NCBI GenBank assembly: GCA_965223265.1
Contig: OZ244999.1
Span: 5,600,001 to 5,664,000, forward strand
DNA length: 64,000 nt
Source: Planctomycetota bacterium
Lineage (GTDB): Bacteria > Planctomycetota > UBA8108 > SXIK01
Reading direction: 5' to 3'
The position numbers were made by a program, and so were the translations under genes. This document shows, piece after piece, positions 1 to 64,000 of this stretch; positions within the stretch are counted from its first letter, which is position 1, and every line of letters starts with the position of its first letter. The notes below the pieces were generated by a model. The model was not told the origin of the DNA, made no database searches, and saw only the letters and a list, made by a program, of their open reading frames with translations.

Positions 1-148
1 CTTCGTTCACCCTGCAGTCGGCCGGCTGACGGACGCCAACCCGGACGTCTGGGTCTACCTGTTTGCCGCCGCTGGAATCCTGCCGTGCCTGGCTCTCGCC
101 GCTCTCGTTCTCTTTTGGAGAGAGCGACCCAAAGCGGTAGAACAGTAG
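1..148 (+). CDS. 3' end of a membrane protein, probably an MFS transporter (partial)
   Basis: Frame 2 reads FVHPAVGRLTDANPDVWVYLFAAAGILPCLALAALVLFWRERPKAVEQ*. The GxLxD loop plus a final hydrophobic helix is typical of MFS C-termini. Confidence 0.55.
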   Translation, partial: FVHPAVGRLTDANPDVWVYLFAAAGILPCLALAALVLFWRERPKAVEQ

Positions 149-214
149 AGGTGTCGCTAACACTTCGCTCCGACCTATCGGTCGGTTACACCATTGCATC
201 GGGAACGTTCTGCC

Positions 215-1141
215 ATGCATGTCATGCGATTCCTCTTCGCCGCGGCGCTCCTAGCGCCACTGGTTCGCTTGCCGGCAGAGACGCCACCGAAGGAAGAACC
301 ACAGACCGAAGACCCGGCGCCCGTCTCCAAGCTACTCCTCGAGGCCGACAGACTGACGCGCCGTGGCGACTACGACGCGGCGCTAGCAATAGCAAAACGC
401 GCCGCGGCGAGCGATCCCAAATCGGTCGACGCAGCGGCGGCCATCGGCATGATTCAGGCGCTCAAGCGCGACTACAAAGCAGCGATCGACGCGTTCAACG
501 GCGCGCTCAAGCTCGACCCCGAGCGCGGTCGGCTATACGACCGACGCGGCGACCAGTACTTCAAGCTCGGCGAGTTCAACAAAGCCATCGACGACTACGA
601 TGCGTTCCTGCGTCGTGAGCCACGCCACGCGCGCTCGCACTGGCGGCGCGGCATCGCCTACTACTACGCCGGCGAGTACGACAAAGGGCGCCTGCAGTTT
701 CGCGGCTACCAGAAGTTCGACTCCAACGACGTCGAAAACGCGGTGTGGCATTATCTCTGCATCGCCCGCGCCCACGGCACGGAGCTGGCGCAAAAGTCGA
801 TGCTCAAGATCGGCGACGATCGTCGCGTCCCCATGCGTCAGATCTACGAGCTCTTCGCAGGGCGGCTGAAGCCCGCGGCAGTACTCGAGACCGCAAGGGC
901 GGGCGATCCATCGTCTGAAGATCTCAACCGCCGACTCTTCTACGCACACCTCTACCTCGGACTCTACTGGCAAGTGAAGAAAGACCCGGAGAAAGAACGC
1001 CAGCACATCGCATTGGCCGCTGAGAAGCACCGCATCGGTCACTTCATGTGGGACGTCGCACGAGTCCACGCGGAGACGTGGAAGAGACGCGGGCGCGCAG
1101 ACACGCCGAAGGGAGGCGACAGCGAGAAGAAGCGCCCGTAG
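215..1141 (+). CDS. Secreted TPR protein, NlpI-like
   Basis: Signal peptide, TPR repeats (AAIDAFNGALKLDP, YDRRGDQYFKLGEFNKAIDDYD) and NlpI-like motifs DVENAVWHYLC and FYAHLYLGLY. Confidence 0.8.
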   Translation: MHVMRFLFAAALLAPLVRLPAETPPKEEPQTEDPAPVSKLLLEADRLTRRGDYDAALAIAKRAAASDPKSVDAAAAIGMIQALKRDYKAAIDAFNGALKLDPERGRLYDRRGDQYFKLGEFNKAIDDYDAFLRREPRHARSHWRRGIAYYYAGEYDKGRLQFRGYQKFDSNDVENAVWHYLCIARAHGTELAQKSMLKIGDDRRVPMRQIYELFAGRLKPAAVLETARAGDPSSEDLNRRLFYAHLYLGLYWQVKKDPEKERQHIALAAEKHRIGHFMWDVARVHAETWKRRGRADTPKGGDSEKKRP

Positions 1142-1194
1142 CGCTGAACGACTCGGTTTGCGCTTGCGTTCAAAGCCGCAGGCACGCGCCGCGT

Positions 1195-1346
1195 GCGTTT
1201 GCGTTTGCGTTTGCGTTTGCGTTTGCGTTTGCGTTTGCGTTTGCGTTTGCGTTTGCGTTTGCGTTTGCGTTTGCGTTTGCGTTTGCGTTTGCGTTTGCGT
1301 GGGCGTGGGCGTGAGCGTGGGCGTGAGCGTGGGCGTGGGCGTGGGC
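1195..1346 (+). repeat. Hexamer microsatellite: (GCGTTT)x17 then 8 GCGTGG/GCGTGA units
   Basis: Counted directly. Lies just downstream of the TPR gene stop and next to the REP doublet. A short continuation is at about 1440-1467. Confidence 0.95.
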
Positions 1347-1355
1347 GCTTCTCAA

Positions 1356-1424
1356 AGTAGCAGGCACTCTCCGAGTGCCGTGGCCGGAGAGAAGACGGAC
1401 GGCACTCGGAGAGTGCCTGCTACT
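1356..1424. repeat. REP doublet (REPIN-like): two inverted GTAG-hairpin repeats
   Basis: AGTAGCAGGCACTCTCCGAGTGCCGT (1356-1381) and its perfect reverse complement (1399-1424), 17 nt apart. Each arm is GTAG followed by the hairpin GGCACTC-TCC-GAGTGCC. Confidence 0.85.
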
Positions 1425-1712
1425 ATGGGGCGCTTCTGTCGTTTGCGTTTGCGTGGGCGTGGGCGTGCTCCTCTGTTCCTGAGTCTGCCTTAGCCGTCCG
1501 TCTCAGTCCCTCCGCGTGGGCGCATCTTGTGTCTCCGTCGTGGACACTTCGTCCCGGCCGACCTTGCGATGTTCACGCGGGGCGCAAGCCTCACGCCCAC
1601 GAAGAGCTCACTTCAAGCTCTTTGCGACACCGGCACGAAAATCGCAGTGTCAAAAAACATGGGAAACTCCCATAGGGTCGTCCGCCGTGCCCCTTCAACC
1701 TACGAGAGAAAC

Positions 1713-2144
1713 ATGCGTCGAAACATTAGCTTTGTCGTTGCACTCCTGGTCACCATGCACTTCACCGCCACCCCGGCTTACGCCGAGAACTTCGTCGACG
1801 AGATCCTGATCCTTCTCGGTCTCGAGGACAAGAAGAAGAGCCCGAGTGGCGGGATCGTCCCGAACGTCATCGAAGACGGCGGCGGTTCGAACGACGAGAT
1901 ACCGGAGCGCATCATCGATCACTTCGAAGAGAACGATGGCAACCCACCGCTTCCTGGGGACGACGAAGAGAACGACCTGCCCTTCAACGAAAACCAGGAC
2001 CCGCCGATCTTTGGCCTGCAGCAGGAGCCGGGTCTGCCGACGACGCCTGAGCCGCTGACGTGTCTTCTCGTTACTTTGGGCGCTGGTGCTGGCCTTGTCG
2101 TTCGTCGCAAGCGAGCCGCCAGTTCTACGACAGACGATCTCTAA
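1713..2144 (+). CDS. Small acidic PEP-CTERM sorting-domain protein
   Basis: Signal peptide ending AYA, D/E/P-rich body, C-terminal TPEP + hydrophobic helix + RRKR. Confidence 0.8.
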   Translation: MRRNISFVVALLVTMHFTATPAYAENFVDEILILLGLEDKKKSPSGGIVPNVIEDGGGSNDEIPERIIDHFEENDGNPPLPGDDEENDLPFNENQDPPIFGLQQEPGLPTTPEPLTCLLVTLGAGAGLVVRRKRAASSTTDDL

Positions 2145-2170
2145 GAAACTCCTCTCGAAACCAAAACAAT

Positions 2171-2218
2171 GGCGACAAAGACCAACCCTCCCTGTGGTCT
2201 TTGTCGCCGTCTTTTTTT
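2171..2218 (+). terminator. Rho-independent terminator
   Basis: 14-bp stem GGCGACAAAGACCA/TGGTCTTTGTCGCC followed by T7, between convergent genes. Confidence 0.85.
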
Positions 2219-2243
2219 CCCGCTTCGCCGAGGTGCGACGGAA

Positions 2244-3428
2244 TCAGCGTGCCGCGGTTTCCTGCTGAGCCTGGTAGGTGATCCAGGAAACCTGCGTGAT
2301 CAGCTGATCGATCGAAGCGAAGGAAACGGCGGCGTTCGTGGCGTACTTCGGTGCGCTGTTGGCGGGAAATGTCGCCAGTGTAGCGTCGCCCACCAAAAAC
2401 ACGTTGAAGTCCTTCGACAGATTCTCGTATCCAGCCGTCGTCTTGCAGTAGCACATGTCTGTGGCGTATCCCGTCATGAGGACGTGCCGAATTCCCTCGT
2501 CTTTGAGAAACTTTTTCAGCGGCTCATAGCCCGGCGCGTCGTAAATCACGACATCGTCCTCATGGACGTCGATATCACGCGTCACCGGAATCGGGAGGTC
2601 CCAAAAGCCCGCGCTGTTGAATTGAGGTCCGGCGTCAAGGCCGCGGAATTGGCGGAAATAATCGATGACCGGGTGCGCCTTCGAAAGCTTGAGCGTCGCC
2701 GGCAGTGGCTCGCCGGTATAGTCGAACCCGTTTAACTTGCGATCGAGCTCTTTCGCTCCTTCACGGCGTTCCTCGGCCGATGGTTTGTGCGTGAACGACC
2801 GGTAGAGCTTGCGGCGGATCGGATCCTTGTCGCCGGGAAGGCTATAGAGGATGAGTTTCACCTTGCCGCGCAGCGACTTGAGGAACGGGTTGATCACTTC
2901 GCGGGTGTGCTTCCCAGCGAGTGCGTTCTTTGTCGGTGTACAGAAATCAGCGGCTCCCGCCGGCTGCGGCGTGCGCCACCCCTGTCCGTCGTCGACGCCC
3001 CAGGGGTGCACCATGACGATCGCTGTCTCGGCCGCGCGTAGTCGATTGGGCATCTCGATGATGCCGCGCGCGTTGTACGAGAATCGCCATGCACGCACAA
3101 AGAGGTCGGCCCCTTCGTCGTCCACGAGTATGGGAGCTTCATAGCGCTGCACCTCCTCAACGGGCGCGACATAATCGGGATGGTCCGCGAGGATCGGACG
3201 CGGGCTATCGATGATTTTGAGCGTATTTTTGTACTCGCGGGTCTCCTCCGTCCCTGCAGCGACATCGGAGGGGGTCTCGGCGCCAGCGGCGGCATGCGAG
3301 AGCATCTCACGTGTCGAGCAGTAGAGAGCCAACACAAGCGCCGCCGCACATACGAAGGTGAGGCAGCGACGAACGCACGGGAATTGCGATTCAAATCGAC
3401 GGCAGCGGGAAAGCGACTGAGCGCGCAT
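2244..3428 (-). CDS. Isochorismatase/cysteine hydrolase-like protein, probably exported
   Basis: C-terminal GIRHVLMTGYATDMC...FNVFLVGDAT motif and an N-terminal hydrophobic segment. Start is uncertain. Confidence 0.65.
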   Translation of the reverse strand: MRAQSLSRCRRFESQFPCVRRCLTFVCAAALVLALYCSTREMLSHAAAGAETPSDVAAGTEETREYKNTLKIIDSPRPILADHPDYVAPVEEVQRYEAPILVDDEGADLFVRAWRFSYNARGIIEMPNRLRAAETAIVMVHPWGVDDGQGWRTPQPAGAADFCTPTKNALAGKHTREVINPFLKSLRGKVKLILYSLPGDKDPIRRKLYRSFTHKPSAEERREGAKELDRKLNGFDYTGEPLPATLKLSKAHPVIDYFRQFRGLDAGPQFNSAGFWDLPIPVTRDIDVHEDDVVIYDAPGYEPLKKFLKDEGIRHVLMTGYATDMCYCKTTAGYENLSKDFNVFLVGDATLATFPANSAPKYATNAAVSFASIDQLITQVSWITYQAQQETAAR

Positions 3429-3464
3429 GGTTCCTCCGCGGAAGACAGACCAAACGAGTGGGCA

Positions 3465-4586
3465 CTACGCTAAATCGACGCGACACGAGGCCACTTGATC
3501 GTCGTCGAGCTCAACACCGAGACCTGGTCCCGACGGCGGCATGGCACGGCCGCCACTGAGCTCAAGCGACTCGGCGAGCAAATCTGTGTCGTAATAAAGC
3601 GGCCCGATGATATCACAAGGGAACTCCTCCGAGCCGATCCCTGATGTCGCCATGGCGAGGTGGATCATCGCCGCGCTCGCCACACCGAGCTCCAGATTGC
3701 TCCCGATCGTGCACGTCGCCCCGGCTGCTTGGGCGACCGCCGCGATCTTCAGCCCGGCGCTGATGCCGCCGCCCTTGCCGACATAGACCGACAGGACGTC
3801 TGCGGCGTCGGCGCGCAAGACCGCCATCGCCTCCTGGAGATTGAAGACGCTCTCGTCGGCCATGATGGGAACGCGCACGCTGCGGCGCACGTCAGCCAGC
3901 CACGTGACGTCGAGCGGCTGAACGGGCTGCTCGGCAAAGAAGATATCGTACTCCTCAAGCTCGCGAATCATCCGGATCGCGACGCGCGGCGACCATCCAC
4001 CATTGGCATCGATGCCGAGGCGCACATCCGGTCCGATCGCCTGGCGAATGGCACGCACACGGGCGATGTCCTCCTTGGGGTCAATCCCGACCTTGACCTT
4101 CATGGCACGAAAACCAACGTCGATCGCCCACGAAGCGATGTCGGCTGCACGTGCTGGATCGGTACCCGAAATCGAAAACTTCGTCGTCACCGCGTCGCGC
4201 GCTGGCCCGCCGAGCAAGCGGTAGAGCGGAAGTCCAGCGACCTTCCCGAGAATGTCCCAAAGTGCCATCTCAAGAGCTGACTTGGTGAACACATGACCGA
4301 CGATCGGCGCTTCGATACGCGCAACGAGTCGTTCGATCTGCAGTGGATCCTCGCCGATCAGGAGGGGCGACAAGACTCGCTCAATGAAGTGCGCCGATGT
4401 GACGTAATCCTCACCGCTCCAGATCGGGTCGCAGGAAACTTCGCCGAGTCCGACGACACCGTCGTCGGTGTGCATCTTGACGAGAAGGAAAGTGTTCTCC
4501 GCGGTGAACTTCTTGCTCGAACGGATCGCACGCTCCGGATTCTTCTTCAGACGTACAGGGATCGTCTCGATGCGGGTGATCTTCAT
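3465..4586 (-). CDS. Mandelate racemase/muconate cycloisomerase family enolase
   Basis: MKITRIETIP start, KVKVG, DANGGW, EQP and MADES motifs, C-terminal GPGLGVELD. Confidence 0.9.
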   Translation of the reverse strand: MKITRIETIPVRLKKNPERAIRSSKKFTAENTFLLVKMHTDDGVVGLGEVSCDPIWSGEDYVTSAHFIERVLSPLLIGEDPLQIERLVARIEAPIVGHVFTKSALEMALWDILGKVAGLPLYRLLGGPARDAVTTKFSISGTDPARAADIASWAIDVGFRAMKVKVGIDPKEDIARVRAIRQAIGPDVRLGIDANGGWSPRVAIRMIRELEEYDIFFAEQPVQPLDVTWLADVRRSVRVPIMADESVFNLQEAMAVLRADAADVLSVYVGKGGGISAGLKIAAVAQAAGATCTIGSNLELGVASAAMIHLAMATSGIGSEEFPCDIIGPLYYDTDLLAESLELSGGRAMPPSGPGLGVELDDDQVASCRVDLA

Positions 4587-4923
4587 GCGAGGTCTCGAGG
4601 CTGACGGAACAGACCCATCGGGGGCAGCGGGTCTGCTCCAACATAACAGGAAGCTATAGAGCTGGGACAATGAAATGAAGTTCGCGCGCTGGTCCACCGC
4701 GTCGGGAGGAGTCATCGGTGACGGTTTTCTTGGGGAGGAACTGTGGGTGACTGCGAGGGCGAGGGCACCCTTGAGGCCGGCTTTCGTTCGGTTACGATCG
4801 ACAAAACCGCCGCACGCACGCCCGGAGCAGCAGAGCTCTTCTCTCCGTTCGGCTCGATCGCCGCGGTCGCACCGGTGTGCGGGGGCGTTCTCCGAATCCG
4901 TCTCTGCCTCCGACTCTGTCTCT

Positions 4924-6460
4924 GCGAGCGGCAATGAGTCCGCACGCGAAGCGTCTCGTTTGGCGGCCAGGCAGCAAATGCCCTTGCTGCCTGGCCAAGA
5001 CCGTTTTGGTGCGCTGAGGTTTCCTGAAGTTTTCGAAAGAGTCTATCGCGCGGTTGAAGCCAGCCTTCCATACGCACTTTGGGTGAGGAGTCTGTCCTGG
5101 AGTCCTCTGTGCAAGTTGGGGTCCGAACCGTCGTGGTGCTGCACACTCCGTCGCGAACTCCTGGTATGATCGAAGGAAGTTTGGACGCCCTCGATCGGTT
5201 CAGTGCAGAGGTCGCAGTCACCAAGACGAGACTTTTCACGCGGGTAGATCCTTCAGAGGTTTTTCAGTCGCCTCGTAATGACACAGGAGGCTCAGGCCGA
5301 GCGACGCGTCGAGCGCGAGGCGTTGTAGAGTGGATCGTAGCGCTCGCCGCTGGCCCAGAGGTGATGCATCAGCACGGCGAGCTTTCGTGCCACGGCGACC
5401 GTGGCTTGCTTTTTGCCCCTGGCAGCGCCGCGCTGTCCCAGCCGCTCACCGAAGCGCCTTAGATCGCAGTCCTCCCCGAACGGCCCCAAGATATAATGCG
5501 CGCTGCCGACAAGCAGTCGGCGTAGGTAGCCGTTGCCATACTTCGAAATACGAAGCTGTGGAGTCCTCGACGAAGAGTCGTGCTGCTTCGGGACGAGTCC
5601 GAGATAGGCCCCGACCTTGCGGCTCTTGGAGAAACGCTCCGGGCTCTCCAGGCTCAAGACAAACGCCAGTGCCGTCAGTGGCCCTACGCCGTTGATCTCT
5701 TGAAGGCGCTTGGTCTCTGGGTACTTCTCTGAGAGCGCCTTGATCTCTCTGTCGTAGCTGCGCACCGTGGCGCTAAGCTGTCCGATCTGCTCGAGCATCG
5801 GTAGCACCGCCGCCTCGAGCTCCTCGGGAATATCCTCCCTGACTTTGTAGTGGAAGGCGGCGCTTGAGCAGCTCTTGAGGCGATACCCGCTCGACTTGAC
5901 GAGACCTCGCACGCTGTTGATCAGTGTCGTGCGAGTGCGCACTACCGCGTCACGCGCACGGATGACTGCCAGGTCGTTTTGCGCTGAAAGCTGGCGGTGA
6001 CGAACCGGTCGCAACAGGCGCGGGCTGCCCCAGCCCAGCGTCGCCAGGGTGACGGCGTCGAGCTCGTCGTTCTTGCGACCGTTGGCGGCAAGAGCGCGCC
6101 CAGCGCAGACAGGATTGGCAACGATCACCTCGAAGCCGAGCTCTTCGAGCACCGCACTGACCCACGGCGAGTGCGTGCTCGCCTCGCAGACCACGCGCGA
6201 GCCTCGCGGGAACTCATCAAAGCGCTTAGCGAGCGCCGAGCGTGTCGTCGCCACGCGCTCGTTGGCGAGGATCTCTCCATCGAGCGTTATCGCCACCAAG
6301 TGGCTAAGGCGGTCGCCGAGATCAAGGCCGATAGACAACATACGCTGAGTTTGATTACTTTGGGACATGGTCAGTCTCTCCTTCTGGGCTCAAAGCCCGG
6401 TTAATGTTGCAGATCCTTCTTCGGATACTGCGTGGAGGGACTGGCCTTCTCATCCCATCT
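4924..6460 (-). mobile_element. IS110-family (IS1111-type) element, copy A; lacks the terminal 129 bp of the right end
   Basis: 4924-6463 aligns with 6652-8191 at an offset of 1728. Left sub-terminal IR at 6442-6453. Flanked on both sides by microsatellite. Confidence 0.85.
5292..6368 (-). CDS. IS110 family transposase/recombinase (copy A)
   Basis: DEDD RuvC-like N-terminus (IGLDLG, CEA, KNDELDA), GVGPLTA, AYLGLVP and AVARKLAV motifs. Confidence 0.95.
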   Translation of the reverse strand: MSQSNQTQRMLSIGLDLGDRLSHLVAITLDGEILANERVATTRSALAKRFDEFPRGSRVVCEASTHSPWVSAVLEELGFEVIVANPVCAGRALAANGRKNDELDAVTLATLGWGSPRLLRPVRHRQLSAQNDLAVIRARDAVVRTRTTLINSVRGLVKSSGYRLKSCSSAAFHYKVREDIPEELEAAVLPMLEQIGQLSATVRSYDREIKALSEKYPETKRLQEINGVGPLTALAFVLSLESPERFSKSRKVGAYLGLVPKQHDSSSRTPQLRISKYGNGYLRRLLVGSAHYILGPFGEDCDLRRFGERLGQRGAARGKKQATVAVARKLAVLMHHLWASGERYDPLYNASRSTRRSA

Positions 6461-6779
6461 CCGTCTCCGTCCGTCTGTCTCTGCCTCCGACTCTGCCTCC
6501 GACTCCGACTCTGTCTCTGCCTTCCATGAGAAGGCCAAAAAGTCAAGAGAGGCGAACGTGGTCGCCGCCCGAGCGCAGCGAGGTCAATCGTTCTCTGCGC
6601 CCAGCGAAGGTCAGTTGTAGGGTGGGAGGCCTGCGCGGCAGGGAGGGGCCCGCGAGCGGCAACGAGTCCGCACGCGAAGCGTCTCGTTTGGCGGCTGGGC
6701 AGCAAATGCCCTTGCTGCCTGGCCAAGAGCGTTTTGGTGCGCTGAGGTTTCCTGAAGTTCTCGAAAGAGTCTATGGCGC

Positions 6780-7015
6780 GGTTGAAGCCAGCCTTCCATA
6801 CGCACTTTGGGTGAGGAGTCTGTCCTGGAGTCCTCTGTGCAAGTTGGGGTCCGAACCGTCGTGGTGCTGCACACTCCGTCGCGAACTCCTGGTATGATCG
6901 AAGGAAGTTTGGACGCCCTCGATCGGTTCAGTGCAGAGATCGCAGTCACCAAGACGAGACTTTTCACGCGGGTAGATCCTTCAGAGGTTTTTCAGTCGCC
7001 TCGTAATGACACAGG
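6780..7015 (-). ncRNA. Putative bridge/seek RNA downstream of the transposase (equivalent in copy A about 5052-5287)
   Basis: Long non-coding region conserved in both copies. It contains short segments matching the flanks and the predicted circle junction in the order expected for target loop then donor loop. Boundaries are approximate. Confidence 0.6.
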
Positions 7016-7019
7016 CGGC

Positions 7020-8096
7020 TCAGGCCGAGCGACGCTTCGAGCGCGAGGCGCTGTAGAGTGGATCGTAGCGCTCGCCGCTGGCCCAGAGGTGGTGCATCAG
7101 CACGGCGAGCTTTCGTGCCACGGCGACCGTAGCTTGCTTCTTACCGCGAGCGGCGCCGCGCTGCCCCAGCCGCTCACCAAAACGCCTCAGATCGCAGTCC
7201 TCCCCGAACGGCCCCAAGATGTAATGCGCGCTGCCGACAAGCAGTCGACGTAGGTAGCTATTGCCGTACTTCGAAATACGAAGCTGTGGAGTCCTCGACG
7301 AAGAGTCGTGCTGCTTCGGGACGAGTCCGAGATAGGCCCCGACCTTGCGGCTCTTGGAGAAACGCTCCCGATTCTCCAGGCTCAAGACAAACGCCAGCGC
7401 CGTCAGTGGCCCTACGCCGTTGATCTCTTGAAGGCTCTTGGTCTCTGGGTACTTCTCTGAGAGCGCCTTGATCTCTCTGTCGTAGCTGCGCACCGTGGCG
7501 CTAAGCTGCCCGATCTGCTCGAGCATCGGTAGCACCGCCGCCTCGAGCTCCTCGGGAATATCCTCCCTGACTTTGTAGTGGAAGGCGGCGCTTGAGCAGC
7601 TCTTGAGGCGATACCCGCTCGACTTGACGAGACCTCGCACGCTGTTGATCAGTGTCGTGCGAGTGCGCACTACTGCGTCACGGGCACGGATGACTGCCAG
7701 GTCGTTTTGGGCTGAGAGCTGGCGGTGACGAACCGGTCGCAACAGGCGCGGGCTGCCCCAGCCCAGCGTCGCCAGGGTGACGGCGTCGAGCTCGTCGTTC
7801 TTGCGACCGTTGGCGGCAAGAGCACGCCCTGCGCAGACAGGATTGGCAACGATCACCTCGAAGCCGAGCTCTTCGAGCACCGCACTGACCCACGGCGAGT
7901 GCGTGCCCGCCTCGCAGACCACGCGCGAGCCTCGCGGGAACTCATCAAAGCGCCTAGCGAGCGCCGAGCGTGTCGTCGCCACGCGCTCGTTGGCGAGGAT
8001 CTCTCCATCGAGCGTTATCGCCACCAAGTGGCTAAGGCGGTCGCCGAGATCAAGGCCGATAGACAACATACGCTGTGTTTGATTACTTTGGGACAT
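7020..8096 (-). CDS. IS110 family transposase/recombinase (copy B)
   Basis: 358 aa, about 8 substitutions versus copy A, same motifs. Confidence 0.95.
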   Translation of the reverse strand: MSQSNQTQRMLSIGLDLGDRLSHLVAITLDGEILANERVATTRSALARRFDEFPRGSRVVCEAGTHSPWVSAVLEELGFEVIVANPVCAGRALAANGRKNDELDAVTLATLGWGSPRLLRPVRHRQLSAQNDLAVIRARDAVVRTRTTLINSVRGLVKSSGYRLKSCSSAAFHYKVREDIPEELEAAVLPMLEQIGQLSATVRSYDREIKALSEKYPETKSLQEINGVGPLTALAFVLSLENRERFSKSRKVGAYLGLVPKQHDSSSRTPQLRISKYGNSYLRRLLVGSAHYILGPFGEDCDLRRFGERLGQRGAARGKKQATVAVARKLAVLMHHLWASGERYDPLYSASRSKRRSA

Positions 8097-8186
8097 GGTC
8101 AGTCTCTCCTTCTGGGTTCAAAGCCCGGTTAATGTTGCAGATCCTTCTTCGGATACTGCGTGGAGGGACTGGCCTTCTCATCCCAT

Positions 8187-8455
8187 CTCCGACTCTGCCT
8201 CCGACTCCGACTCTGCCTCCGACTCCGTCCGTCTGTCTCTGCCTCCGACTCCGACTCTGCCTCCGACTCCGACTCTGTCTCTGCCTCCGACTCTGCCTCC
8301 GACTCCGACTCTGCCTCCGACTCCGTCCGTCTGTCTCTGCCTCCGACTCCGACTCTGCCTCCGGCTCCGACTCTGTCTCTGCCTCCGACTCTGCCTCCGA
8401 CTCTGCCTCCGACTCCGTCCGTCTGTCTCTGCCTCCGACTCCGACTCTGCCTCCG
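8187..8455 (+). repeat. Mixed hexamer microsatellite (CTCCGA/CTCTGC/CTCTGT); related tracts at about 4896-4926 and 6459-6522
   Basis: Seen directly; surrounds and separates both IS copies. Confidence 0.95.
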
Positions 8456-8536
8456 CCCGGAAACCCAGAACCCAAGCAGGGAAATGCGTTCGGCGGGCTC
8501 GAACCAGCCGAACGTCGTTTCCCGCCGGCGTTGAGC

Positions 8537-11500
8537 TCAAGCTTCAGGGCACGCGTCGTGCACGTTGCAAGGCAGCCCGTCGGGAGTCGGGTCGGTGCCG
8601 CAAGAGTTCGGCACAGGGAGTGGCCCGTGCGCAGCGAAGAGATGGAGAAGAACAGCGACTCCGTCCGTGACGTTCACGCGTCCATCATCGTTGGCATCGG
8701 CGCTGCGGAGGCACGTGGGAGCTGCGCCGCGGCGGAAGAGATAATTAAGGATGTGCAGGGCATCGTTCAAGTCGACATTCCCACTCGCATCGCTGTCGCC
8801 TCGCCGAAACTCAATGACACCGGCGCCAAATGGAACCTTGACAAACGAGAGCACACGAGGCTGCGCGATCGTCTCAAACTGCTCGTCGAGGTAGGAGATC
8901 ACCGCCTCTTCCGGCGGCTCTCCCGGTCGCGCGTCATCTGGAGCTTCCAGCTCCACGGCGCGAATTCGACGCGACAGAGTCGCCACGTCGACCGGCGGGT
9001 CAAAAATGATCCAATAGCGCACATCTTGATTGTGTCGCTGCGCGCTGTACACCAAGCGAAAATAGTCAACTACGACGCGGCGCACCCCGGCGATCTCTAC
9101 AGCCGCCAAGGTCAAGGCAGCGGGAGCAGATTCGAACGTACTCAACTCGTCGAGAAATCGTTCTCTCAGCTGCAGCATCGTGCCATCCTCCGCCGTCACT
9201 GAGATTTCGAAGAGCGGCAGAGCCTCATAAAGGCAGGAGGAGAATCCCATCACAGGAACGCTGTCGCGCGCTCCGAGTAGCTCGAGCTCGAAGGTCAGGA
9301 ACTCTTCGTCGATCACACGACTGGCAACAATCGGGATTTCTCCACGCCCGCGGTAGTTCAAGTTCGAAAGCGTCAGCGTGAAGAGGTCCCCGGTCGGCAA
9401 GTCGAACTCTTGTCGATATCGAAATCGATAGATCGTCTCGCTCCCGTCACTTATCTCCCGAACCTCGAATCTCCCGTCTTCGCGCGGCGTTGCGACCATC
9501 CGCTCCGGTCCGACCTCGACATGCTCGAAGATGTCGGCAGTGAACGAGCCTTTACCGGCGGGCAGCGACACGGTCCCGGGAGTGAACTCCACCGTCGCCT
9601 TGAACTCATACTCGGTAGCCGGTGGACGCCCGTCACGCTCCTTGCTGAACACCGCACAGGCAATAGCTCCAGTCGGAATCTCGAGCTCAAATACAGGCTT
9701 GCGAGGAGTCGTCGAGGCGATCAGGAAGGGGCGAACCTGTTTGATCGCCAATGAGCCGTCAGCCTCGATCTTGAACTCGAAGTCGAGAAGCACTTGTTCT
9801 GGATCAAAGCCCTCCGGATCGACCGGAAATCGTTCCTCGATGCGCCACATAAGGCTCCCCAGTTCCCGGAGCTGATCGTCGGATAAAACGTTCTGGTCTG
9901 GCCCTACGAGCGAAGAGCGTCGGCTGCGAACGATGCGTACGACTTCACCATCCTCGACTTCGAGCAGGTTCCGTTCGACAAGTTCACCGGGCTGCGGGCT
10001 GACGACGCTCGCCTCACCGATCTGCGCCGCGATCACGAACCGCTGATCATCGACGTTCGCGGGGTTGCCAGTGAACGCAACGCCGTTTGCGGCCTCGTCG
10101 AGGAACGTGCGGCTAACGAGGATTCCCATGGCCGCAAGATCTTGGGGTATCTGAAAGAAACTTCGCTCTTCGTACGCTCGAAACGTCCACAAGCTCGTCC
10201 ATACTTTCTTCAAAGCTCTTTCAACCGTTCGTTCATTAGAACGGAGCGGATCGCAGTGTGAGCCCTCGCGCTCCTCGACATCGATCGTGTCTTGTGCGCA
10301 CACAGAAGTGGACTCGTAGAGGCCTGCGCCGTTGAACTCGAGCTGGTCCTCAACGTTGGACGACGACCGAAAACGCACCATGGTCCGCGTGTCTCCGAAC
10401 ACCGTGGCAATCCGCTCCACGAGCGCGCCGACAAGCTCGGGTGCCACGACGCCGTGATCGCGGGTGAACTCCCGAAACTCGTCCAGCAAACGAAATCTCG
10501 TCTCGGAATCCGTCACGAATTCTGGCGACTCCATCAGATCCCGCAAAAACTGTTCGTAGGTCACCACTTCACCGTTGACGACACGTGTGTTCGAACGCAA
10601 GAACTCAAGGTAGTGATGCATCGGAATAGCGAATCCAACTTCTCGATAGGGCGTGAGCTCGTCGGTCAAAACGCTCTGCAGGCGCGCGAAGTTGGCCGCC
10701 TTGCCGCCAAATCGCGACACCGGCGCGGCCGCTGCGTCCGTATCGATCTCCACCAGCGAATCAAGTACTGAGTAATCGGGGTCGACTACTGGATCGGCCG
10801 CCAACTTCGGTCGTCGGAGTGACCAGAAGGTCTCGGCCTCCTCTATAGAAGCGACGTCGACCATGTAGTCGGAAGCGGTCACCTCGAGCCGCACAAGCTC
10901 ACCTTCGAGCTCGCGGAACTTTTCCGTCGCGCCGTCGACGAACGCGTTCGGTGTACCGCGACGCGCCGTCCGCACCGCGATGTGGCTCAACTCGCCTTGC
11001 ACCTCACCGGTGAGCACACCTCCGACAACTCCTTCGATGTCGCGCGGCGCCTGATCGACAACGACAACATCTTGGAAAGTGAAACGCCCGCTCCGATTCG
11101 CCGCCTCAAACTCTTCAAGGTTAAAGATGCGTACACGTCCGTAGCCGACGGCGAGCGTATACGGCTCGAATGTGAAGCCAGCGCCGCCGTCCGATTCGAA
11201 AATGCGAAACGGCACGCCGGCCCACGTCGCCGCGGCCTCCCGCGCCGCCTGTCCAAGTGGCTGATATGCCAGCGACCCAAGGTGAAACGCGGCACTCAGC
11301 TTCGTGTACACGTCTTCCACTTCGTCCTGGGTCAGCTGCTCGCGAAAATCAAAGCCCGTGTCCGCGAACACCGAGAAAGCGTAGATCGGTGCCCCATCTT
11401 CGATGTGCATCGAGATCGAACCGACGAAGTACTCGCGACTCTGACGCCGGCCGACAAGTTGGTTGTACGTTTCGCGGTCGCTTACGACGTCACCGAACCG

Positions 11501-13942
11501 ATCGGGAAACACTTCGGAAAGAAACTCCTCATGGAGGTCGAAAAGCGTTGCGTTTTGAAAAAGTACCGGGAGCAGCCCCGGCTCCTCCCGCGCTGGAGCT
11601 ACGTACTTTCCGAAGCGCACAGTCAGACGCGATGGCACCGTCAGTGAATAGAACTCTTCGGCAGTGCAGATCTGCTCCAAGAACTCGACTTTCTCTTCGG
11701 TAACGGAACGATTGATAAACACGGTAATGTCACGACCGGTTCGGTTGATGCCAATCACGTCATTGAGTCCATTGCCGTCAAGGTCGCCGACGACGCTGAA
11801 ACGCGGCCCCGCGCCAATGGGAAGCACTCTGCCGAGCGTCAACTCACGATTCGTCGCGTTGGCCAACATCGAGATGCTGTTGCCTTGCTCAGAAACGGTG
11901 ACCACGTCTGCGGTGCCGTCGGAGTTGAGGTCCGCCGTCAGTAGCGAATACGGTGGCGCATGAACAGGAGTCGTGTTTCCAAGAAAGAGACTGCCTCGAG
12001 AGTTCCACACGAACGTCACGCTCGAGATGTTGTTCGCGGTGACGAGGTCCGGGTAGCCATCTTGATCGAAATCGGCCGTACCGACATAGCGAGGTGGCAC
12101 TGGCAGAGGCAACGTCTCTGGATCGCTGTAGGTGTGCTGGCCGCGTCCGCGAACGATCGACAGCTCTGCGGAGTTTTGATTGGCCACCGCGATATCAGCG
12201 TTGCCGTCTTGGTCGAAATCAGCCACGGCTGCGGCAACCGGCCCGTTCCCAACGGGGAGGTCATGGCGTTCGCCGAACACTCCGTCGCCTTGATTCAGGA
12301 GAATGGAAATGGTGTTTGCGGCGACGTTCGAGGTGACCAAATCCGTCCTCATATCGCCGTCAAAATCCCCGAGCGCGATATGAAACGGATTCGCGCCAAC
12401 GGTGTAAACGATTGGCGAGTCGAGGATGCCAGTTCCTTGATTACGGACGAAGAGCAGAATGCCGTCCGCACTCAACGTCACACCGACGACGTCGAGATCT
12501 CCGTCAGCGTCAAAATCATCTGATGTAAGAAAGAAGTAAGTCGCTCGCCGGTAGCGATCCTGAGCCGCGAGAGGTTCGAGAGTGCCGTCACCACGGCCAC
12601 GAAGAAGCGTCAAGCCTTCGTCGTTGTTTCCGGTGAGAATATCGAGATCTCCGTCACCGTCGAAGTCACCAATCGTCGCCGTGTGCGGGTCCCCCGCAGT
12701 CGAGTACTCGACCGGCGGGTCGAACGCTAGGCCCGTGTCGCGACCGACGTCGTTCCAGAACACGGTCACGAGTGGCTGCCCAAAGAAAAGGAGTAGTGCC
12801 TCCTCGAGGCCGTCAACGTCGACATCGACGGCGGCGACGTTGAAGACCCTGCCCTGAAAGTTGGTACGCACTCCACGGTTGAACTGGCCGTCACCACGAT
12901 TGGCGAACACGGCGACTGCAAGCGGCTGAACAAACGAGCCGACGAGATCGAGATCGCCATCGCCGTCGTAGTCGAGCGCTGTCACACCGGTATTGTTTTG
13001 AGCGTCGGCGACGAGGATCGCCGAAGAGACGTACTCCCCTGCTCGGCGATGAAGCAAAACCTCGATCCCGGGCCGTCCTGCCGCGACCAAGTCGTCGGCC
13101 CCGTCGCTGTTTAGATCGCAGACAAGAAGACGTTCGGGTCGCTCGAAGCGAAGAGCTTGCTCGCCTGCGATCTCAAAACTGCCCGAGCCACTGCCGCGCA
13201 GCAGCGACAACGTGGCGTCCGCTCGATTGACCAGGGCGATGTCGAGATCTTCGTCGCCATTGAAATCGACAAGGACGATTCCGCGCGGTTCATTGCCGAC
13301 AGGATACGTCACCGGCGCCGCGAAACCACCCTCACCATTGAGCACGACCGCGACCGCCGCCGTGCTGCGTAGCGTCGCGACGATATCCGAACGTCCATCG
13401 CCGTCGAAATCGCCGACGGCACCAGCTCCGAGGGCGTCGCCAATCGTCACCGTGTTCGTAGGACGCAACCCACCAGAGCCGTCGCCGACGAAGATCTGCA
13501 CTGCTGCATCGTCGAACACTGCGATGTCGGCGTGCGCGTCGGCATTGAAGTCGCCGAGTCGGATGTGTGAGGCGCTTTCCGAAGCTTCAAACTCGGTCAA
13601 TCCGTAGCCTTCGACTTGCGAGCCCGGCCCGCTAAGGCGGACCGACAACACTCCGCGCTGAATAGCGATCAAGTCTGGGGCCTCGTCGCCGTTTAGATCA
13701 GGTGCGAGGACGTCCAATACCCCAAGCGCGGAGTCATTGAACGGGACGTTCGTGAGCGCATGAAACGGGATCGGAGGCACTTCGCAGTCGTCGGGAACGC
13801 CATTGGCGTTGCAATCAATGCTGAATCCGCCCGTGAGGTCTGCGGCGTCGTCAACGCCGTTGCCGTTGCAGTCGGCTGCGCTGCACAAGAGCGGAGCCCA
13901 CAACCAAACGACAAGAAGCGCAGCGAACGGTGGATGCCGCAT
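8537..13942 (-). CDS. Large secreted protein: FG-GAP/VCBS repeats + phospho-His and PEP/pyruvate-binding (dikinase-like) domains + C-terminal dockerin-like domain
   Basis: Signal peptide; DCNGNG repeats; many GDFDGDGxxD repeats; LSHIAVRTARRGTPN, GGKAANF, RFRSSSNVED...GAGLYES and DFEFK...IKQVRP motifs; FRRGDSDASG dockerin-like tail. Confidence 0.85.
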   Translation of the reverse strand: MRHPPFAALLVVWLWAPLLCSAADCNGNGVDDAADLTGGFSIDCNANGVPDDCEVPPIPFHALTNVPFNDSALGVLDVLAPDLNGDEAPDLIAIQRGVLSVRLSGPGSQVEGYGLTEFEASESASHIRLGDFNADAHADIAVFDDAAVQIFVGDGSGGLRPTNTVTIGDALGAGAVGDFDGDGRSDIVATLRSTAAVAVVLNGEGGFAAPVTYPVGNEPRGIVLVDFNGDEDLDIALVNRADATLSLLRGSGSGSFEIAGEQALRFERPERLLVCDLNSDGADDLVAAGRPGIEVLLHRRAGEYVSSAILVADAQNNTGVTALDYDGDGDLDLVGSFVQPLAVAVFANRGDGQFNRGVRTNFQGRVFNVAAVDVDVDGLEEALLLFFGQPLVTVFWNDVGRDTGLAFDPPVEYSTAGDPHTATIGDFDGDGDLDILTGNNDEGLTLLRGRGDGTLEPLAAQDRYRRATYFFLTSDDFDADGDLDVVGVTLSADGILLFVRNQGTGILDSPIVYTVGANPFHIALGDFDGDMRTDLVTSNVAANTISILLNQGDGVFGERHDLPVGNGPVAAAVADFDQDGNADIAVANQNSAELSIVRGRGQHTYSDPETLPLPVPPRYVGTADFDQDGYPDLVTANNISSVTFVWNSRGSLFLGNTTPVHAPPYSLLTADLNSDGTADVVTVSEQGNSISMLANATNRELTLGRVLPIGAGPRFSVVGDLDGNGLNDVIGINRTGRDITVFINRSVTEEKVEFLEQICTAEEFYSLTVPSRLTVRFGKYVAPAREEPGLLPVLFQNATLFDLHEEFLSEVFPDRFGDVVSDRETYNQLVGRRQSREYFVGSISMHIEDGAPIYAFSVFADTGFDFREQLTQDEVEDVYTKLSAAFHLGSLAYQPLGQAAREAAATWAGVPFRIFESDGGAGFTFEPYTLAVGYGRVRIFNLEEFEAANRSGRFTFQDVVVVDQAPRDIEGVVGGVLTGEVQGELSHIAVRTARRGTPNAFVDGATEKFRELEGELVRLEVTASDYMVDVASIEEAETFWSLRRPKLAADPVVDPDYSVLDSLVEIDTDAAAAPVSRFGGKAANFARLQSVLTDELTPYREVGFAIPMHHYLEFLRSNTRVVNGEVVTYEQFLRDLMESPEFVTDSETRFRLLDEFREFTRDHGVVAPELVGALVERIATVFGDTRTMVRFRSSSNVEDQLEFNGAGLYESTSVCAQDTIDVEEREGSHCDPLRSNERTVERALKKVWTSLWTFRAYEERSFFQIPQDLAAMGILVSRTFLDEAANGVAFTGNPANVDDQRFVIAAQIGEASVVSPQPGELVERNLLEVEDGEVVRIVRSRRSSLVGPDQNVLSDDQLRELGSLMWRIEERFPVDPEGFDPEQVLLDFEFKIEADGSLAIKQVRPFLIASTTPRKPVFELEIPTGAIACAVFSKERDGRPPATEYEFKATVEFTPGTVSLPAGKGSFTADIFEHVEVGPERMVATPREDGRFEVREISDGSETIYRFRYRQEFDLPTGDLFTLTLSNLNYRGRGEIPIVASRVIDEEFLTFELELLGARDSVPVMGFSSCLYEALPLFEISVTAEDGTMLQLRERFLDELSTFESAPAALTLAAVEIAGVRRVVVDYFRLVYSAQRHNQDVRYWIIFDPPVDVATLSRRIRAVELEAPDDARPGEPPEEAVISYLDEQFETIAQPRVLSFVKVPFGAGVIEFRRGDSDASGNVDLNDALHILNYLFRRGAAPTCLRSADANDDGRVNVTDGVAVLLHLFAAHGPLPVPNSCGTDPTPDGLPCNVHDACPEA

Positions 13943-14226
13943 GGAGTGTCGCTATGCCTCCGAAGGCCGGATCCGCTCGCAACCCCGCTTGGACACCAGA
14001 GAGGCCGTCGCGAGCCGTAAAGCCGCCCAAGACGCATGAGTCCTGAATTGTCTGCTCACCTTCAAGTCGCTACAAGCGAATTTCGATGCCGCAGACGATA
14101 GCGGGTTCAGCGAGCACCAACGCAAACGGTCATGACGCTTCCAGCCGATTGAGCAAACTGACGAGTTGTCGCCCCCCGAGACCGTCAGGAATCCAAGAGA
14201 AGAGCCCTCACTCATAGATGCAGCAA

Positions 14227-14263
14227 GTCTCGGCGACGCCGGTCGGGTAGACGTCGCCGAGAC
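14227..14263. terminator. 12-bp perfect hairpin, possible terminator
   Basis: GTCTCGGCGACG...CGTCGCCGAGAC, 37 nt past the stop of the dockerin gene; no clear U-tract. Confidence 0.45.
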
Positions 14264-14299
14264 ATATCGGAGTGTGATCTCAGGGGTGAGACCTTCGTC

Positions 14300-15238
14300 T
14301 CAAGGCGTGCAGTCAGGACAAATAGCGTTCTGCGGGCATCCCTGGAAGTACGCGCAGGACGTTCCCTGCGCTGGCGGCGGGCCGTTGACAAACATCCAGA
14401 CAAGGAAGTAGACGCCGTCGGAGATGTCGAGGGTGAAGTCGCCGTTGGCATCGAGGAATAGAATGTTGCGCGGATCCCCGCTCGAGCCGTCGCCACACGG
14501 CAGCACCGGTGGCACCCCTGCGAAGAGGTTGCCGAAGAGACAGACCGGGTCGGCGATGTCGAGGTTGCCGTCTTGGTTGCAGTCGTTCGGCAGCTGATTC
14601 CGGCAGCCACTGCCGCACGCCGACGCTGGGTAGCTCCCGCAAGTCAGGACACCAGGAGTCGGATCAGCACCGCACGTGAGTGGGCCAGGTGCTGGCGACG
14701 GCGGCCCTCCTGTGCTGCAAAAGTTGGCGATGTAAGTCACATCTTGGATGTCGACGATATCATCGTCGTTCGCATCGGCCGCGAGCATACACAGCGGTGC
14801 AGGTCCACCCGTGAAGAGAAAGTTGGAGACGAATGTGGCGTCATCCACGCTGACGCAGCCGTCTTGGTTCGCGTCGCCACGTTTGAAGAGAGGGCACGGC
14901 GACGGATATCCCACACAGCCGAGAGGCGGCCCAGTCGGGTCCGGTCCGCACAATGGAAACGGGCTTGGCGGTGGCGGACCCGCAAGGACGATGAAGTTCA
15001 GCAGAGTGATGCTATCGATGATGCTAAGAAGCCCATCGTCATTGGAGTCGCGCGCCTCAGGACAGTTGCAGGAAGGCGGCACCCCCAGGAAAAGGATGCG
15101 GCTAATGTCGACAGCATCGATGAAGTTGACCACACCATTACAGTCGGCATCGCCGCGAATGAAATCGTTTTGCGCGGCCACGGGGGCGCTCGAAAGCACG
15201 ATCGCGGCCATCACGGCACGAGTTGTCCACTTCGTCAC
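14300..15238 (-). CDS. Secreted Cys/Pro-rich protein composed of three dockerin-like modules
   Basis: Signal peptide followed by FIRGDADCNG, FKRGDANQDG and LPNDCNQDG modules with paired EF-hand-like loops. Start is uncertain. Confidence 0.75.
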   Translation of the reverse strand: MTKWTTRAVMAAIVLSSAPVAAQNDFIRGDADCNGVVNFIDAVDISRILFLGVPPSCNCPEARDSNDDGLLSIIDSITLLNFIVLAGPPPPSPFPLCGPDPTGPPLGCVGYPSPCPLFKRGDANQDGCVSVDDATFVSNFLFTGGPAPLCMLAADANDDDIVDIQDVTYIANFCSTGGPPSPAPGPLTCGADPTPGVLTCGSYPASACGSGCRNQLPNDCNQDGNLDIADPVCLFGNLFAGVPPVLPCGDGSSGDPRNILFLDANGDFTLDISDGVYFLVWMFVNGPPPAQGTSCAYFQGCPQNAICPDCTP

Positions 15239-15459
15239 GGTAAACCTCCTTCCGTCAACGACGGGTCCAATTGATCGTTCGTCTATTTGTGGAAACGCCG
15301 TGACGCAGGCCGCCTGCCCCGAAAACCACAAAAATTCTGCAAACACCTCAACGTGGACACCGAGCGAGGACCCCCAGCCTCCTTGCGCCTGCTGCGGTAC
15401 CGGGCTATCGTGGCAAGGCGTAGCGAACAAACATCCCACCAACGATACGAGGAGAGGCC

Positions 15460-16893
15460 ATGCGGCGCCGATTCCGTTCGATTCTTGTCGCGGCTGCGCT
15501 CAGCTGCAGCCTGTTAAACGCCGGCGAATGGCCACAATTCCGTGGCCCCAACTGCAGCGGCCTGGCCGCAACCTCCGCGCCCCTGCCGACGGAGTTCTCG
15601 GGCGAGAAAAACGTCACCTGGTCGCACCAACTGGGTGACGGAATCGCATGCCCCATCGTTGCGCGAGGCCGACTCTACACGACAGCGATGAGCGCCGAAA
15701 ACCGATTCGCGCTCTATTCGTTTGACGCAGAGACCGGTGAAGAGAAATGGAAGAACGAACTGTCGACCGGCCCACTACCCGAGATCACGCCGCCGAACAG
15801 CCATGCCTCATCGACGCCGGCGAGCGACGGAGAGCGCGTTTACGTCTACTTCAGCACTCTTGGGCTCCTCGCGTTTCATCGTGACGGACAACTTCTCTGG
15901 CACCGCGCGCTGCCCCAGCCGCACTACTTGCTCGACTGGGGCGCGGCGGCCTCACCGATCGTGTACAAGGACCTCGTCTACTTCAATCAAGACGACGACC
16001 TATCGCCCTTTCTCATTGCGATCGACAAACACACCGGAGAGGTCCGCTGGCGCACGGAACGGCCCGAGATGCTCGGCGGTTACGCGGTGCCGGTCGTGTG
16101 TGAAGTCGGCGGTCGTGCCGAGCTCGTTATCGCCGGCACCGGCAAGCTCAAGGGATACTCTGCCACCACAGGAGAGGAGCTCTGGACGTGCAACACTCTC
16201 CTCAGGACGATCATGACAACGCCTGTGGTTCACGACGGCATCGCGTATCTCTCCGTGCAGAGCTACGGCGACAGCGAACGCATCCTCAAATACGCCCTCC
16301 TCCAATGGAAAGACACGGACCAAGACGGCAAGTTGAGCCGGGATGAGCTACCGCCAGAGTTCGAGAAGAAGTTCACGGCGGGAGATGCCAACGGCGACGG
16401 CGTGCTCGAGGACGCGGAAATCGACACGGCATTTCAGAGTGTGACGAATCTTGTCGGCGGTGGCAACACCGTGCAGGCGGTGAGGTGCGGCGGCAGCGGC
16501 GACGTCACAGAATCTCATGTCCTCTGGAACATTGACAATAAAGCGCCGTCCAACATCTCGTCCCCGCTGCTCGTCAGTGGACGCCTGTTCATGGTGAAGA
16601 AGGGCGGAATTTCGAGCTGCTTCCAAGCGTCGTCGGGTAAGGAAGTGTGGTACCAAAAGCGAATCCCAAACTTCGGCAACTACTACGCGTCACCGGTCGC
16701 CGGCGACGGCAAGATCTACATCACAGGCGAAAACGGCGTCGTAGTGGTCCTGGAGGACTCGCCGGAGCTCAAGGTTCTGTCGGAGAATGATGTGGGTGAC
16801 AGCTGCGTAGCCACGCCGGCCATCTCAAACGGCCGCCTCTACCTGAGAACGCGGAGCAAAATCATGTGCGTGGCAGAGGAAGTTAAGTCTTGA
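15460..16893 (+). CDS. PQQ-like (BamB-type) beta-propeller protein with EF-hand insert
   Basis: EWPQFRGP N-terminus, SPIV and TGEVRW repeats, DTDQDGKLS/DANGDGVLE loops, ATPAISNGRLYLR end. Confidence 0.85.
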   Translation: MRRRFRSILVAAALSCSLLNAGEWPQFRGPNCSGLAATSAPLPTEFSGEKNVTWSHQLGDGIACPIVARGRLYTTAMSAENRFALYSFDAETGEEKWKNELSTGPLPEITPPNSHASSTPASDGERVYVYFSTLGLLAFHRDGQLLWHRALPQPHYLLDWGAAASPIVYKDLVYFNQDDDLSPFLIAIDKHTGEVRWRTERPEMLGGYAVPVVCEVGGRAELVIAGTGKLKGYSATTGEELWTCNTLLRTIMTTPVVHDGIAYLSVQSYGDSERILKYALLQWKDTDQDGKLSRDELPPEFEKKFTAGDANGDGVLEDAEIDTAFQSVTNLVGGGNTVQAVRCGGSGDVTESHVLWNIDNKAPSNISSPLLVSGRLFMVKKGGISSCFQASSGKEVWYQKRIPNFGNYYASPVAGDGKIYITGENGVVVVLEDSPELKVLSENDVGDSCVATPAISNGRLYLRTRSKIMCVAEEVKS

Positions 16894-16903
16894 GGAATCA
16901 GCG

Positions 16904-19183
16904 ATGACGCGATGCGGTGCTGCACGCCAAAATATCAACTTGTTGAATGGCAACGGCAAATTGAAACGTGATCGCCAGAAATTCCTGTCTCTCGTCGCGG
17001 TTGTCTTCGCCGCGGCGACGTCAACCGCGGCCGCTGCCACGAAGATCGAAATCGTGACAGGATCGACCCCACCAGCGATCGTCAGCGCCGCGGTGGAGGA
17101 ACTCTCGCGTCACCTCGAGCGGATGTACGACGCCGACTGCGACATCGTCCGCGCCGCCTCGGGAGAGGCGGCGCACGTGATCGTTGTTGGCGAACGAGAG
17201 ACACACGCAGCTGTCGCAACGATCACCGGCGTCACTTGGCCGCAGCTCAGCGATCAGGGGATCGTTCTACGCGGCGTTGCGAGAAGCGATCAGCAGGTTG
17301 TTGTCGCCGGCGGCGGCTCCCCGGTTGCTGCGGCCTGGGCGATCTACGAGCTCGGATACCAGCTCGGCATTCGTTACCTACTCAGCGGTGATGTGCTTCC
17401 AGCGAAACCGCCCGATCTCGAGTTTGCACAGTTCGACTTGGTCCTCGAACCCAAGCTCAGAGTGCGAGCATGGCACACCATCGATGCCCTACCGATCAGC
17501 GCCGAGTCATGGAGCCTGGACGAGCACGTGCGCCTACTTCGCCAACTCGCCAAGAGGCGGATCAACCGCGTCGTCTTGACCTTTCACCCGTGGCAGCCGT
17601 TTGTTCACTACACATTTGGCGATATCAAAAAGAGCACAGCGACGCTCTGGTACGGCGAGAAGTATCCTGTGGACGGCGACACCGTGGGCAAAGTGGTGTT
17701 CAACAATGCCAAAGAGTTCGTCAACCCACACTTTACGGGGAGGGAGAGCTACGAGGAACGCATCGCCGCCGGCATGAAGCTGGCGCGTTCGATCATCGAA
17801 GCGGCAGAGCAGCATGGCATGTCGACCGGCATTCTCATCTCCCCACTCGAGATGCCGCGTGAGTTCGCAGCCTTGCTGCCGAACGGTTTCGTGCCACCTG
17901 GCAAAAATGACTTGGTCGTCCAACCAGGAGCAGAGCAATCGCCGGACGACGATGGGCTGCGCCGCCTCGTGAGCACAAAGATTCGCGCCTATCTCGAGGC
18001 TTATCCGCAAATCGACTCTCTGTATCTCAAACTGCCGGAGCTACCGGCGTGGGCTAAACACGGACGCGCGAGTTGGAAACATTTGGCGGCACGTGGAGGA
18101 TTCTCCGGCGCAGACCTCGGCGACGCAATGCGCCGAGCCCGACAAGCCAGCGCAAAGCAAACGCAAAAGCAAAAGCAGCACGAAGAAACGTTCTTGGGTG
18201 GAATCGCAGGCCTCGATTTCGTTCTCACACTGCTCGATCAGAAGGATCTTCTGACACGACGCGACGCGCAGACACCCAGCGTGACTCTCTGCAACAGTGA
18301 TCCAAGGCTCGCACCGTATTTCGACCGGCTCCTGCCTGAGGGTGTGAGCCTTCTCCACTTCATGGAGTACGCGGCACAGGCTGAAAAGCAGATCGCCCAA
18401 GTGGCAGACGCGACGCCGCGCACCGCAGGGCGCAGCTCGGCGATTCTTCAGCTATCGACGCGGAGCGCGGGAGTTTTGCCGCAGGACACTACACGTCATG
18501 TCGACAGAGTTCTGGTCGCACTGGAAAGAGCCGGATGGAGTGGCTTCGAAGCTCGCAGCTGGATGATCGGCGAACTGGACCGCTCCATGCATCACATCGC
18601 GCGTCGGTCGTTCGATGGCACGGCCACGGTCGAGAAGAGCGACGCGACGCTCTTCGGTGCGATGTGCGGCTCCGGTGTCGTGACGCGCTTGTCGCTGGGG
18701 CTGGACGCCATCTCACGAGCGGTCGACCTCATGAGTACGAACGCGGAAAGCTTCGCCTTCCCCGCGGCTGGTATGGGACTGCAGCACCTTCACAGCCGAC
18801 AAGCGCCGCCGCCTTGGCTGTCGGAGGTGAACCAGCTTTATACTGATGCGATGATTGAGATGTATCGGAGTAACGACCGCGCCCACCCAAATGGCCGCCC
18901 GTTACTGCGCTACATGGCAAAGCGCACTGAATTCGCCCTGGCTTATCTCGCTGCGATCGAAGCGCTCAGGTCCGCCGGCGTCGCCGCAGGCTCCGACGAC
19001 CGCGCCGCCGCTGCCGAGTCACTCGGCGTCGCCGCGGAGTCGATGTTCAACGCCATTGACGCCATGCGCGAGGCGGCTCGAGACTCGTGTGACAAGGGAG
19101 CGATCGCCGCTCTGAACGCCTACGCTTTTCGACCGATCGTCCGTGAATGGGAAGTCGCGCTCCAGGCAGAATCGGGGAACTGA
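16904..19183 (+). CDS. Secreted hypothetical protein with glycoside-hydrolase-like architecture
   Basis: Signal peptide; N-terminal GH20/GH67-type accessory domain (DQGIVLR...AGGS..AAAWAIYEL) followed by a barrel-like region. Confidence 0.55.
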   Translation: MTRCGAARQNINLLNGNGKLKRDRQKFLSLVAVVFAAATSTAAAATKIEIVTGSTPPAIVSAAVEELSRHLERMYDADCDIVRAASGEAAHVIVVGERETHAAVATITGVTWPQLSDQGIVLRGVARSDQQVVVAGGGSPVAAAWAIYELGYQLGIRYLLSGDVLPAKPPDLEFAQFDLVLEPKLRVRAWHTIDALPISAESWSLDEHVRLLRQLAKRRINRVVLTFHPWQPFVHYTFGDIKKSTATLWYGEKYPVDGDTVGKVVFNNAKEFVNPHFTGRESYEERIAAGMKLARSIIEAAEQHGMSTGILISPLEMPREFAALLPNGFVPPGKNDLVVQPGAEQSPDDDGLRRLVSTKIRAYLEAYPQIDSLYLKLPELPAWAKHGRASWKHLAARGGFSGADLGDAMRRARQASAKQTQKQKQHEETFLGGIAGLDFVLTLLDQKDLLTRRDAQTPSVTLCNSDPRLAPYFDRLLPEGVSLLHFMEYAAQAEKQIAQVADATPRTAGRSSAILQLSTRSAGVLPQDTTRHVDRVLVALERAGWSGFEARSWMIGELDRSMHHIARRSFDGTATVEKSDATLFGAMCGSGVVTRLSLGLDAISRAVDLMSTNAESFAFPAAGMGLQHLHSRQAPPPWLSEVNQLYTDAMIEMYRSNDRAHPNGRPLLRYMAKRTEFALAYLAAIEALRSAGVAAGSDDRAAAAESLGVAAESMFNAIDAMREAARDSCDKGAIAALNAYAFRPIVREWEVALQAESGN

Positions 19184-19210
19184 GAGCAAACGAACTGCTA
19201 CAATACTCTC

Positions 19211-20308
19211 ATGCTCCGTATTTCAGCACCGTCGTCCGGACGATCCGCCCAGAGCCGCAGCGGGCAAGCCTGTCATCACTTCCTGCTCTCGATTGCGGTG
19301 TCTGCGCCAGTCCTACTCGCGGGCTGTCAATCGGCGTATGTCCTCAGCCAAGGATGGCACCAGCTTCAACTTGGTCGACAACAAAGGCCTCTGAAGGAAG
19401 TACTCGGCGATCCTCAAACCAGCGCCGAGCACGCCGAAAAACTCAAATGGGTGCCGAAGGTCCTCGACTTCTGTCGAGACGAGTTGGGACTGGACCCCGG
19501 CGACGCTTACACATCGTATCTCGACACCACGGGGACCCCGGTCAGCTATGTTGTCACGGCGTCGCATCAACTGGCTCTCATCCCGTACCGCTGGCGATTT
19601 CCGTTCGTCGGCAAGGTCTCGTACAAAGGGTACTTCGCGCGCGACGATGCCGACGCCGAGGCATCCCGGTTGCGCGAACAGGGATACGATGTGCAGGTGT
19701 CGCCAGTGAGGGCGTACAGCACCCTCGGCTGGTTCAAGGATCCCGTGCTCTCAACCATGCTCGAGGACGATGTCGTCGAGCTCATTGACCTGCTGATTCA
19801 TGAGACGACCCATCGCACGGTCTATCTGCCGGACGCCACCAGTTTCAACGAGAGTCTCGCCACCCACATCGCCTACGAAGGCACGCAGCGTTTTGTCGCG
19901 AAGCACCCCGATTTACAGCCTCTCCTCGCTCAATACGAAGCCCGCCGCCGACGCACAAAGCAACACCGCGAGCTGTTGTTCCGATTGCGACGCGACCTTG
20001 ACGCACTTTTTCGGTCACAGATTCCGGACAGCGATAAAGTGAAACAAAAGAAAGCTTTGTTTCGCACCGCGTCGCGCGCGATTCGCACGCTCTCCTCAGA
20101 GCCAAGCAACTACGAGCTACCGGCAAACAACTGCGTCATCTTGGGCGTCGCTCGCTACCACGAATACGAGGAGTTCCTCACGCATCTGCAGCGAGACGTC
20201 GGTGGCCATCCGAACCAACTGACGGCATACTTAGTTGCCTTCGCACAAACTGGGCAGGCGTTACCGGAACTGCTGAACAAAGGAAAGGGAGCGGTAGTCT
20301 TGCCGTAG
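19211..20308 (+). CDS. Putative zinc aminopeptidase lipoprotein
   Basis: LAGC lipobox, WRFPFVGKVSYKGYF, AYSTLGWFKDP and HETTH...FNES motifs. Confidence 0.85.
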   Translation: MLRISAPSSGRSAQSRSGQACHHFLLSIAVSAPVLLAGCQSAYVLSQGWHQLQLGRQQRPLKEVLGDPQTSAEHAEKLKWVPKVLDFCRDELGLDPGDAYTSYLDTTGTPVSYVVTASHQLALIPYRWRFPFVGKVSYKGYFARDDADAEASRLREQGYDVQVSPVRAYSTLGWFKDPVLSTMLEDDVVELIDLLIHETTHRTVYLPDATSFNESLATHIAYEGTQRFVAKHPDLQPLLAQYEARRRRTKQHRELLFRLRRDLDALFRSQIPDSDKVKQKKALFRTASRAIRTLSSEPSNYELPANNCVILGVARYHEYEEFLTHLQRDVGGHPNQLTAYLVAFAQTGQALPELLNKGKGAVVLP

Positions 20309-20322
20309 CCACAACGCCTGCA

Positions 20323-22254
20323 ATGACGCCGCACGTTCGAGGCGCGAGTTTCGAACTCGCGTGTCCCCCACCGACGACGAGCCGAACGACCGCTGTGCGC
20401 GAAGCTAACGATTCGACAGACCTCTCCAGAACGACTCCTATGACACCGCCACCAGCGCCATCGGATCTGGCCGCGCCGGGAATCATGGGATCTCATGCGC
20501 CCGACGGAACGCGGCAGCCGTCGTCGACTAAGCCACTGCAGGCTTCCAATCTGCACTACGTGCTTCACGTTGCCAGGCTTCGGTATCGGCAATGGAAGAA
20601 CAACCTCGGACATGTCCGACGGGATTCGCTCACCAGGATCATCGTGGTGCTGTTCGGGCTCTTGAACGTCTTTTTGCTCGGGTTCGCAGTCTCCTATAAA
20701 TCGTTTCGGTTTATCGAGGAGTTCGAAGCGTTTGGCGTCGCGCTCAACTCTAGAATGATATCGCTGCTATTCTTTGCGCTCTTCGCCCTCGTCGTGCTCT
20801 CGACCATCATCGTTACTTACGCGACTCTGTTCCTCGCTAAGGAGACGAGCTTCTTCTATGAGCATCCGCTACCACCGCGGAGCATTCTGACGATCAAGTT
20901 GACCGAGTCGATCGCATTCAGTTCGTGGGCAACACTTTTCCTCGGCTATCCCGTCCTCGTTTCGTTCGGGGCACTGCGTGGAGCAGGATTCGTCTACTAT
21001 TTCGAGGCAGCGGCGATCCTCGTGTTGTTCCTAGCTTTCGCGGGCCTCACCGGCGCGTTCTTCAGCATCCTCCTCGCGCCTGTGATTCGGCGTCTGTCAC
21101 TGCGTCAAATCGCACTCTTTTGCCTGCTCGCGTTCGTTGCTGTTTGTCATGCGTTTCTCAAGTCGTTCAATTTCGGCGATGTCGGCGAGCAGGACCAACT
21201 GCTTCTCCTCGATCGTTTCACCTCCAGCCTCTTGATCATTCACTCACCGTACTTCCCAAGTTACTGGGCATCGGCGGGCGTCCTTTCAGCGGCCGCCGGC
21301 AATCACCAAGAGTCGCTCATCCATACGGCCACACTCTTAGCCAACACACTGATATTTCTTCCGTTCATCGCTTGGTACGGAAACCGCTTTTACGGCACCT
21401 CTTGGCTCGTAGGCCGCTCGCTTCCATTCGCGAGAAAACGCCGCGCGAAGGGCGAACCCGCGGCAGCGCAGATCTCGACGGTGGTGCGCGCGTTCAACCG
21501 GCGACGCCTCTCTGCGCTCCTCTTGAAAGACATGCTCGTGTTCTTACGCGACCCGGCCCAGCTCAGCCAGTCCGTGCTCTTCTTTCTCCTCATGGCGATC
21601 TACTCGCTCAGTCTGCTGCGGGTGCCAACGTTTTTCTCAACGCCGGTCCTGCAGAAAATCCTTTTCTTCGCCAACCTGACAGCCCTTTGCATGATCCTCT
21701 CGTCGTTCACGTCACGTTTTCTCTTTCCGCTCATCAGCCTCGAAGGAAGGGCTTTCTGGATCGTCGGTTTGGCGCCGATGCGTCGATCGGCTCTGCTGAT
21801 CCAAAAGGCGGTTTTCGGTCTCGCGATTACGCTCGCGGTGGGCATTCCGATGACGATCGTCTCGAATCTCGCACTGAATATGCCCTTTGAGATGGTTTTG
21901 AGCGCGGTCTACATCGTCACTCTTGTTGGCCTTTGCCTGACCGCACTCGCGATTGGGCTCGGCGCGGCCTATCCAAACTTTGCTGAAGACAACCCCTCAA
22001 GAATCGCAGTTGGAGTAGGTGGGACCCTCAACTTCTTTGCGAGCGCGCTCTCGGTCGCTGTCATCATCACCATCATCGCGCTCCCTCACCTGATACCGCG
22101 ACTCGCTTCGGAAGAGCCAATGCTCGGAAGCATGCCGCCGCCCTCCACGATCGCGGTTTTCGCCGCCCACGCCGGCGCCACCGTTGCCGCCGCGGTACTC
22201 TCATTGTTTTGCTACCACTTCGGCTCACGTCATCTCGAAGGATACGAGTTTTGA
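20323..22254 (+). CDS. Putative ABC exporter permease
   Basis: More than 10 hydrophobic helices, KDMLVFLRDPAQ and FPLISLEG motifs, near an ABC ATPase. True start is probably later. Confidence 0.8.
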   Translation: MTPHVRGASFELACPPPTTSRTTAVREANDSTDLSRTTPMTPPPAPSDLAAPGIMGSHAPDGTRQPSSTKPLQASNLHYVLHVARLRYRQWKNNLGHVRRDSLTRIIVVLFGLLNVFLLGFAVSYKSFRFIEEFEAFGVALNSRMISLLFFALFALVVLSTIIVTYATLFLAKETSFFYEHPLPPRSILTIKLTESIAFSSWATLFLGYPVLVSFGALRGAGFVYYFEAAAILVLFLAFAGLTGAFFSILLAPVIRRLSLRQIALFCLLAFVAVCHAFLKSFNFGDVGEQDQLLLLDRFTSSLLIIHSPYFPSYWASAGVLSAAAGNHQESLIHTATLLANTLIFLPFIAWYGNRFYGTSWLVGRSLPFARKRRAKGEPAAAQISTVVRAFNRRRLSALLLKDMLVFLRDPAQLSQSVLFFLLMAIYSLSLLRVPTFFSTPVLQKILFFANLTALCMILSSFTSRFLFPLISLEGRAFWIVGLAPMRRSALLIQKAVFGLAITLAVGIPMTIVSNLALNMPFEMVLSAVYIVTLVGLCLTALAIGLGAAYPNFAEDNPSRIAVGVGGTLNFFASALSVAVIITIIALPHLIPRLASEEPMLGSMPPPSTIAVFAAHAGATVAAAVLSLFCYHFGSRHLEGYEF

Positions 22255-23081
22255 AATATCTGTGGCCAGTGCTCTCGGTGTTGATTTTTATCTTCTGGGC
22301 GACGATGAACACCGTCGTCGTGCTGCGTGAGAGGCAGATCGCGAAACAGGATCGATATCAACGCCATCTCAACGAGTTCCTCGACAAAAATCATCGACGC
22401 GAGAGGTGGATGGGCATCTACCAACGATCGCCAGATTTTCGCCGCAAGCTTGGCTACACCGGCATGGTCATCGAGCGTCTTCCTGGCACACGTGGCATCG
22501 AGTATCACACAGACATAGAGACCGTCGTCGATACCGATGCATTCAACACACGCGTCCCGCTGCTCAACTGGTTGCTTGGCGAGGGGCGCCTTTCCATCAA
22601 GGCAAGACTGATTCAGGACGACGAGCTCAAGCCGGAGTTCCTCTCGGTTGAGTTACAGCTTCCAAAGGGCGGGCGCTTGTCGCTTTCGGGGAGACGCGAC
22701 GGCGACGTTTTCCGCATTCAGACCCAGGGGGGTCAGTCCGTCAAGATCCCCGTCAACAAGTTCGTGTTAGGAAACGGATTCGTTCCGACTCTTCCACTCG
22801 CAGGGCTGAACGAAGGTGATTCGTTTCAAGTGGCGGCCTTCGACACGGTTTCGATGCGACCGCAAAACGCCACCGTGACCGTGACGGACCTGCGTGCAGA
22901 ACAGATCGACGGAGTCTTCGTGGACGTCTACGAGCTGGAGACGGATCTGGGCGGTCGTAAGAGCTCGTCGCTTGTCACACAAGATGGGACCTTACTACGC
23001 GTTCACCTCGGTGCCCCCTTCGCGGGAATCGAGCTGCGACGGGAGCGCCGTGAGTCGGCACGACGGGGCATGAAGAAATGA
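22251..23081 (+). CDS. Membrane-anchored hypothetical protein in the ABC operon
   Basis: TTG start overlaps the permease stop; N-terminal TM helix; its stop overlaps the ATPase start. Confidence 0.7.
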   Translation: MKYLWPVLSVLIFIFWATMNTVVVLRERQIAKQDRYQRHLNEFLDKNHRRERWMGIYQRSPDFRRKLGYTGMVIERLPGTRGIEYHTDIETVVDTDAFNTRVPLLNWLLGEGRLSIKARLIQDDELKPEFLSVELQLPKGGRLSLSGRRDGDVFRIQTQGGQSVKIPVNKFVLGNGFVPTLPLAGLNEGDSFQVAAFDTVSMRPQNATVTVTDLRAEQIDGVFVDVYELETDLGGRKSSSLVTQDGTLLRVHLGAPFAGIELRRERRESARRGMKK

Positions 23082-23800
23082 TCGAGATTCAGGGCCTGAT
23101 CAAGAAGTACCGCGGCCAAGAACGTGCTGCTGTCGACGATCTGAATCTCGACATCGGGGCTGGTGTCTTCTACACGTTCCTCGGCCCCAACGGAGCGGGC
23201 AAGACGACCACGATGCGCATCATGGCCGGACTGCTGCAGCCAACCGCTGGAAGTGTTCGTATCGCAGGCTTCGACGTCCTCAACGACCCTGTGAGCGTCA
23301 AAGCGAGTATCGGATACATTCCGGACCACCCCTACCTCTACGAAAAGCTGAGTGGCTGGGAGTTTCTCCACTTCATCGGAGGAATCTACCAGCTGCCGGA
23401 AGAGCACGTGACGACCCGCGGCCACACGCTGCTCGAAGTCTTCGATCTCAGGGCAGAGGCTGACAAGCTGATCGACAGCTATTCCCACGGCATGCGGCAG
23501 CGCCTCGCGTTCGTCGCCTGCTTTCTCCATGACCCAAAGGTCGTCATCATCGACGAGCCCTGGGTCGGACTCGATCCGAAGAACATTCGGACCGCGATCA
23601 ATTTCCTCCGCGAGCAAACCCGCGTCGGGGTGACCATTTTCATGTCGACACACTCCCTGGGAATCGCAGAGCAAGTCGCCGAGCGCATCGGGATCATTCA
23701 CAAGGGAAAGCTCCTCTACGACGGTGACGTCAGCGGGCTGAGAGAACTCTCGGGCGCGGAGGACTTGGAAGACGTCTTTCTCGAGCTGACCGAGGGATAA
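23078..23800 (+). CDS. ABC transporter ATP-binding protein
   Basis: GPNGAGKTT, YSHGMRQR and IIDEP motifs. Confidence 0.95.
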   Translation: MIEIQGLIKKYRGQERAAVDDLNLDIGAGVFYTFLGPNGAGKTTTMRIMAGLLQPTAGSVRIAGFDVLNDPVSVKASIGYIPDHPYLYEKLSGWEFLHFIGGIYQLPEEHVTTRGHTLLEVFDLRAEADKLIDSYSHGMRQRLAFVACFLHDPKVVIIDEPWVGLDPKNIRTAINFLREQTRVGVTIFMSTHSLGIAEQVAERIGIIHKGKLLYDGDVSGLRELSGAEDLEDVFLELTEG

Positions 23801-23810
23801 GTCGGGGGCC

Positions 23811-23869
23811 CCAGGGTTCCCCGGCCAGGGTTCCCCGGCCAGGGTTCCCCGCCAGGGTTCCCCGGCCAG
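23811..23869 (+). repeat. Tandem repeat, 4 x CCAGGGTTCCCCGG (one copy lacks a G)
   Basis: Seen directly, 10 nt after the ATPase stop. Confidence 0.9.
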
Positions 23870-24028
23870 ACGTCCGCTGGCGCCGCCTTGAGACTCTCTT
23901 GAAACGCGGCGCTGCCCGCCCTCAGCCGGCCGATGACGTCGCAAAACGGGGTCCGCCGGCAGCGACAAAAGCCGCGGCGCTCCTCCATCGGAGCAGGAAA
24001 TCTCTTGCAAAGACGCCCCATCTTCAAT

Positions 24029-24048
24029 AAAAGACAAAAAGATCTTTT
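24029..24048. promoter_or_regulatory. AT-rich imperfect palindrome, candidate Rrf2 operator
   Basis: AAAAGAC-N6-ATCTTTT upstream of the cytochrome gene; an Rrf2 gene lies two genes downstream on the same strand. Confidence 0.4.
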
Positions 24049-24082
24049 TATCTTTTCCGATGCGGCCGTTGAGACAGGAACG

Positions 24083-25639
24083 ATGAAAGAGAAGACAAAG
24101 GTCTCACAAACCATTCTATTTACGACACTTGCGTCCTTGTCGCTGATCGGCGCAACCGTCTTGGGTCAAGCGACGGAAGGCGCCGCGGGCCTCACAAGGT
24201 CGCCAGCAGCGGCGCATGAATCGGAGGTGCTGAAGTTCGTCGCACGCTTCCATCTGGTTCTCCTGCACTTTCCGATCGGGCTACTGGGAGGCGCAGCACT
24301 CTTAGAGCTCTATTCTCTGTTCCGGCCGGCGCGAAACCTCGCCGGCGTCAAGGCCTTCGTCCTCACGATCACATCGGTTTCGGGGATCATCGTCTCGCTG
24401 ATGGGACTCGCGCTGGCACAGGAAGGCGGATACGACCCAGAGACTCTGAGTCGCCACCAGTGGCTAGGTCTGACGGTTGTGGCGCTCGTCGTCGTCACAA
24501 CCCTCGTCCACCGCAAGGTGAGCCGACAGGGCGGCCCAAGACGACTCACATTCGCCTATCGCGGGCTCCTCGGTTCGGCAGTGTTCGTCCTCATGCTTGC
24601 CGGCCACGAAGGCGGCAACTTGACCCACGGCTCCCAGTACCTGCTCCAGCACGCCCCCTCGTTCGTGAAACGCCTCTTTGCCGAAGGCACGTCAACCCTC
24701 GGCTCGGCACATCAGGCGGGCGACGAAAACCGCGGCATGCCGAAGGCCATCGCGACGATCTTGGAGTCCGCGTGCGTTCAGTGTCACGGCAGGGAGAAAC
24801 AGAAAGGCGGCTATCGTCTCGACGTCAAATCCGTCGCTTTCGCCGGCGGCGACAGCGAACTCACCGCCATTGTTCCCGGGCGCCCCCTGGAGAGCAATCT
24901 TGTGCGCCTCCTGCTTTTATCGCCGACTGACGACGACGTCATGCCGCCCCAAGGCAAGGGAGACATGACCGCCGAGGAGATCCTGACCGTGATTCGTTGG
25001 ATCGAAGCGGGCGCCCCGTTCGGCGACGATGCGTCATCACCCAAAAGCGATCCTGCCGACCCGACTCATCGAGCGACCACGACGCACGCCGAGGGCCTCG
25101 TGACGGCGACGGTGGGATCACTCGTGGCGGTCGAAACGGCGCCAAGTTCCGGCGTCGTCTCGAACGAGCTAACTCCACGAATCGACGACACCCCCAAGGC
25201 AGACGCCGCACGGAGATTGCCGGCAGAAGGAACCAGTCCAGCTGTCGGCGAGACCGCCACGGGCGCAGAACGGACAGGGAAGGTCGATTTCCAAAGCGAG
25301 ATCCAACCAATTCTGGCTCGCCACTGCGTCCGCTGCCACGGCGCCGACAAACGTCGGGGAAGACTTCGCCTCCACACGTGGGACGATGCCCTCGACGGCG
25401 GCAAGAAGAAGGGGCCTGCCATTGTCGCCGGCAAGCCTGAAGAAAGCCCACTCTACCTCCTCGCGGCGATCGATCCGGCCAACGACGACGACGAAGAGCT
25501 CATGCCGCCCGACGGCAAAGGGAGACCGCTGACCGAAGACGAGCTCGAAACGCTAGCGCTCTGGATCAAGCAAGGAGCCGAGTGGCCAGAGGGGCTAAGT
25601 ATCGAAGAAGAAAACGAAGAAGAGGTGGAGGCGAAATGA
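24083..25639 (+). CDS. Membrane protein (DUF2231-like) with two planctomycete cytochrome c domains
   Basis: FHLVLLHFPIG and GHEGGNLTHG membrane domain; CVQCH and CVRCH heme motifs, each followed by MPP...W. Confidence 0.85.
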   Translation: MKEKTKVSQTILFTTLASLSLIGATVLGQATEGAAGLTRSPAAAHESEVLKFVARFHLVLLHFPIGLLGGAALLELYSLFRPARNLAGVKAFVLTITSVSGIIVSLMGLALAQEGGYDPETLSRHQWLGLTVVALVVVTTLVHRKVSRQGGPRRLTFAYRGLLGSAVFVLMLAGHEGGNLTHGSQYLLQHAPSFVKRLFAEGTSTLGSAHQAGDENRGMPKAIATILESACVQCHGREKQKGGYRLDVKSVAFAGGDSELTAIVPGRPLESNLVRLLLLSPTDDDVMPPQGKGDMTAEEILTVIRWIEAGAPFGDDASSPKSDPADPTHRATTTHAEGLVTATVGSLVAVETAPSSGVVSNELTPRIDDTPKADAARRLPAEGTSPAVGETATGAERTGKVDFQSEIQPILARHCVRCHGADKRRGRLRLHTWDDALDGGKKKGPAIVAGKPEESPLYLLAAIDPANDDDEELMPPDGKGRPLTEDELETLALWIKQGAEWPEGLSIEEENEEEVEAK

Positions 25640-25707
25640 GAGAGAAAGACAACCGTCTGGCACTGCTTTACTACACGTAGGACCAAGATAGGAATAGGAG
25701 TCGTTTC

Positions 25708-25965
25708 ATGGGCGCCATATTGCTCTTTCCGATTTTCCTCCTGGTCGTCGCGATCCCCCTCGCAGCTACTTTTTTCATCGGCGCGGTTCTATCGTCCGTC
25801 CCGGAAACCGAATCGGTTCCGTCGGCACCACGGGAAACGCGACCTGCGAAGCGAATCGAGCCGACGAGAACGACGACTGCACGACCCAGAGCGCAGAAGC
25901 GGCGCCGCGCCGCGAGCAGAAGTCAGAGCCGCGCGCGACCTGCCCTTCACGGCGCCGCACGCTGA
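25708..25965 (+). CDS. Small membrane protein, hypothetical
   Basis: AGGAG RBS, hydrophobic N-terminus, basic tail. Confidence 0.55.
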   Translation: MGAILLFPIFLLVVAIPLAATFFIGAVLSSVPETESVPSAPRETRPAKRIEPTRTTTARPRAQKRRRAASRSQSRARPALHGAAR

Positions 25966-26032
25966 ACGGGAGACCCTCAGCGGGACGCCAGGGCTCATTG
26001 CATATCCACAGACGGCTGCGATACACTGTGGC

Positions 26033-26482
26033 ATGCTTTACTCGAGCGCCTGTGCCCATGCGATTCGCGCCTTGTCGCAGCTCGCGTTGATGGCGCCGAG
26101 CGGCAACGTACTCTTGAGCGAGCTCTGCGACAGCGCCGGCCTCCCACGTCACTACGTTGCCAAAGTGTTCCAAACCTTGGTCCGGCAGGGTCTCCTCAAA
26201 AGCAGTAAGGGACGGGGCGGAGGATTTTCCCTGGCGCGAGCGCCGACGAAGATCACGCTCTGGGATATCGTCGAAAGCGTTGACGGCACCAGCGAGCTCG
26301 AGCAGTGTGTCGTCGGAATCGCGCCCTGCGACGATCTGCAGCCGTGTCCACAGCACGACCAATGGAAGGCGATGCGCTCACAGATCAAGTCGTACCTACA
26401 GGAAACGACGCTCGATGAGCTGAGCCGCACCCTGCAGCGAAAGCTCGAACGCCTTCAAAGCTCTCCGTCGACGCCGGGCTGA
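26033..26482 (+). CDS. Rrf2 family transcriptional regulator
   Basis: SSKGRGGGFSLAR, ITLWDIVESVDG and C-terminal C..C..CxxH Fe-S ligand pattern. Confidence 0.92.
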   Translation: MLYSSACAHAIRALSQLALMAPSGNVLLSELCDSAGLPRHYVAKVFQTLVRQGLLKSSKGRGGGFSLARAPTKITLWDIVESVDGTSELEQCVVGIAPCDDLQPCPQHDQWKAMRSQIKSYLQETTLDELSRTLQRKLERLQSSPSTPG

Positions 26483-26568
26483 GTCATGTCGTGAACGGCA
26501 GAGCGAGCGCGCAGGCACAGCCGTAAAGCCCATGCGCCGCCGTCACGATCGCATCGATGTGTCATCCT

Positions 26569-28344
26569 TCAGGGCTCATCCGAGGCGGCGACTGACGCCC
26601 CGTCCTCGAGCTCATGCTGGAGAGCTCGCACCAAACCCGCCAGCTCCTCGCGCTCCGTCTGCCATCGTTCGAGCGCGCTCTCCGCGGTCCGCATCCTCGC
26701 CTCGCCGCACTCGCTCGCCTCAACGCCAGACTCCGCTTCCGTGCGTCGAAATGTCCGTTCGAGCCGCTGCAGCTGGCGTGTCCAGGCAACCACCGCGGCT
26801 AGCACATAAGCAAGAACCAACGACAGCACGAATCCAGCGAGAAAGAGTGGGTTCAATCCGCCGCTGACGAAGCTAACGGCTAACTGACTCCCCACGTCCC
26901 CCCACGGCACAGAGCCGCTCTCCCTCCACGTCTCGATTCCGATTCTGAGCGCCGGATGAACCAGCGTCAACACGAACCCAAGCGCCACGACCAGCGCCGC
27001 GGCGTGATTCCAAATCGACCATCGCCGCTTCAGACGATTCTCCCATTCACGCACTCGACCTTGATGCTCCGCGATCGTGCGCACGAACAGATTCTCTGGC
27101 TCGTCTGTCTCGCGTGCGGGCAGCTCCACAACTCCTGCAACCTCGAGCCGAGCGCTGCGAACAGTGTTGTCGACCGATTCCAGATATGGGCGAAAATGCC
27201 GGCGCAATCGCTGCGACGTGAGTCCCGCGAGATGGCGGCGACCCTTGGCCGACTTCCAGCGTAAGAACCCCTTGAATGTCAGCAAGAAATCGACGGGAAA
27301 CCCGAACGACTGCGCGTTCTGTCGCAGCCGCTCCACGGCCATGAGGTGGCGTTCGTCGGCGGACAGCACTGTCGCGCCAAGCGTCGCCACCGTGCGCTCA
27401 TGCTCTGCGCGCCGATCACGCAACGACTCGAGCGCCCTGGCAACCTTCATGGCGCTGAGTCCCTCGCCGGCGAGCGGTGCCAGCTCGTTCGCCAAATCGA
27501 GCTGGCGAGCCTCAATATTCAGCTCCTTGGCGGCGCGTCGTCTCTGCTCCTGGCGATAAGCTTCGAGCAGTTTCACGCAGGCCCCGAACTCCCCGGCGCC
27601 TGCGCTCAGTGCAGAAAGCGCCGTTCCCTCTCGCCTCGCTTCGAGTGCCACGCGCGCAGAAATCGCCAGGAATCGCTCGTCGGGAACGTCGAGGTGAGCG
27701 TAGTGGACAAGCTTTGCGCGCAGGTCCGAGAGAATCCCGTCGACGACGTTTTGCCACTCTTGCGGATATCGATCCTGAAGCGAGTCGATCTTGTTGAGCA
27801 CGATGTAAAAGTTCTCGCGGCTCTGCGGCAACTGTTTGAGAAACTCGTACAGTCGTTCGTCGGCGTATTTGACGTCATCCACGAGGAGGAAGAGAACGTC
27901 CAATCGCGGTTGAAATCGCCCCAGCACCTCATGATGAAGACGGTCGACGGAATCGAAGTCGGGGAAGTCGAGCACCACGACACGCGACAACGCAGCGTTG
28001 TTGTGCAGCCGCTGCGGCTCGACGATGTCCGCGATCGGCATGCCATGTGGCAATGGAGTGCTCTCATGGCGATAGACGATAACGCGGTCCGTCGTCGGAC
28101 GCCGGTCACTGCTCGTGGAGATCACTTCACCCGCAAGCGCGTTGATGAGAGTCGACTTACCGACTCCAGTGCCCCCGACCAGCCCCACCACGAGCAGGTC
28201 GTCGAGGCTGCGTTCGTCGGCAGCGATCCTCTCCCACTCGGCTTGCAAACGGTGGCTCGTCGCGGGTGACAGGAGCGTCAACTCACGGGTGAGGAACTCA
28301 CCGAGACGACTCCAACTCGAACGATCGGACAACGCCACAATCAA
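26569..28344 (-). CDS. Dynamin-like GTPase with C-terminal TM helices
   Basis: GGTGVGKS, DFPD and NKID motifs, helical region, two hydrophobic segments. Confidence 0.8.
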   Translation of the reverse strand: MIVALSDRSSWSRLGEFLTRELTLLSPATSHRLQAEWERIAADERSLDDLLVVGLVGGTGVGKSTLINALAGEVISTSSDRRPTTDRVIVYRHESTPLPHGMPIADIVEPQRLHNNAALSRVVVLDFPDFDSVDRLHHEVLGRFQPRLDVLFLLVDDVKYADERLYEFLKQLPQSRENFYIVLNKIDSLQDRYPQEWQNVVDGILSDLRAKLVHYAHLDVPDERFLAISARVALEARREGTALSALSAGAGEFGACVKLLEAYRQEQRRRAAKELNIEARQLDLANELAPLAGEGLSAMKVARALESLRDRRAEHERTVATLGATVLSADERHLMAVERLRQNAQSFGFPVDFLLTFKGFLRWKSAKGRRHLAGLTSQRLRRHFRPYLESVDNTVRSARLEVAGVVELPARETDEPENLFVRTIAEHQGRVREWENRLKRRWSIWNHAAALVVALGFVLTLVHPALRIGIETWRESGSVPWGDVGSQLAVSFVSGGLNPLFLAGFVLSLVLAYVLAAVVAWTRQLQRLERTFRRTEAESGVEASECGEARMRTAESALERWQTEREELAGLVRALQHELEDGASVAASDEP

Positions 28345-30191
28345 CTCGGTTCCCCCTCCGTCGCATTCTCAGCCATGCAGAGGAGCGCCGGCGCGCGACC
28401 CGCCTCAAACGCCGACTGTATCTCGGCGGGATTAGCAGCAAGTTCACGCGCATGACGACGCAGCGTTTCGAACTGCTCGCGCCACGACGCCAGCTGTAAA
28501 AGTCGCCTCTCAATCTCACGCGCGACCCCATCGAGCACCTCCGCGAGGAGTCGATGGTGCTCCGTGCGCGCCTCCTCTTCGAACTTGGCGACGCGCTCGC
28601 TTGACACCGCGAGCCCAACCGCCTTAGCAACGATTGGGCTGACGATCGCATCGGTCACCACCTCCCCGAGCATCAGACCGCCACCAGTATGGATCTGTAC
28701 CCCCAGCACGACGCCGTTGTAAAGAACCTGAGCGAGCACGAACTTCAGTTTGTTCTCGCCAGTGACGGAACTCGCGGTTTCGGCTGCGCTCTCCTTTAGC
28801 CACGAGCGAAATCTCTCCTCACGCTGTCGAAACGTCTCACCCAGATCGGCGTGCGAAGGCTTCACCGCCTCGAAGAGCTCGCTCCACGTCTCAACGGGTA
28901 GTCGAGTCTCCTGCGAGAAGACGTCCCGAAGCTCTTCGATCGTCTCGAGGAGCCTCCGCTCAAGAATCTGAAAGGTATCAGAGGTGGCAGCAGGATCGGC
29001 CTCTGGCTCGTCCGCGACACTTGAATCACCGGGGAACCACTTTGCCCAGAGCGTCTTGACACCTTGGACGGGGAGATAGAGGAGCTTTCGCGGGTAGCGA
29101 AAGATATCGATGCGCTCCAGCGTTGCGAGGACACCGGCGAAGACCTCCGCCTTGACGCGCGGATCGACTTCAACGGACATCTCTTCCTGCAGCCTGCGAG
29201 CCGACACCTCGAACTCGCGCTGCGTGGCGGCGACGAGCTCCTCGACGGCCTCGAGGTAGCCCGCAAGCGACGCCTCGCTCTCCTGCCAGAGATCTGAGAA
29301 ACGGCGATGCTCGCGCGCGAGTCCGCGCTGGCGAAGCTCCCGGCGTGAAGCATCCGAAGCAACGAGCTCGGTGAGGGCGTCCGCCAAGGCGCAGAGCCCT
29401 GCGTCATCTGCTGGAATCAACTCCTGGTCATCGATACTGTGCTGCACGACGCTCACTCGTCGCGCAGCCGGCACGGCATTCGCGTCGAGCTCATCCAGCC
29501 GCGAGAAGAAATCGCGCCGCGGCTCTTCGCTGCGCACCTTGTTCAGCACGATGACGGCCGGCTGACCGCTGCGAACGATCTTCTCGAGGTAAGTCCACGT
29601 CGATTGGTCACCGTACTTATGGACGTCGGTGACAAAGAGAAACGCGTCCGCGGTCCAGAAGATCCTCTCGGCCTCGTCACGATTCTCCGCCTCAACGCTA
29701 TCGAAATCCGGAGTGTCGATGAGGACGACGTCGCGCCACTCATCGCGGCGGTGAAAGTGCAGAGTCACCTCACGGGGGAGCGACAGCGTAACGTGCGCTT
29801 CATGAGCGACGAAAGCAGCCCGGCGCGTGCAAGGACGGCGAAACCCGGCTGGGCTGACATTCGCTCCGAGGAGCGAATTGAACAGCTTGCTCTTACCCGC
29901 GCCCGTGGGGCCGAAGAAAGCCACGCGGATCGGCGCGTCTGGTCCCTCGCGCAGGCGAGCATTGAGACGCCGCACGGCCTCGAACACCGCCTGGCGGTAG
30001 GGCCAATGGTCGGCCGGCGCCTCGCAGAGCAGAAGCTGTTCCTCAAGCTCGGTATGCACTTCTCTCCGCTCCAGTTGCACGCGCCCGGCCGCGTAACCTC
30101 TTGACGTTGACGACCCTGTTTCGATCCCGGTACACCAGTGATCGGCTGGGCCGCCACCGAGCCGTGAAAGAAACGGCAAGACAAAGCCCAT
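28341..30191 (-). CDS. Dynamin-like GTPase (partner of the downstream gene)
   Basis: GPTGAGKS, DTPD and NKV motifs; 4-nt overlap with the next gene. Start is probably about 130 nt inside the ORF. Confidence 0.8.
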   Translation of the reverse strand: MGFVLPFLSRLGGGPADHWCTGIETGSSTSRGYAAGRVQLERREVHTELEEQLLLCEAPADHWPYRQAVFEAVRRLNARLREGPDAPIRVAFFGPTGAGKSKLFNSLLGANVSPAGFRRPCTRRAAFVAHEAHVTLSLPREVTLHFHRRDEWRDVVLIDTPDFDSVEAENRDEAERIFWTADAFLFVTDVHKYGDQSTWTYLEKIVRSGQPAVIVLNKVRSEEPRRDFFSRLDELDANAVPAARRVSVVQHSIDDQELIPADDAGLCALADALTELVASDASRRELRQRGLAREHRRFSDLWQESEASLAGYLEAVEELVAATQREFEVSARRLQEEMSVEVDPRVKAEVFAGVLATLERIDIFRYPRKLLYLPVQGVKTLWAKWFPGDSSVADEPEADPAATSDTFQILERRLLETIEELRDVFSQETRLPVETWSELFEAVKPSHADLGETFRQREERFRSWLKESAAETASSVTGENKLKFVLAQVLYNGVVLGVQIHTGGGLMLGEVVTDAIVSPIVAKAVGLAVSSERVAKFEEEARTEHHRLLAEVLDGVAREIERRLLQLASWREQFETLRRHARELAANPAEIQSAFEAGRAPALLCMAENATEGEPS

Positions 30192-30339
30192 AGGGAAGTT
30201 ATAAACTATCGTGACTCGACTGGCTGGAGGCCGATTGTGTCAAACCAGGGTCGAGGCAGCAAGGATCCCCCGACGAATCCCGCCGGTCGCGGTCGCGCCG
30301 GCCCGGGTCTGGGGAAGGCTCGGAAAGCGGTGCCTGCCG

Positions 30340-30365
30340 GGAACTTTCGGGACGTCGCATCCGTT
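30340..30365 (+). promoter_or_regulatory. ECF sigma autoregulatory promoter
   Basis: GGAAC-N18-GTT, the SigR/SigH-type consensus, immediately upstream of the ECF gene. Confidence 0.6.
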
Positions 30366-30373
30366 ATAGCAGG

Positions 30374-30970
30374 GTGAAGCTGACTCCCATGTGGAAGGGA
30401 AAGCGTCAGAAATTCGAAGTCGCAGCCCTCTCCCACCTTGGGGCAGTTTTTCGTTTCGCTGTATATCTGACCAAAAACGAGATCGACGCCGAAGACTTGG
30501 CCCAGGACGCGTTTGTTCAAGCGCTCCGCAAGTACGAGCTGTTCCGCCCGGGGACAGATCTGAAGGCGTGGCTCTTTCGGATAACGCGCAACCTCTACAT
30601 CGATCAGCTGCGCCGCAAGAAGTTATCGCCACAGGCAACGGATCTCGCCGACCAAATCGGAGATGACAAATTCCACGCTCCGGAGACGTGGTCTTCGGTG
30701 CAGATGATGACCAAGGACGACGAAGAATCTTTCTACGAGCTTTTCGGTGACGAGGTTCGTAAGTTTCTCCAGGAACTTCCGGACACTTTTCGCTTGGCAC
30801 TACTTCTCTGCGACGTCGAGGGTCTCAGCTACGACGAGATTGGAGTAGCGCTCGATTGCCCCGTAGGTACGGTGCGGTCGCGGATCTCGCGTGCGCGACA
30901 GCACCTCCGTGAAAAGCTCTACAACTATGCACGGGACTTAGGGTATCTCCGCGAGCGTAAAGAAGAGTAG
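30374..30970 (+). CDS. ECF RNA polymerase sigma factor (SigR/SigH-like)
   Basis: DAEDLAQD, FRPGTDLKAWLFRI and GTVRSRISRAR motifs. Confidence 0.95.
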   Translation: MKLTPMWKGKRQKFEVAALSHLGAVFRFAVYLTKNEIDAEDLAQDAFVQALRKYELFRPGTDLKAWLFRITRNLYIDQLRRKKLSPQATDLADQIGDDKFHAPETWSSVQMMTKDDEESFYELFGDEVRKFLQELPDTFRLALLLCDVEGLSYDEIGVALDCPVGTVRSRISRARQHLREKLYNYARDLGYLRERKEE

Positions 30971-30995
30971 TCAAGAAGAATAAGCGCCGCGCCGC

Positions 30996-31826
30996 ATGAG
31001 CATGGACTGTCAGCAAGTCAAAGAACGCATCGACCAATTGATCGACTTCGCGCTACCGGAAGACGAACGCGCAGCGGTGCGCGCGCATATCGCGACCTGT
31101 GAGGATTGTCAGGCACTCCAGGAGCACGAACTCAGACTCAAGAGGCTCGTACAACTGAAGGCAAGGCGGCCTGATATGCCTCCGGGACTGCATGCGGCGG
31201 TAGTGCAGCGCTTGCAAGGAGCTAAAACAGAGGGGCGCTATGAATCTCGCTCGACAACGCGTCGGCTGCTGTTGGCAGCAGCGATGGTGACCGTAGCGAC
31301 CTTGGTGTCGTACGTGCTGCTCAATTGGGACGCTGCTCGGCTCGAACATCACGCCGCGGCGGAGGGCTGTGCGGATGCTTTTCTCGATCGACTGAAAGCC
31401 GCTGACAGCGCCGAGGTGGAGAATCCACCTCCTGGATGGGAGGCGCAACTCCGCGAGACGGTCAAGCGTGAGACGGGTGTGGAATTGGCGGCGATTCCGG
31501 CGATTCCGAACAGCCGCTGCGTTGGCTGGGAATCTGTCGAGATCGGCGGCCATCGCGCCGTGCGCGTTGACTTTCGACCGCAGCCAACGATCCAAGTGAA
31601 AGTGTTCGGATCATCGCGAGCGCTCGTCTCGGTCTTCCTGTTGCCGATGAGCAGCACGGCGTTCTCGCCGGACTTTTTGGAAAAGCTGCGGGGTGGCCAC
31701 TCGTGCGGCGGCTGTGTCGGGTTCAGCCGGAGCGGCTCGATCTTCTGCGTGCAGCGCAGCGACTTCTACGTCGCGACCGTCTCGAACATGGATGAGAGCG
31801 GGCAAGCGGGCTTCCAGCCGCGGTAG
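30996..31826 (+). CDS. Zinc-finger (zf-HC2) transmembrane anti-sigma factor
   Basis: HxxxCxxC (HIATCEDC), a TM helix, directly after the sigma gene. Confidence 0.85.
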   Translation: MSMDCQQVKERIDQLIDFALPEDERAAVRAHIATCEDCQALQEHELRLKRLVQLKARRPDMPPGLHAAVVQRLQGAKTEGRYESRSTTRRLLLAAAMVTVATLVSYVLLNWDAARLEHHAAAEGCADAFLDRLKAADSAEVENPPPGWEAQLRETVKRETGVELAAIPAIPNSRCVGWESVEIGGHRAVRVDFRPQPTIQVKVFGSSRALVSVFLLPMSSTAFSPDFLEKLRGGHSCGGCVGFSRSGSIFCVQRSDFYVATVSNMDESGQAGFQPR

Positions 31827-31915
31827 GGTCGAGCGCCGTGCAGACGGAATCGATGACCCTATCGAGCGCTCCGCGGTCGGTGTCAGCAGATCGTGCTCGC
31901 GGGCGCGCCGTGCTG

Positions 31916-32614
31916 TCAACCGCGCAGCCAGTGGTTGAGATCGATGCCATCGAACGCGTCGTAGATGGCGGTCGCCTCTCGGAGCTCATCGCGACGATGA
32001 GTCGTCGTTACGGCGAGCACACGCATGCCGGCGGCGCGGCCGGCACGCACGCCAGGAGGCGAGTCTTCGACGACAAGACAAACTGGTGGGTCGACGCCAA
32101 GCGTGGCGGCCGCTTTGAGATAGATGTCGGGGGCGGGCTTCGGGTTCGACGTCGCCATACGATCCAGAACCGCACCGAAAAGCTGGCGGGCGCCAATGGC
32201 ATCCAAAAAAGGCAGAGGGGTGCGACTGGCTGTCGCCACGGCCGTCAGGAGCCCAGCGGCGCGCACTCGGCGAACGAATTCGACGCTGCCAGGAATCGCG
32301 GCGAGGCCGTCGGTCGCCAAAACGTCGCGCACGTGACGCTCCTTCTCCTGCATGAGAAACCCGAGCTTAGCGTCGTCGACCTCTCCCAGGACGCCACGGA
32401 TGACGTTCTCGCGCGCCACACCAACGCCGACGCGGAGGTAATGCTCGAACGTGAAGTCGACGCCCTCGGGGGCAAAAGTACGTCGAAACGCCTGCCAGTG
32501 CAGCTCCGCCGACGAGATGAGCACGCCGTCAAGATCGAAAATCACAGCCTCAGCTGCTGGCCAGCATTCGGGGGAGGGGGTGTGGGCGTCGTGGCTCAAG
32601 GGTTGCCTCTGCAT
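31916..32614 (-). CDS. HAD family phosphatase (beta-PGM-like)
   Basis: IFDLDGVL, KPAPDIY and VVEDS motifs. Confidence 0.9.
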   Translation of the reverse strand: MQRQPLSHDAHTPSPECWPAAEAVIFDLDGVLISSAELHWQAFRRTFAPEGVDFTFEHYLRVGVGVARENVIRGVLGEVDDAKLGFLMQEKERHVRDVLATDGLAAIPGSVEFVRRVRAAGLLTAVATASRTPLPFLDAIGARQLFGAVLDRMATSNPKPAPDIYLKAAATLGVDPPVCLVVEDSPPGVRAGRAAGMRVLAVTTTHRRDELREATAIYDAFDGIDLNHWLRG

Positions 32615-32846
32615 TCCGTAGTTGCGTGCTTCGCAAGCCCATGAGCTTACCGCGCCGCGCGGCTGTGTGCACCACCGAACAGTGGTGCTGCGCCGATGGT
32701 GGCGTCGATGACCGCGCCGAGTGGGGCGACGATGCATACACCCGCGCTGACTGAACGTCGCGAGACGGTTATACTGGCCCCCCGAAAAGAGACGGAACGG
32801 AGACGCCGAAAAGAGACGCCCTGAGAGCCACGCGAAAGGTTGCAGC

Positions 32847-35102
32847 ATGATGTCGAGCACGCGATCCGGTGTACGTCTGGGTCTCCTTGCATGGACCTTC
32901 TTCGTCTCTACACCTCCCACCGCCGCCAACGACTCAGACTCGGCCGCGTTTCGCGGGACGACCGCGTACTACGTCCTCAAGACCGCGCCGAGTTTCGGCC
33001 ACGGAAGTTGGCGGACGTTCGCGTTCCGCCTCGCCCTGCGACAGCCGTATGCCGACGCGCTGTTCAAGGATCTGTTAGAGCACGCCACCCTTTCGGGTCA
33101 ACTTTACGGACTCTGCGGGCTATGGTTCACGGATCAGGGCTCCTTTCACCGGCGCCTCGAACAGTACCAGTATCGCGACGATCAGATCGAGCGGGGCGAC
33201 AACAACGGCGTAGGGATCTGCGGCAACACATTCGACCGTCCCATGCGCGAATTCATCGTTCGAGAGGGGCGCAGCGTGATCCGACTCGATGGTCCACACG
33301 ACTCTGTAGAGGATTGGTGCACGCGGACAGGGCGCAAGGTCTCCTACCGTGACTACGACTTTCTCGGTGGCGGTTGGCCAGCCGCCCTCGCGAGGTCATC
33401 GGAGTTGCCTTTGAGTCAGGAAACGGACCCTCTCGATGAGCTCTTCCGGCGCGATCTTGAAGCCGGGTTCGTGCCACAGGCCGCCGATCCCTCGCGTGAG
33501 GATGAACACAGATGGCGATACGCGCGTGTGCTGAGGAGGTACGATCACGCGCCCCCTGCCGTGGTCGCCGCGCTGGAGGACGAGCGTCCGGAGGTGCGTA
33601 TGGCGACCCTGGAGGCGCTCTCCGCGTCGGGCCCGCTTGCCGCGGATCTCGCCGAGCGCATTGCAGCGGCGGCTTTCGCGACGGAGCGCCGCCTGCGATG
33701 GAACGCTCGCAACACACTCTTAGCGATTGGTCCGTGGGCCGGACGATGTTGGCCCGTTATTTTCGAACGAATCGAGACGGACGGCGGTGCCGACAGGGAC
33801 GCACGACGCCTGTCTGAAGATCAACAAAACGAAAGGGAATTCGCTCGCTTCCTGACGAGCCTCGTCAGTCGAGCCTCGATCGAGGATCTTCGCCACATGC
33901 GACGGCTCCTCGCTCACCGGGACAACCGCATTCGCACGTGGGCTCTGAAGGGTTTTAGATCTGCCCCCGAACTCTCGAGCTCCCTCCTGTCGGAGGTAGA
34001 GCGCCTGCTCCGAGACCCTGTCGATGACGTACGGATAGCAGCGAGCGCGGCACTCGCACGTCTCGCCACAGCCGAGATGGGAAACCTCTCGATGCCTGCA
34101 GTCGAACTGATGCTGACGGCGTTCGAAAATGACCCGGTTGAGGATGTTCGACTGAACGCCGCAATTGTTCTTGGAGCACACGGCGAGAGCGCGAGTTCGG
34201 CTCTTCCAGCGCTCACCGCGGCACTCCGAGAAACATCTGCCGCGGTGCAAGTTGCGGCGGCACACGCTCGCTGGAGCATCGACGGCAGTGGTCCGGACTC
34301 GGTGCCGATGCTCTTAGCCAACCTCGCGAGCAGAACCACGAAATCGGACGCCCGAACCAGAGCCTTGGAAGTACTGTCGAACCTGGCCGCACAGGAGGTC
34401 GTGGCCGAGGAGCTCAGCGGCTGGCTCCGCCGCGACCCTGACGGAATCGGTCGCGTCGAGCTCGTTAGAGCCCTCGGACGCGCGCGAAGAATGGAGCGAC
34501 CTCTCGAGGAGCGCTCACCCCTCCTTGCATCGCTAAGGGAAATCTCGGCTCACGACGACCTTCGCGTGGCGACCCACGCCGCGGATGCCCTTTACGACTT
34601 CACCGGGGAGCCGGACCTAGCCGTCGGACTCTGGATCGAATACTACTACGAGCGCGAGGAGAGTGGCGATGGGTACAACTCCATACGCGCGCTGCAAGCT
34701 CTGATGCGTTTCGGACCGCAGGCGCAGCCTGCTTCGGAAATCGTCACAAAGATACTATCTGGCGGGTCAGAGCCCGTGAGGTATCCCTTCGCCAGGCAGC
34801 TCCTCCAAGCGATCGGCCCTGCCGCCGACGCAGATGCGATCGAGGCATACCTGACGTGGATGGAGCAGCAACGCGGCCGTTGGATTCTGCCTGAAATTGT
34901 CAAGACTGCCGGAACCCTCGGCGCCGCGGCACGCAAGACTCTGCCGTTTCTGATTCAACTCCTCGACCACGAGCGTCTTGAAGTACGTGAGGCAAGCCGC
35001 CGGGCGATCGAGGACATCATCGCGGCGCTCGGTGAGGAGGACTTCCCCGCTGCCCCGCTCGCTCCGGAGTCGTCAGTCAGCCGCGAACGGCTTCGATCGT
35101 GA
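32847..35102 (+). CDS. Secreted HEAT-repeat protein
   Basis: Signal-like N-terminus, repeated LxDxxxxVRxxAxxAL units. Confidence 0.75.
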   Translation: MMSSTRSGVRLGLLAWTFFVSTPPTAANDSDSAAFRGTTAYYVLKTAPSFGHGSWRTFAFRLALRQPYADALFKDLLEHATLSGQLYGLCGLWFTDQGSFHRRLEQYQYRDDQIERGDNNGVGICGNTFDRPMREFIVREGRSVIRLDGPHDSVEDWCTRTGRKVSYRDYDFLGGGWPAALARSSELPLSQETDPLDELFRRDLEAGFVPQAADPSREDEHRWRYARVLRRYDHAPPAVVAALEDERPEVRMATLEALSASGPLAADLAERIAAAAFATERRLRWNARNTLLAIGPWAGRCWPVIFERIETDGGADRDARRLSEDQQNEREFARFLTSLVSRASIEDLRHMRRLLAHRDNRIRTWALKGFRSAPELSSSLLSEVERLLRDPVDDVRIAASAALARLATAEMGNLSMPAVELMLTAFENDPVEDVRLNAAIVLGAHGESASSALPALTAALRETSAAVQVAAAHARWSIDGSGPDSVPMLLANLASRTTKSDARTRALEVLSNLAAQEVVAEELSGWLRRDPDGIGRVELVRALGRARRMERPLEERSPLLASLREISAHDDLRVATHAADALYDFTGEPDLAVGLWIEYYYEREESGDGYNSIRALQALMRFGPQAQPASEIVTKILSGGSEPVRYPFARQLLQAIGPAADADAIEAYLTWMEQQRGRWILPEIVKTAGTLGAAARKTLPFLIQLLDHERLEVREASRRAIEDIIAALGEEDFPAAPLAPESSVSRERLRS

Positions 35103-35500
35103 AAGCCGGTCCGTCGAAAGCCCCCGACCGCACGCGAAGGAGTCGCAAGCGTGCGGTCAGCGCCGGAGTTGAGCCCCCGGTCGAGCGAGCAAGACTCCGG
35201 CAGGATTCTCGCGTTCGCTACCCCAACGAGTTCATCACGGATGTGCAAACCGTCCGGATTCAGCGAGACCAGAATCCTCTGGTACAATGACATCCGCCAT
35301 GAGCAGTCAACGTAAGAGGTTGGTCACGGGGGTAGTTGTCGCGGCAGGCCTCGCTGCCTTCGTCGCAGCCGGCGTTCTCATGAAACGCCCTATTCTTGGG
35401 CACCGACCAAGCCGCCCCCTGAACACCCATGGTGCTTCGTGAATCAAACCAGCGTCTTCAACTTCAGAAACGCCGTGAACGAGGGAAGGAATGCCCGGCA

Positions 35501-35959
35501 ATGGAGACCAAAGAGCTGCTGCTTTCCGAGCTTGAAGAAGCGTATTCGGGAAGTGGCGAAATGTCGCTCAAGGTTTCTCTGGAGGAGCTGACTCCAGAGG
35601 AAGCCTCCTGGCGGTTGAACGAGACCACCTGGACTATCGAAGAGATCGTTTATCACGTCGCCTCGGTTGCGATCGAGTACTGCAAGCAAGGATTTGGAAA
35701 GTGGAGCTCGGACTACGACAGACCGGTTGGTGACCTCAAGGGGGTTCTCTCGCTGCTTGATAAGGCCCATAGGCACCTCGTACAGTGCCTTCAGGAGTGC
35801 ACGGAGGAAAGTCTACACGAACCTCTGGAGACGAAGTTTCACGGGGAATCGACTCGACATTTTTTTTGGGTCATGGTCATGCACTACATTAGTCATGGAG
35901 CCCAGATTCGAACCATCCGGAGAGCGTACGGGTCGAGGACGCACTTCTATCCCATCTGA
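35501..35959 (+). CDS. DinB family protein
   Basis: WTIEEIVYHV and HYISHGAQI His pattern. Confidence 0.8.
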   Translation: METKELLLSELEEAYSGSGEMSLKVSLEELTPEEASWRLNETTWTIEEIVYHVASVAIEYCKQGFGKWSSDYDRPVGDLKGVLSLLDKAHRHLVQCLQECTEESLHEPLETKFHGESTRHFFWVMVMHYISHGAQIRTIRRAYGSRTHFYPI

Positions 35960-36043
35960 TTGCGACGTGCTTCGAATCTGCGTTGACCTGGGGCTCGGCA
36001 TATGCAGTCGAGGAGAGCCGCGACCGACCGAACCGCGTCAAGG

Positions 36044-36715
36044 TCAATGACGACATGCCGTGACCGTGAGCAGAAGCGGTACACCTAAGTACTTCCGACT
36101 GGCTGGGATTCTCTCGGCAAGACGTCGATCACCTCGGTTCTCTCTCCAGCGGAGGTGCCGGAATCCTGCGTTCTCTATTTCGGTTAGATAGTCCGAGACC
36201 GAGTGGCGCTCCGCACCAAGGCGATACTCAACTCCCTCCTCCTCAAAATTGGCTTCGACTCCGGCGGCAGCGAGGTCCGGGTGGAAAGCGGAGAACACCA
36301 AGCGGCCGCCGGGCCGCAGCACCGCGAAGAAATCCGAGAAAAGCTGGGGTAACCGGGTTACGTGTTCCGAGACAAGCGCGCAAAGCAGTGCGTGGAACCT
36401 CTCGCGGCGAAGTGGAAGACCGACATTGAGGTCCGCCTGAATGAGCGGCACGCGGGGAGAGGTGCGGCGAGCCACTTCGAGCATGCCTCGCGAGAAGTCG
36501 ACGCCGACAGGACGGCTACCGGCGCTCTCAGTCGCTCGAAGGTACCACCCAGTACCGCAGCCCGCGTCGACGATTCGCTCACCCGGGCGCGGACGAAGAA
36601 GAGCAGGAGTCAGCCGACGGTCGAACGCCACGAGCGGGTTCGGTGCCTGGTCGTAGGTTGTCGACCAGCGGTCGTAACCCTGTCGCACGTCCGGTCTCGA
36701 AACTCGCTTGCGCAT
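36044..36715 (-). CDS. Class I SAM-dependent methyltransferase
   Basis: YDRWSTTYD, VDAGCGTG and LRPGGRLV motifs. Confidence 0.9.
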   Translation of the reverse strand: MRKRVSRPDVRQGYDRWSTTYDQAPNPLVAFDRRLTPALLRPRPGERIVDAGCGTGWYLRATESAGSRPVGVDFSRGMLEVARRTSPRVPLIQADLNVGLPLRRERFHALLCALVSEHVTRLPQLFSDFFAVLRPGGRLVFSAFHPDLAAAGVEANFEEEGVEYRLGAERHSVSDYLTEIENAGFRHLRWRENRGDRRLAERIPASRKYLGVPLLLTVTACRH

Positions 36716-36860
36716 GCTAAGATTGACCGTCTCTTCTGTGTCAAAGTCAAGCGACGACGTTCGCACAATTCTTGGCGTGCCGAAGCGACGGAAGGTCAGA
36801 CCGTTGCACTTGTGATCGGTCCGTTGCCGAAGTCGCCCACACAACCAGCGACCGGTTACA

Positions 36861-37457
36861 ATGAATTTCATGGACATTCGTCGAGGAAAAAATGTCACGC
36901 TCCTGACTGTCGTTGTCGGCGCAGCCGTTGTCGTCGTTGCTGGATTTCTCCTGGTGAGACCGATTCAAGAGTACTGGTATATTTCAAAGCTCGATTCCGG
37001 CGACGCTTTACAGAAACATCGTGCGGCTGAGAAGCTCATACAAATGAGGTCAAGGCGATCTGAGAAGAAATTCATCGAGAATCTTCGCAACGGAGACTTG
37101 CTTGAAAAGATAACTGCTGTGCACGCGCTCGGGAAACTCGGATCCGTTGGGAGCATCCCCGACTTGCTACTGATACTGAGACAAAGAGCTCCACCGCCCG
37201 CCTCGGCAGAACGCCACCGCGGTATGTCCACCGGGCTGCCCATCTATCCGGACGTGAGACAGGCTTTAGTCAACATTGGCAACCCGGCGGTTCCCAGCCT
37301 TAATGAGATCCTCCAGGACCCCAAAGTGAACGTGCGGCTCGCGGCCGCCGAAATCCTTGCTGAGATTGCTCACGACGCGGACGAATCGGCCAATCCCCTG
37401 ACTGCCATACTCAAAGAAGAGTATCAGAGCGCCGGCGAGCACCGCCGAGAGCGCTAA
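36861..37457 (+). CDS. Membrane-anchored HEAT-repeat protein
   Basis: N-terminal TM helix, ALVNIGNPAVP and DPKVNVRLAAAEIL repeats. Confidence 0.75.
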   Translation: MNFMDIRRGKNVTLLTVVVGAAVVVVAGFLLVRPIQEYWYISKLDSGDALQKHRAAEKLIQMRSRRSEKKFIENLRNGDLLEKITAVHALGKLGSVGSIPDLLLILRQRAPPPASAERHRGMSTGLPIYPDVRQALVNIGNPAVPSLNEILQDPKVNVRLAAAEILAEIAHDADESANPLTAILKEEYQSAGEHRRER

Positions 37458-37532
37458 GATGGGCGCGGGACGAGTAAGACTACGGTGCTGACGCTTCGGG
37501 AAAGCGTTCCCACCCGTGCGACGAGCAAAAAC

Positions 37533-37585
37533 TGGAGGCGGCACCCGGATTCGAACCGGGGAATCACGGTTTTGCAAACCGTTGC
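37533..37585 (-). repeat. 53-bp duplication of the tRNA-Cys 3' part (att-like island boundary)
   Basis: Identical to 45785-45837; lacks the 5' acceptor strand and most of the D arm. Confidence 0.9.
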
Positions 37586-37947
37586 GCACACTACTCTAAC
37601 CGCAATCGCCAAGTCCACTTCGGGCTGCGCTGAAATTCTGCTCTCCCGCATACTCTCCCGACTTGAAGGAGACCCGACCACCATTGCGCGAGTGTGGCCA
37701 AGACTTCCGGCTGACGCGCGCAGCGCGATCGCGGCGCTTCTTCTGCTTCACCTGCGGGCGGGTTAGTCGGGGTAAGGGCGAGCGCAGCGACGAGCACGAG
37801 TAGTAGCCCGGTGACGAAGTACGACTGGCGTAGGGTTGTTTGCATGACGAGCGGTTCGGCCTCAACATACAACGTGAGGATCGTCCGCTCGGGCACACGC
37901 CGGATCGTTACGTTGCCCGCGTCGTCGCTTGCAGTTAGAATGGTGCT

Positions 37948-38184
37948 ATGAGCTCCGACACGAAAAAGCTTATGGAAGAGGCACTGCGGCTGCCGGAGAA
38001 CGAGCGGCTCCGTCTGGCCGAACGGCTGCTCGCGACCTGTGATGGTGAGCCCGATCCCGATGCAGCGGAGTCGTGGGCGAACGAGATTGCTCGTCGGTCG
38101 CGCGACATTGAGCTCGGACTCGTCGAGCCGATTCCCTGGTCCGAGGTGAAGACGGCGGCTCGGAAAACGAGTGGCACAAGCTGA
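37948..38184 (+). CDS. Addiction module antitoxin component
   Basis: ALRLPENERLRLAERLL...WANEIARR...IPWSEV pattern. Probable leaderless promoter TTGCCC-N17-TAGAAT. Confidence 0.85.
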   Translation: MSSDTKKLMEEALRLPENERLRLAERLLATCDGEPDPDAAESWANEIARRSRDIELGLVEPIPWSEVKTAARKTSGTS

Positions 38185-38479
38185 GCTCGTATTCCACCCA
38201 GAGGCGTCGGTCGAGTACGGTGAGGCCTACGCGTGGTACTTGGGCCACGACCCGAAGGCCGCGGAGCGATTCGAACAAGAGGTCGAATCCGCGGTCCAGT
38301 ACATTGTCCAGGATCCACACCGTTGGCCGACCTACGACGAGAAGCACCGAAAACTGCTTCTTCGCCGTTTTCCCTACATGCTGATTTACAGAGAGCATGC
38401 GAAGCGTATCTGGATCGTCGCCGTGGCTCATGAACACCGTCGGCCCGGCTATTGGAAGGAACGGCGCATTCCGCGGTAG
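38171..38479 (+). CDS. RelE/ParE family toxin, intact
   Basis: FHPEA...AYAWY, RRFPYMLIY and IVAVAHEHRRPGYW motifs. Confidence 0.9.
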   Translation: MAQAELVFHPEASVEYGEAYAWYLGHDPKAAERFEQEVESAVQYIVQDPHRWPTYDEKHRKLLLRRFPYMLIYREHAKRIWIVAVAHEHRRPGYWKERRIPR

Positions 38480-38636
38480 ATCGCCGGGGTCTCACACGCG
38501 AGCGGTGACGTCGACAGACTTCTGTACGCTGACGGCTCTCGAGTAGTCGCAACTGTAGTAGAATCGCATTCATGGCCGATCGACCTCGACACTCGATCAG
38601 TTTCTCGATCGGATAGCGGAATGCCTCACTCCGGAG

Positions 38637-38831
38637 GTGGCGCAGCGAATTGCTGATCTCCGTACAAATGATCGGACAAAAGCACGCCTGGAAGATCTGC
38701 GCGTGAAGGCGAACGAAGGCACACTTACTAATTCGGAACGCGCCGAATACGAGGAGTTCGTCGAGGGCTTTGACCTCTTCTCGATCTTGAAGGCTAAGGC
38801 GAAAGCAGTTCTCGCGAGACACAATCCATGA
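38637..38831 (+). CDS. Small hypothetical protein upstream of the HNH gene (antitoxin-like); start unclear
   Basis: LTPEVAQRIADLR...KANEGTLT...LKAKA; its stop overlaps the HNH start. Confidence 0.6.
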   Translation: MAQRIADLRTNDRTKARLEDLRVKANEGTLTNSERAEYEEFVEGFDLFSILKAKAKAVLARHNP

Positions 38832-39117
38832 TCGATGCGGAAAGCCGCCGCGTCGTCCGCGAGCGGGCCGGCAACCCGTGCGAGTACTGTTTGCTACCAG
38901 AGCAGGTGACCGACATTTCCTTTCGCCTGGAACACGTGATTGCGAGACAGCCCAAGAGGACGACAGCGTCTCCAACCTTGCGCTCGCCTGTAATCGGTGC
39001 AATCTCTACAAGGGGCCGAACCTCTCCTCCATCGATCCCATGACAAACGAGGTCGTCACTCTCTTTCACCCGCGGAAGGATGACTGGAATGCGACGATAT
39101 GCGAAGGCGACCGGTAA
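38828..39117 (+). pseudogene. HNH endonuclease, frameshifted and truncated
   Basis: VRERAGNPCEYC...EHVI in one frame; NLALACNRCNLYKG...LFHPRKDDW in another, with the switch near 38955. Confidence 0.8.
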
Positions 39118-39131
39118 CGCTGGCCGCGCTA

Positions 39132-39508
39132 TCATATCCAGCTTTCGACGGTGAGCCCCGACACCTTCTGAAAGTCGTGAAGGTTCGCGCTGAGCAGGGT
39201 GAAACCATGACGCAGTGCTGTGGCGCCAATGCGGACATCCATCGATCCAATATGGAGATTCTGCGACGCCAGGGTCTCGGTACGAAGCAACACCGTATCG
39301 TCGAAGGGCAACACCGCCATCTCGGTGTACTGCTCAAGAATCTTCTGGAGCCTGTGATCTCCGTAGACGAGCTCCCGTCCTTTTTTCGCGCTTGCGCTTG
39401 ATTGAGATAGGCGTGCCAGCCGACCGTTTGCTCGTGAAAGCTTACGATACTGAGGAAGAAGAACTGCTCGCCCTGTTGCGCACACATTGGCCGCAACGAA
39501 GCGGACAT
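39132..39508 (-). pseudogene. PIN-domain VapC toxin remnant
   Basis: SIVSFHEQTVGW in one frame; VLPFD...IGSMDVRIGATAL...SANLHDFQKVSGLTVESW in another. The N-terminal DT motif is missing. Confidence 0.75.
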
Positions 39509-39654
39509 TTGGTCCGCTCCGTCGCGCTTTGTATTGCGCGGTTAGCGCCGAGAGAATCAACCTATCCGACGGTTTTGCGGGATCGCTCACAAGAAAGAAA
39601 ACGGGCCTGACTCCAATTGGAAATAGGCCCGTTCTGCGTTCTGTCGCCACACCT

Positions 39655-40635
39655 TCAGGGTTGGCAGACCTTGGGCGCCGTCAAACACCCGAGCTCGCTG
39701 TCGGCTACCAACCACCCGGACCCGCAGTCGGGATACGGCGCGACCGGAGGAGCGAAACCGGCGACGAACAGATAGTTGAGCAGCCAGACCGCGTCGGAAA
39801 GATCGACAGCCTCGTCGCCGTTGACGTTCGTCGCGGCCACGCAGCCGGGAGTCTCCGTGCCCGAAAAACGCCAATTCAGGATGCACACCGCGTCGGAGAT
39901 GTCGACCTCGCCGTCGTCGTTGCACTCGCCGCGGCGGAAGAGGCGAACCAAATCCCCGGTCACCTCGACCCGCGTCACAGTTCCGGGGAGTCGGTCGGTT
40001 TCGTCCTCATAGTTAAAGGATACGTTCCCAAAGCGGTATTCGGCATCCTCGAGGACAACCTGTGCGACTTCGGGGCGTTCTTCACAGCCAGGCCGCCAAA
40101 CGCGGAGCTCGACCTGCGTCTCGGTAGCTCCGAGCTCGACCTCTAGCTCGAACTCCGTCGGGTCGAAGGGCAAGTCGGCGGTAAGATCATCTGTCACCTG
40201 GCCCTCTTTCCATTTATTCAAAAAAAGCTGCCCATCGCTGTAGAGACCTCCGAGGTAGAAGCTGAAGCCCACGTCAGCTGCGAAGAGGGTGTTAAAGAAC
40301 TGTGGCGCCTTCGAAAATCGGTCGCTCTCGGAAAACTCGCTGCGGGGGCCACCGAAGGAGAACGCCGTTCGCACGCTAACATCCCCAGCGAAGTCATCCT
40401 GCGTCACGAAGGACGCCGAGTACGCCGTGGTGTCGAGAAGACTCAGACCTGCCGGCGCCTCGAAATCTGCGGGGCAGCAGTCCGGCATCAGCCAGCAGAC
40501 CGGCTCACAGTCCAGGGGATTGTTGTCGGCGAAGTCGTCGACGAACCCGTTGCCGCGAACCGTCACCGGAAGACAGAGAAGCAGAGTCGCAAAGCAAAGC
40601 CAGCAGCTCTCTCGCAGTGTAGTGTCTCTGAGCAT
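39655..40635 (-). CDS. Secreted protein with C-terminal dockerin-like domain
   Basis: Signal peptide; FRRGECNDDGEVDISDA and NVNGDEAVDLSDA modules. Confidence 0.75.
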   Translation of the reverse strand: MLRDTTLRESCWLCFATLLLCLPVTVRGNGFVDDFADNNPLDCEPVCWLMPDCCPADFEAPAGLSLLDTTAYSASFVTQDDFAGDVSVRTAFSFGGPRSEFSESDRFSKAPQFFNTLFAADVGFSFYLGGLYSDGQLFLNKWKEGQVTDDLTADLPFDPTEFELEVELGATETQVELRVWRPGCEERPEVAQVVLEDAEYRFGNVSFNYEDETDRLPGTVTRVEVTGDLVRLFRRGECNDDGEVDISDAVCILNWRFSGTETPGCVAATNVNGDEAVDLSDAVWLLNYLFVAGFAPPVAPYPDCGSGWLVADSELGCLTAPKVCQP

Positions 40636-40865
40636 GGATAGCTCCTTTCCGTCCAAGCGGTCTGCCGTACAATGAACACGGCCGCCCCAGGCGCGCAGAC
40701 CGTGCGTCCGGGATAGCGCCTGGCCGGTGAGTGCTTTACTTGGCGGTAGAGCTCACCGGCCGCCTTTTACGTACCAGTTCGTCTCTCGATGTCGTTCTGT
40801 CTTCGTTGAAGTGTCGTTTTCGGTGGACCGGTTGGCTCGTTCGCTCGACGGCTACGGATCGTCTG

Positions 40866-43800
40866 CTACTCTGCGCGCTCCGTGCTCTCCCGCGCGTCGG
40901 CGTAGCCAGGCGCGTCCCAAATCTTCAGCTGGCCCCAGCCCGCCGCGGCGAGACGCTCGCCGTCGGGATGCCATGCCAGAGAGAGGAACAGCCGCCCCCG
41001 CAGGGTGAGGAGCTCGTCGCCGCTGCGCTCCGCGTCCCAGATGCGCGTCGTTCGATCTCTGCTCGTTGTGGCGAGGCGGCGCCCGTCGGGACTCCAGGCG
41101 ATGCTCTCTACCCGGGACGTGTGGCCGCGCCGAAGAACGAGCTCTTCACCCGTCATCGTATCGAAGATGACGAAGCCACCTCTTTTCCCTCCACCGGCAG
41201 CAATCCGGTCGCCCGTGGGGCTCCAGGCGAGCGCGGAGCCACGCAGAGGGCCGCTCGCTTCGTGCAGGCGCGTGCGTCGGCGACTCGGGACGTGCCAGAT
41301 CTCGATGCCCCATGAGCCTCTGTACACCGGAATCGCCAGCGAATCGCCGTCGGGACTCCAGGCAACGGCGTTCACGGTCATCTCCGCGGGGACCGTCAAG
41401 ACCTTCTCGCCGCGCCGACTCCAGACGATCGCCTTCCTGTCGGCGCCGCCCGTGGCAAAAAGTTTACCGGCGGAGCTCCAGGAAAGTGCCATGGTTGGGT
41501 CAAAGTTCTGCCGACCATCGTGCGGCCGCAGGTTCACCGGCTCCTCGCCTGGCTGCTCCCAACTCCACAGGTTCACGACCCCCTCATCGGTCGCGGTGGC
41601 GAGCGTCTGATCGTCCGGGCTGAAGGCAAACAGTACGACCTCCGCCTCCTCCGTCACCACAAACCGCCGGATGACTTCACCGGTAGCGGGATCGAGCACT
41701 GTTACGTCGCCCCTTCGCTGCGGATCGCGTGTCGCCAGCCACCGACCGCCCGCCATCCACTCCACCTCGCTGTCACCCGGGAGCGGCGAGCCCTCACGCG
41801 TATCGGTCGCCCACAGCTTGACGGTGCCCTCGTTGCCCACCGAAGCCAGTAGTTCGCGCTGCGGATGCCAGGCGACCTCGCGCACAGAGTCGGTGTGACC
41901 GCGGAAGGTCAGGAGCTGATCGCCCGTCGCGCGCGCCCAAATCTTGACTGTCAAATCCTCTCCCCCGGTCGCCAGACGAGTGCCGTCGGGACTCCACGCG
42001 ACGTCCCCGCCGATGCCGAGCACGGCGTTCCAGCGTCGGAGCGTTTCCCAGGTTCCGACGTGGCAGATGCTCGCCCAGCCACTCCACCCGATCGCTGCGA
42101 GGTAGGCGCCATCCGTCGACCAGGCCGTTCGTACGGCGGAGTCCGCCTTGTGAACGACGGTCCAGTTCGCGGTCTCCCACACGGTTCCGGATGCTGTGGT
42201 GAAGTAATGCGCGTCAGGGCTCCACGCAACCGACCGATTTTTACCGGAGTCGCTCGGGAGACTCCGTTCGAGAGTCCCCGTCTCAACGTTCCAGATGTGC
42301 ACCTCCGTCCGCGTCCGGTGCCCCACGGCCAAGCGCTTTCCATCGGGACGCCATGCGACCGATCTCGGCCTCAGTTGACCGTCTGCGCCAGGCAACGAGA
42401 AGGTCTTGTAGTCCTCGCCAGTGAAAACGTCCCACACCAACGAGGCGTCGAACTTGAGGGCGACCGCCAGCCGCTCACCGTCCGGGCTCCAGGCGACGTG
42501 GGTGACCTCCGTGTCTAAAGGCAGTCGCTGTATCTCTAGCAGATCGTCGCCCTCTGCGCTCAGTTCCCACACGTTGACGATGCGGTCGTCGCCGCCGGCG
42601 GCGAGGTAGCGCCCGTCGGGGCTCCAGGCGACGGACACCAAGTTGCGCGTGGTGACGCTTGCGCTGAAGAGCTCTTCCCCCGAGAGATCGTTCAAGTGGT
42701 ACCACTCCCAGCCGCGGAGGTCGGGCTCGCCGGCTTGTGGAACGTGCCGCTCCAGGACATCGAGAAAGCCAGCCATGTTGCCCGCGCGCCAGTCCTCGAG
42801 GGCGAGACGCATGTTGGCGACGTAGAGGTCGTACCGCGACTCGTCTCTCGCGCGCGCGATGACGACGGCGGCGACAGCGAGGGCGGCCGAGACGACCGTC
42901 AGCATGGCGATGGCTGCAACAGCGAGTCTCCAGCGTCTACGAACTTGCCGCATCGCCTTTTCCCACCCCGGTTGCAGGCGCGCCTCGATCGCATCCCCAC
43001 GCACAAATCGCTTCAGATCCTGCCCGAGCGCCTCGGCCGTTCCGTAGCGATCGTCCAGATCTTTCCGCAGGCACTTGAGCACGATCGTCTCGAGGTCCTG
43101 CGGCACTCGGGGGTTTAACTGCCGCGGAGGTCGTGGGTCGCGTTCGATAATCTGTGACAGCGTGTCTGCGTGATCCCTGCCGCGGAAGGGCGGCTGACCG
43201 GTCAGCGCTTCGTACAGCGTCGCGCCGAGACTATAGATGTCTGTGCGGTGGTCGAGTTCGATGCGGCGCCGCTTCGCTTGCTCGGGGCTCATGTAGGCGG
43301 GGGTGCCGACAACGTCGCCCGAGAACGTGAGCGACTCTTCTCCTTCGAGCGCGCCAAGCCGAAGTCGAGGATGCGAAGTTGTCCTTGCGCGTTGAGTATG
43401 AGATTGGATGGTTTAACGTCCCGGTGGATCACACCCTTGGAGTGCGCGTGCTGGAGGCCTTCAGCGACCTCGCTGAAGCAGCGCGCGAGTCTGGAAAAAT
43501 AGTCGACTTGATCCTTGGGACCGAACGGCGTCTCGGACTCGGCGTTGCGCGTGCGCGCGAGAATCTGCGAGAGCGTCTCCCCGTCGACATACTCCATGGT
43601 GTAATACGGAACCTGCTCCTTGAGTCCCATGCCGTAAATGGACACGACGTTCGGGTGGTTGAGCTTGCCGGCCACCTGCGCCTCGCGAACGAATCGCGTG
43701 ACGGCGCGCGTGTCTGCCGCGATCGCTGCCGGCAACACCTTGAGCGCCACCTGACGGTCGATGGAGTTTTCCCACGCTTCGTACACCACACCCATGCCAC

Positions 43801-44071
43801 CGCGACCGATCTGACGGCGCAGGGTGTAGTCGCCAACGCTGCCGAGATTCGCGCTGTCGACAACTGCGGCGTCGATGAACTCCTCCAGGAGCGGCACCAA
43901 TTGATCCGCCAGTTCGGGGTGTTCGTCCCACACCTTGGCTCGATCGACTGGCTCGCCGGTGTTCAGACGATCGACGTACGCGGCAAAGAGCTCTTCGAGG
44001 CGTGTGTCACGATCCATGGTCATCGCTCCCGTCGTCTTCCGGGCCGCGTTGGTCGCTGGGCGGCGACTCAC
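40866..44071 (-). pseudogene. Ser/Thr protein kinase-WD40 protein split by a 1-nt frameshift near 43350
   Basis: IGRGGMG, HRDVKPSN and DFGLAR in ORF 43289-44071. Adding one base gives DFGLARLEGEESLTFSGDVVGTPAYMSPEQA, continuous with ORF 40866-43292 (TM helix + WD40 repeats). Confidence 0.85.
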
Positions 44072-44666
44072 CGATCCGACGTTCCTTGGGTAGCGTCAAG
44101 CTCTCCGTCTCGGGCATGACCTCCCGCAGCTTCTTCATCGCACGCAGCAGCAAATTTTTCACGGCGCTCTCGGTCTTTCCCAGCGACGCGGCGACCTCGC
44201 GGATGCTGCGACCTTCGATGCGAGCCAACCGGAGCACTTCGCGGTACTCGGGCGGCAACGTGTCGACCGCGTCCTTCAGTCGCTCGAAACGCTCGTGACG
44301 CTGCGTGGCACGACTGGGCGATGTGCCGTCGGTTGCTGGCCGGACGAGCTCCAGTAACTCACCGCGACGTAGCTCGCGTCGGCTCAGGTGGAGCACTCGG
44401 TGACGCCCAATTCCCTCAAGCCAGCGGCGAAACGACCCCGAGCCTTGCCAGCGAAACTCGGCGAGCGAGGTGAAAGCGGTCGCGAAAACGTCCTGCAGTA
44501 CATCTTCGGGGTCGACCGAGGTTGCGCTGCCGATCATGTGTCGAATCGTACCGAAGACCTCATCTTGCGAACGACGGCAGAGCGTGTCGAACGCCAGGCG
44601 ATCACCGTCGAGCGCCCGCGCAATCAGCTCCCGCGTATCGTTGCGTTCAATCGTCATGCCTCTCAT
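44007..44666 (-). CDS. ECF sigma factor associated with the Ser/Thr kinase
   Basis: DPEDVLQD, SFRRWL and LPPEYREVLRLARIEG motifs; directly upstream of the kinase. Confidence 0.9.
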   Translation of the reverse strand: MRGMTIERNDTRELIARALDGDRLAFDTLCRRSQDEVFGTIRHMIGSATSVDPEDVLQDVFATAFTSLAEFRWQGSGSFRRWLEGIGRHRVLHLSRRELRRGELLELVRPATDGTSPSRATQRHERFERLKDAVDTLPPEYREVLRLARIEGRSIREVAASLGKTESAVKNLLLRAMKKLREVMPETESLTLPKERRIGESPPSDQRGPEDDGSDDHGS

Positions 44667-44812
44667 CTCACCCGTTCCAGTGCGTGAGGGGCAAAAACGT
44701 CTCGGCGGAATCTCAGAATTTAAACGCGAACGAAACCCAGCGATGCTCCCGATGAGTGGGAAATCACCCGTCCCAGCGCACGCACGTACACTGTGCCGGG
44801 CAGTTCAAAGAG

Positions 44813-44877
44813 TTTTCCTTGGCGCAGACAAGGAAAAATGGAGGCGGCACCCGATGCGAGCGCCGAAGGCGCTGCCA
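44813..44877. repeat. Composite repeat: hairpin + 15-nt tRNA-Cys 3' end + GCGCC-GAA-GGCGC hairpin
   Basis: Near-identical copy at 45542-45602. The first hairpin also precedes the 48-bp tRNA fragment at 45653. Confidence 0.85.
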
Positions 44878-44963
44878 TAATAACCTTGTTTGCATCGAAG
44901 GCTTCAACGCGCCAGGATATAGGGAAGGTCGACGATGGTCTCAAGCGTTGCTATGATAGGGCT

Positions 44964-45212
44964 ATGACAAACAAAGGCCGACAATTGCTCGTTGAAGCGC
45001 TTTCGTTGCCTGAGGCCGATCGAGCAGCGCTCGCCAGAGAGCTCATCGTCAGTTTGGAAGGCCCGGCGAAACCAGGCGTGGAGGAGGCCTGGGCGAAGGA
45101 GATCGAGCGACGAGTGAAGGAACTCGACGCCGACCCGACTATCGGAAGTGATTGGCACGAAGCGATCAAGAACGTTGAAGAGAAGGTTTGGGGCGGAAAG
45201 AAACCAGACTGA
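44964..45212 (+). CDS. Addiction module antitoxin component
   Basis: ALSLPEADRAALARELIVSL...WAKEIERR pattern; TATGAT 6 nt before the ATG (leaderless-type). Confidence 0.85.
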   Translation: MTNKGRQLLVEALSLPEADRAALARELIVSLEGPAKPGVEEAWAKEIERRVKELDADPTIGSDWHEAIKNVEEKVWGGKKPD

Positions 45213-45531
45213 CCAGGCATCCTGATGCCGAAGAGGAGCTACTCGAAGCCGTCCGTTGGTACGAGGAGCGTGTACCTGGAGTGGGACGGGCGTTCCTCGA
45301 TGCGGTGAAGGACACTACTGCTCGTATCCGTCGTCATCCCGGGATTGGCGGACGCCTGCCGGGTCGACTCGGAGAGTTGGAGCTTCGTCGCAGTTTGGTT
45401 CCGGGTTTACAGTTGTCTACCGAGAGACCGACGGCGCGATCCAAATCGATGCTGTAGCCCATCAGAGGCGACCATCGTTTGATTGGCAGGAGCGTGTTTT
45501 CGGTACAGGCGAGGGTGACTCACCCGCCTAA
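45188..45531 (+). pseudogene. RelE/ParE toxin, frameshifted near 45408
   Basis: HPDAEEELLEAVRWYE...RRSLVPG, then VVYRE...AVAHQRR in another frame; the FPY motif is deleted. Confidence 0.8.
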
Positions 45532-45541
45532 CGTCTGTTTC

Positions 45542-45602
45542 TCCTTGTTACAGACAAGGAAAATGGAGGCGGCACCCGATTCTAGCGCCGAAGGCGCTGC
45601 CA
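45542..45602. repeat. Second copy of the hairpin + tRNA-Cys 3'-end composite repeat
   Basis: CAGACAAGGAAAATGGAGGCGGCACCCGAT...AGCGCCGAAGGCGCTGCCA matches 44813-44877. Confidence 0.85.
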
Positions 45603-45652
45603 CATTATGGAATCCGGGGGACGACTCGTCTCCTTGGCGCAGACAAGGAAAC

Positions 45653-45700
45653 TGGAGGCGGCACCCGGATTCGAACCGGGGAATCACGGTTTTGCAAACC
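45653..45700 (-). repeat. 48-bp duplication of the tRNA-Cys 3' part
   Basis: Identical to 45785-45832. Confidence 0.9.
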
Positions 45701-45784
45701 CGCCGCAGCGAATCTGCGTTGCCATGTGCGCAACGGTTTTCAAAACCTGCGGCCGCGCGAAGCGCTTGCTCCGAGCGAAGGAAT

Positions 45785-45861
45785 TGGAGGCGGCACCCGG
45801 ATTCGAACCGGGGAATCACGGTTTTGCAAACCGTTGCCTTAGGCCACTTGGCTATGCCGCC
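45785..45861 (-). tRNA. tRNA-Cys (GCA)
   Basis: Full cloverleaf GGCGGCA...TGCCGCC-T-CCA; anticodon arm ACGGT-TTGCAAA-ACCGT; T-loop TTCGAAT. Confidence 0.97.
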
Positions 45862-46145
45862 TCGTCGCGACCGCGCGATGGCAAAGAACGGCACCGAATC
45901 TTCTCGGCGCCATTTCGGTCGCAGCCGCAGAGTGAGGTGGCGATTCTACCAGGATGCGATGCCGCCATCAACGCGGCGAACTTTCTGGGCACGATCACCT
46001 CGGTGGCGTTTCGGGGACGCCAGCCTCCGTAGCTGCGCGCTCGTTCAGATCCACCATCCCGTTGACAGAACGGACCGGGGCGAGATCATGGACGTTCATG
46101 ATGCACAAGGCCCCACCTCCCTCGATCGACCGCGAAAGGAGCTCC

Positions 46146-48485
46146 ATGCTGCTGGCGTTCCCACTGAGAATCCCGCCGCATCTCATTCGACGTGTGCTGA
46201 CCCTTTCCGCTCTCGCCTTTTTCGTCTCGTGCTCGCAGCACGGCACCCTTGGCTCGGGTACGAAGTCGTCGTCCTCGGAGGCAGCCGCGGTGGCTCCGCC
46301 GGACGAATCTTCGGCGATGGAAACTGCGGCGCCCCTCATCACCAACTCCATCGGCATGAAACTCGCCCTCATCCCGGCCGGCGAATTCGACATGGGAAGC
46401 GATGACTCCCCCACCAGTGCGTCGAGCGAAGGTGGCGACGCCAACGAAGACGAACGCCCCCGCCATCGCGTCCGCATCACGAAACCATTCTACATGGGCA
46501 TCTACGAAGTGACGCAAGGCGAGGTCGAACGTGTGCTCGGCGTGCGCGAAAGTTTCTATCGCCCCGACGGCTTCGGCGCCTTCAAGCTCGAAGGGATCGA
46601 CGACACCTCCCGCTACCCCGCCGAGCAAGTCACCTGGTCACGCGCTGTCGAGTTTTGCAAACGCTTGTCGGAGCTGCCAGAGGAAAAGGAGGCGGGCCGT
46701 TTCTACCGCCTGCCGACGGAAGCTGAGTGGGAGTACGCCTGCCGCGCCGGTACGACCACGGAGTTTCACCTCGGTGACGGTCTGTCGTCGACGCAGGCAA
46801 ACTTCAACGGCCACTATCCTCACGGGGGCGCTCCCAAAGGGCCATTCCTTTCACGTACGGTTGAGGTCGGTTCGTTTGCACCGAACGCCTTCGGTCTATT
46901 CGACATGCATGGGAACGTGTGGGAGTGGTGTCTCGACTGGTTCGGCTCCGACTACTACCAACACTCGCCGAGCGTCGATCCGCGTGGCCCGGAGACCGGC
47001 CAGATGCGCGTCATCCGCGGCGGCGGTTGGTACAGCGACGCGCGCGACTGCCGTTCGGCGTTTCGCTACGCGGACACGCCGGAGGGAATCTTCTACGTCG
47101 ATGGATTCCGCGTCGTGATGACGGACGTGCACGGTCGCCTCGATCCTTTTCCCGCCACCGCCCCACCGGATGCCGTCACCTCCGGCGGCAAAGGCGAAGC
47201 GTCGCCCCCAAGCGCGAGCGGCGACGCCGCGGCCCTCGCCGCCGCGTTGACAACCGCTGCAAGTGGTGAGGAGTGGCCGCGCTGGCGCGGTCCCCGCGGT
47301 GATGGCACGTGGCACGGCCCACGGCTCGCCGAAACCTGGCAGGCGAGCGGCCTCACGCGCATATGGTCTCAGTCGCTTGGCCCCGGCTACGCCGGGATCG
47401 CCGTCGCCCACGGACGCGTCTTCACCATGGATTACGCGGCCAAACCGGACGAGCGTGAACGCGTCATCTGTTTGAGCGCCACGACTGGAAAACCTCTCTG
47501 GTCTCACACTTACCCCGTCGCGTACGGTGACTTGGCGTACGGCAGCGGTCCACGTGTCACGCCCGCGGTTGCCGGTCGTCGCGTCTTCACCCTCGGCGCC
47601 ATGGGCGACCTCGCCTGCTTGGACGCGACCACCGGCGAGCCGCGCTGGACACGTCACTTCGTCCGCGACTTCAACGCGGCTGTGCCGATCTGGGGGTTTT
47701 CCGCTTCGCCAATCGCCTACGAGAATCTTTTGATCGTCCACCCGGGCGCCGCCCCGGACGGTTCCCTCGTCGCCCTCGATCAAATCAGCGGCGAGGAAGT
47801 CTGGCGCAGCCTCGGCGATCCAGCAGGGTACTCGACGCCCATCGTCGCCGAGGTCGCCGGCGCCGATCAGCTCATCGCTTGGACACCGTCGCACGTCCGA
47901 GGGCTCGATCCTCAAACCGGCGACCTGCGATGGAGCGTTGCATTCTCTGTTCGCGACGGAACGTCGATCACGACACCGATCTTTCGCGACAACATCGTCC
48001 TTGTTAGCGGCTACTGGGAAGGCTCGCGCGCCGTCGAGCTGGTCGGTTCGCCCGCCAAGGCACGACTGCTGTGGAAGGATTCGCGTAATCTCCGCAGCCT
48101 CATGGCGCAGCCACTCTTTCGCGATGGTTACGCGTATCTATTGGACAAACGCAACGGCCTAACGTGTTTCGAGCTGCGAACGGGTGAGCGGCGGTGGACC
48201 GACGGAAACCGCCTGACGCCCAAAGGCCGCAATCCACAGGCAACGATGATTTGGACGGGCCATGGTGACCGCGCCGTAGCCCTCAACTCGGAGGGCGACC
48301 TAGTGCTGTTGGGTCTCAATCCGAAAGAGTACACGGAGCTCGCGAGGGCCAACATCATCGAGCCGACCTCTGCGGCACACACGATATGGGCGCATCCGGC
48401 GTACTCGCGCGGCCGCGTCTACGCCCGGAGTGACAGCGAGATTGTTTGCGTCGCACTGCCGGTGAGCCAGTCCGAGGAGCCATAG
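46146..48485 (+). CDS. Lipoprotein fusion: FGE-sulfatase (SUMF1) domain + PQQ-like beta-propeller
   Basis: FFVSC lipobox-like; RLPTEAEWEYACRAG and GLFDMHGNVWEW motifs; then EWPRWRGP and propeller repeats. Start is uncertain. Confidence 0.85.
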   Translation: MLLAFPLRIPPHLIRRVLTLSALAFFVSCSQHGTLGSGTKSSSSEAAAVAPPDESSAMETAAPLITNSIGMKLALIPAGEFDMGSDDSPTSASSEGGDANEDERPRHRVRITKPFYMGIYEVTQGEVERVLGVRESFYRPDGFGAFKLEGIDDTSRYPAEQVTWSRAVEFCKRLSELPEEKEAGRFYRLPTEAEWEYACRAGTTTEFHLGDGLSSTQANFNGHYPHGGAPKGPFLSRTVEVGSFAPNAFGLFDMHGNVWEWCLDWFGSDYYQHSPSVDPRGPETGQMRVIRGGGWYSDARDCRSAFRYADTPEGIFYVDGFRVVMTDVHGRLDPFPATAPPDAVTSGGKGEASPPSASGDAAALAAALTTAASGEEWPRWRGPRGDGTWHGPRLAETWQASGLTRIWSQSLGPGYAGIAVAHGRVFTMDYAAKPDERERVICLSATTGKPLWSHTYPVAYGDLAYGSGPRVTPAVAGRRVFTLGAMGDLACLDATTGEPRWTRHFVRDFNAAVPIWGFSASPIAYENLLIVHPGAAPDGSLVALDQISGEEVWRSLGDPAGYSTPIVAEVAGADQLIAWTPSHVRGLDPQTGDLRWSVAFSVRDGTSITTPIFRDNIVLVSGYWEGSRAVELVGSPAKARLLWKDSRNLRSLMAQPLFRDGYAYLLDKRNGLTCFELRTGERRWTDGNRLTPKGRNPQATMIWTGHGDRAVALNSEGDLVLLGLNPKEYTELARANIIEPTSAAHTIWAHPAYSRGRVYARSDSEIVCVALPVSQSEEP

Positions 48486-48601
48486 CTTTCGTCGGCTCGA
48501 AGCGCTTTTTCAACAGGCTGATAACCAAAGAGGAGCAGAGGCCTACGAGAGTCCGCCTGCACCTCGATCGAACCCTCACGCGAAGACTCTGAGGCGACAC
48601 G

Positions 48602-49525
48602 ATGCAAATCACACTCTACGGCTCGATCGCTTGGCGCCATCCGTTCGGCATGGGTCAAGTGATTGAATGGGCCGGTCGCTACGGCTGGGATGCAGTCGAC
48701 GCGCGCGGACTCAGCCTCGACGCACCCGGTGATCCATCGCTCCGCCACAGCGCGTTCGGCTACGACATGCTGGGGCCGCGCAACCTTCAGGCGTCCGCGC
48801 GACACGCCCTCCGCCACCGTCTGCTGGACGCCGGAGTCGAACTGCTCGGCATCTACTGCTCGAGCCCCGTCAATCTTCCAGGTGAGCGAGGCAGCGAATG
48901 CCGCCGACTGTTTTGCGACTACCTCAAGCTGGCGAGTGACCTCGGCGCGACGTGGGTTCGCGCAATCAACAACACCCGCTCAACCTACGAGGACGTCGAA
49001 ATGTCCACCACCGAAGCGTACGATCGCACGGTCGAAGGACTGAAGTACGTCGGTGCGCGAGCCGCCGATCTCGGCGTTGGCCTCCTCATCGAAAACAACG
49101 AAAACACGATCCCTTCGGATGCCACATCACTCGTCCGCCTCAAGAGCGATCTCGGCTCCGCGTGCCGCGTCGGGGTGACGTACGACCCGGTCAATGCGTA
49201 CTTCCAAGGAGCTAACGTGGAAGCCGGGTTCGACGCGCTCGACGGCGCCATCGACGTTCTCCACGTCAAGAATGTCCGGCGACACACCGAGAGGCGCTGG
49301 GACTACGTGCCGCGCGGCGACGTAAGCTACGAGTGGACGTGCCTCGACGGCGGCGACCTCGATTGGAAAGTTCTGATGCAGCGCGCCAGGGCGGCAAAGT
49401 TCGACGGCCCGGTCGTCTACGAGTACGTCAACCCGTTCAAAGGGATGCCGCTGTCATACTGGGACAGTTTGCCGGAGCCCGAAGAGGCAGCACGCGACGC
49501 CGCGGAGTTTCTACGGCAGGTTTGA
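48602..49525 (+). CDS. Sugar phosphate isomerase/epimerase (xylose isomerase-like TIM barrel)
   Basis: LLIEN, YDPVN, LHVKN and VYE metal-ligand pattern. Confidence 0.85.
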   Translation: MQITLYGSIAWRHPFGMGQVIEWAGRYGWDAVDARGLSLDAPGDPSLRHSAFGYDMLGPRNLQASARHALRHRLLDAGVELLGIYCSSPVNLPGERGSECRRLFCDYLKLASDLGATWVRAINNTRSTYEDVEMSTTEAYDRTVEGLKYVGARAADLGVGLLIENNENTIPSDATSLVRLKSDLGSACRVGVTYDPVNAYFQGANVEAGFDALDGAIDVLHVKNVRRHTERRWDYVPRGDVSYEWTCLDGGDLDWKVLMQRARAAKFDGPVVYEYVNPFKGMPLSYWDSLPEPEEAARDAAEFLRQV

Positions 49526-49562
49526 GCCGCAGGCCGTCACGGGCAGGGGCGGAGACAGACAG

Positions 49563-50266
49563 GCCCACGCCCACGTACACGTACCACGGACGGCACATGG
49601 CATGTGCCTGCTACTTTGGAAGACGCTCCCGCTTCGTTCGAACGCAGGAGATTGTGCCCGCCACGGAGGCAGCGGGCGCCACGACGTGATGCTCAGCGAG
49701 TCAGCCCGCCAAGAAGCGCCAGCAGTCGATCGAGCGTCTTGAGAGCGCTCGCGACGTCGTCGTGCTTCAGGTCGCCCCAGGACTGGGCGACGCGCAGCGC
49801 CGTCTCGACCTCGCGCGCGCTGCCGCGCGCTACGCGAAAGAGGTGCTGGCGATCTTTGCCGGCGCGTTCAGCTCCTTCTGAGAGATTGAGCGCCACCGAA
49901 GAAGCAGCGCGCCGAATCTGCCGGTGCAGGTCCGGATCGAGACGCCGAAGCCGCGCTAAAGGAACTCGCAAGTCGCCGATCAAACCGAGGCTGACGTCGA
50001 GAGCGATGAAACGCATAGAAGGCCTCCGAAGGAAGGTGAATCAAGAGCCCGCCGCATCCGGGCGGCGGTACCCCCCAACGCGGCGCGGAGGGACTGTCAA
50101 GAGCGCGAAGCGCCGAGCGCAGCGAGGGCACTCTTGCCAGTCCCGAGCACCGCGCACCATCGACCTAACCGCCGCCGTACGGTTACTCGTGTCATAGCTC
50201 GCACGTAACGCACACGGTCCGGACGGCACACAGGCGTGTGCCTGCTACTTTGGAAGACCCACACGC
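49563..50266 (-). mobile_element. REP-bounded four-helix-bundle cassette, copy 1 (704 bp)
   Basis: Inverted near-identical copy of 62428-63134. Direct repeats CGGACGGCACA..TGTGCCTGCTACTTTGGAAGAC at both ends (about 49587-49624 and 50220-50258). Confidence 0.75.
49693..50016 (-). CDS. Four helix bundle protein (23S IVS/Avd-like family)
   Basis: QIRRAASSVALNLSEG...FRVARGSAREVETAL family signature; GGAGG RBS. Confidence 0.9.
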   Translation of the reverse strand: MRFIALDVSLGLIGDLRVPLARLRRLDPDLHRQIRRAASSVALNLSEGAERAGKDRQHLFRVARGSAREVETALRVAQSWGDLKHDDVASALKTLDRLLALLGGLTR

Positions 50267-50963
50267 ACACGCACACGCACACGCACACGCACACGCACAC
50301 GCACACGCACACGCACACGCACACGCACACGCACACGCACACGCACACGCTCACGCACACGCACACGCACAAGACCGGACGGCACACGGGAGTGTGCCTG
50401 CTACTTTCAGCACACGCACACGCACACGCTCACGCACACACACAAGACCGGACGGCACACGGGAGTGTGCCTGCTACTTTCAGCACACGCACACGCTCAC
50501 GCACACGCAATCGCTCACGCAATCGCACACGCTCACGCACACGCACACGCACACGCACAAGACCGGACGGCACACGGGAGTGTGCCTGCTACTTTCAGCA
50601 CACGCACACGCTCACGCTCACGCTCACGCACACGCTCACGCTCACGCTCACGCTCACGCTCACACACAAGACCGGACGGCACACGGGAGTGTGCCTGCTA
50701 CTTTCAGCACACGCACACGCTCACGCACACGCACACGCTCACGCACAAGACCGGACGGCACACGGGAGTGTGCCTGCTACTTTCAGCACACGCACACGCT
50801 CACGCACACGCACAAGACCGGACGGCACACGGGAGTGTGCCTGCTACTTTCAGCACACGCACACGCACACGCTCACGCTCACGCTCACGCACAAGACCGG
50901 ACGGCACACGGGAGTGTGCCTGCTACTTTCAGCACACGCTCACGCAATCGCTCACGCAATCGC
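50260..50963 (+). repeat. Array of 7 identical 41-bp REP-like units separated by hexamer microsatellite spacers, preceded by a (CACACG)n tract
   Basis: CAAGACCGGACGGCACACGGGAGTGTGCCTGCTACTTTCAG starts at 50370, 50443, 50558, 50667, 50746, 50813 and 50892. Confidence 0.95.
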
Positions 50964-51211
50964 TGTTCTGTAGCGCTCAACCTCGGCGCAGGCCATGCTC
51001 TGGAAGCTGACGCGCTGACAGGAGCCTCGGCCCGCGGCACACTTCTTCGCGCGGCGGGTTCGGGGTGCAGAAGTCTGGTCCGCACACCTTACACCGGAGC
51101 ATCCTCCCGTGAAGCGAGTCCAATGCCCGAGCCGAACCACCCGACAGCGGCCCGTTTCGTGCTATACTGCTGCGTCACCTCCCTCCGCCTTTCCATCGAC
51201 AAGGAGCCCTC

Positions 51212-52192
51212 TTGCGCTCAACGCCACCGACGCACGAACTGGCGGGCGCGACCCTTGCGCAGCAGCTCGAGGCAGTTTGGCAGCTGGCCAAGCCGGCATG
51301 TTCCACTGCCGATGACCCGGACTCGGTGCGCAAGCTCCGCGTCGCAACGCGGCGTGCCCTCGTCAGTTGCCAGGCCTTCAGAGAGCTGTTGCCCGAGAGG
51401 CGCTTGAAGCGCATTCGCAAAGCGCTCAAACGATTGCGGCGCGCAGCCGGGGCGACGCGCGACCTCGACGTCCTCCTCGAGTTCATAGAAAAACGTGCCG
51501 CCAAGACAGACGACGCGCGTTTAGCCGATCTGTGCGCGGCGATCGCGGCGCGCCGCGAAGAGGCTCAACAGGCGCTAACGCAAGAGTACGAACGCCTCGT
51601 GCGCAAAGAGTTTTCGCGCCGGAGCGACCGACTCATCGATTCCATCGAATGGCGCGGCAACGGCGACGAACCAGATCTCGCCTCCATGGCACGCGCTCAC
51701 TTGGCTCCAGCAGCGGCAAGCTTTGTGACACAGGCGCGCGCCGACTTCACCTCCATCGACCAGCTCCACGAGCTGCGCCTACGAGGTAAGCGCCTGCGCT
51801 ACGCCGTCGAACTCTTCGGCGCCTCGCTGCACGAGGCGGCCGCTCAAAAGCTCGATCGACGCCTCAGGAAAACGCAGCGACGGTTAGGTCGGCTCAACGA
51901 TCACGCGACGTCAAGCGCCTTGCTGCGCAGCTGGACCGAAACCGACGATGCGGAAACGCTCGACTTGCTCGAAGCTCTCGCAGTGCGTGAGGAGAAACGG
52001 ACCGGGAAAGCCCAGCGCGACTTCCTCAGCTGGTGGAGCTCTGGACGCGTCGACAAGGTCGAGGCTCTTTGCGACACCCTGTTGAACGCTGTTGACGGCG
52101 CATCCGCGACGCGTGAACGGAGCGGTGGTGACGAGTCCCGGGACGAGGGGGCTGTCGACCCGCCGCGCGAACACGACCGCACGGCTGGCTGA
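51212..52192 (+). CDS. CHAD domain protein
   Basis: RKLRVATRR, GATRDLDV, LHELRLRGKRLRYAVE and LGRLND motifs. Confidence 0.9.
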   Translation: MRSTPPTHELAGATLAQQLEAVWQLAKPACSTADDPDSVRKLRVATRRALVSCQAFRELLPERRLKRIRKALKRLRRAAGATRDLDVLLEFIEKRAAKTDDARLADLCAAIAARREEAQQALTQEYERLVRKEFSRRSDRLIDSIEWRGNGDEPDLASMARAHLAPAAASFVTQARADFTSIDQLHELRLRGKRLRYAVELFGASLHEAAAQKLDRRLRKTQRRLGRLNDHATSSALLRSWTETDDAETLDLLEALAVREEKRTGKAQRDFLSWWSSGRVDKVEALCDTLLNAVDGASATRERSGGDESRDEGAVDPPREHDRTAG

Positions 52193-52210
52193 ACGGTCGC
52201 GCGCTTGGCT

Positions 52211-52440
52211 GCGTGGGCGTGGGCGTGCCAGCCTTCCGCCTCCACCTCCGTCTCTCGGCAGTTCCCGTTTGCGTTTGCGTTTGCGAGTGCGTTTTGCGAG
52301 TGCGAGTGCGAGTGCGTGAGAGTTTGCGAGCGCGTGAGCGTGGGCGTTTGCGTGGGAGAATGCGTGGGCGTTTGCGAGCGCGTGGGCGTGCCAGCACTCT
52401 GTATCTGATCCCGCCTCTGTATCCCTATCCGTATCTGCCT
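52211..52440 (+). repeat. Degenerate hexamer repeats (GCGTGG/GCGTTT/GCGAGT, then CTCTGT/ATCCGT type)
   Basis: Seen directly downstream of the CHAD stop. Confidence 0.85.
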
Positions 52441-52534
52441 TCCATGAGAAGACCAGAAAGTCAAGCGAGGCGACCGTGGTCGCCGCCCGAGCGCAGCGAG
52501 GTCAGTTGTAGGGTGGGCGGCCTGCCCGCGAGCG
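52441..52534 (-). mobile_element. Solo right-end fragment of the IS110/IS1111 element
   Basis: TCTGC-CT-TCCATGAGAAGACCA...GTGGTCGCCGCCCGAGCGCAGCGAGGTCAGTTGTAGGGTGGG...CCCGCGAGCG aligns with 6516-6658, with two internal deletions. Confidence 0.8.
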
Positions 52535-52554
52535 AAGCCGCTCGTTCCATGCTG

Positions 52555-53268
52555 TCAATCGTGACGGCGGCCAAGCAACCCGAGGCGATGAACCCAGTAG
52601 AGGAGCACCAGGAGAGATGAGATGAAGGCCGCAACGTACGTCAAGGCCGCAGCATTCAACACCTTACGAGCCCCTTGAAGTTCTTCATCCGTGGCATAGC
52701 GCCCCTCGGCGAGCGTCACGAGCGCCCGGCGACTTGCATCAAATTCGACCGGCAGCGTCACAAGCGTGAAGAGCGTCACCGTCCCAAAGAGCAATACGCC
52801 GATGATCGACACGATCCTACCCTGCGGAGTTGCAGCTCCGCCCAGTACAGCCGCCGCGATCAAAACAAAAATCGAGATGCCGCTGCCCAAGTTGGCCACT
52901 GGCACCCAGGCCGAACGGAACTTGAGGGGCGCGTAGCCTTGGGCGTGCTGAATCGCGTGCCCCACCTCATGTGCCGCGACGCCGAAGGCCGCCATGCTGG
53001 GGCTGCCGTAGACCGGCTCGCTGAGGCGCAGAGTCTTTGTCCGCGGATCGTAGTGATCGCTCAAGCTGCCGGCAATCGGTTCGACGGTGACGTCGTGAAT
53101 GTTGTTGTCGCGCAGAATATTCTTCGCGATCTGCGCGCCAGTCAAACCGGAGCGAGTTGCGATCTGGCTATACTTGGCAAAGGTGCCTTTCACCATGACA
53201 GAGGCCAGCAGGCTCAACCCGCCGCCAACGGCGATGACTACGAGGTAAAGGGGATCGAAAATCAGCAT
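52555..53268 (-). CDS. Neutral zinc metallopeptidase (YugP-like membrane family)
   Basis: LSDHYDP, AAHEVGHAIQH, TLPVEFDASRRA and AALTYVAA motifs. Confidence 0.92.
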   Translation of the reverse strand: MLIFDPLYLVVIAVGGGLSLLASVMVKGTFAKYSQIATRSGLTGAQIAKNILRDNNIHDVTVEPIAGSLSDHYDPRTKTLRLSEPVYGSPSMAAFGVAAHEVGHAIQHAQGYAPLKFRSAWVPVANLGSGISIFVLIAAAVLGGAATPQGRIVSIIGVLLFGTVTLFTLVTLPVEFDASRRALVTLAEGRYATDEELQGARKVLNAAALTYVAAFISSLLVLLYWVHRLGLLGRRHD

Positions 53269-53569
53269 TTTCCGTTTGGCTCAAGAGGTCTTCGGACCGG
53301 GGTACACTTTGAATCGCTTCTCCAGCGCGCGACTCACAAGTCATTGACGCTGAATCGAACGATTCTCCTAGCGTTATTCTGGGAATACTCCGGCGAATCG
53401 CAAGCGTTTTAGGGCTACTCGGAGTGAGCGTTCCGACGCGCGACGACCCCCTCCGACAGAGGAAGCAGCGCCGCTATGGTCAAGCGGACGGGACGCCCGC
53501 AGCGGCGTAGCGTGTCGCCTGCGCAGCCACTCAGCAATCTGGAGTAGGTGACGAAACGTAACCAGCGCC

Positions 53570-56206
53570 CTACGACCGCGATTCCTCCAGCCGTTTGATG
53601 CGCTTCTCGAGTTCTGCGCTGCGGCGGCGCAGCGCCTCCAACTCCTTCGCGTCTCCATCGCCATCAGCCTTGCGGATGCGGGTGATGGCAACATCGATCG
53701 CAGCGATCGGGTCCCGGAAAAGGTTCCCGGTCTCACGCTTCTTAAGTTGTTGGAGCTCTTCGATCGCACGTTCGTCGCCGAATCCTGCCAACGCCTCGAC
53801 TGCCGCGGCGCGCACGCGTGCCACTTCGTCGGACAGCGCCGCCACCAGCGACTCGTACGCCGCCTCGGTTCCATGCCCTAGGGTTGCAACTCCACTCAAG
53901 GCGGCGACCCGCGCGGGCACGGACGACCCAGTTTTGGCGAGCTGCGCCAAGGTTTCAACGCGCTGCTCTCGCACCTCGTCGCTTTCCGCGTCTCGCTCGG
54001 CGGCGAGCACGCCGATCGCTGCGACGCGGATGACGTCGCGATGGCTACTGCGCGACAGCGCGGCTTCGGCGTCAGCTTGCGCACCTGCCTTCAGGAGCTT
54101 CCCGAGTGCACTCACGGCGTCAGCGACGACGTAGTAAGACGCGTCGTCGTCGACAACGCGGCGAAGAAACGCCGCCACGTCGTCGCGCGAGCCATCGTCC
54201 TCGTCGCTCCCTATCGCGGCGTCGTCATCCTCGCCTAGCACAGCTCCAAGAGCCGTCACACTCGCGCGCCGCACCGCAGCCTTCTCCTCGCTGTCGAAAC
54301 GGGTCATGAGGGCGTGTGCGATGCTGTCACGGCTCACCTCAGCCTCCGCTAAGGCGCGAACAATGGCGCGGCGGACTCCCCAAAAGGCCTCACCTTGAAG
54401 AGCGCGCAGAAGCGCCGCCACGGCCTTCGTGTCGCGCTTGAAAGAAGCGAGTTCGCGCGCTGCTTCGAGTCGACCGAGCATGTCGTCGCAATGCTCGAGT
54501 TGGTAGACCAGCTCCTCCAGGCTCCTCTCGAAGTCGACCTCCTTGAGAATGTAGTCATCCGGGTCGAAACGCACCATCCTCGGTCGTTCAGCGACTGGAA
54601 ACGTGAAAGTCTCTTTGGCCTTGGCGACACGGACGCGGCGATCCACCGTGCCACTCGGCGTGACAATCCGCAGCACGACCGGCATATCGAAAAGCGGCGT
54701 CAGGTCGTCAACCTTTTGCACCTGCTCCACCCTCACTTGCAGCGTCCCTTCGTCTCGATCCCAGCTCTTGCGGATGCGGTAGTGCGGGTGCCCGCCTCCG
54801 TGCATCCATTGGTCAAAGAACCATCGCAGGCTCTGACCCGTCGCCTCCTCGAGAGCGATGCGTACATCGGCGGTCTCGACGCTGCGGAACTCATTGCGCT
54901 TCAGGAAATGGCTCAAGCCTCGATAGAACTCGTCCTCGCCCAGAACATAGCGCAGCATATGAAGAATCCGCGCCCCTTTGGGGTAAGCGTGGCGGTCGAA
55001 GAGATCCGATGGGCTTCGGTAGCGCCGCGACACAAGGCGACGTCGATACTCGCCGCGATCTTCGCGCAGGTAGCGCTCAGCCTGATCGAGGCGATCGTGA
55101 AGGCCTTCGTCCCGGCCGAGATGGTGCTCACGCCAAACATTGGCGAAGAAAGTCGCGAAACTCTCGTTGATCCAGATTTGGCTCCAATCCTTACAGGTGA
55201 CCAGGTTGCCGAACCATTGATGGATCAACTCATGCGCTACGAGATCCATGCTGGTGACGTCGAGCGCAGCGCGTTCGTCGTGCAGCGTTCGCTCGGTCAG
55301 CGTTGTCACCGTCGTGTTCTCCATGCCGCCGAAGGGAAACTCGTGCACACACACCTGGTCGTATCGTGCCCATGGATAGGGGTACTGCAGTTTCTGCTCG
55401 AAGAAATCGAGCATCTGGCGGGTGAGTCCAAAGCTGCGCTCGGCGTGCGCCGCGTAGTGCGGAGCAACATAGCCTCCGATCTCGATTCCGTCGCCAGAAT
55501 CACGCCAATGGGCGAACTTGCCGACGACGACGCTGATCAGATAAGTCGTGTGTGGGCGATCCTGCAGCCAGTGAAAAAGTCGCATCCCGTCGCGCACGGA
55601 CGCCGACTTCACGAGTCGACCATTGGAGATCACCTGAAGATCCTCGTCTGCCGGTACTGAAACCAGCATCTCGGTGGTCAGTTTGTCACTCGGATGGTCA
55701 AAACACGGAATCCAGTGCCGTGCCTCTTCGGCCTCACCTTGCGTCCAAATCTGCTTCGGACGATCGGGATACATCGCGCTCGGTGAAAAGAAGTGAAGTC
55801 CACGGCGTGGCTGAGCTTTGTAGACGATCTTGAGCGAGATCTCTTCGCCCGCGCGCAGCTCGCGGTCAAGCTCCACCTCAATCGATTCGGCAAGCGTCTC
55901 GACACGCAGCCGTTTCGAATCGTCGAGGAAAACCGAGCCTACATCGATGCCAATGCCGTCGAATCGAACGCGACGGACACCGCCTCTGAGGCATCGCAAA
56001 CGATGCACAACGACGCCGTCGACGCTTCTTTCCTGCCAGTTGAACTCACACTCGAGCCGCAAGTGGAGAGCATCGAAGTCGCGCGATGGCGGTTCCTTTC
56101 GGGGACCTTCAAACTTGGCGGATCTCTTGACCTCCGCCTCGCTGGCGTCCACCGCAGCAACTGCCGTCAGCAGGATGAAAAGAAACTGAATCGTGCGTCG
56201 TGCCAT
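53570..56206 (-). CDS. M1 family aminopeptidase with C-terminal HEAT repeats
   Basis: Signal peptide, GGMEN, HELIHQWFG-x-E and YPKGA motifs. Confidence 0.92.
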   Translation of the reverse strand: MARRTIQFLFILLTAVAAVDASEAEVKRSAKFEGPRKEPPSRDFDALHLRLECEFNWQERSVDGVVVHRLRCLRGGVRRVRFDGIGIDVGSVFLDDSKRLRVETLAESIEVELDRELRAGEEISLKIVYKAQPRRGLHFFSPSAMYPDRPKQIWTQGEAEEARHWIPCFDHPSDKLTTEMLVSVPADEDLQVISNGRLVKSASVRDGMRLFHWLQDRPHTTYLISVVVGKFAHWRDSGDGIEIGGYVAPHYAAHAERSFGLTRQMLDFFEQKLQYPYPWARYDQVCVHEFPFGGMENTTVTTLTERTLHDERAALDVTSMDLVAHELIHQWFGNLVTCKDWSQIWINESFATFFANVWREHHLGRDEGLHDRLDQAERYLREDRGEYRRRLVSRRYRSPSDLFDRHAYPKGARILHMLRYVLGEDEFYRGLSHFLKRNEFRSVETADVRIALEEATGQSLRWFFDQWMHGGGHPHYRIRKSWDRDEGTLQVRVEQVQKVDDLTPLFDMPVVLRIVTPSGTVDRRVRVAKAKETFTFPVAERPRMVRFDPDDYILKEVDFERSLEELVYQLEHCDDMLGRLEAARELASFKRDTKAVAALLRALQGEAFWGVRRAIVRALAEAEVSRDSIAHALMTRFDSEEKAAVRRASVTALGAVLGEDDDAAIGSDEDDGSRDDVAAFLRRVVDDDASYYVVADAVSALGKLLKAGAQADAEAALSRSSHRDVIRVAAIGVLAAERDAESDEVREQRVETLAQLAKTGSSVPARVAALSGVATLGHGTEAAYESLVAALSDEVARVRAAAVEALAGFGDERAIEELQQLKKRETGNLFRDPIAAIDVAITRIRKADGDGDAKELEALRRRSAELEKRIKRLEESRS

Positions 56207-56334
56207 AGCGTTCCTTTTGAACTCTCTCACGGACTTGTCGCACCCTTCAGGGTGCACTCCCCCTCTCGGCTCTTCTGCCGCCGATCCACGTGCTCAACTT
56301 AGTTCGCTCGGCACGTTCGTCCTCACACCGTACT

Positions 56335-57828
56335 CTACCGAGGATTCTCCGAGAATCCCTCCTTCGGCAACGACGCAGTCAGCCGTTCGCGCACGTCGTT
56401 CAGAAGCCATTCTGCCTCTCGCTTGCTGCGTATTGAACCACCGGCCCGCGTGCGCCGCCGACCACCCCAGTGAACGACGAGGTCATAGTACAGCTCGCGC
56501 CCGCTTTGCATGCCGACATCGAGTGTTAAGTCGTCAATCTCATCGGCGCGAATGTGGCGAACAGTTCCCAAACCAAGCAGTCGATACTTGATCCTTACGC
56601 CGCTTTCGTCGCACTGCAGGCGTGATGTGCCGAGCCACAGATCAGCGGCGACGAAACTTAACAGCAGACCGAAGAGTCCAAAAACGATCGGGAAGAGAAT
56701 CGGTGCCTCAAGGTAAACCTGCAGAGCGACGGCACCCCACCAAAGGCACGTGAAGAACGTGAGCCCGGTGGCGGCTCCGGGGTTGCGACCCGGCGGGAAA
56801 AAATACTCACGGCAGCCCGGGCGAAGCGAGTCGATCACGACCGTCATGCCAACGGGCGCGCCGTCGATCGCTCCGCCATGGTGCACGTCAAAGGCGAGCT
56901 CATACGGCTTCGCCCATTCTCCGAGCGCGTGCTGCGGCACGCCAAGATCGGAACGTCGAAGCACGTCAGCTTCCGCGGCAGCGAAGACCGGGACTTCGAA
57001 AGAGGTGGCGTAATCGAGGCCGAAGACGCGAGCAGACACCTCGAGTAGCCATACGATGCGGTCATCGGGATCGCCGAGCGACGTCGGCTTGGCATCATCT
57101 TGCAGGGCAAACGAAACAGGAACGCACACGCCGTCGAATTGATGTGCGCTCCGAAGCGGCTCGACCATCTTCTCCTCCTGCCACAAGACTCGCTCGCGGA
57201 CGTGTCCACGATCGGAGCTCCCCCGACAACGAGTCCGCCGCAGGCAGCTCAACCGCAGCACGAACCCGCCACTCGGCTCGATCGACCGACGAATGTGTAC
57301 GAGTCCCTCAAGCCAACTGCCCGGCTGACTCGGCGTCTCAAGCAAGTGAAGTACTGAGTCTCCGAACCGTCGCAGCTGCAGCGTCAACCGTACCGCCCAG
57401 ATCAAAAGTCCGCAGCCGACGAGAGGAAAAATCAGTCCAAGCAAGGCGAGATAGTTCTCTCTGTCAATCACCTCGCGAGGCACCAAGAAAAGCAAGGGCG
57501 ACGAGACAAGGTTCCAGAAGGCTGCGAAAAACCAAGCCAAGCGCCTCTGTGCTCGCAGAGTCGAGTGGACAAACCCTCGCTGCCAGTCGGCGCGTGAATT
57601 CCACGGCACAGTCGTCGACGCGGCATCGATCGACTCCAGCCGTGATCTTCTCCGCAGTCGAAAACTCGGCAGAATAGGTGTCACCGGCGTACGGACCTCG
57701 CGCAATAGAGAGTACCAGGCGAATCGGCGCCGGATTACGGGAACCGAGAACGGGCCGCCATCCATTGCCCCACATCGGTTCTCTATCGACCATTCAAGCA
57801 GCGCCGCTGAACAAGACCTCGACGGCAA
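56335..57828 (-). CDS. Hypothetical membrane protein
   Basis: Two pairs of TM helices (FAAFWNL...FPLVG; FTCLWWG...FGLFG) around a soluble domain. Start is uncertain. Confidence 0.65.
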   Translation of the reverse strand: MPSRSCSAALLEWSIENRCGAMDGGPFSVPVIRRRFAWYSLLREVRTPVTPILPSFRLRRRSRLESIDAASTTVPWNSRADWQRGFVHSTLRAQRRLAWFFAAFWNLVSSPLLFLVPREVIDRENYLALLGLIFPLVGCGLLIWAVRLTLQLRRFGDSVLHLLETPSQPGSWLEGLVHIRRSIEPSGGFVLRLSCLRRTRCRGSSDRGHVRERVLWQEEKMVEPLRSAHQFDGVCVPVSFALQDDAKPTSLGDPDDRIVWLLEVSARVFGLDYATSFEVPVFAAAEADVLRRSDLGVPQHALGEWAKPYELAFDVHHGGAIDGAPVGMTVVIDSLRPGCREYFFPPGRNPGAATGLTFFTCLWWGAVALQVYLEAPILFPIVFGLFGLLLSFVAADLWLGTSRLQCDESGVRIKYRLLGLGTVRHIRADEIDDLTLDVGMQSGRELYYDLVVHWGGRRRTRAGGSIRSKREAEWLLNDVRERLTASLPKEGFSENPR

Positions 57829-57873
57829 CCGAGGACCCGACAGATCCGCATCGTCGCCGCCATGAACTGCTTG

Positions 57874-58587
57874 TCATTCAATGGTGTCGATCAGCCGCGG
57901 TTTGAACGCGAGGGAATCGCAGCTGGCAAGAACGTACTCAACACCGCGCTGCTCACCCTGAAAGACCCGGTCCCACTCGTTCGGCGTGTGCAAATGGCCG
58001 AAGATGCAGTGACTGCAACCAGCTTCCTCGACGATGCGCGTGAACAGGCTTTCAGAGCGACCCATCGGAAACGGTGGATAGTGAAACATCGCAAGGGGAG
58101 GTCGATCACCGTCGTAAATCTCGCGCAAGTGCTCGATGGAGAGTAGCAGCTCGTGCCGTTCTCGCACCAATCGCGTCTCAGTCGACTCAAGCGGCTCAGT
58201 GTCGCGACTACAAAAATCGGCGCCGCGCACACCGATGATGGGGACATCGTCGACAACGACGGCTCGCTTCTTAATGGCGTAGACACCCTCCGGCAGGATC
58301 GTCCGCAGTTTCCCGTGCGAACGCGGCCACCAGTAGTCGTGGTTGCCTTTGATGAGAACCTTGCGGCCCGGCAAAGTCGCGAGCCATTCGAAATCCTTGA
58401 CCACCTCGTTGAGTCGCATCGCCCAAGAAAAGTCACCGGGCAAGAGCACGATGTCGTTCTCATCGACTCGCGAGCGCCACGAGTCTTCGACTTTCAAGTG
58501 GTGATCTTTCCAGTGCTCGCCAAACACATCCATCCACTTGCCGGTCGAAAACCCGAGATGAAGATCGGCAATCGCCCAGACTCTCAT
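57874..58587 (-). CDS. Metallophosphoesterase
   Basis: ADLH, PGDFSW, GNHDYW and GHLH motifs. Confidence 0.92.
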   Translation of the reverse strand: MRVWAIADLHLGFSTGKWMDVFGEHWKDHHLKVEDSWRSRVDENDIVLLPGDFSWAMRLNEVVKDFEWLATLPGRKVLIKGNHDYWWPRSHGKLRTILPEGVYAIKKRAVVVDDVPIIGVRGADFCSRDTEPLESTETRLVRERHELLLSIEHLREIYDGDRPPLAMFHYPPFPMGRSESLFTRIVEEAGCSHCIFGHLHTPNEWDRVFQGEQRGVEYVLASCDSLAFKPRLIDTIE

Positions 58588-58778
58588 TCCGCCTCTCCGT
58601 CCCTGTCTCCACTGCTCGACGAAGCTGCGCGCCGCATGGTGTGACAACCTGACGACGCGAGACAGTGTTCGGCAGCGACCCTTCCCAACTGGAGCCCATA
58701 CTCTATACCATCCGTTGACGACGACTGGTAGACTTCTCTTCGATCGTGAATCACCTGCAAGAGGAGTAGAAGAGCCGC

Positions 58779-59594
58779 ATGCCAAACTCGCCCTCGAAGT
58801 TCGTTGAAAGCGTGAGAAGTGGGCCACTTCTTCTTGGCGTGATTCACTTACCGCCGCTGCCAGGAAGCCCGCGCTACGATGGCGCAGGCCTCAACGCGAT
58901 CGTCGAACGCGCGTGCTCGGATGCGTCAGTTCTCGCCGCATCTGACTTCGACGGTTATGTCGTGGAGAATTTCGGCGATGCACCGTTCTTCCCAGAGCGA
59001 GTTCCACGCCACGTGCTGACGGTGATGACGCGAGTCATCACCTCGCTACCGCGCGATGGAGTGCTCGTCGGTGTCAACGTTCTCCGCAACGACGCCGCCG
59101 GAGCACTCGCGATCGCGGCGGCCTGCGACCTCGACTTTGCGCGCGTCAACGTCCACATCGGCGCAGCCGTCACCGATCAAGGAGTGATCCAGGGACGCGC
59201 TGCAGAGACGATCCGGCTGCGGGAGCAGATCGCGCCGGGAGTCGCGATCCTCGCCGACGTCGACGTCAAACACGCGACGCCGCTCGGATCGCGTTACGAC
59301 ATTGCAGCTGCAGCTAAAGAAACGGTTGCTCGTGGACTTGCAGACGCAGTCGTCGTCACCGGCAAAGCGACTGGCAGCCAAACGTCACTCGGCGATCTGG
59401 AGATCGTCGCTAGCAGCGTGCCGGACACGCCCGTCCTCGCAGGCAGCGGCGTCACGCTTGACACTCTCCCCCAAGTGCTGACGAGTGCCGACGGCGTAAT
59501 CGTTGGCACCGCACTGAAGCATGACTGCGCTGTAGAAGCTGCCATTGACCCTGACCGCGCGCGCGAGTTCGCTCAGATCGCGCACGAGCTCTAA
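58779..59594 (+). CDS. BtpA/SgcQ family protein
   Basis: GVIHLPPLPGSP, ENFGDAPF, GVNVLRND and ADVDVKH motifs. Confidence 0.92.
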   Translation: MPNSPSKFVESVRSGPLLLGVIHLPPLPGSPRYDGAGLNAIVERACSDASVLAASDFDGYVVENFGDAPFFPERVPRHVLTVMTRVITSLPRDGVLVGVNVLRNDAAGALAIAAACDLDFARVNVHIGAAVTDQGVIQGRAAETIRLREQIAPGVAILADVDVKHATPLGSRYDIAAAAKETVARGLADAVVVTGKATGSQTSLGDLEIVASSVPDTPVLAGSGVTLDTLPQVLTSADGVIVGTALKHDCAVEAAIDPDRAREFAQIAHEL

Positions 59595-59621
59595 CCGATG
59601 TCATGCGCCTGAGGCTGTTCA

Positions 59622-60989
59622 ATGGCATCTACCTCGCCACAACACCTCCGTAGCCACGCGACGGCGATCTTCGCAGCCGCGGTAAGCGCCGCCGATCCGG
59701 AGAACGGAGTGAGTGGTGCAATCGCGAAGATGCGGACGCAGAGTGGCTCGCTACTGATCGCTGGAAGCGAAATCAAAACCCCGGGTGCCTTACGCCTCGT
59801 CGCCGTGGGCAAAGCAGCATGCACAATGGCGGCAGCAGCGAAGAGGACGCTCGACGCAGAGCCGAACTCACGCGATCTCCCGCTCACGCCGGGAATCGCC
59901 ATCGTCAACCCAGAAAACGCCCGCGACGTTGAATCATTCGACGTTCTCACCGCGGGGCACCCCCTTCCCGATCCAGCCGGCGTCGCTGCGGCATGCCAGC
60001 TGGAGCGTTACCTCGCGAACCTCTCAACAGAAGACGCGGTGATTCTCCTGCTCTCCGGCGGCGGCTCCGCGCTCCTGCCGGCGCCGTCCTCAGGAGTGAC
60101 GCTCGACGACAAGAGACGCGTCACCGAAGCGCTCCTTGTCGGCGGCGCTGACATTCATGCCCTCAACGTAGTGCGCAAGCACCTCTCCCGCCTAAAGGGA
60201 GGTGGCCTGGCACGCTGCGTGTTTCCAGCTCCACTCGAAGTCATCATCGTCTCGGATGTTTTCGACGACGATCTCAGCACGATCGCGAGCGGTCCAGCGG
60301 TGGCCGACCCGACGACCTTCGCTGACGCCGTCGAAATCTTGCAGCGATTCGGTGCTTGGCAGCAGGCACCCACAGCGGTCCGTACCCGCTTCGAGGCGGG
60401 CCTGCGAGGCGAGGTCGCTGAAACACCCAAAGAAGGCGATAGGATCTTTACACATGTACGCCATCGCATCGTTGCGAGCAACCGGCTCAGCGTCGAAGCA
60501 GCGCGGCAGGCGGCGACTGCGGCGGGATACGAAACCGAGGTGATGGAAGCACCACTGACCGGCGAAGCGCGGCGAGTAGCCAAGCTCTTCGTCACCAAAC
60601 TGCATGCTGACGCTCAAGGTCACTCATCACGAAAGCGAGCCTTCATCGCGGGAGGAGAAACCACGGTAACGGTGCGCGGGAGCGGGCGCGGTGGACGCAA
60701 TCAGGAGCTGGCTTTAGCGGTCGCGGTCGGAACCGCAGGCAAGATAGCGCCTTCAGCGTGGACATTCTTGAGCTCTGGAACCGACGGCAAAGACGGCCCA
60801 ACAGACGCCGCTGGAGGGATCGTCGACGGGGGCACAACCGCGCGCGGCGAAGCCGCGGGATTGAACGCGGAGGCGTCTTTGGCTGAGAATGACTCGCACA
60901 CGTTTCTCGATGCCTGTGGCGACCTCGTCCGAACTGGTGCGACTGGCACCAACGTCGCGGACATTCAAGTCCTACTCACCGAGACGTGA
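59622..60989 (+). CDS. Glycerate kinase type 2 (MOFRL family)
   Basis: LLSGGGSAL, IASGP, GGETTV, GGRNQE, TDGKDG and TGTNVAD motifs. Confidence 0.92.
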   Translation: MASTSPQHLRSHATAIFAAAVSAADPENGVSGAIAKMRTQSGSLLIAGSEIKTPGALRLVAVGKAACTMAAAAKRTLDAEPNSRDLPLTPGIAIVNPENARDVESFDVLTAGHPLPDPAGVAAACQLERYLANLSTEDAVILLLSGGGSALLPAPSSGVTLDDKRRVTEALLVGGADIHALNVVRKHLSRLKGGGLARCVFPAPLEVIIVSDVFDDDLSTIASGPAVADPTTFADAVEILQRFGAWQQAPTAVRTRFEAGLRGEVAETPKEGDRIFTHVRHRIVASNRLSVEAARQAATAAGYETEVMEAPLTGEARRVAKLFVTKLHADAQGHSSRKRAFIAGGETTVTVRGSGRGGRNQELALAVAVGTAGKIAPSAWTFLSSGTDGKDGPTDAAGGIVDGGTTARGEAAGLNAEASLAENDSHTFLDACGDLVRTGATGTNVADIQVLLTET

Positions 60990-61011
60990 AACAAGGAGCC
61001 AGCTGAAAAAC

Positions 61012-61273
61012 ATCCGTCTCCGTCGCTCTCTGACTCTGTCATCCGAATCCGCCTCTGTCATCCGAATCTGACTCTGTCGTCCGAATCCGTCTCTGCCATC
61101 CGAATCTGACTCTGTCTCTGACATCTGTCTCTGTCATCCGAATCTGACTCCGCCTCTGACATCTGTCTCGGTCATCCGAATCTGACTCCGTCTCTGACAT
61201 CTGTCTCTGTCATCCGAATCCGAATCTGATTCTGTCTCTGTCTCTGTCTCTGTCATCCGAATCCGCCTCTGCC
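61012..61273 (+). repeat. Mixed 6/7-mer repeat tract with about 19-bp and 38-bp higher-order periods
   Basis: Recurring CTCTGT-CATCCGA-ATCYGN units between the glycerate kinase and PfkB genes. Confidence 0.85.
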
Positions 61274-61310
61274 TTTTGTCCCCGCACCTGTCCCATCAAA
61301 GGAGACCGGA

Positions 61311-62339
61311 GTGACGAAAAAGCGAATCGGCATCTGCTGCGCCGGAAATTGGATCATAGATCACGTCAAAACGGTTTCGTGCTGGCCGGACCAAGACACG
61401 CTCTCCTACATTCTCTCCGAGGAGATCGGGACCGGCGGCTCACCGTTCAACGTACTGGTGGATCTGGCTCGCTTCCAAGTCGACGTACCGCTGGTCGGGA
61501 TCGGTGTCGTCGGTAGCGATGCCGACGGTGAATTCATCCGTTCCACGTGCAAGTCTCTCGGGATTGACACGCGATGGCTGCAGCCCCTCGATGGAGTCCC
61601 TACAGCCTACACGGACGTCATGACCGTCGAGGACACGGGTCGCCGCACGTTCTTTCATCACCGCGGCGCCAACGACCTTCTCGAGCCGTCTCACTTTCCT
61701 CTCGATCAGCTCTCCTGCCGCATCCTCAACCTCGGATATTTGCTGCTGCTCGGCGCGCTCGATTGCGCGGACGAGGAATTCGGTACGCGGTCCGCCCGCA
61801 TCCTTTCGCGTGCGCGTGAGCTCGGCATCGAAACGTGCATCGATGTCGTCAGCGAAAACTCGGATCGTTTCGCGACCGTCGTCAAACCGGCACTTCGACA
61901 CGTCGACTACTGCATCATCAACGAGCTGGAAGCAGGTCGAACGACGGGCATCACGATCCGCCGCGGCGAGGACCTCGACGTCGCCGCCATGCACCGAGCT
62001 GCGGATGCCCTGCTCGACTGCGGCGTCGGCAAACTTGCGGTTATTCACACCCCCGAAGTCAGCCTCGGGGTGACCCGTGCGGGCAGCCGGCACGCGCAGG
62101 CGACTCATCTTTTGCCGCCGGGATACGTCAAAGGCACCGCAGGCGCGGGCGACGCGTTCTTGGCGGGCATGCTCGTGGCGCTCCATGACGACTGGGGCCT
62201 GGAGGAGGCTTTGCGCTTCGCCAACGCCGCCGCGGCAAGTTGCCTGCGCCATCCGACGACCACCGGTGGCGTCGGAACCGCTGACGAGATCAAAGAAATC
62301 ATGCGAACGCTGCCTCTGCGTCCGCTTCCAGTCCCTTAA
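61311..62339 (+). CDS. PfkB family carbohydrate kinase
   Basis: GGAG RBS + GTG start; GGSPFN, NELEA and GTAGAGDAF motifs. Confidence 0.92.
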   Translation: MTKKRIGICCAGNWIIDHVKTVSCWPDQDTLSYILSEEIGTGGSPFNVLVDLARFQVDVPLVGIGVVGSDADGEFIRSTCKSLGIDTRWLQPLDGVPTAYTDVMTVEDTGRRTFFHHRGANDLLEPSHFPLDQLSCRILNLGYLLLLGALDCADEEFGTRSARILSRARELGIETCIDVVSENSDRFATVVKPALRHVDYCIINELEAGRTTGITIRRGEDLDVAAMHRAADALLDCGVGKLAVIHTPEVSLGVTRAGSRHAQATHLLPPGYVKGTAGAGDAFLAGMLVALHDDWGLEEALRFANAAAASCLRHPTTTGGVGTADEIKEIMRTLPLRPLPVP

Positions 62340-62351
62340 CCGACCGAGCGG

Positions 62352-62432
62352 GTTTGCGCTGGCGTTTGCGTGGGCGTGGGCGTTTGCGTGGGCGTTTGCG
62401 TGGGCGTGGGCGTGGGCGTGGGCGTGGGCGTG
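62352..62432 (+). repeat. Hexamer microsatellite (GCGTGG/GCGTTT)
   Basis: Seen directly, abutting cassette copy 2. Confidence 0.9.
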
Positions 62433-63134
62433 TGGGTCTTCCAAAGTAGCAGGCACACGCCTGTGTGCCGTCCGGACCGTGTGCGTGTACGTGCGAGCTA
62501 TGACACGAGTAACCGTACGGCGGCGGTTAGGTCGATGGTGCGCGGTGCTCGGGACTGGCAAGAGTGCCCTCGCTGCGCTCGGCGCTTCGCGCTCTTGACA
62601 GTCCCTCCGCGCCGCGTTGGGGGGGGTACCGCCGCCCGGATGCGGCGGGCTCTTGATTCACCTTCCTTCGGAGGCCTTCTATGCGTTTCATCGCTCTCGA
62701 CGTCAGTCTCGGTTTGATCGGCGACTTGCGAGTTCCTTTAGCGCGGCTTCGGCGTCTCGATCCGGACCTGCACCGGCAGATTCGGCGCGCTGCTTCTTCG
62801 GTGGCGCTCAATCTCTCAGAAGGAGCTGAACGCGCCGGCAAAGATCGCCAGCACCTCTTTCGCGTCGCGCGCGGCAGCGCGCGCGAGGTCGAGACGGCGC
62901 TGCGCGTCGCCCAGTCCTGGGGCGATCTGAAGAGCGAAGACGTCGCGAGCGCTCTCAAGACGCTCGATCGACTGCTGGCGCTTCTTGGCGGGCTGACTCG
63001 CTGAGCATCACGTCGTGGCGCCCGCTGCCTCCGTGGCGGGCACAATCTCCTGCGTTCGAACGAAGCGGGAGCGTCTTCCAAAGTAGCAGGCACATGCCAT
63101 GTGCCGTCCGTGGTACGTGTACGTGGGCGTGGGC
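62428..63134 (+). mobile_element. REP-bounded four-helix-bundle cassette, copy 2 (707 bp)
   Basis: GTCTTCCAAAGTAGCAGGCACA..TGTGCCGTCCG at about 62436-62474 and 63073-63110. Matches copy 1 apart from about 6 substitutions and 3 nt of indels. Confidence 0.75.
62681..63004 (+). CDS. Four helix bundle protein (23S IVS/Avd-like family)
   Basis: 105/107 aa identical to 49693-50016. Confidence 0.9.
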   Translation: MRFIALDVSLGLIGDLRVPLARLRRLDPDLHRQIRRAASSVALNLSEGAERAGKDRQHLFRVARGSAREVETALRVAQSWGDLKSEDVASALKTLDRLLALLGGLTR

Positions 63135-63380
63135 GTCAGTACTACTCTGTCTCTGTCTACGTCTCCGTATCTGCGTCTGAATCCGAGCGGCAAGCTTCGA
63201 GTCGTGACGACAGATCCTCGAGTCAACGGGATCCAGCTGACGAGCGGTGCCAAAGTGTGGTCCGGCTCGCCCCTCCCGCACCCCTTCCGTCTCACTGACA
63301 TGGCCAGTCGCCGTTTCGCTTCGGGGCGGAGGCACGCTATGATGGAGCGCCTGGTTCGAGGAGTTGGCAGGAGATTGTTC

Positions 63381-64000
63381 ATGCACAAACTGCGAGGGTC
63401 GTCCGACTCTCTCATGCGTCGACTGGTTTGCACGTTGGCGTGGATCACCGCGACTGCGATGGCGCCCCTGTGGGCAGATAGCACGGTTGTCTTCAACGAG
63501 ATCATGTACAACCCTGCGGCGGACGACGCGACGCACGAGTGGATCGAGCTGCACAATCAGATGGGCGTCGACATGGACATCTCCGGATGGTCACTTCGAG
63601 GCGTCGAGTACGTCTTCCCTGAGGGGACCATCGTTCAGGGGCGTGGTTTCGTCGTTGTGGCGATCTCACCCGAGGCACTCGCGGCGGCGACCGCACTCGA
63701 GGGTGTGCTAGGTCCGTTCAGTGGACGCCTTGCCAATGGTGGCGAACGCCTCGAACTCCTCAATAACAACTTGCGGGTCATGGACAGCATTCGCTATCGC
63801 GACGAAGGGGATTGGCCGCTGTCGCCGGACGGCTCCGGGCATTCGCTCACTAAGCGACATGTCGACCGGGCTAGCGACGACGCGACCAATTGGCGTGCCA
63901 GCGTCAACGTCGGTGGAACACCGGGAGCGCCCAACGCCCCTGTCGCTAGCTCCACCGCGACGCTGGCTTTCAGCGAGACCTACCTGCCCGAGTCGGGCGC
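63381..64000 (+). CDS. Secreted lamin-tail-domain protein (5' part, runs off the window)
   Basis: GGAG RBS; signal peptide then VVFNEIMYNP, EWIELHN, DISGWSL and GRLANGGERLEL; no stop before 64000. Confidence 0.85.
   Translation, partial: MHKLRGSSDSLMRRLVCTLAWITATAMAPLWADSTVVFNEIMYNPAADDATHEWIELHNQMGVDMDISGWSLRGVEYVFPEGTIVQGRGFVVVAISPEALAAATALEGVLGPFSGRLANGGERLELLNNNLRVMDSIRYRDEGDWPLSPDGSGHSLTKRHVDRASDDATNWRASVNVGGTPGAPNAPVASSTATLAFSETYLPESG

Follow-up and report, generated by a model that had tools for sequence, protein, structure and literature searches.

A predicted bridge RNA/seekRNA with four candidate guide segments in an IS1111-type element of a Planctomycetota bacterium

The 64,000-nt stretch of contig OZ244999.1 analysed here (the window) carries two adjoining insertion sequences, both of which read from the minus strand. 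Copy B (6521–8186), delimited by comparing the four copies in the genome along with their flanks, is a complete IS1111-type element of 1666 bp. Its neighbour, copy A (4926–6458; transposase at 5292–6368 and RNA at 5035–5240), is 97% identical to it and is 3'-truncated, being without the last ~133 bp of RE, the RE subterminal repeat included. Two further full copies, C and D, lie elsewhere in the genome; copy C carries tandem RE-terminal units together with an internal pseudo-target, and solo RE remnants are also present in the genome. The transposase/recombinase gene of copy B (7020–8096, minus strand) encodes 358 amino acids that match both PF01548 (E 7e-18; 65.3 bits) and PF02371 (E 7e-18; 65.2 bits), i.e. 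the DEDD (RuvC-like) N-terminal and IS110-type C-terminal domains by which membership is judged, and the protein scores 195 bits against NCBIfam NF033542 ('IS110 family RNA-guided transposase'; cut-off 140). Residues D19, E62, D101, D104 and S265 are invariant across 43 aligned relatives. The C-terminal motif of the IS1111 group, given as GL-P----S(T)G in the available part of PMC11187229, corresponds to a region reading GLVPKQHDSS: G257, L258, P260 and S265 are present, and residue 266, beside the conserved Ser265, is Ser here and Gly in 38 of the 43 relatives.

The tips of copy B are ATGGG (LE) and GGAAG (RE), and the core dinucleotide is AG (CT on the plus strand), which is common to both junctions, namely the end of the left flank and the end of RE, in all four copies; the joined ends of the element (the donor) read ...CTCATGGAAG ATGGGATGAG.... 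Each tip is separated by 5 nt from an 11-bp subterminal inverted repeat, ATGAGAAGGCC at 8181–8171 and its complement at 6536–6526: the RE repeat (6526–6536, minus strand) is GGCCTTCTCAT in the transposase sense and has its LE partner at 8171–8181. This length lies within the 7–17 bp by which the IS1111 group is defined. Both tips and repeats agree with those of relatives, a ATGAGAAGG... subterminal repeat being present in 62 of the 75 relatives and copies that were parsed. Moreover, of the two non-coding regions, the one that follows the transposase is the longer, with 499 nt in RE (7019–6521) as opposed to 90 nt in LE (8186–8097). Judged by its sequence, the element is an IS1111-type member of the IS110 family. 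Searches through contigs of four DNA-type runs found neither the circle junction nor the empty site; a single joint with 20 letters on each side, from 6538 to 7888, occurs in one contig only and is too weak to use.

In the transposase sense, copy B is flanked by a left target plus core reading GTCGG + AG (8187–8193, minus strand) and by the right target GCAGAGAC (6513–6520, minus strand). On the plus strand, its left flank is thus TCTCTGC (6514–6520), followed by CT (6521–6522), and its right flank is CTCCGAC (8187–8193), one mismatch from the CTCCGTC of copy A (6459–6465). Four short segments in the 3' non-coding region of copy B, downstream of the transposase, match these flanks and the ends of the element, all on the minus strand: segment 1, TCTCTGCACT (6939–6930); segment 2, GACGGAG (6880–6874); segment 3, CCCAACTT (6848–6841); and segment 4, ATGGAAG (6799–6793). 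A preliminary description had proposed these matches, as well as a one-base difference between the copies in segment 1 (G5211 versus A6939), and re-reading of the minus strand bears out both. Segment 1 can pair with the core AG and the right target GCAGAGA if one A (6932) is left unpaired. Segment 3 is complementary, at 7 of 8 positions, to the circle-junction sequence A-AG-ATGGG, the exception being an A opposite A at +1; the corresponding CCCATCTT is not contiguous in the window, and equals the inferred circle junction of ...CCCAT (8182–8186), CT and T (6523). Segment 4 exactly repeats (7/7) the terminal 7 nt of RE, which read CTTCCAT on the plus strand (6521–6527).

Every match is just 7–10 nt long, and the target is a repeat array with many registers, such that the four could be chance short words, devoid of guide function, in a GC-rich region beside low-complexity repeats. 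The preliminary description had allowed for chance in each match taken singly. In 20,000 first-order Markov simulations of a 500-nt non-coding region, the four patterns arise with probabilities of 0.017, 0.061, 0.18 and 0.015. However, their product is 2.8e-6, and all four occurred together in none of the 20,000 simulations. The patterns were picked post hoc, so these figures are optimistic, and the comparison of relatives described below gives a stronger answer to chance.

The segments lie within an RNA that is conserved downstream of the gene in ~80 relatives, the transposases of which are 47–55% identical; iterative nhmmer over the loci of 80 relatives gave 84 matches, 72 of them distinct, with the window counted. 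The predicted bridge/seek RNA core extends from the 5' strand to the 3' strand of helix P1 (6785–6962, minus strand), and the covariance model R1 matches the window RNA over 6763–6968 with 97.3 bits (E 1.8e-28), albeit by construction, as the window is a row of the training alignment. In a 65-sequence alignment, 89.9% of cells are paired across the 30 proposed pairs, compared with 33–47% when the partners are slid by 1–3 columns; both-side changes are seen in 19 of the 30 pairs, amounting to 220 cells against 35–50 in the slid controls. None of 500 shuffles attains any of the covariation measures, although the relatives share ancestry and shuffle-based counts therefore overstate independence. 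Additionally, RNAalifold recovers P2 and P4 independently.

The whole RNA is closed by P1, in which the 3' strand (6785–6789, minus strand) pairs with 6958–6962: 74.5% of cells are paired, the three inner pairs being well supported and the two outer ones weakly. Within it, the target-binding arm is closed by P5, where GGAC of the 3' strand (6849–6852, minus strand) pairs with GUCU at 6952–6955 (82% of cells paired). The outer stem of this arm is P2, the 5' strand of which (6942–6951, minus strand) pairs with 6862–6870, with 98.3% of cells paired and both-side changes in 4 of 9 pairs. The base of its inner hairpin is P3, formed by 6926–6929 (5' strand, minus strand) and 6883–6886, with 87.2% of cells paired and both-side changes in three of the four pairs; this hairpin is also seen in MFE folds. 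Finally, P4 (5' strand 6831–6840, minus strand, pairing with 6802–6817) forms a hairpin between the donor-binding strands, with 100% of cells paired in one of its two parts and 90.5% in the other. All four segments are located in unpaired strands between covarying helices: segments 1 and 2 occupy an internal loop, and segments 3 and 4 the two donor-side unpaired strands, an outcome that favours the guide assignment on the structural check that the preliminary description had put forward. The MFE fold also sets segments 1 and 2 opposite one another, between P2 and P3. Unconstrained, it lets segments 1 and 2 pair in part with each other, and single-sequence folds compare weakly with shuffles (z = −1.68 over 231 nt and −2.35 over 500 nt); for both reasons, we rely on the comparative structure.

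The helices also speak to the strand from which a functional RNA would be made. Were it the plus strand, the G–U pairs would become A–C mismatches, as at pair 24–174 in P5 (UG in 15 sequences, alongside UA in 23 and CG in 16), pair 26–172 (UG in 7) and pair 17–241 (GU in 7); such pairs fit the transposase strand alone. Moreover, the IS1111 RNAs in the literature have the same sense as the transposase, in so far as they are described in the accessible portions of PMC11187229 and PMC12288879. A plus-strand RNA is accordingly very improbable. No Rfam 15 covariance model matched 4500–8600 at E values up to 1, and a promoter scan of 6450–8250 returned no promoter-like sites. Against characterised-type elements, R1 scored 9.9 bits at the expected position 3' of the transposase on a Roseomonas plasmid, and recognised nothing in an enterobacterial element from an E. 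coli plasmid (28% identity). Elsewhere in the window, R1 has matches at 20548–20598 (14.1 bits), 21391–21470 and 34221–34254, which look spurious.

The 5' strand of the target loop, GAUCUCUGCACU (6930–6941, minus strand), contains segment 1 and may be written AUCUCUGC-A-CU over that segment; the corresponding family columns (38–48) have entropies of 1.4–2.0 bits. The 3' strand of the loop is segment 2 (GACGG + AG; 6874–6880, minus strand), which is LTG-like, being identical to a left target plus core, and consists of exactly the 5 variable nucleotides and AG that the family defines. Indeed, no other part of the RNA varies as much as the positions of segments 1 and 2 (1.4–2.0 bits). Among the four copies, the left flanks all end in [AG]GAG, and those of copies A and C match GACGGAG at 7/7 and that of copy B at 6/7; in copy D, guide and flank are both GACAGAG, constituting a compensatory pair within the genome. 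The right flanks of all four copies begin GC[AG]GAGAC, and the complement of the guide is GCAGAG[A/G].

The same correspondence was sought among homologues, as the preliminary description had suggested. Genomes of the same order gave a match in only 2 of 21, and the comparison drew instead on large collections, with relatives from Acidobacteriota, Chloroflexota, Eremiobacterota and other metagenome-assembled genomes. The 80 loci gave 75 entries with a parsable RNA, 62 of which had ends; 18 of the 80 were left out before the counts, for want of a recognisable ATGAG-type repeat or on account of a contig end, N or an unusual spacer. From 56 usable loci came 44 distinct guide pairs, set against 1864 non-cognate pairs, and 46 alignment rows entered the in-register counts. 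An exact match of at least 7 nt between the reverse-complemented 5' loop strand and the right junction is found for 29/44 cognate and 9/1864 non-cognate pairs, and a match of at least 6 nt between the 3' loop strand and the left flank for 24/44 and 40/1864, respectively; the positions of segments 1 and 2 do, then, track the flanks. The longest right-flank match averages 7.2 for cognate pairs versus 3.3 for non-cognate ones. When the left target is read in register, its positions −1 to −5 agree with the guide in 45, 37, 38, 36 and 32 of 46 rows (identities of 98/80/83/78/70%, versus ~25%, with non-cognate fractions of 0.20–0.26), and AG comes next after the left-target guide in 64 of 65 rows. 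The right-target in-register counts on MAFFT columns are blurred (0.28–0.57) because the loop is unaligned at its 3' end; the best register used in their place is optimised for each pair, so that its backing is the non-cognate control. Segments 1 and 2 are thus very likely to be target guides, each relative's pair tracking its own flanks. As the same alignment columns follow the flanks among 44 distinct relatives whose targets are unrelated, and all four segments stand in loop strands of a covarying structure, it is exceedingly improbable that the matches in copy B are chance words.

For the donor side, the candidates are segment 3, CCCAACUU (6841–6848, minus strand), which is RDG-like and makes up the whole strand between P5 and P4, and segment 4, AUGGAAG (6793–6799, minus strand), which is LDG-like and lies between P4 and P1. 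Covariation supports these donor guides more weakly than it does the target guides. Both segments are largely conserved in relatives, as are the element ends, with entropies of mostly 0–1 bit, and could on this account be protein-binding or scaffold motifs that make no donor pairing, their likeness to the ends being coincidental or inherited, even if segments 1 and 2 are target guides. For segment 3, covariation with the LE tip is modest: position matches are 0.85/0.90/0.74/0.74 for cognate and 0.85/0.76/0.59/0.48 for non-cognate combinations, and the A opposite A at +1 seen here is the majority state in relatives (21/39 combinations). Against a scaffold role, segment 4 and the RE tip are concordant at the variable G/A position in 44 of the 46 relatives (AUGGAAG with GGAAG in 26 and AUAGAAG with AGAAG in 18, leaving 2 exceptions), and the G/A state of the segment changes at least seven times on a FastTree of 45 transposases. 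Only two independent concordant changes fall on supported branches, and a sign test on segment 4 therefore cannot reach significance. Nevertheless, variant pairs also fit (UAUAC with the tip GTATA, and CUCAA with TTGAG), the pattern of donor strands is that of the target loop, and donor-binding loops are established for IS621, according to the portion of PMC11208160 at hand. We consider a purely structural or protein-binding role for segments 3 and 4 to be quite improbable, and favour their reading as donor guides.

The preliminary description had taken the four segments to be guides, and the loop positions, the way in which segments 1 and 2 follow the flanks of relatives, and the matches of segments 3 and 4 to the element ends all uphold that view. 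The order that it gave, LTG, RTG, LDG, RDG, has to be revised, as it was named on the plus strand, opposite to the transposase: read in the orientation of the element, the segments run RTG, LTG, RDG, LDG, and segments 1 and 3, which form the 5' strands, are complements of the top DNA strand. This reversed order is the one described for IS1111 members by Siddiquee et al. 2024, in which, to judge from the relevant excerpt (PMC11187229), the segment complementary to the top strand lies 5' of that complementary to the bottom strand.

Segment 1 presents a further departure, in that it fits the four insertion sites solely with a one-base offset, a form seen in no relative, although two other loci have offsets of one or two bases. 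The extra A that the preliminary description had noted is present here, yet departs from the family norm: in 33 of 45 guide/flank combinations of relatives, the guide base that pairs with target position +1 is directly followed by CU. The family rule predicts the right target TGCAGAGAT, and all four sites instead have GC[AG]GAGAC; in strict register, none of 8 positions of segment 1 pairs, and pairing requires one unpaired A. One reading, which we put forward tentatively, is that the right-target guide is one base out of register and that the duplex tolerates, or requires, a single unpaired A between the core and right-target pairs. The four full insertions, a solo RE remnant and the internal pseudo-target all share AG|GCAG, and the offset therefore looks like a working mode. 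It is also possible, if rather doubtful, that segment 1 is a guide whose cognate right target is the in-register TGCAGAGAT, and that the four insertions are near-cognate (off-target) events of an element ill-matched to its host. That reading accords with the position of the core complement CU in those 33 of 45 combinations and with a loop of consensus length, and hence an RNA without an insertion. The genome, moreover, contains the in-register site ACGGAGTGCAGAGA 0 times, whereas the offset site GACGGAGGCAGAGA occurs 5 times and its relaxed form 58 times. What tells against it is the recurrence of GC[AG]G directly after AG in all four full copies, the solo RE remnant and the copy C pseudo-target.

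Overall, we regard it as highly probable that 6785–6962 (minus strand) encodes the predicted bridge RNA/seekRNA of an IS1111-type element, with the four segments as its guides. The anatomy of the element, the covarying structure of the RNA, the correspondence between guides and flanks in this genome and the covariation of guides with flanks in relatives are direct observations. By the mechanism that we propose, the RNA would fold as a target-binding arm (stem P2, the internal loop and hairpin P3) set within a junction of three helices, P1, P5 and P4, two single strands of which would read the element's own ends. The DEDD/serine recombinase, together with this RNA, would then bring the circularised element to a GACGGAG|GCAGAGA site in hexamer repeat arrays, where circle and target would recombine at AG. 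The scheme further presumes, after IS621, ISEc11 and related experimental work, that the RNA is transcribed and processed and is bound by the protein, that a circular intermediate forms, and that strands are exchanged by the same chemistry.

The closest parallels are with the IS1111 seekRNAs of ISEc11, ISKpn4, ISPa11 and ISPst6, as they are portrayed in the available text of PMC11187229. There too, subterminal inverted repeats accompany a long non-coding region 3' of the transposase that encodes the RNA; both target strands are matched by two short segments, which overlap at the insertion point, and the segment complementary to the top strand is 5' of the bottom-strand one. Moreover, the target-binding arm in copy B, at 90 nt from P2 to P2 (6951–6862), is comparable with the short seekRNAs of 82–96 nt given in that text. 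In contrast, no plasmid-borne IS110-family protein exceeds 34% identity to the present transposase, R1 fails to find the RNA of the E. coli plasmid element and Rfam yields no match; the hexamer tandem array used as target and the one-base offset of the right-target guide also set the present element apart from those descriptions. More widely, Durrant et al. 2024 predict a bridge RNA for 93% of ISfinder IS1111s, as quoted from part of PMC11208160.

The bridge RNA of IS621 likewise has target and donor binding sites, with the target site first in the RNA (PMC11208160 and PMC11208158, each as available in part), and each site has one strand per DNA strand, both including the core dinucleotide (same portion of PMC11208160). 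It differs, as far as that portion of PMC11208160 goes, in four respects: the IS621 RNA is encoded in LE, upstream of the gene, and not downstream of the stop at 7020 (here 6962–6785); the 5' strand of its loops reads the bottom strand (LTG and LDG first) and not the top strand; its core in element orientation is CT and not AG; and it has a separate donor stem-loop where copy B has a three-helix junction enclosing the target arm. A further comparison is with ISPpu9 of Pseudomonas putida (Pares-Guillen et al. 2025; PMC12288879, in the sections available), which recombines at an invariant AG at both ends, inserts into multi-copy intergenic repeats and gives modular products from alternative end-like sequences, for which the tandem RE units of copy C and the solo RE remnants may be compared. 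Unlike the present element, ISPpu9 is described in those sections as an IS110-group member without subterminal repeats and with its bridge RNA upstream, its downstream Ssr9 RNA being dispensable for transposition.

Apart from the offset, the element is an ordinary instance of a mechanism published in 2024. RNA-guided IS110-family recombinases are under development as programmable DNA-insertion tools. The RNA of copy B affords a clean natural example of such a guide RNA from a little-studied clade; a clade-specific structural model, the compensatory pair of copy D and the guide rules (5 nt + AG on the left, and ~7–9 nt + CU on the right) are all reusable. If true, the offset would be a natural case of bulge-tolerant target reading by a bridge recombinase and, if functional, it would bear on the off-target rules for such enzymes.

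The element carrying the candidate guides (copy B, 6521-8186, minus strand) and its neighbour (copy A, 4926-6458, minus strand) each contain a 358-aa ORF (7020-8096 and 5292-6368, minus strand, respectively) with both PF01548 and PF02371, and each ORF scores 195 bits, above the cut-off of 140, with the NCBIfam model 'IS110 family RNA-guided transposase'. The copies share ~97% identity. The terminal ~133 bp of the right element end (RE), subterminal repeat included, are missing from the 3' side of copy A, so that this copy is probably unable to serve as a donor. Eight residues separate its transposase from that of copy B, one of the changes being G64S at an almost invariant glycine. Four full copies and several 3'-end fragments are present in the 9.18-Mb genome, and every full copy, in transposase orientation, is arranged as left flank ...[AG]GAG / ATGGG-ATGAGAAGGCC ... 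GGCCTTCTCAT-GGAAG / GC[AG]GAGAC... From this layout follow 11-bp subterminal inverted repeats, a left end of 90 nt, a right end of 499 nt and an AG common to both junctions, traits by which PMC11208160 and PMC11187229 characterise the IS1111 group of the IS110 family; for ISPpu9, too, a crossover at AG is described (PMC12288879).

Insertion is into tandem arrays built on hexamers, which recur throughout the genome. An 18-nt-period array of ~14 units occupies 8187-8455, shortly beyond the stop codon (8537) of a 1801-aa ORF; it is crossed by several overlapping ORFs, none of them convincing, and arrays like it are found at dozens of genomic places, where they serve as insertion sites. A solo right-end remnant of ~100 nt (about 52438-52540, minus strand), with neither transposase nor RNA, ends CTCATGGAAG|GCAGATAC within another hexamer array, and the genome has four further sites with similar remnants. 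In copy C (G000:C1:402085-404194; locus L002/L005/L006), the terminal 204 bp of the right end are present as three tandem units, at whose junctions ...CTCATGGAAG is joined to an internal GCAGCAAGGG that follows ..CCAG in the element, as if the right end had recombined with a pseudo-target, AG|GCAG, inside the element.

The preliminary description had proposed four minus-strand segments as guides, and re-reading the sequence finds all of them in place: segment 1, TCTCTGCACT (6939-6930); segment 2, GACGGAG (6880-6874); segment 3, CCCAACTT (6848-6841); and segment 4, ATGGAAG (6799-6793). The plus-strand words that they were said to match are likewise present, namely, TCTCTGC followed by CT across the flank/element boundary (6514-6522), CTCCGTC adjoining copy A (6459-6465), CTCCGAC adjoining copy B (8187-8193) and CTTCCAT (6521-6527), and the one-base difference between the copies (G5211 versus A6939) is real. 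The donor junction word CCCATCTT stands as the inferred joint of the two element ends, but is no contiguous stretch of the window. When the 500-nt non-coding region was simulated 20,000 times with a Markov model, the patterns of segments 1-4 arose with probabilities of 0.017, 0.061, 0.18 and 0.015, respectively, and all four together in none, figures that give a rough bound only, as the patterns were picked after the fact.

Relatives of the transposase number in the thousands, the best non-self match being 71% identical. Forty-three were aligned, and from them 80 loci (proteins 47-55% identical) were fetched from named genomes, mostly metagenome-assembled Acidobacteriota, Dehalococcoidia, Eremiobacterota, Gemmatimonadota and Planctomycetota. 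Beginning with the non-coding region of the window, iterated nhmmer detected comparable sequence downstream of the transposase across these loci (84 matches, 72 distinct, window included). For an alignment of 65 distinct sequences, RNAalifold predicted two helices, in which 10 of 17 pairs are kept via changes on both sides; three further helices were added by eye, and all 30 pairs were then counted. Paired cells amount to 89.9%, as against 33-47% with the partners slid by one to three columns, and two-sided changes affect 19 of the 30 pairs (220 cells versus 35-50 in the slid controls); none of 500 shuffles reached any of the pairing or covariation measures. The many G-U pairs in the helices show that the predicted RNA would be transcribed in the sense of the transposase. 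A promoter scan of 6450-8250 found no promoter-like site, and neither a circle junction nor an empty site was seen in the contigs of four runs.

The covariance model built from this alignment (R1) recovers the four genome copies and a fifth genomic RNA, outside the training set, at 83 bits. The latter lies downstream of a 43%-identical paralogous IS1111-type transposase (G000:C1:2060023-2061405; loci L036 and L121); the left flank has a CAAACGAAG tandem repeat to which the loop strands of this RNA, GUUCGUUUC-CU and CACGA-AG, correspond, the right end of the element is atypical (GGCCTTCTACGAAG), and the right flank shows no fit. Weak R1 matches on the minus strand of the window (20548-20598, 14.1 bits; 21391-21470, 9.9 bits; 34221-34254, 7.9 bits) are far shorter than the model and probably spurious.

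When the segments are placed on the comparative structure, none of the four falls in a stem (all coordinates minus strand). Segment 1 lies in the loop strand 6941-6930, between one side of stem P2 (6951-6942 with 6870-6862) and the base of hairpin P3 (6929-6926 with 6886-6883), and segment 2 in the loop strand 6882-6871; helix P5 (6955-6952 with 6852-6849) closes this target-binding arm. Segment 3 is the entire strand between P5 and hairpin P4 (6848-6841), and segment 4 (6799-6793) separates P4 from the closing helix P1 (6962-6958 with 6789-6785). In an unconstrained single-sequence fold, CUCUG in segment 1 pairs with CGGAG in segment 2, as would be expected of two guides that read both strands of one repetitive site; P2 and P3 persist when all four segments are kept unpaired.

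Variability within the RNA peaks in the columns of segments 1 and 2 (1.4-2.0 bits in the family alignment), which adjoin invariant scaffold. Across 44 distinct guide pairs, compared with 1864 non-cognate pairs, the loop strands track their own flanks, although the relatives are not independent and the rule presupposes the conserved ATGAG... repeat by which their ends were located. Reverse-complemented, the 5' loop strand has a mean longest exact match to the right junction of 7.2 for its own flank and 3.3 for others' flanks, with matches of at least seven in 29/44 cognate versus 9/1864 non-cognate pairs; the corresponding means between 3' loop strand and left flank are 5.6 and 3.4. Compared in register, the five bases that precede the conserved AG are identical to left-flank positions -1 to -5 in 45, 37, 38, 36 and 32 of 46 rows (fractions of 0.20-0.26 in unrelated pairs), and the next position out is at background; the left guide of the family is therefore five variable bases plus AG, exactly segment 2. 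On the right side, the base pairing with +1 is followed directly by CU in 33/45 combinations and by CA in 5/45. Within the source genome, left flanks match GACGGAG at 7/7 (copies A and C) or 6/7 positions (copy B); in copy D, guide and flank alike read GACAGAG, as against GACGGAG in the guides of the other copies, a small compensatory pair, though each of the two words is frequent in the arrays.

As to the donor, segment 4 is identical to the seven bases with which the element ends. AUGGAAG accompanies an RE tip of GGAAG in 26 relatives and AUAGAAG one of AGAAG in 18, with two exceptions; each G/A state changes at least seven times on a quick tree of 45 transposases, with only two independent pairs on supported branches. 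Segment 3 is complementary to A-AG-ATGGG except at the first base of the element, which faces an A, as it does in most combinations of the family (21/39), and its remaining positions follow the tip only modestly. The putative donor reading is thus well founded by position, strand pattern and analogy, and less so by covariation. A -35-like TTGACN lies near the right terminus (6537-6560, 20 nt before it) and in the right ends of loci L037-L116; it is present in 45 of 50 distinct relatives' ends, 21-22 nt before the terminus in 41/45. Joining of the ends would supply GAAG|AT as a weak -10, and the two would form a predicted junction promoter. Such promoters have reportedly been published for ISEc11 and IS621, and the putative one here would be alike.

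Durrant et al. (PMC11208160) define the left target and donor guides (LTG and LDG) as 5' loop strands pairing with the bottom DNA strand. In the element's own orientation, the 5' loop strands pair with the top strand, so that the order is RTG-LTG and RDG-LDG, the reversed arrangement that Siddiquee et al. 2024 (PMC11187229) report for IS1111 members. The order first given (LTG, RTG, LDG, RDG) has the same geometry, but its labels are swapped; it followed IS621 because the flanks had been named on the strand opposite the transposase.

One feature departs from the family rule. By covariance-model alignment, the 5' loop strand of the window has the consensus length, and the rule would have it read AG-TGCAGAGAT, whereas all four sites read AG-GC[AG]GAGAC; because of this difference, pairing needs A6932 to be unpaired. 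The offset pairing gives seven pairs for copy B, six for copies A and D, whose guides have C where that of B has U, and, by our own reading, six plus a possible G-U for copy C. The in-register site has no occurrence in the genome, the offset site GACGGAGGCAGAGA has five and its relaxed form 58; GCAG also directly follows AG in the solo 3'-end remnant elsewhere in the window and at the internal junctions of copy C. Among the relatives, a comparable offset is seen only in L057/L059 (CA-CU), the nearest parallel. In these two insertions of one relative, the 5' loop strand CCCUGAG-CA-CU faces right flanks CTCAGG.., and the fit needs a two-base offset, or CA read as core complement. The offset may be tolerated, preferred or the sign of a poorly matched host.

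Since the RNA has no match in Rfam 15, and R1 has none in an enterobacterial IS110-family element of 28% protein identity and scores only 9.9 bits in a Roseomonas plasmid element, class membership rests on features rather than on sequence homology to tested RNAs. Loop placement, target tracking in relatives and matches to the donor ends support, at the level of sequence, the proposal that the four segments are guides. Overall, the element belongs to an already known class, with a one-base offset in its first guide.

Follow-up and report, generated by a model that had tools for sequence, protein, structure and literature searches.

The window, the whole 64,000-nt stretch analysed here (positions 5,600,001 to 5,664,000 of contig OZ244999.1), carries two inverted copies of a small unit at 49563-50266 and 62428-63134, each with one 107-aa four-helix-bundle gene (Table 1). 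Global alignment of the 704- and 707-nt copies reveals 6 substitutions and 3 gap columns, such that 9 of 707 aligned columns differ (98.7% identity), in agreement with the ~99% identical inverted pair described in an earlier note made from the sequence alone. The inverted arms comprise 514 nt at 99% (49563-50076/62621-63134) and 137 nt at 100% (50071-50207/62488-62624), and across 784 bp the pair shows 97.1% identity. Four of the six substitutions are packed into a 13-nt cluster (62926-62938), which also contains both residue differences between the encoded proteins P0001 and P0002. The sharp shared boundaries previously reported hold on the gene's 3' side and not on the 5' side, where the copies continue into related hexamers with a further inverted match of 145 nt at 87%. 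Each copy does start within ~90 nt of a stop codon, at 38 nt for copy 1 (49525 to 49563) and 89 nt for copy 2 (62339 to 62428), and the adjoining hexamer unit differs between copies, (CACACG) x70.7 versus (GCGTGG) x10.8. The motif GTCTTCCAAAGTAGCAGGCACA-loop-TGTGCCGTCCG recurs in direct orientation at both ends of both copies, on the minus strand in copy 1, and all four positions were located. An Rfam scan of the window returned one tRNA and nothing else.

Table 1 Features of the two window copies (window coordinates).
Copy	Feature	Position	Strand
1	Short hexamer tract past the 3' REP, CGTGGG/CGTGTA type in gene orientation, common to both copies	49563..49586	-
1	3' REP, loop variant ATGCCAT, GTAG tag on the gene's sense strand	49587..49624	-
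1	3' hairpin past the stop codon, GCGCCCGC...GCGGGC	49656..49679	-
1	107-aa four-helix-bundle gene, type B (P0001)	49693..50016	-
1	Structured leader (covarying hairpin 50075-50161; apical conserved block 50096-50136)	50017..50218	-
1	Terminator-like hairpin of leader	50049-50068	-
1	5' REP, loop variant ACGCCTGT	50219..50258	-
1	Hexamer array CACACG/CTCACG interleaved with seven main-type REPs in the orientation of the cassette's own (starts 50375, 50448, 50563, 50672, 50751, 50818, 50897)	50260..50965	-
1	(CACACG) x70.7	50260-50668	
2	Upstream hexamer array GCGTGG/GCGTTT ((GCGTGG) x10.8 at 62368-62432)	62368..62435	+
2	5' REP	62436..62475	+
2	Structured leader (covarying hairpin 62534-62620; apical block 62559-62599)	62476..62680	+
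2	Terminator-like hairpin of leader, then GGAGG and ATG	62629-62648	+
2	107-aa four-helix-bundle gene, type B (P0002)	62681..63004	+
2	3' hairpin	63018..63041	+
2	3' REP (63073-63110) and shared 24-nt hexamer tract	63073..63134	+

Near identity within repeat-rich DNA is compatible with mis-assembly, and one hypothesis is that one of the two copies is an assembly artefact. However, the genome is a single 9.18-Mb contig, the copies differ at the 9 columns given above as well as in their unique flanks, and the unique flanks of copy 2 are matched without difference by short-read contigs from two samples, up to 62390 and again from 63105. Three more copies elsewhere in the genome, at 91-96% identity, likewise make an artefact very improbable.

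A family of 36 gene cassettes

The unit is not confined to two copies: PF05635 matches the genome 39 times, and 36 of these matches are intact ORFs of 107 aa (19 of type B and 17 of type A). The window copies are the youngest pair of this 36-member family of self-contained gene cassettes. A cassette consists of a ~170-nt leader with an 88-nt hairpin, the 107-aa gene and a 3' hairpin, the last present in 19 of 19 aligned B copies. With a dN/dS of 0.13-0.14 at dS ~0.5 in both types, the genes are, judged by this ratio, held functional by purifying selection. Orientation is biased relative to replication: 16 of 17 type A cassettes occupy the leading strand and 15 of 19 type B cassettes the lagging one. 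Both window copies belong to sub-lineage B1 (five copies), which has a private REP variant on each side, whereas the four copies of sub-lineage B2 (93.5-96.7% identical) lack internal REPs and have hexamer arrays at both ends, and are about as young. In the closest outgroup copy to B1, at 8820862 (83-84% identical), REPs are missing upstream and downstream alike, so REP gain preceded the B1 expansion.

The window-copy protein scores above cut-off for both PF05635 (53.1 bits, cut-off 33.8) and TIGR02436 (53.8 bits, cut-off 24). Its AlphaFold model is all helical (pLDDT 95.3) and best matches 2gsc (TM 0.80), 2rld (0.84) and the DGR Avd structures 8ub7_E (0.84) and 4dwl (0.79), which bears out the Avd-like four-helix bundle proposed earlier. 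The 88-nt leader hairpin matches no Rfam family and covaries, with changes on both sides in 14 of 31 pairs; 88.5% of cells pair, a share that drops to 36-47% if the partner is shifted by 1-3 columns, and the covariation score was reached by 0 of 500 shuffles. The U33-G60 wobble never varies, which favours the sense strand as the one that folds. Within the mRNA of its own cassette, the hairpin would serve as a regulatory RNA. Two mosaic hairpins with mismatched arms are found, at 8371625 and 8304112. As DNA, the leader hairpin also serves a 2,670-bp large-serine-recombinase element as its attachment site. This element encodes a protein of 702 aa that combines Resolvase, Recombinase and zinc-ribbon domains; the six copies of the element (99.9-100% identical) are inserted at one fixed position of the hairpin in six different B cassettes. 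Because the target leader is multicopy, this element has many attachment sites within one genome.

REPs and polar hexamer arrays around the cassettes

The end motifs are genuine REPs, as had been suggested: 306 copies with a covarying stem and GTAG tag occur genome-wide as singletons, inverted doublets and arrays of a 26-28-nt GC-rich hairpin with 5' GTAG, and a strict pattern occurs 187 times against 0 for a reversed control, which excludes chance. A genome search for a RAYT gene flanked by the same REP found one RAYT-like Y1/HUH gene 1.4 Mb away, set among the same REPs and hexamer spacers, including the REP-plus-hexamer unit of the copy 1 array. It carries HVH and the tyrosine motif YIRDNP, and scores 56.1 bits for NF047646, below the 80-bit curated NCBIfam cut-off, versus 18.9 for IS200 transposase; PF01797 gives 26.4 (cut-off 23). 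Every PF01797 and PF00078 match in the genome falls outside 5600001-5664000, so the window indeed lacks RAYT and RT genes. The genome-wide PF00078 search found no DGR reverse transcriptase; the four RT genes are group II intron proteins and none adjoins a cassette.

Cassettes sit at fixed positions and in fixed orientation within polar hexamer arrays. Of the 36 cassettes, 31 have hexamer-period repeats no more than 300 bp away, versus 3.8% of genome positions, and 13 of the 19 type-B genes have a REP upstream, versus a 2.2% background, which confirms the anticipated association of gene, REP and hexamers. Type B lies between [CGTNNG]n upstream (13/19) and [NNTCYG]n downstream (16/19), and type A between [CRGANN]n arrays (upstream 15/17, downstream 12/17); the reverse readings occur at cassettes 0-2 times, and an inverted layout in 0 of 36. 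For 99 of 104 REPs in hexamer arrays the orientation matches that of the hexamers, and 65 of 146 hexamer arrays have a REP within 60 bp. That a genuine REP/RAYT system lives in [CGTNNG]n arrays accounts for the REPs, in gene orientation, upstream of most B cassettes. Most arrays carry no cassette (385 hexamer loci against 36 cassettes), and 29 of the 44 composite arrays, with no cassette nearby, are candidate targets for new copies.

The earlier note took the REPs to be the ends of the unit. The core common to all copies is sharply delimited and leaves the REPs outside, and no more than 5 of 19 B cassettes, and 0 of 17 A cassettes, have a REP on each side. In 5 of 5 B1 copies the REPs occupy a constant place, both 5' of the leader (allowing for the recombinase insertion) and 3' of the gene, one 3' REP being truncated; both bounding variants, among them the 3' variant with the ATGCCAT loop, are confined to the young B1 loci. 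Eight same-orientation REP pairs lie 250-1000 bp apart, of which four enclose an intact four-helix-bundle gene and one a remnant.

How might new copies arise?

We tentatively favour homology-driven copying between dispersed REP/hexamer arrays as the origin of new copies, the window pair included. Ectopic gene conversion could copy cassettes among arrays, or a circle could be excised via recombination of the flanking direct arrays and re-enter another array in Campbell fashion; neither route would need precise cleavage at REP ends, and REPs would ride as passengers whenever they fell inside the copied tract. The earlier note instead proposed that the REP-bounded B1 cassette is a non-autonomous unit cut and pasted as single-stranded DNA in trans by the single RAYT. 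That REPs lie outside the core, rarely on both sides, and that ends vary within hexamers favours homology over such precise transposition. Among the 10 B1 pairs, shared sequence extends 123-485 nt upstream of ATG and 83-196 nt past the stop, so the five young REP-bounded copies do not have the constant ends once expected, and this variation is unlike the outcome of precise HUH transposition, although similarity among hexamers can extend BLAST matches or obscure where they end, which makes variable ends weaker evidence than in unique DNA. Copying by homology is also consistent with the multiplication of B2 without REPs, with the residence of REPs in arrays, and with recombination traces in the two mosaic hairpins and the 13-nt substitution cluster; the copies at 5649693 and 6172892 share two additional array REPs. 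However, no recombination intermediate was seen, nor an empty site among relatives that all lie outside the genus, and two GTAG-tagged hairpins on the same strand provide the geometry that a single-strand HUH enzyme of the IS200/IS605 mechanism needs. B1, alone among the B sub-lineages in being flanked by REPs on both sides, also has the most similar copies, and its private REP variants fit functional ends as well as passengers. A RAYT-like gene among the same REPs, the constant REP places in B1, the gain of REPs before its expansion, and the fact that nothing but the cassette recurs as cargo between direct REP pairs all speak for transposition by the RAYT, as does the replication-strand bias, which single-strand transposition is expected to produce, judging by work on IS608. 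Against it stand the variable ends, the multiplication of 14 of 19 B and 17 of 17 A cassettes without REPs on both sides, and the score of the RAYT-like gene below its curated cut-off; short-read contigs held no circle junction, the only REP-to-REP joints being cross-matches resting on 20-22 nt. We know of no demonstration of RAYT-driven movement of a cargo gene, and we consider this model unlikely. The consulted part of the REP/RAYT account in PMC3733652 describes no cargo.

Homology alone leaves unexplained why only the four-helix-bundle family spreads among arrays, and why tandem repeats adjoin the gene at a relative in another family. Of 41 genomes searched for the gene, six contain it, with 37, 13, 4, 3, 2 and 1 matches; the remaining 35, all three same-family genomes among them, have none. 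A Planctomycetota MAG has five loci whose upstream sequence is 400 nt or longer; each of them shows the same leader hairpin together with tandem repeats of 6-7 nt immediately upstream and lacks REPs. An Anaeromyxobacteraceae MAG relative has short tandem repeats upstream of the gene. An alternative hypothesis is a dedicated spreading route tied to the protein, the leader hairpin and short tandem repeats, with REPs and the serine-recombinase element as later lodgers and the cassette as the same kind of unit as the ORF-bearing 23S rRNA inserts. These loci, patchy copy number among relatives, purifying selection on 36 paralogues and the predicted fold of Avd, a nucleic-acid-binding partner protein, are consistent with it. 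Yet the cassette encodes no enzyme, the only reverse transcriptases are the non-adjacent group II intron copies, the arrays are direct and not inverted as in rRNA inserts, hexamer loci far outnumber cassettes, and the hairpin turned up in just two lineages, with matches in 3 of the 41 relatives (one of them weak) and in none of 150 further genomes from the phylum. We regard this joint reading as rather doubtful, and copying by homology remains our preferred one.

The setting resembles REP/RAYT systems (REPtrons, REPINs, BIMEs) in its GC-rich GTAG hairpin, hundreds of copies and one RAYT-like gene among the same REPs, and PMC3733652 reports both GTAG REPs and RAYT genes from Planctomycetes. It differs in that 104 of 306 REPs lie in hexamer microsatellites at fixed relative orientation, many in long direct arrays with hexamer spacers, and in that a protein-coding cassette recurs between or beside REPs; the parts of the REP/RAYT literature consulted describe neither oriented hexamer arrays nor such a cassette. 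IS200/IS605 elements and their non-autonomous derivatives share same-strand hairpins near both ends, orientation bias relative to replication and an HUH/Y1 enzyme supplied in trans; here, by contrast, ends vary between copies, no transposase is encoded and the short-read contigs hold no circle junction. The recombinase element has the domain set of large-serine-recombinase integrative elements and identical junctions at one sequence position in six copies, but its target is the multicopy structured leader of a small-gene family. The protein shares its four-helix-bundle fold with Avd, the DGR accessory protein (TM 0.79-0.84 at 9-11% identity), and PF05635 is described as Avd-like (PMC10053308), whereas the DGR reverse transcriptase is absent from this genome and from beside every cassette. 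The 23S rRNA ORF-bearing intervening sequences (S23p; Coxiella, Leptospira) are likewise small inserts with a PF05635 gene of ~110 aa and flanking structure, and PMC4990558 regards that insert as a selfish element of unknown mobility. The cassette, unlike these, lies outside rRNA, the tRNA being the window's only Rfam match, has inverted flanks around the gene in none of 36 instances, and is maintained in 36 copies under purifying selection, whereas the Coxiella ORF is reported there as decaying.

The window pair, its REPs and a predicted RAYT

The two cassette copies in the window are inverted relative to each other, and a repeat comparison within the window resolves one arm of 514 nt (99% identity) and another of 137 nt (100%). 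Aligned end to end (704 versus 707 nt), the copies differ by six substitutions and three gap columns, with four of the six substitutions crowded into 13 nt at 62926-62938. Each copy holds one 107-aa open reading frame (ORF), whose product scores 53.1 bits against PF05635 (curated cut-off 33.8) and 53.8 bits against TIGR02436 (cut-off 24). The predicted structure is a helical bundle (pLDDT 95.3) with best fold matches to 2gsc (TM 0.80), 2rld (0.84) and 8ub7_E, which is Avd (0.84); across comparisons with this DGR protein the model reaches TM 0.79-0.84 at 9-11% identity. The RxxxSxxxNxxE motif, given as conserved in PF05635/TIGR02436 proteins (PMC3936711), is present in the copy 1 protein as R35, S39, N43 and E46; in an alignment of eight sequences every row retains R35, S39 and E47, and 7/8 rows retain N43. 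The alignment, the ORFs and the profile and fold matches bear out the earlier note in its description of a near-identical inverted pair with a 107-aa gene between direct GTAG hairpins, and in its assignment of the protein to TIGR02436-like, Avd-related four-helix bundles (4HB). Its claim of sharp shared boundaries holds for the 3' side but not for the 5' side, where the copies run on into related but different hexamer arrays.

An assembly artefact, which the earlier note had raised as a possibility, is ruled out by the distinct flanks of the two copies and by short-read contigs of two samples that match the copy 2 flanks exactly. Contigs of sequencing runs X1 and X3 break at repeats, and their joints (62461 to 63064 and 62461 to 63080) rest on 20-22 nt that are REP cross-matches; runs X5 and X6 match the hexamer tract only. 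Short-read contigs also break in a tandem array (TCTGACTCTGTCATCCGAA; periods of 19 and 38 nt) at window 61029-61254, between a gene ending at 60989 and a PfkB gene.

The motif GTCTTCCAAAGTAGCAGGCACA-loop-TGTGCCGTCCG flanks the gene on both sides, on the gene's sense strand. Throughout the genome, a single contig of 9.18 Mb at 60.8% G+C in which the window occupies G000:C1:5600001-5664000, the repeat GTAGCAGGCAC-loop-GTGCCGTCC occurs in 168 copies by a strict and 306 by a relaxed pattern, with 0 occurrences of the reversed control. Copies stand singly, as inverted doublets or in direct arrays of up to 19, and stem variants are compensatory (CAC/GTG, CAT/ATG, CTC/GAG, CGC/GCG). The GTAG tag 5' of the stem, the hundreds of copies and the compensatory stems confirm that the end motifs are REPs. 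A RAYT gene, encoding the Y1/HUH tyrosine transposase of REPs, is typically single-copy and flanked by the same REPs, and one Y1_Tnp gene so flanked was indeed found outside the window. Its 215-aa product scores 26.4 bits against PF01797 (cut-off 23), and its best NCBIfam match, NF047646 'REP-associated tyrosine transposase', reaches 56.1 bits, below the model cut-off of 80; a search of the PDB by sequence gave no meaningful match. Three REPs lie upstream of this gene and an array of eight REPs with CACACG-type spacers lies downstream, its unit being also that of the array at window 50375-50926, and two other PF01797 matches in the genome are below cut-off and have no REPs nearby. The genome is therefore predicted to carry a RAYT belonging to these REPs. 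GTAG REPs and RAYT genes have already been recorded for Planctomycetes (PMC3733652).

Coordinates of cassettes, REPs and associated elements (plain numbers, window positions; G000:C1, positions in the whole genome)
Feature	Position	Strand or remark
Cassette copy 1	49563-50266	minus
Flanking REPs, copy 1	50219-50258 and 49587-49624	gene sense strand
Cassette copy 2	62428-63134	plus
Flanking REPs, copy 2	62436-62475 and 63073-63110	gene sense strand
RAYT-like gene, 215 aa	G000:C1:4206500-4207147 (excerpt L031:1120-1767)	HVH and YIRDNP motifs
2,670-bp element, copy 1	G000:C1:2581250-2583919 (excerpt L107:751-3420)	outside the window
2,670-bp element, five further copies within	G000:C1:6779080-6782286, 7186418-7189629, 8597364-8600574, 8979102-8982309, 8835385-8838123	
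Broken or partial cassettes	G000:C1:385581-385985, 906661-906837, 1008448-1008875, 5573655-5573742, 8664805-8664893	truncated genes or orphan leader hairpins
Second repeat family, window	6569-6583, 52487-52501 (minus)	
Second repeat family, elsewhere	G000:C1:403709-404119, 5870099, 9028020	403709-404119, three tandem 198-bp units
Group II intron copies	G000:C1:1895554, 3424405, 3516453, 5913461 (excerpts L099-L102)	RVT_1 and GIIM; RF02003

The cassette family and its structured leader

A BLAST search of the genome with the 704-bp unit returned five copies with 92-100% identity; a further ~15, at 78-83%, cover query positions 79/94 to 624 only and thus lack the REP ends. Profile search yielded 39 PF05635 matches, 36 of them intact 107-aa genes, and the window pair is consequently part of a much larger set of paralogues: 19 genes of type B, the window copies among them, and 17 of type A, with ~51% amino-acid identity between the types. 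Alignments that include the flanks define a sharply bounded core composed of a leader of ~170 nt, the coding sequence and a 3' hairpin, and the REPs lie outside this core. Both types are under purifying selection, as judged from a median dN/dS of 0.13-0.14 at a mean dS of ~0.5. Truncated genes and orphan leader hairpins also occur, and therefore the family also decays. Convergent B/A gene pairs are present at seven loci (e.g. G000:C1:7450527-7451661, in excerpt L011, and 8820275-8821185), spaced by 264-488 bp of TCTGNN-type repeats, and several of these pairs are homologous as whole 1.8-kb units. The distribution over 41 genomes of the class is patchy: six have 37, 13, 4, 3, 2 and 1 matches, and 35 have none; the three same-family genomes, which are among these 35, have no cassette, no REP and no CNNACG array.

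Types A and B have one leader architecture in common, centred on a hairpin of ~88 nt whose apical part (TCAAGGGTGCCCTCGCTGCGCTCGGCGCTTCGCGCCCTTGA) is nearly invariant, with the conserved loop CCUCGCUGCGCUCGG, and whose lower stem varies between copies yet stays paired. Across 27 distinct sequences 88.5% of cells are paired, versus 36-47% after a shift of the 3' partner by 1-3 columns; 14/31 pairs have changed on both sides, and the observed covariation score was reached by 0/500 shuffles. RNAalifold agrees with this hairpin. The folding energy of the whole leader is not unusual (z = -1.38); it is the covariation that supports a structure. One invariant U-G pair and eight G-U cells at another pair favour folding of the sense strand. 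Directly before the ribosome-binding site a second hairpin (62629-62648) scores as terminator-like, and its 5' arm, read from the alignment, could alternatively pair with the segment GGCGGCGG at the leader start, which suggests that the leader may act by attenuation. A sigma-70 promoter scan of 62250-63250 gave 0 sites. Rfam returned one tRNA and nothing else at gathering threshold over the window, and over 62300-63250 gave matches at chance level alone (E 0.24 or worse). Searching with a covariance model of the hairpin gave matches in this genome, 14 in G007 (a relative of the same order but another family), one weak match in a second relative, G021, and none in the other 38 relatives; a search of 150 more genomes of the phylum, under stricter filters and at 29 scored candidates per genome, gave 0 matches at E <= 1e-5. 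In both G007 and a Planctomycetota MAG the hairpin likewise precedes a 4HB gene. The leader is thus a conserved structured element without a counterpart in Rfam.

A second repeat family of ~7 copies has the 15-mer CCTCGCTGCGCTCGG in common with the leader-hairpin loop, followed by a small hairpin and CTTGAC. Its copies are not beside a 4HB gene, with the exception of the tandem copies upstream of A404589.

Five B genes have more than 1.5 kb of upstream homology in common because of an inserted 2,670-bp element. Its 702-aa product, a large serine recombinase, carries Resolvase (PF00239, 71 bits), Recombinase (PF07508, 51 bits) and zinc-ribbon (PF13408, 26.4 bits) domains and gave no match to PADLOC profiles; with its site-specific junctions, the insert is a large serine recombinase element. 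All six copies interrupt the leader hairpin at a single position in its left arm (...TG / TGAAGTCGAGCA ... GGCTACCCGTGG / TCAAGGG...). The copies are 99.9-100% identical in all 15 pairs, whereas among their carriers identity is 74.5-100% in the 5' leader stubs and 72.5-96.1% in the remaining cassette (15 pairs), with flanks overall at 72-100%. Near-identical elements in divergent hosts therefore mean that the element inserted independently and site-specifically in six different B cassettes, one of which later suffered a partial deletion, and six insertions at one position make the hairpin an attachment site at the DNA level. In both window copies the hairpin is uninterrupted by this element.

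Polar arrays and the spread of copies

Tandem Repeats Finder resolves 385 merged loci in the genome whose period is a multiple of six (6, 12, 18 and so on), and such a locus lies within 300 bp of 31/36 cassettes as compared with 3.8% of genome positions, a baseline that covers the whole genome rather than intergenic DNA and therefore overstates the enrichment to some degree. Read along the gene, B cassettes carry [CGTNNG]n upstream (13/19) and [NNTCYG]n downstream (16/19), and A cassettes carry [CRGANN]n upstream (15/17) and downstream (12/17), often with [CNNACG]n after it; the reverse readings were counted 0-2 times. REPs follow the same polarity. A CNNACG-type run lies within 60 bp of 104/306 REPs, concordant in orientation in 99 of the 104, and 65/146 arrays of at least four units have a REP within 60 bp. 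Near B genes 36 REPs are co-oriented with the gene and two are opposite, because the REPs share the oriented hexamer arrays. A REP lies within 600 nt upstream (at 209-360 nt) of 13/19 B genes against an expectation of 2.2%, a count that allows for the 2,670-bp insertion separating five genes from their true leader start; any REP is nearby at 1/17 A genes. The enrichment of homologous genes beside REP and hexamer tracts that the earlier note had anticipated is therefore observed.

The arrays also occur without cassettes. Of 44 composite [CRGANN]n-[CNNACG]n arrays, 29 have no cassette near them. In the window, (TGCGTT) x17.8 at 1194-1347 and (GCGTGG) x8.5 at 1345-1435 abut an inverted REP doublet with no cassette, an example of an 'empty' REP/hexamer site, and 52210-52440 is a cassette-free composite array, [GCGTGG/GCGTTT/GCGAGT]n - GCCAGCA - [CTCTGT/ATCTGA]n, with the junction type found downstream of cassettes of the B1 sub-lineage. 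Relative to a replication axis drawn from GC skew (minimum at 7.95 Mb, near the origin; maximum at 3.52 Mb, near the terminus), A genes are on the leading strand in 16/17 cases and B genes on the lagging strand in 15/19, window copy 1 being one of the four exceptions, and arrays are biased ~2:1 to the leading strand (CNNACG 97/146, CAGANN 147/209). Across the 41 genomes searched, CNNACG arrays and the REP are almost exclusive to this one. In the Planctomycetota MAG, other repeats of 6-7 nt lie directly upstream of the leader in 5/5 loci with enough flank, and short repeats are likewise upstream in a relative from an Anaeromyxobacteraceae MAG.

How do new cassette copies arise? One hypothesis, that of the earlier note, is that the cassette is a non-autonomous unit with REPs as its ends, mobilised in trans by the RAYT. 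The five youngest REP-bounded copies, the B1 genes at 5649693, 5662681, 4592886, 6172892 and 2584047, agree with this hypothesis in that both bounding hairpins lie on one strand (5/5, with one 3' REP truncated). In all five the 5' and 3' REPs are variants private to this sub-lineage. Two further points agree with the hypothesis: the nearest outgroup, 8820862, lacks REPs, which places REP gain before the B1 expansion, and the cassette is the sole recurrent cargo between direct REP pairs, occupying four of eight pairs 250-1000 bp apart intact and one as a remnant. However, the shared ends of B1 copies are not constant: by pair, common sequence begins 123-485 nt before the ATG and continues for 83-196 nt after the stop, into microsatellite flanks with soft boundaries, and one pair shares two further array REPs. 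REPs flank 5/19 B and 0/17 A cassettes on both sides, so that REPs are not the ends of the conserved unit, and we consider mobilisation by the RAYT unlikely.

An alternative hypothesis, which we favour, is that new copies would arise by homology-driven copying between dispersed arrays. It is favoured by the varying B1 ends, by the young B2 sub-lineage (four copies, 93.5-96.7% identical), which has no internal REP and carries hexamer arrays at both ends, and by sequence exchange between cassette copies, seen in the mismatched mosaic arms of two leader hairpins and in the 13-nt patch that differs in the window pair. Such copying may proceed by gene conversion, or by excision of a circle followed by Campbell-type re-entry into an array, which would also yield the direct array duplication around A cassettes. 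Homology alone leaves unexplained why only the 4HB gene spreads.

Wider reading and relation to known systems

The interpretation in the earlier note is thus supported in part, and the analysis goes beyond it in a 36-copy family with a covarying leader, in polar arrays common to cassettes and REPs, and in a recombinase element that targets the leader hairpin. Taken jointly, the Avd-like 4HB protein, the leader hairpin and the polar tandem repeats might form one undescribed self-propagating module, in which the protein would bind the hairpin or a repeat strand and so promote cassette copying into arrays or array growth; rRNA intervening sequences would be a special case, and here the REP/RAYT system would have specialised on the arrays and the serine-recombinase element on the hairpin. 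We regard this joint reading as speculative and unlikely. To our knowledge, PF05635 ranks among the most common bacterial families that have no function assigned outside DGRs, and 36 selected copies with one structured leader in one genome offer a direct way to test the binding partner of the protein. A distant relative shows the same association of gene and short tandem repeats, which could bear on the origin of bacterial microsatellite arrays, and the recombinase element, whose attachment site is a leader hairpin present in many copies, gives a clear and testable example of specialisation by one selfish element on a second.

Several known identities were rejected. The genome has four PF00078 matches, all of which are group II intron proteins, and no reverse transcriptase (RT) gene lies beside any of the 39 PF05635 loci, which excludes a DGR; two of the four introns lie 0.6-1.3 kb from REPs. 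PADLOC profiles gave no match for the A or B protein, arguing against a known defence gene, and an ORF-bearing 23S rRNA intervening sequence with an enclosing stem is contradicted by the lack of rRNA in the window and by an inverted array layout in 0/36 cassettes. A full-text literature search found no link of PF05635 genes to REPs, to short tandem (hexamer/heptamer) repeats or to the leader motif. PF05635 genes are known from 23S rRNA intervening sequences (PMC4990558), their proteins are Avd-like DGR partners (PMC10053308), and such genes are seen wedged between cas genes (PMC3936711).

In comparison with REP/RAYT systems, both the GTAG-tagged GC-rich palindrome and one Y1/HUH RAYT-like gene flanked by the same REPs are present, and REPs set in oriented hexamer arrays and flanking a gene extend the known habits of these systems. 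An IS200/IS605-like transposon with REP ends is approached in B1 only, where hairpins lie on the same strand at both ends, but identical precise ends are lacking. A 23S rRNA intervening sequence sits in an rRNA helix with complementary flanks, whereas the cassettes here have direct arrays. The finding thus extends two known kinds, REP/RAYT systems and PF05635 inserts of the intervening-sequence type.
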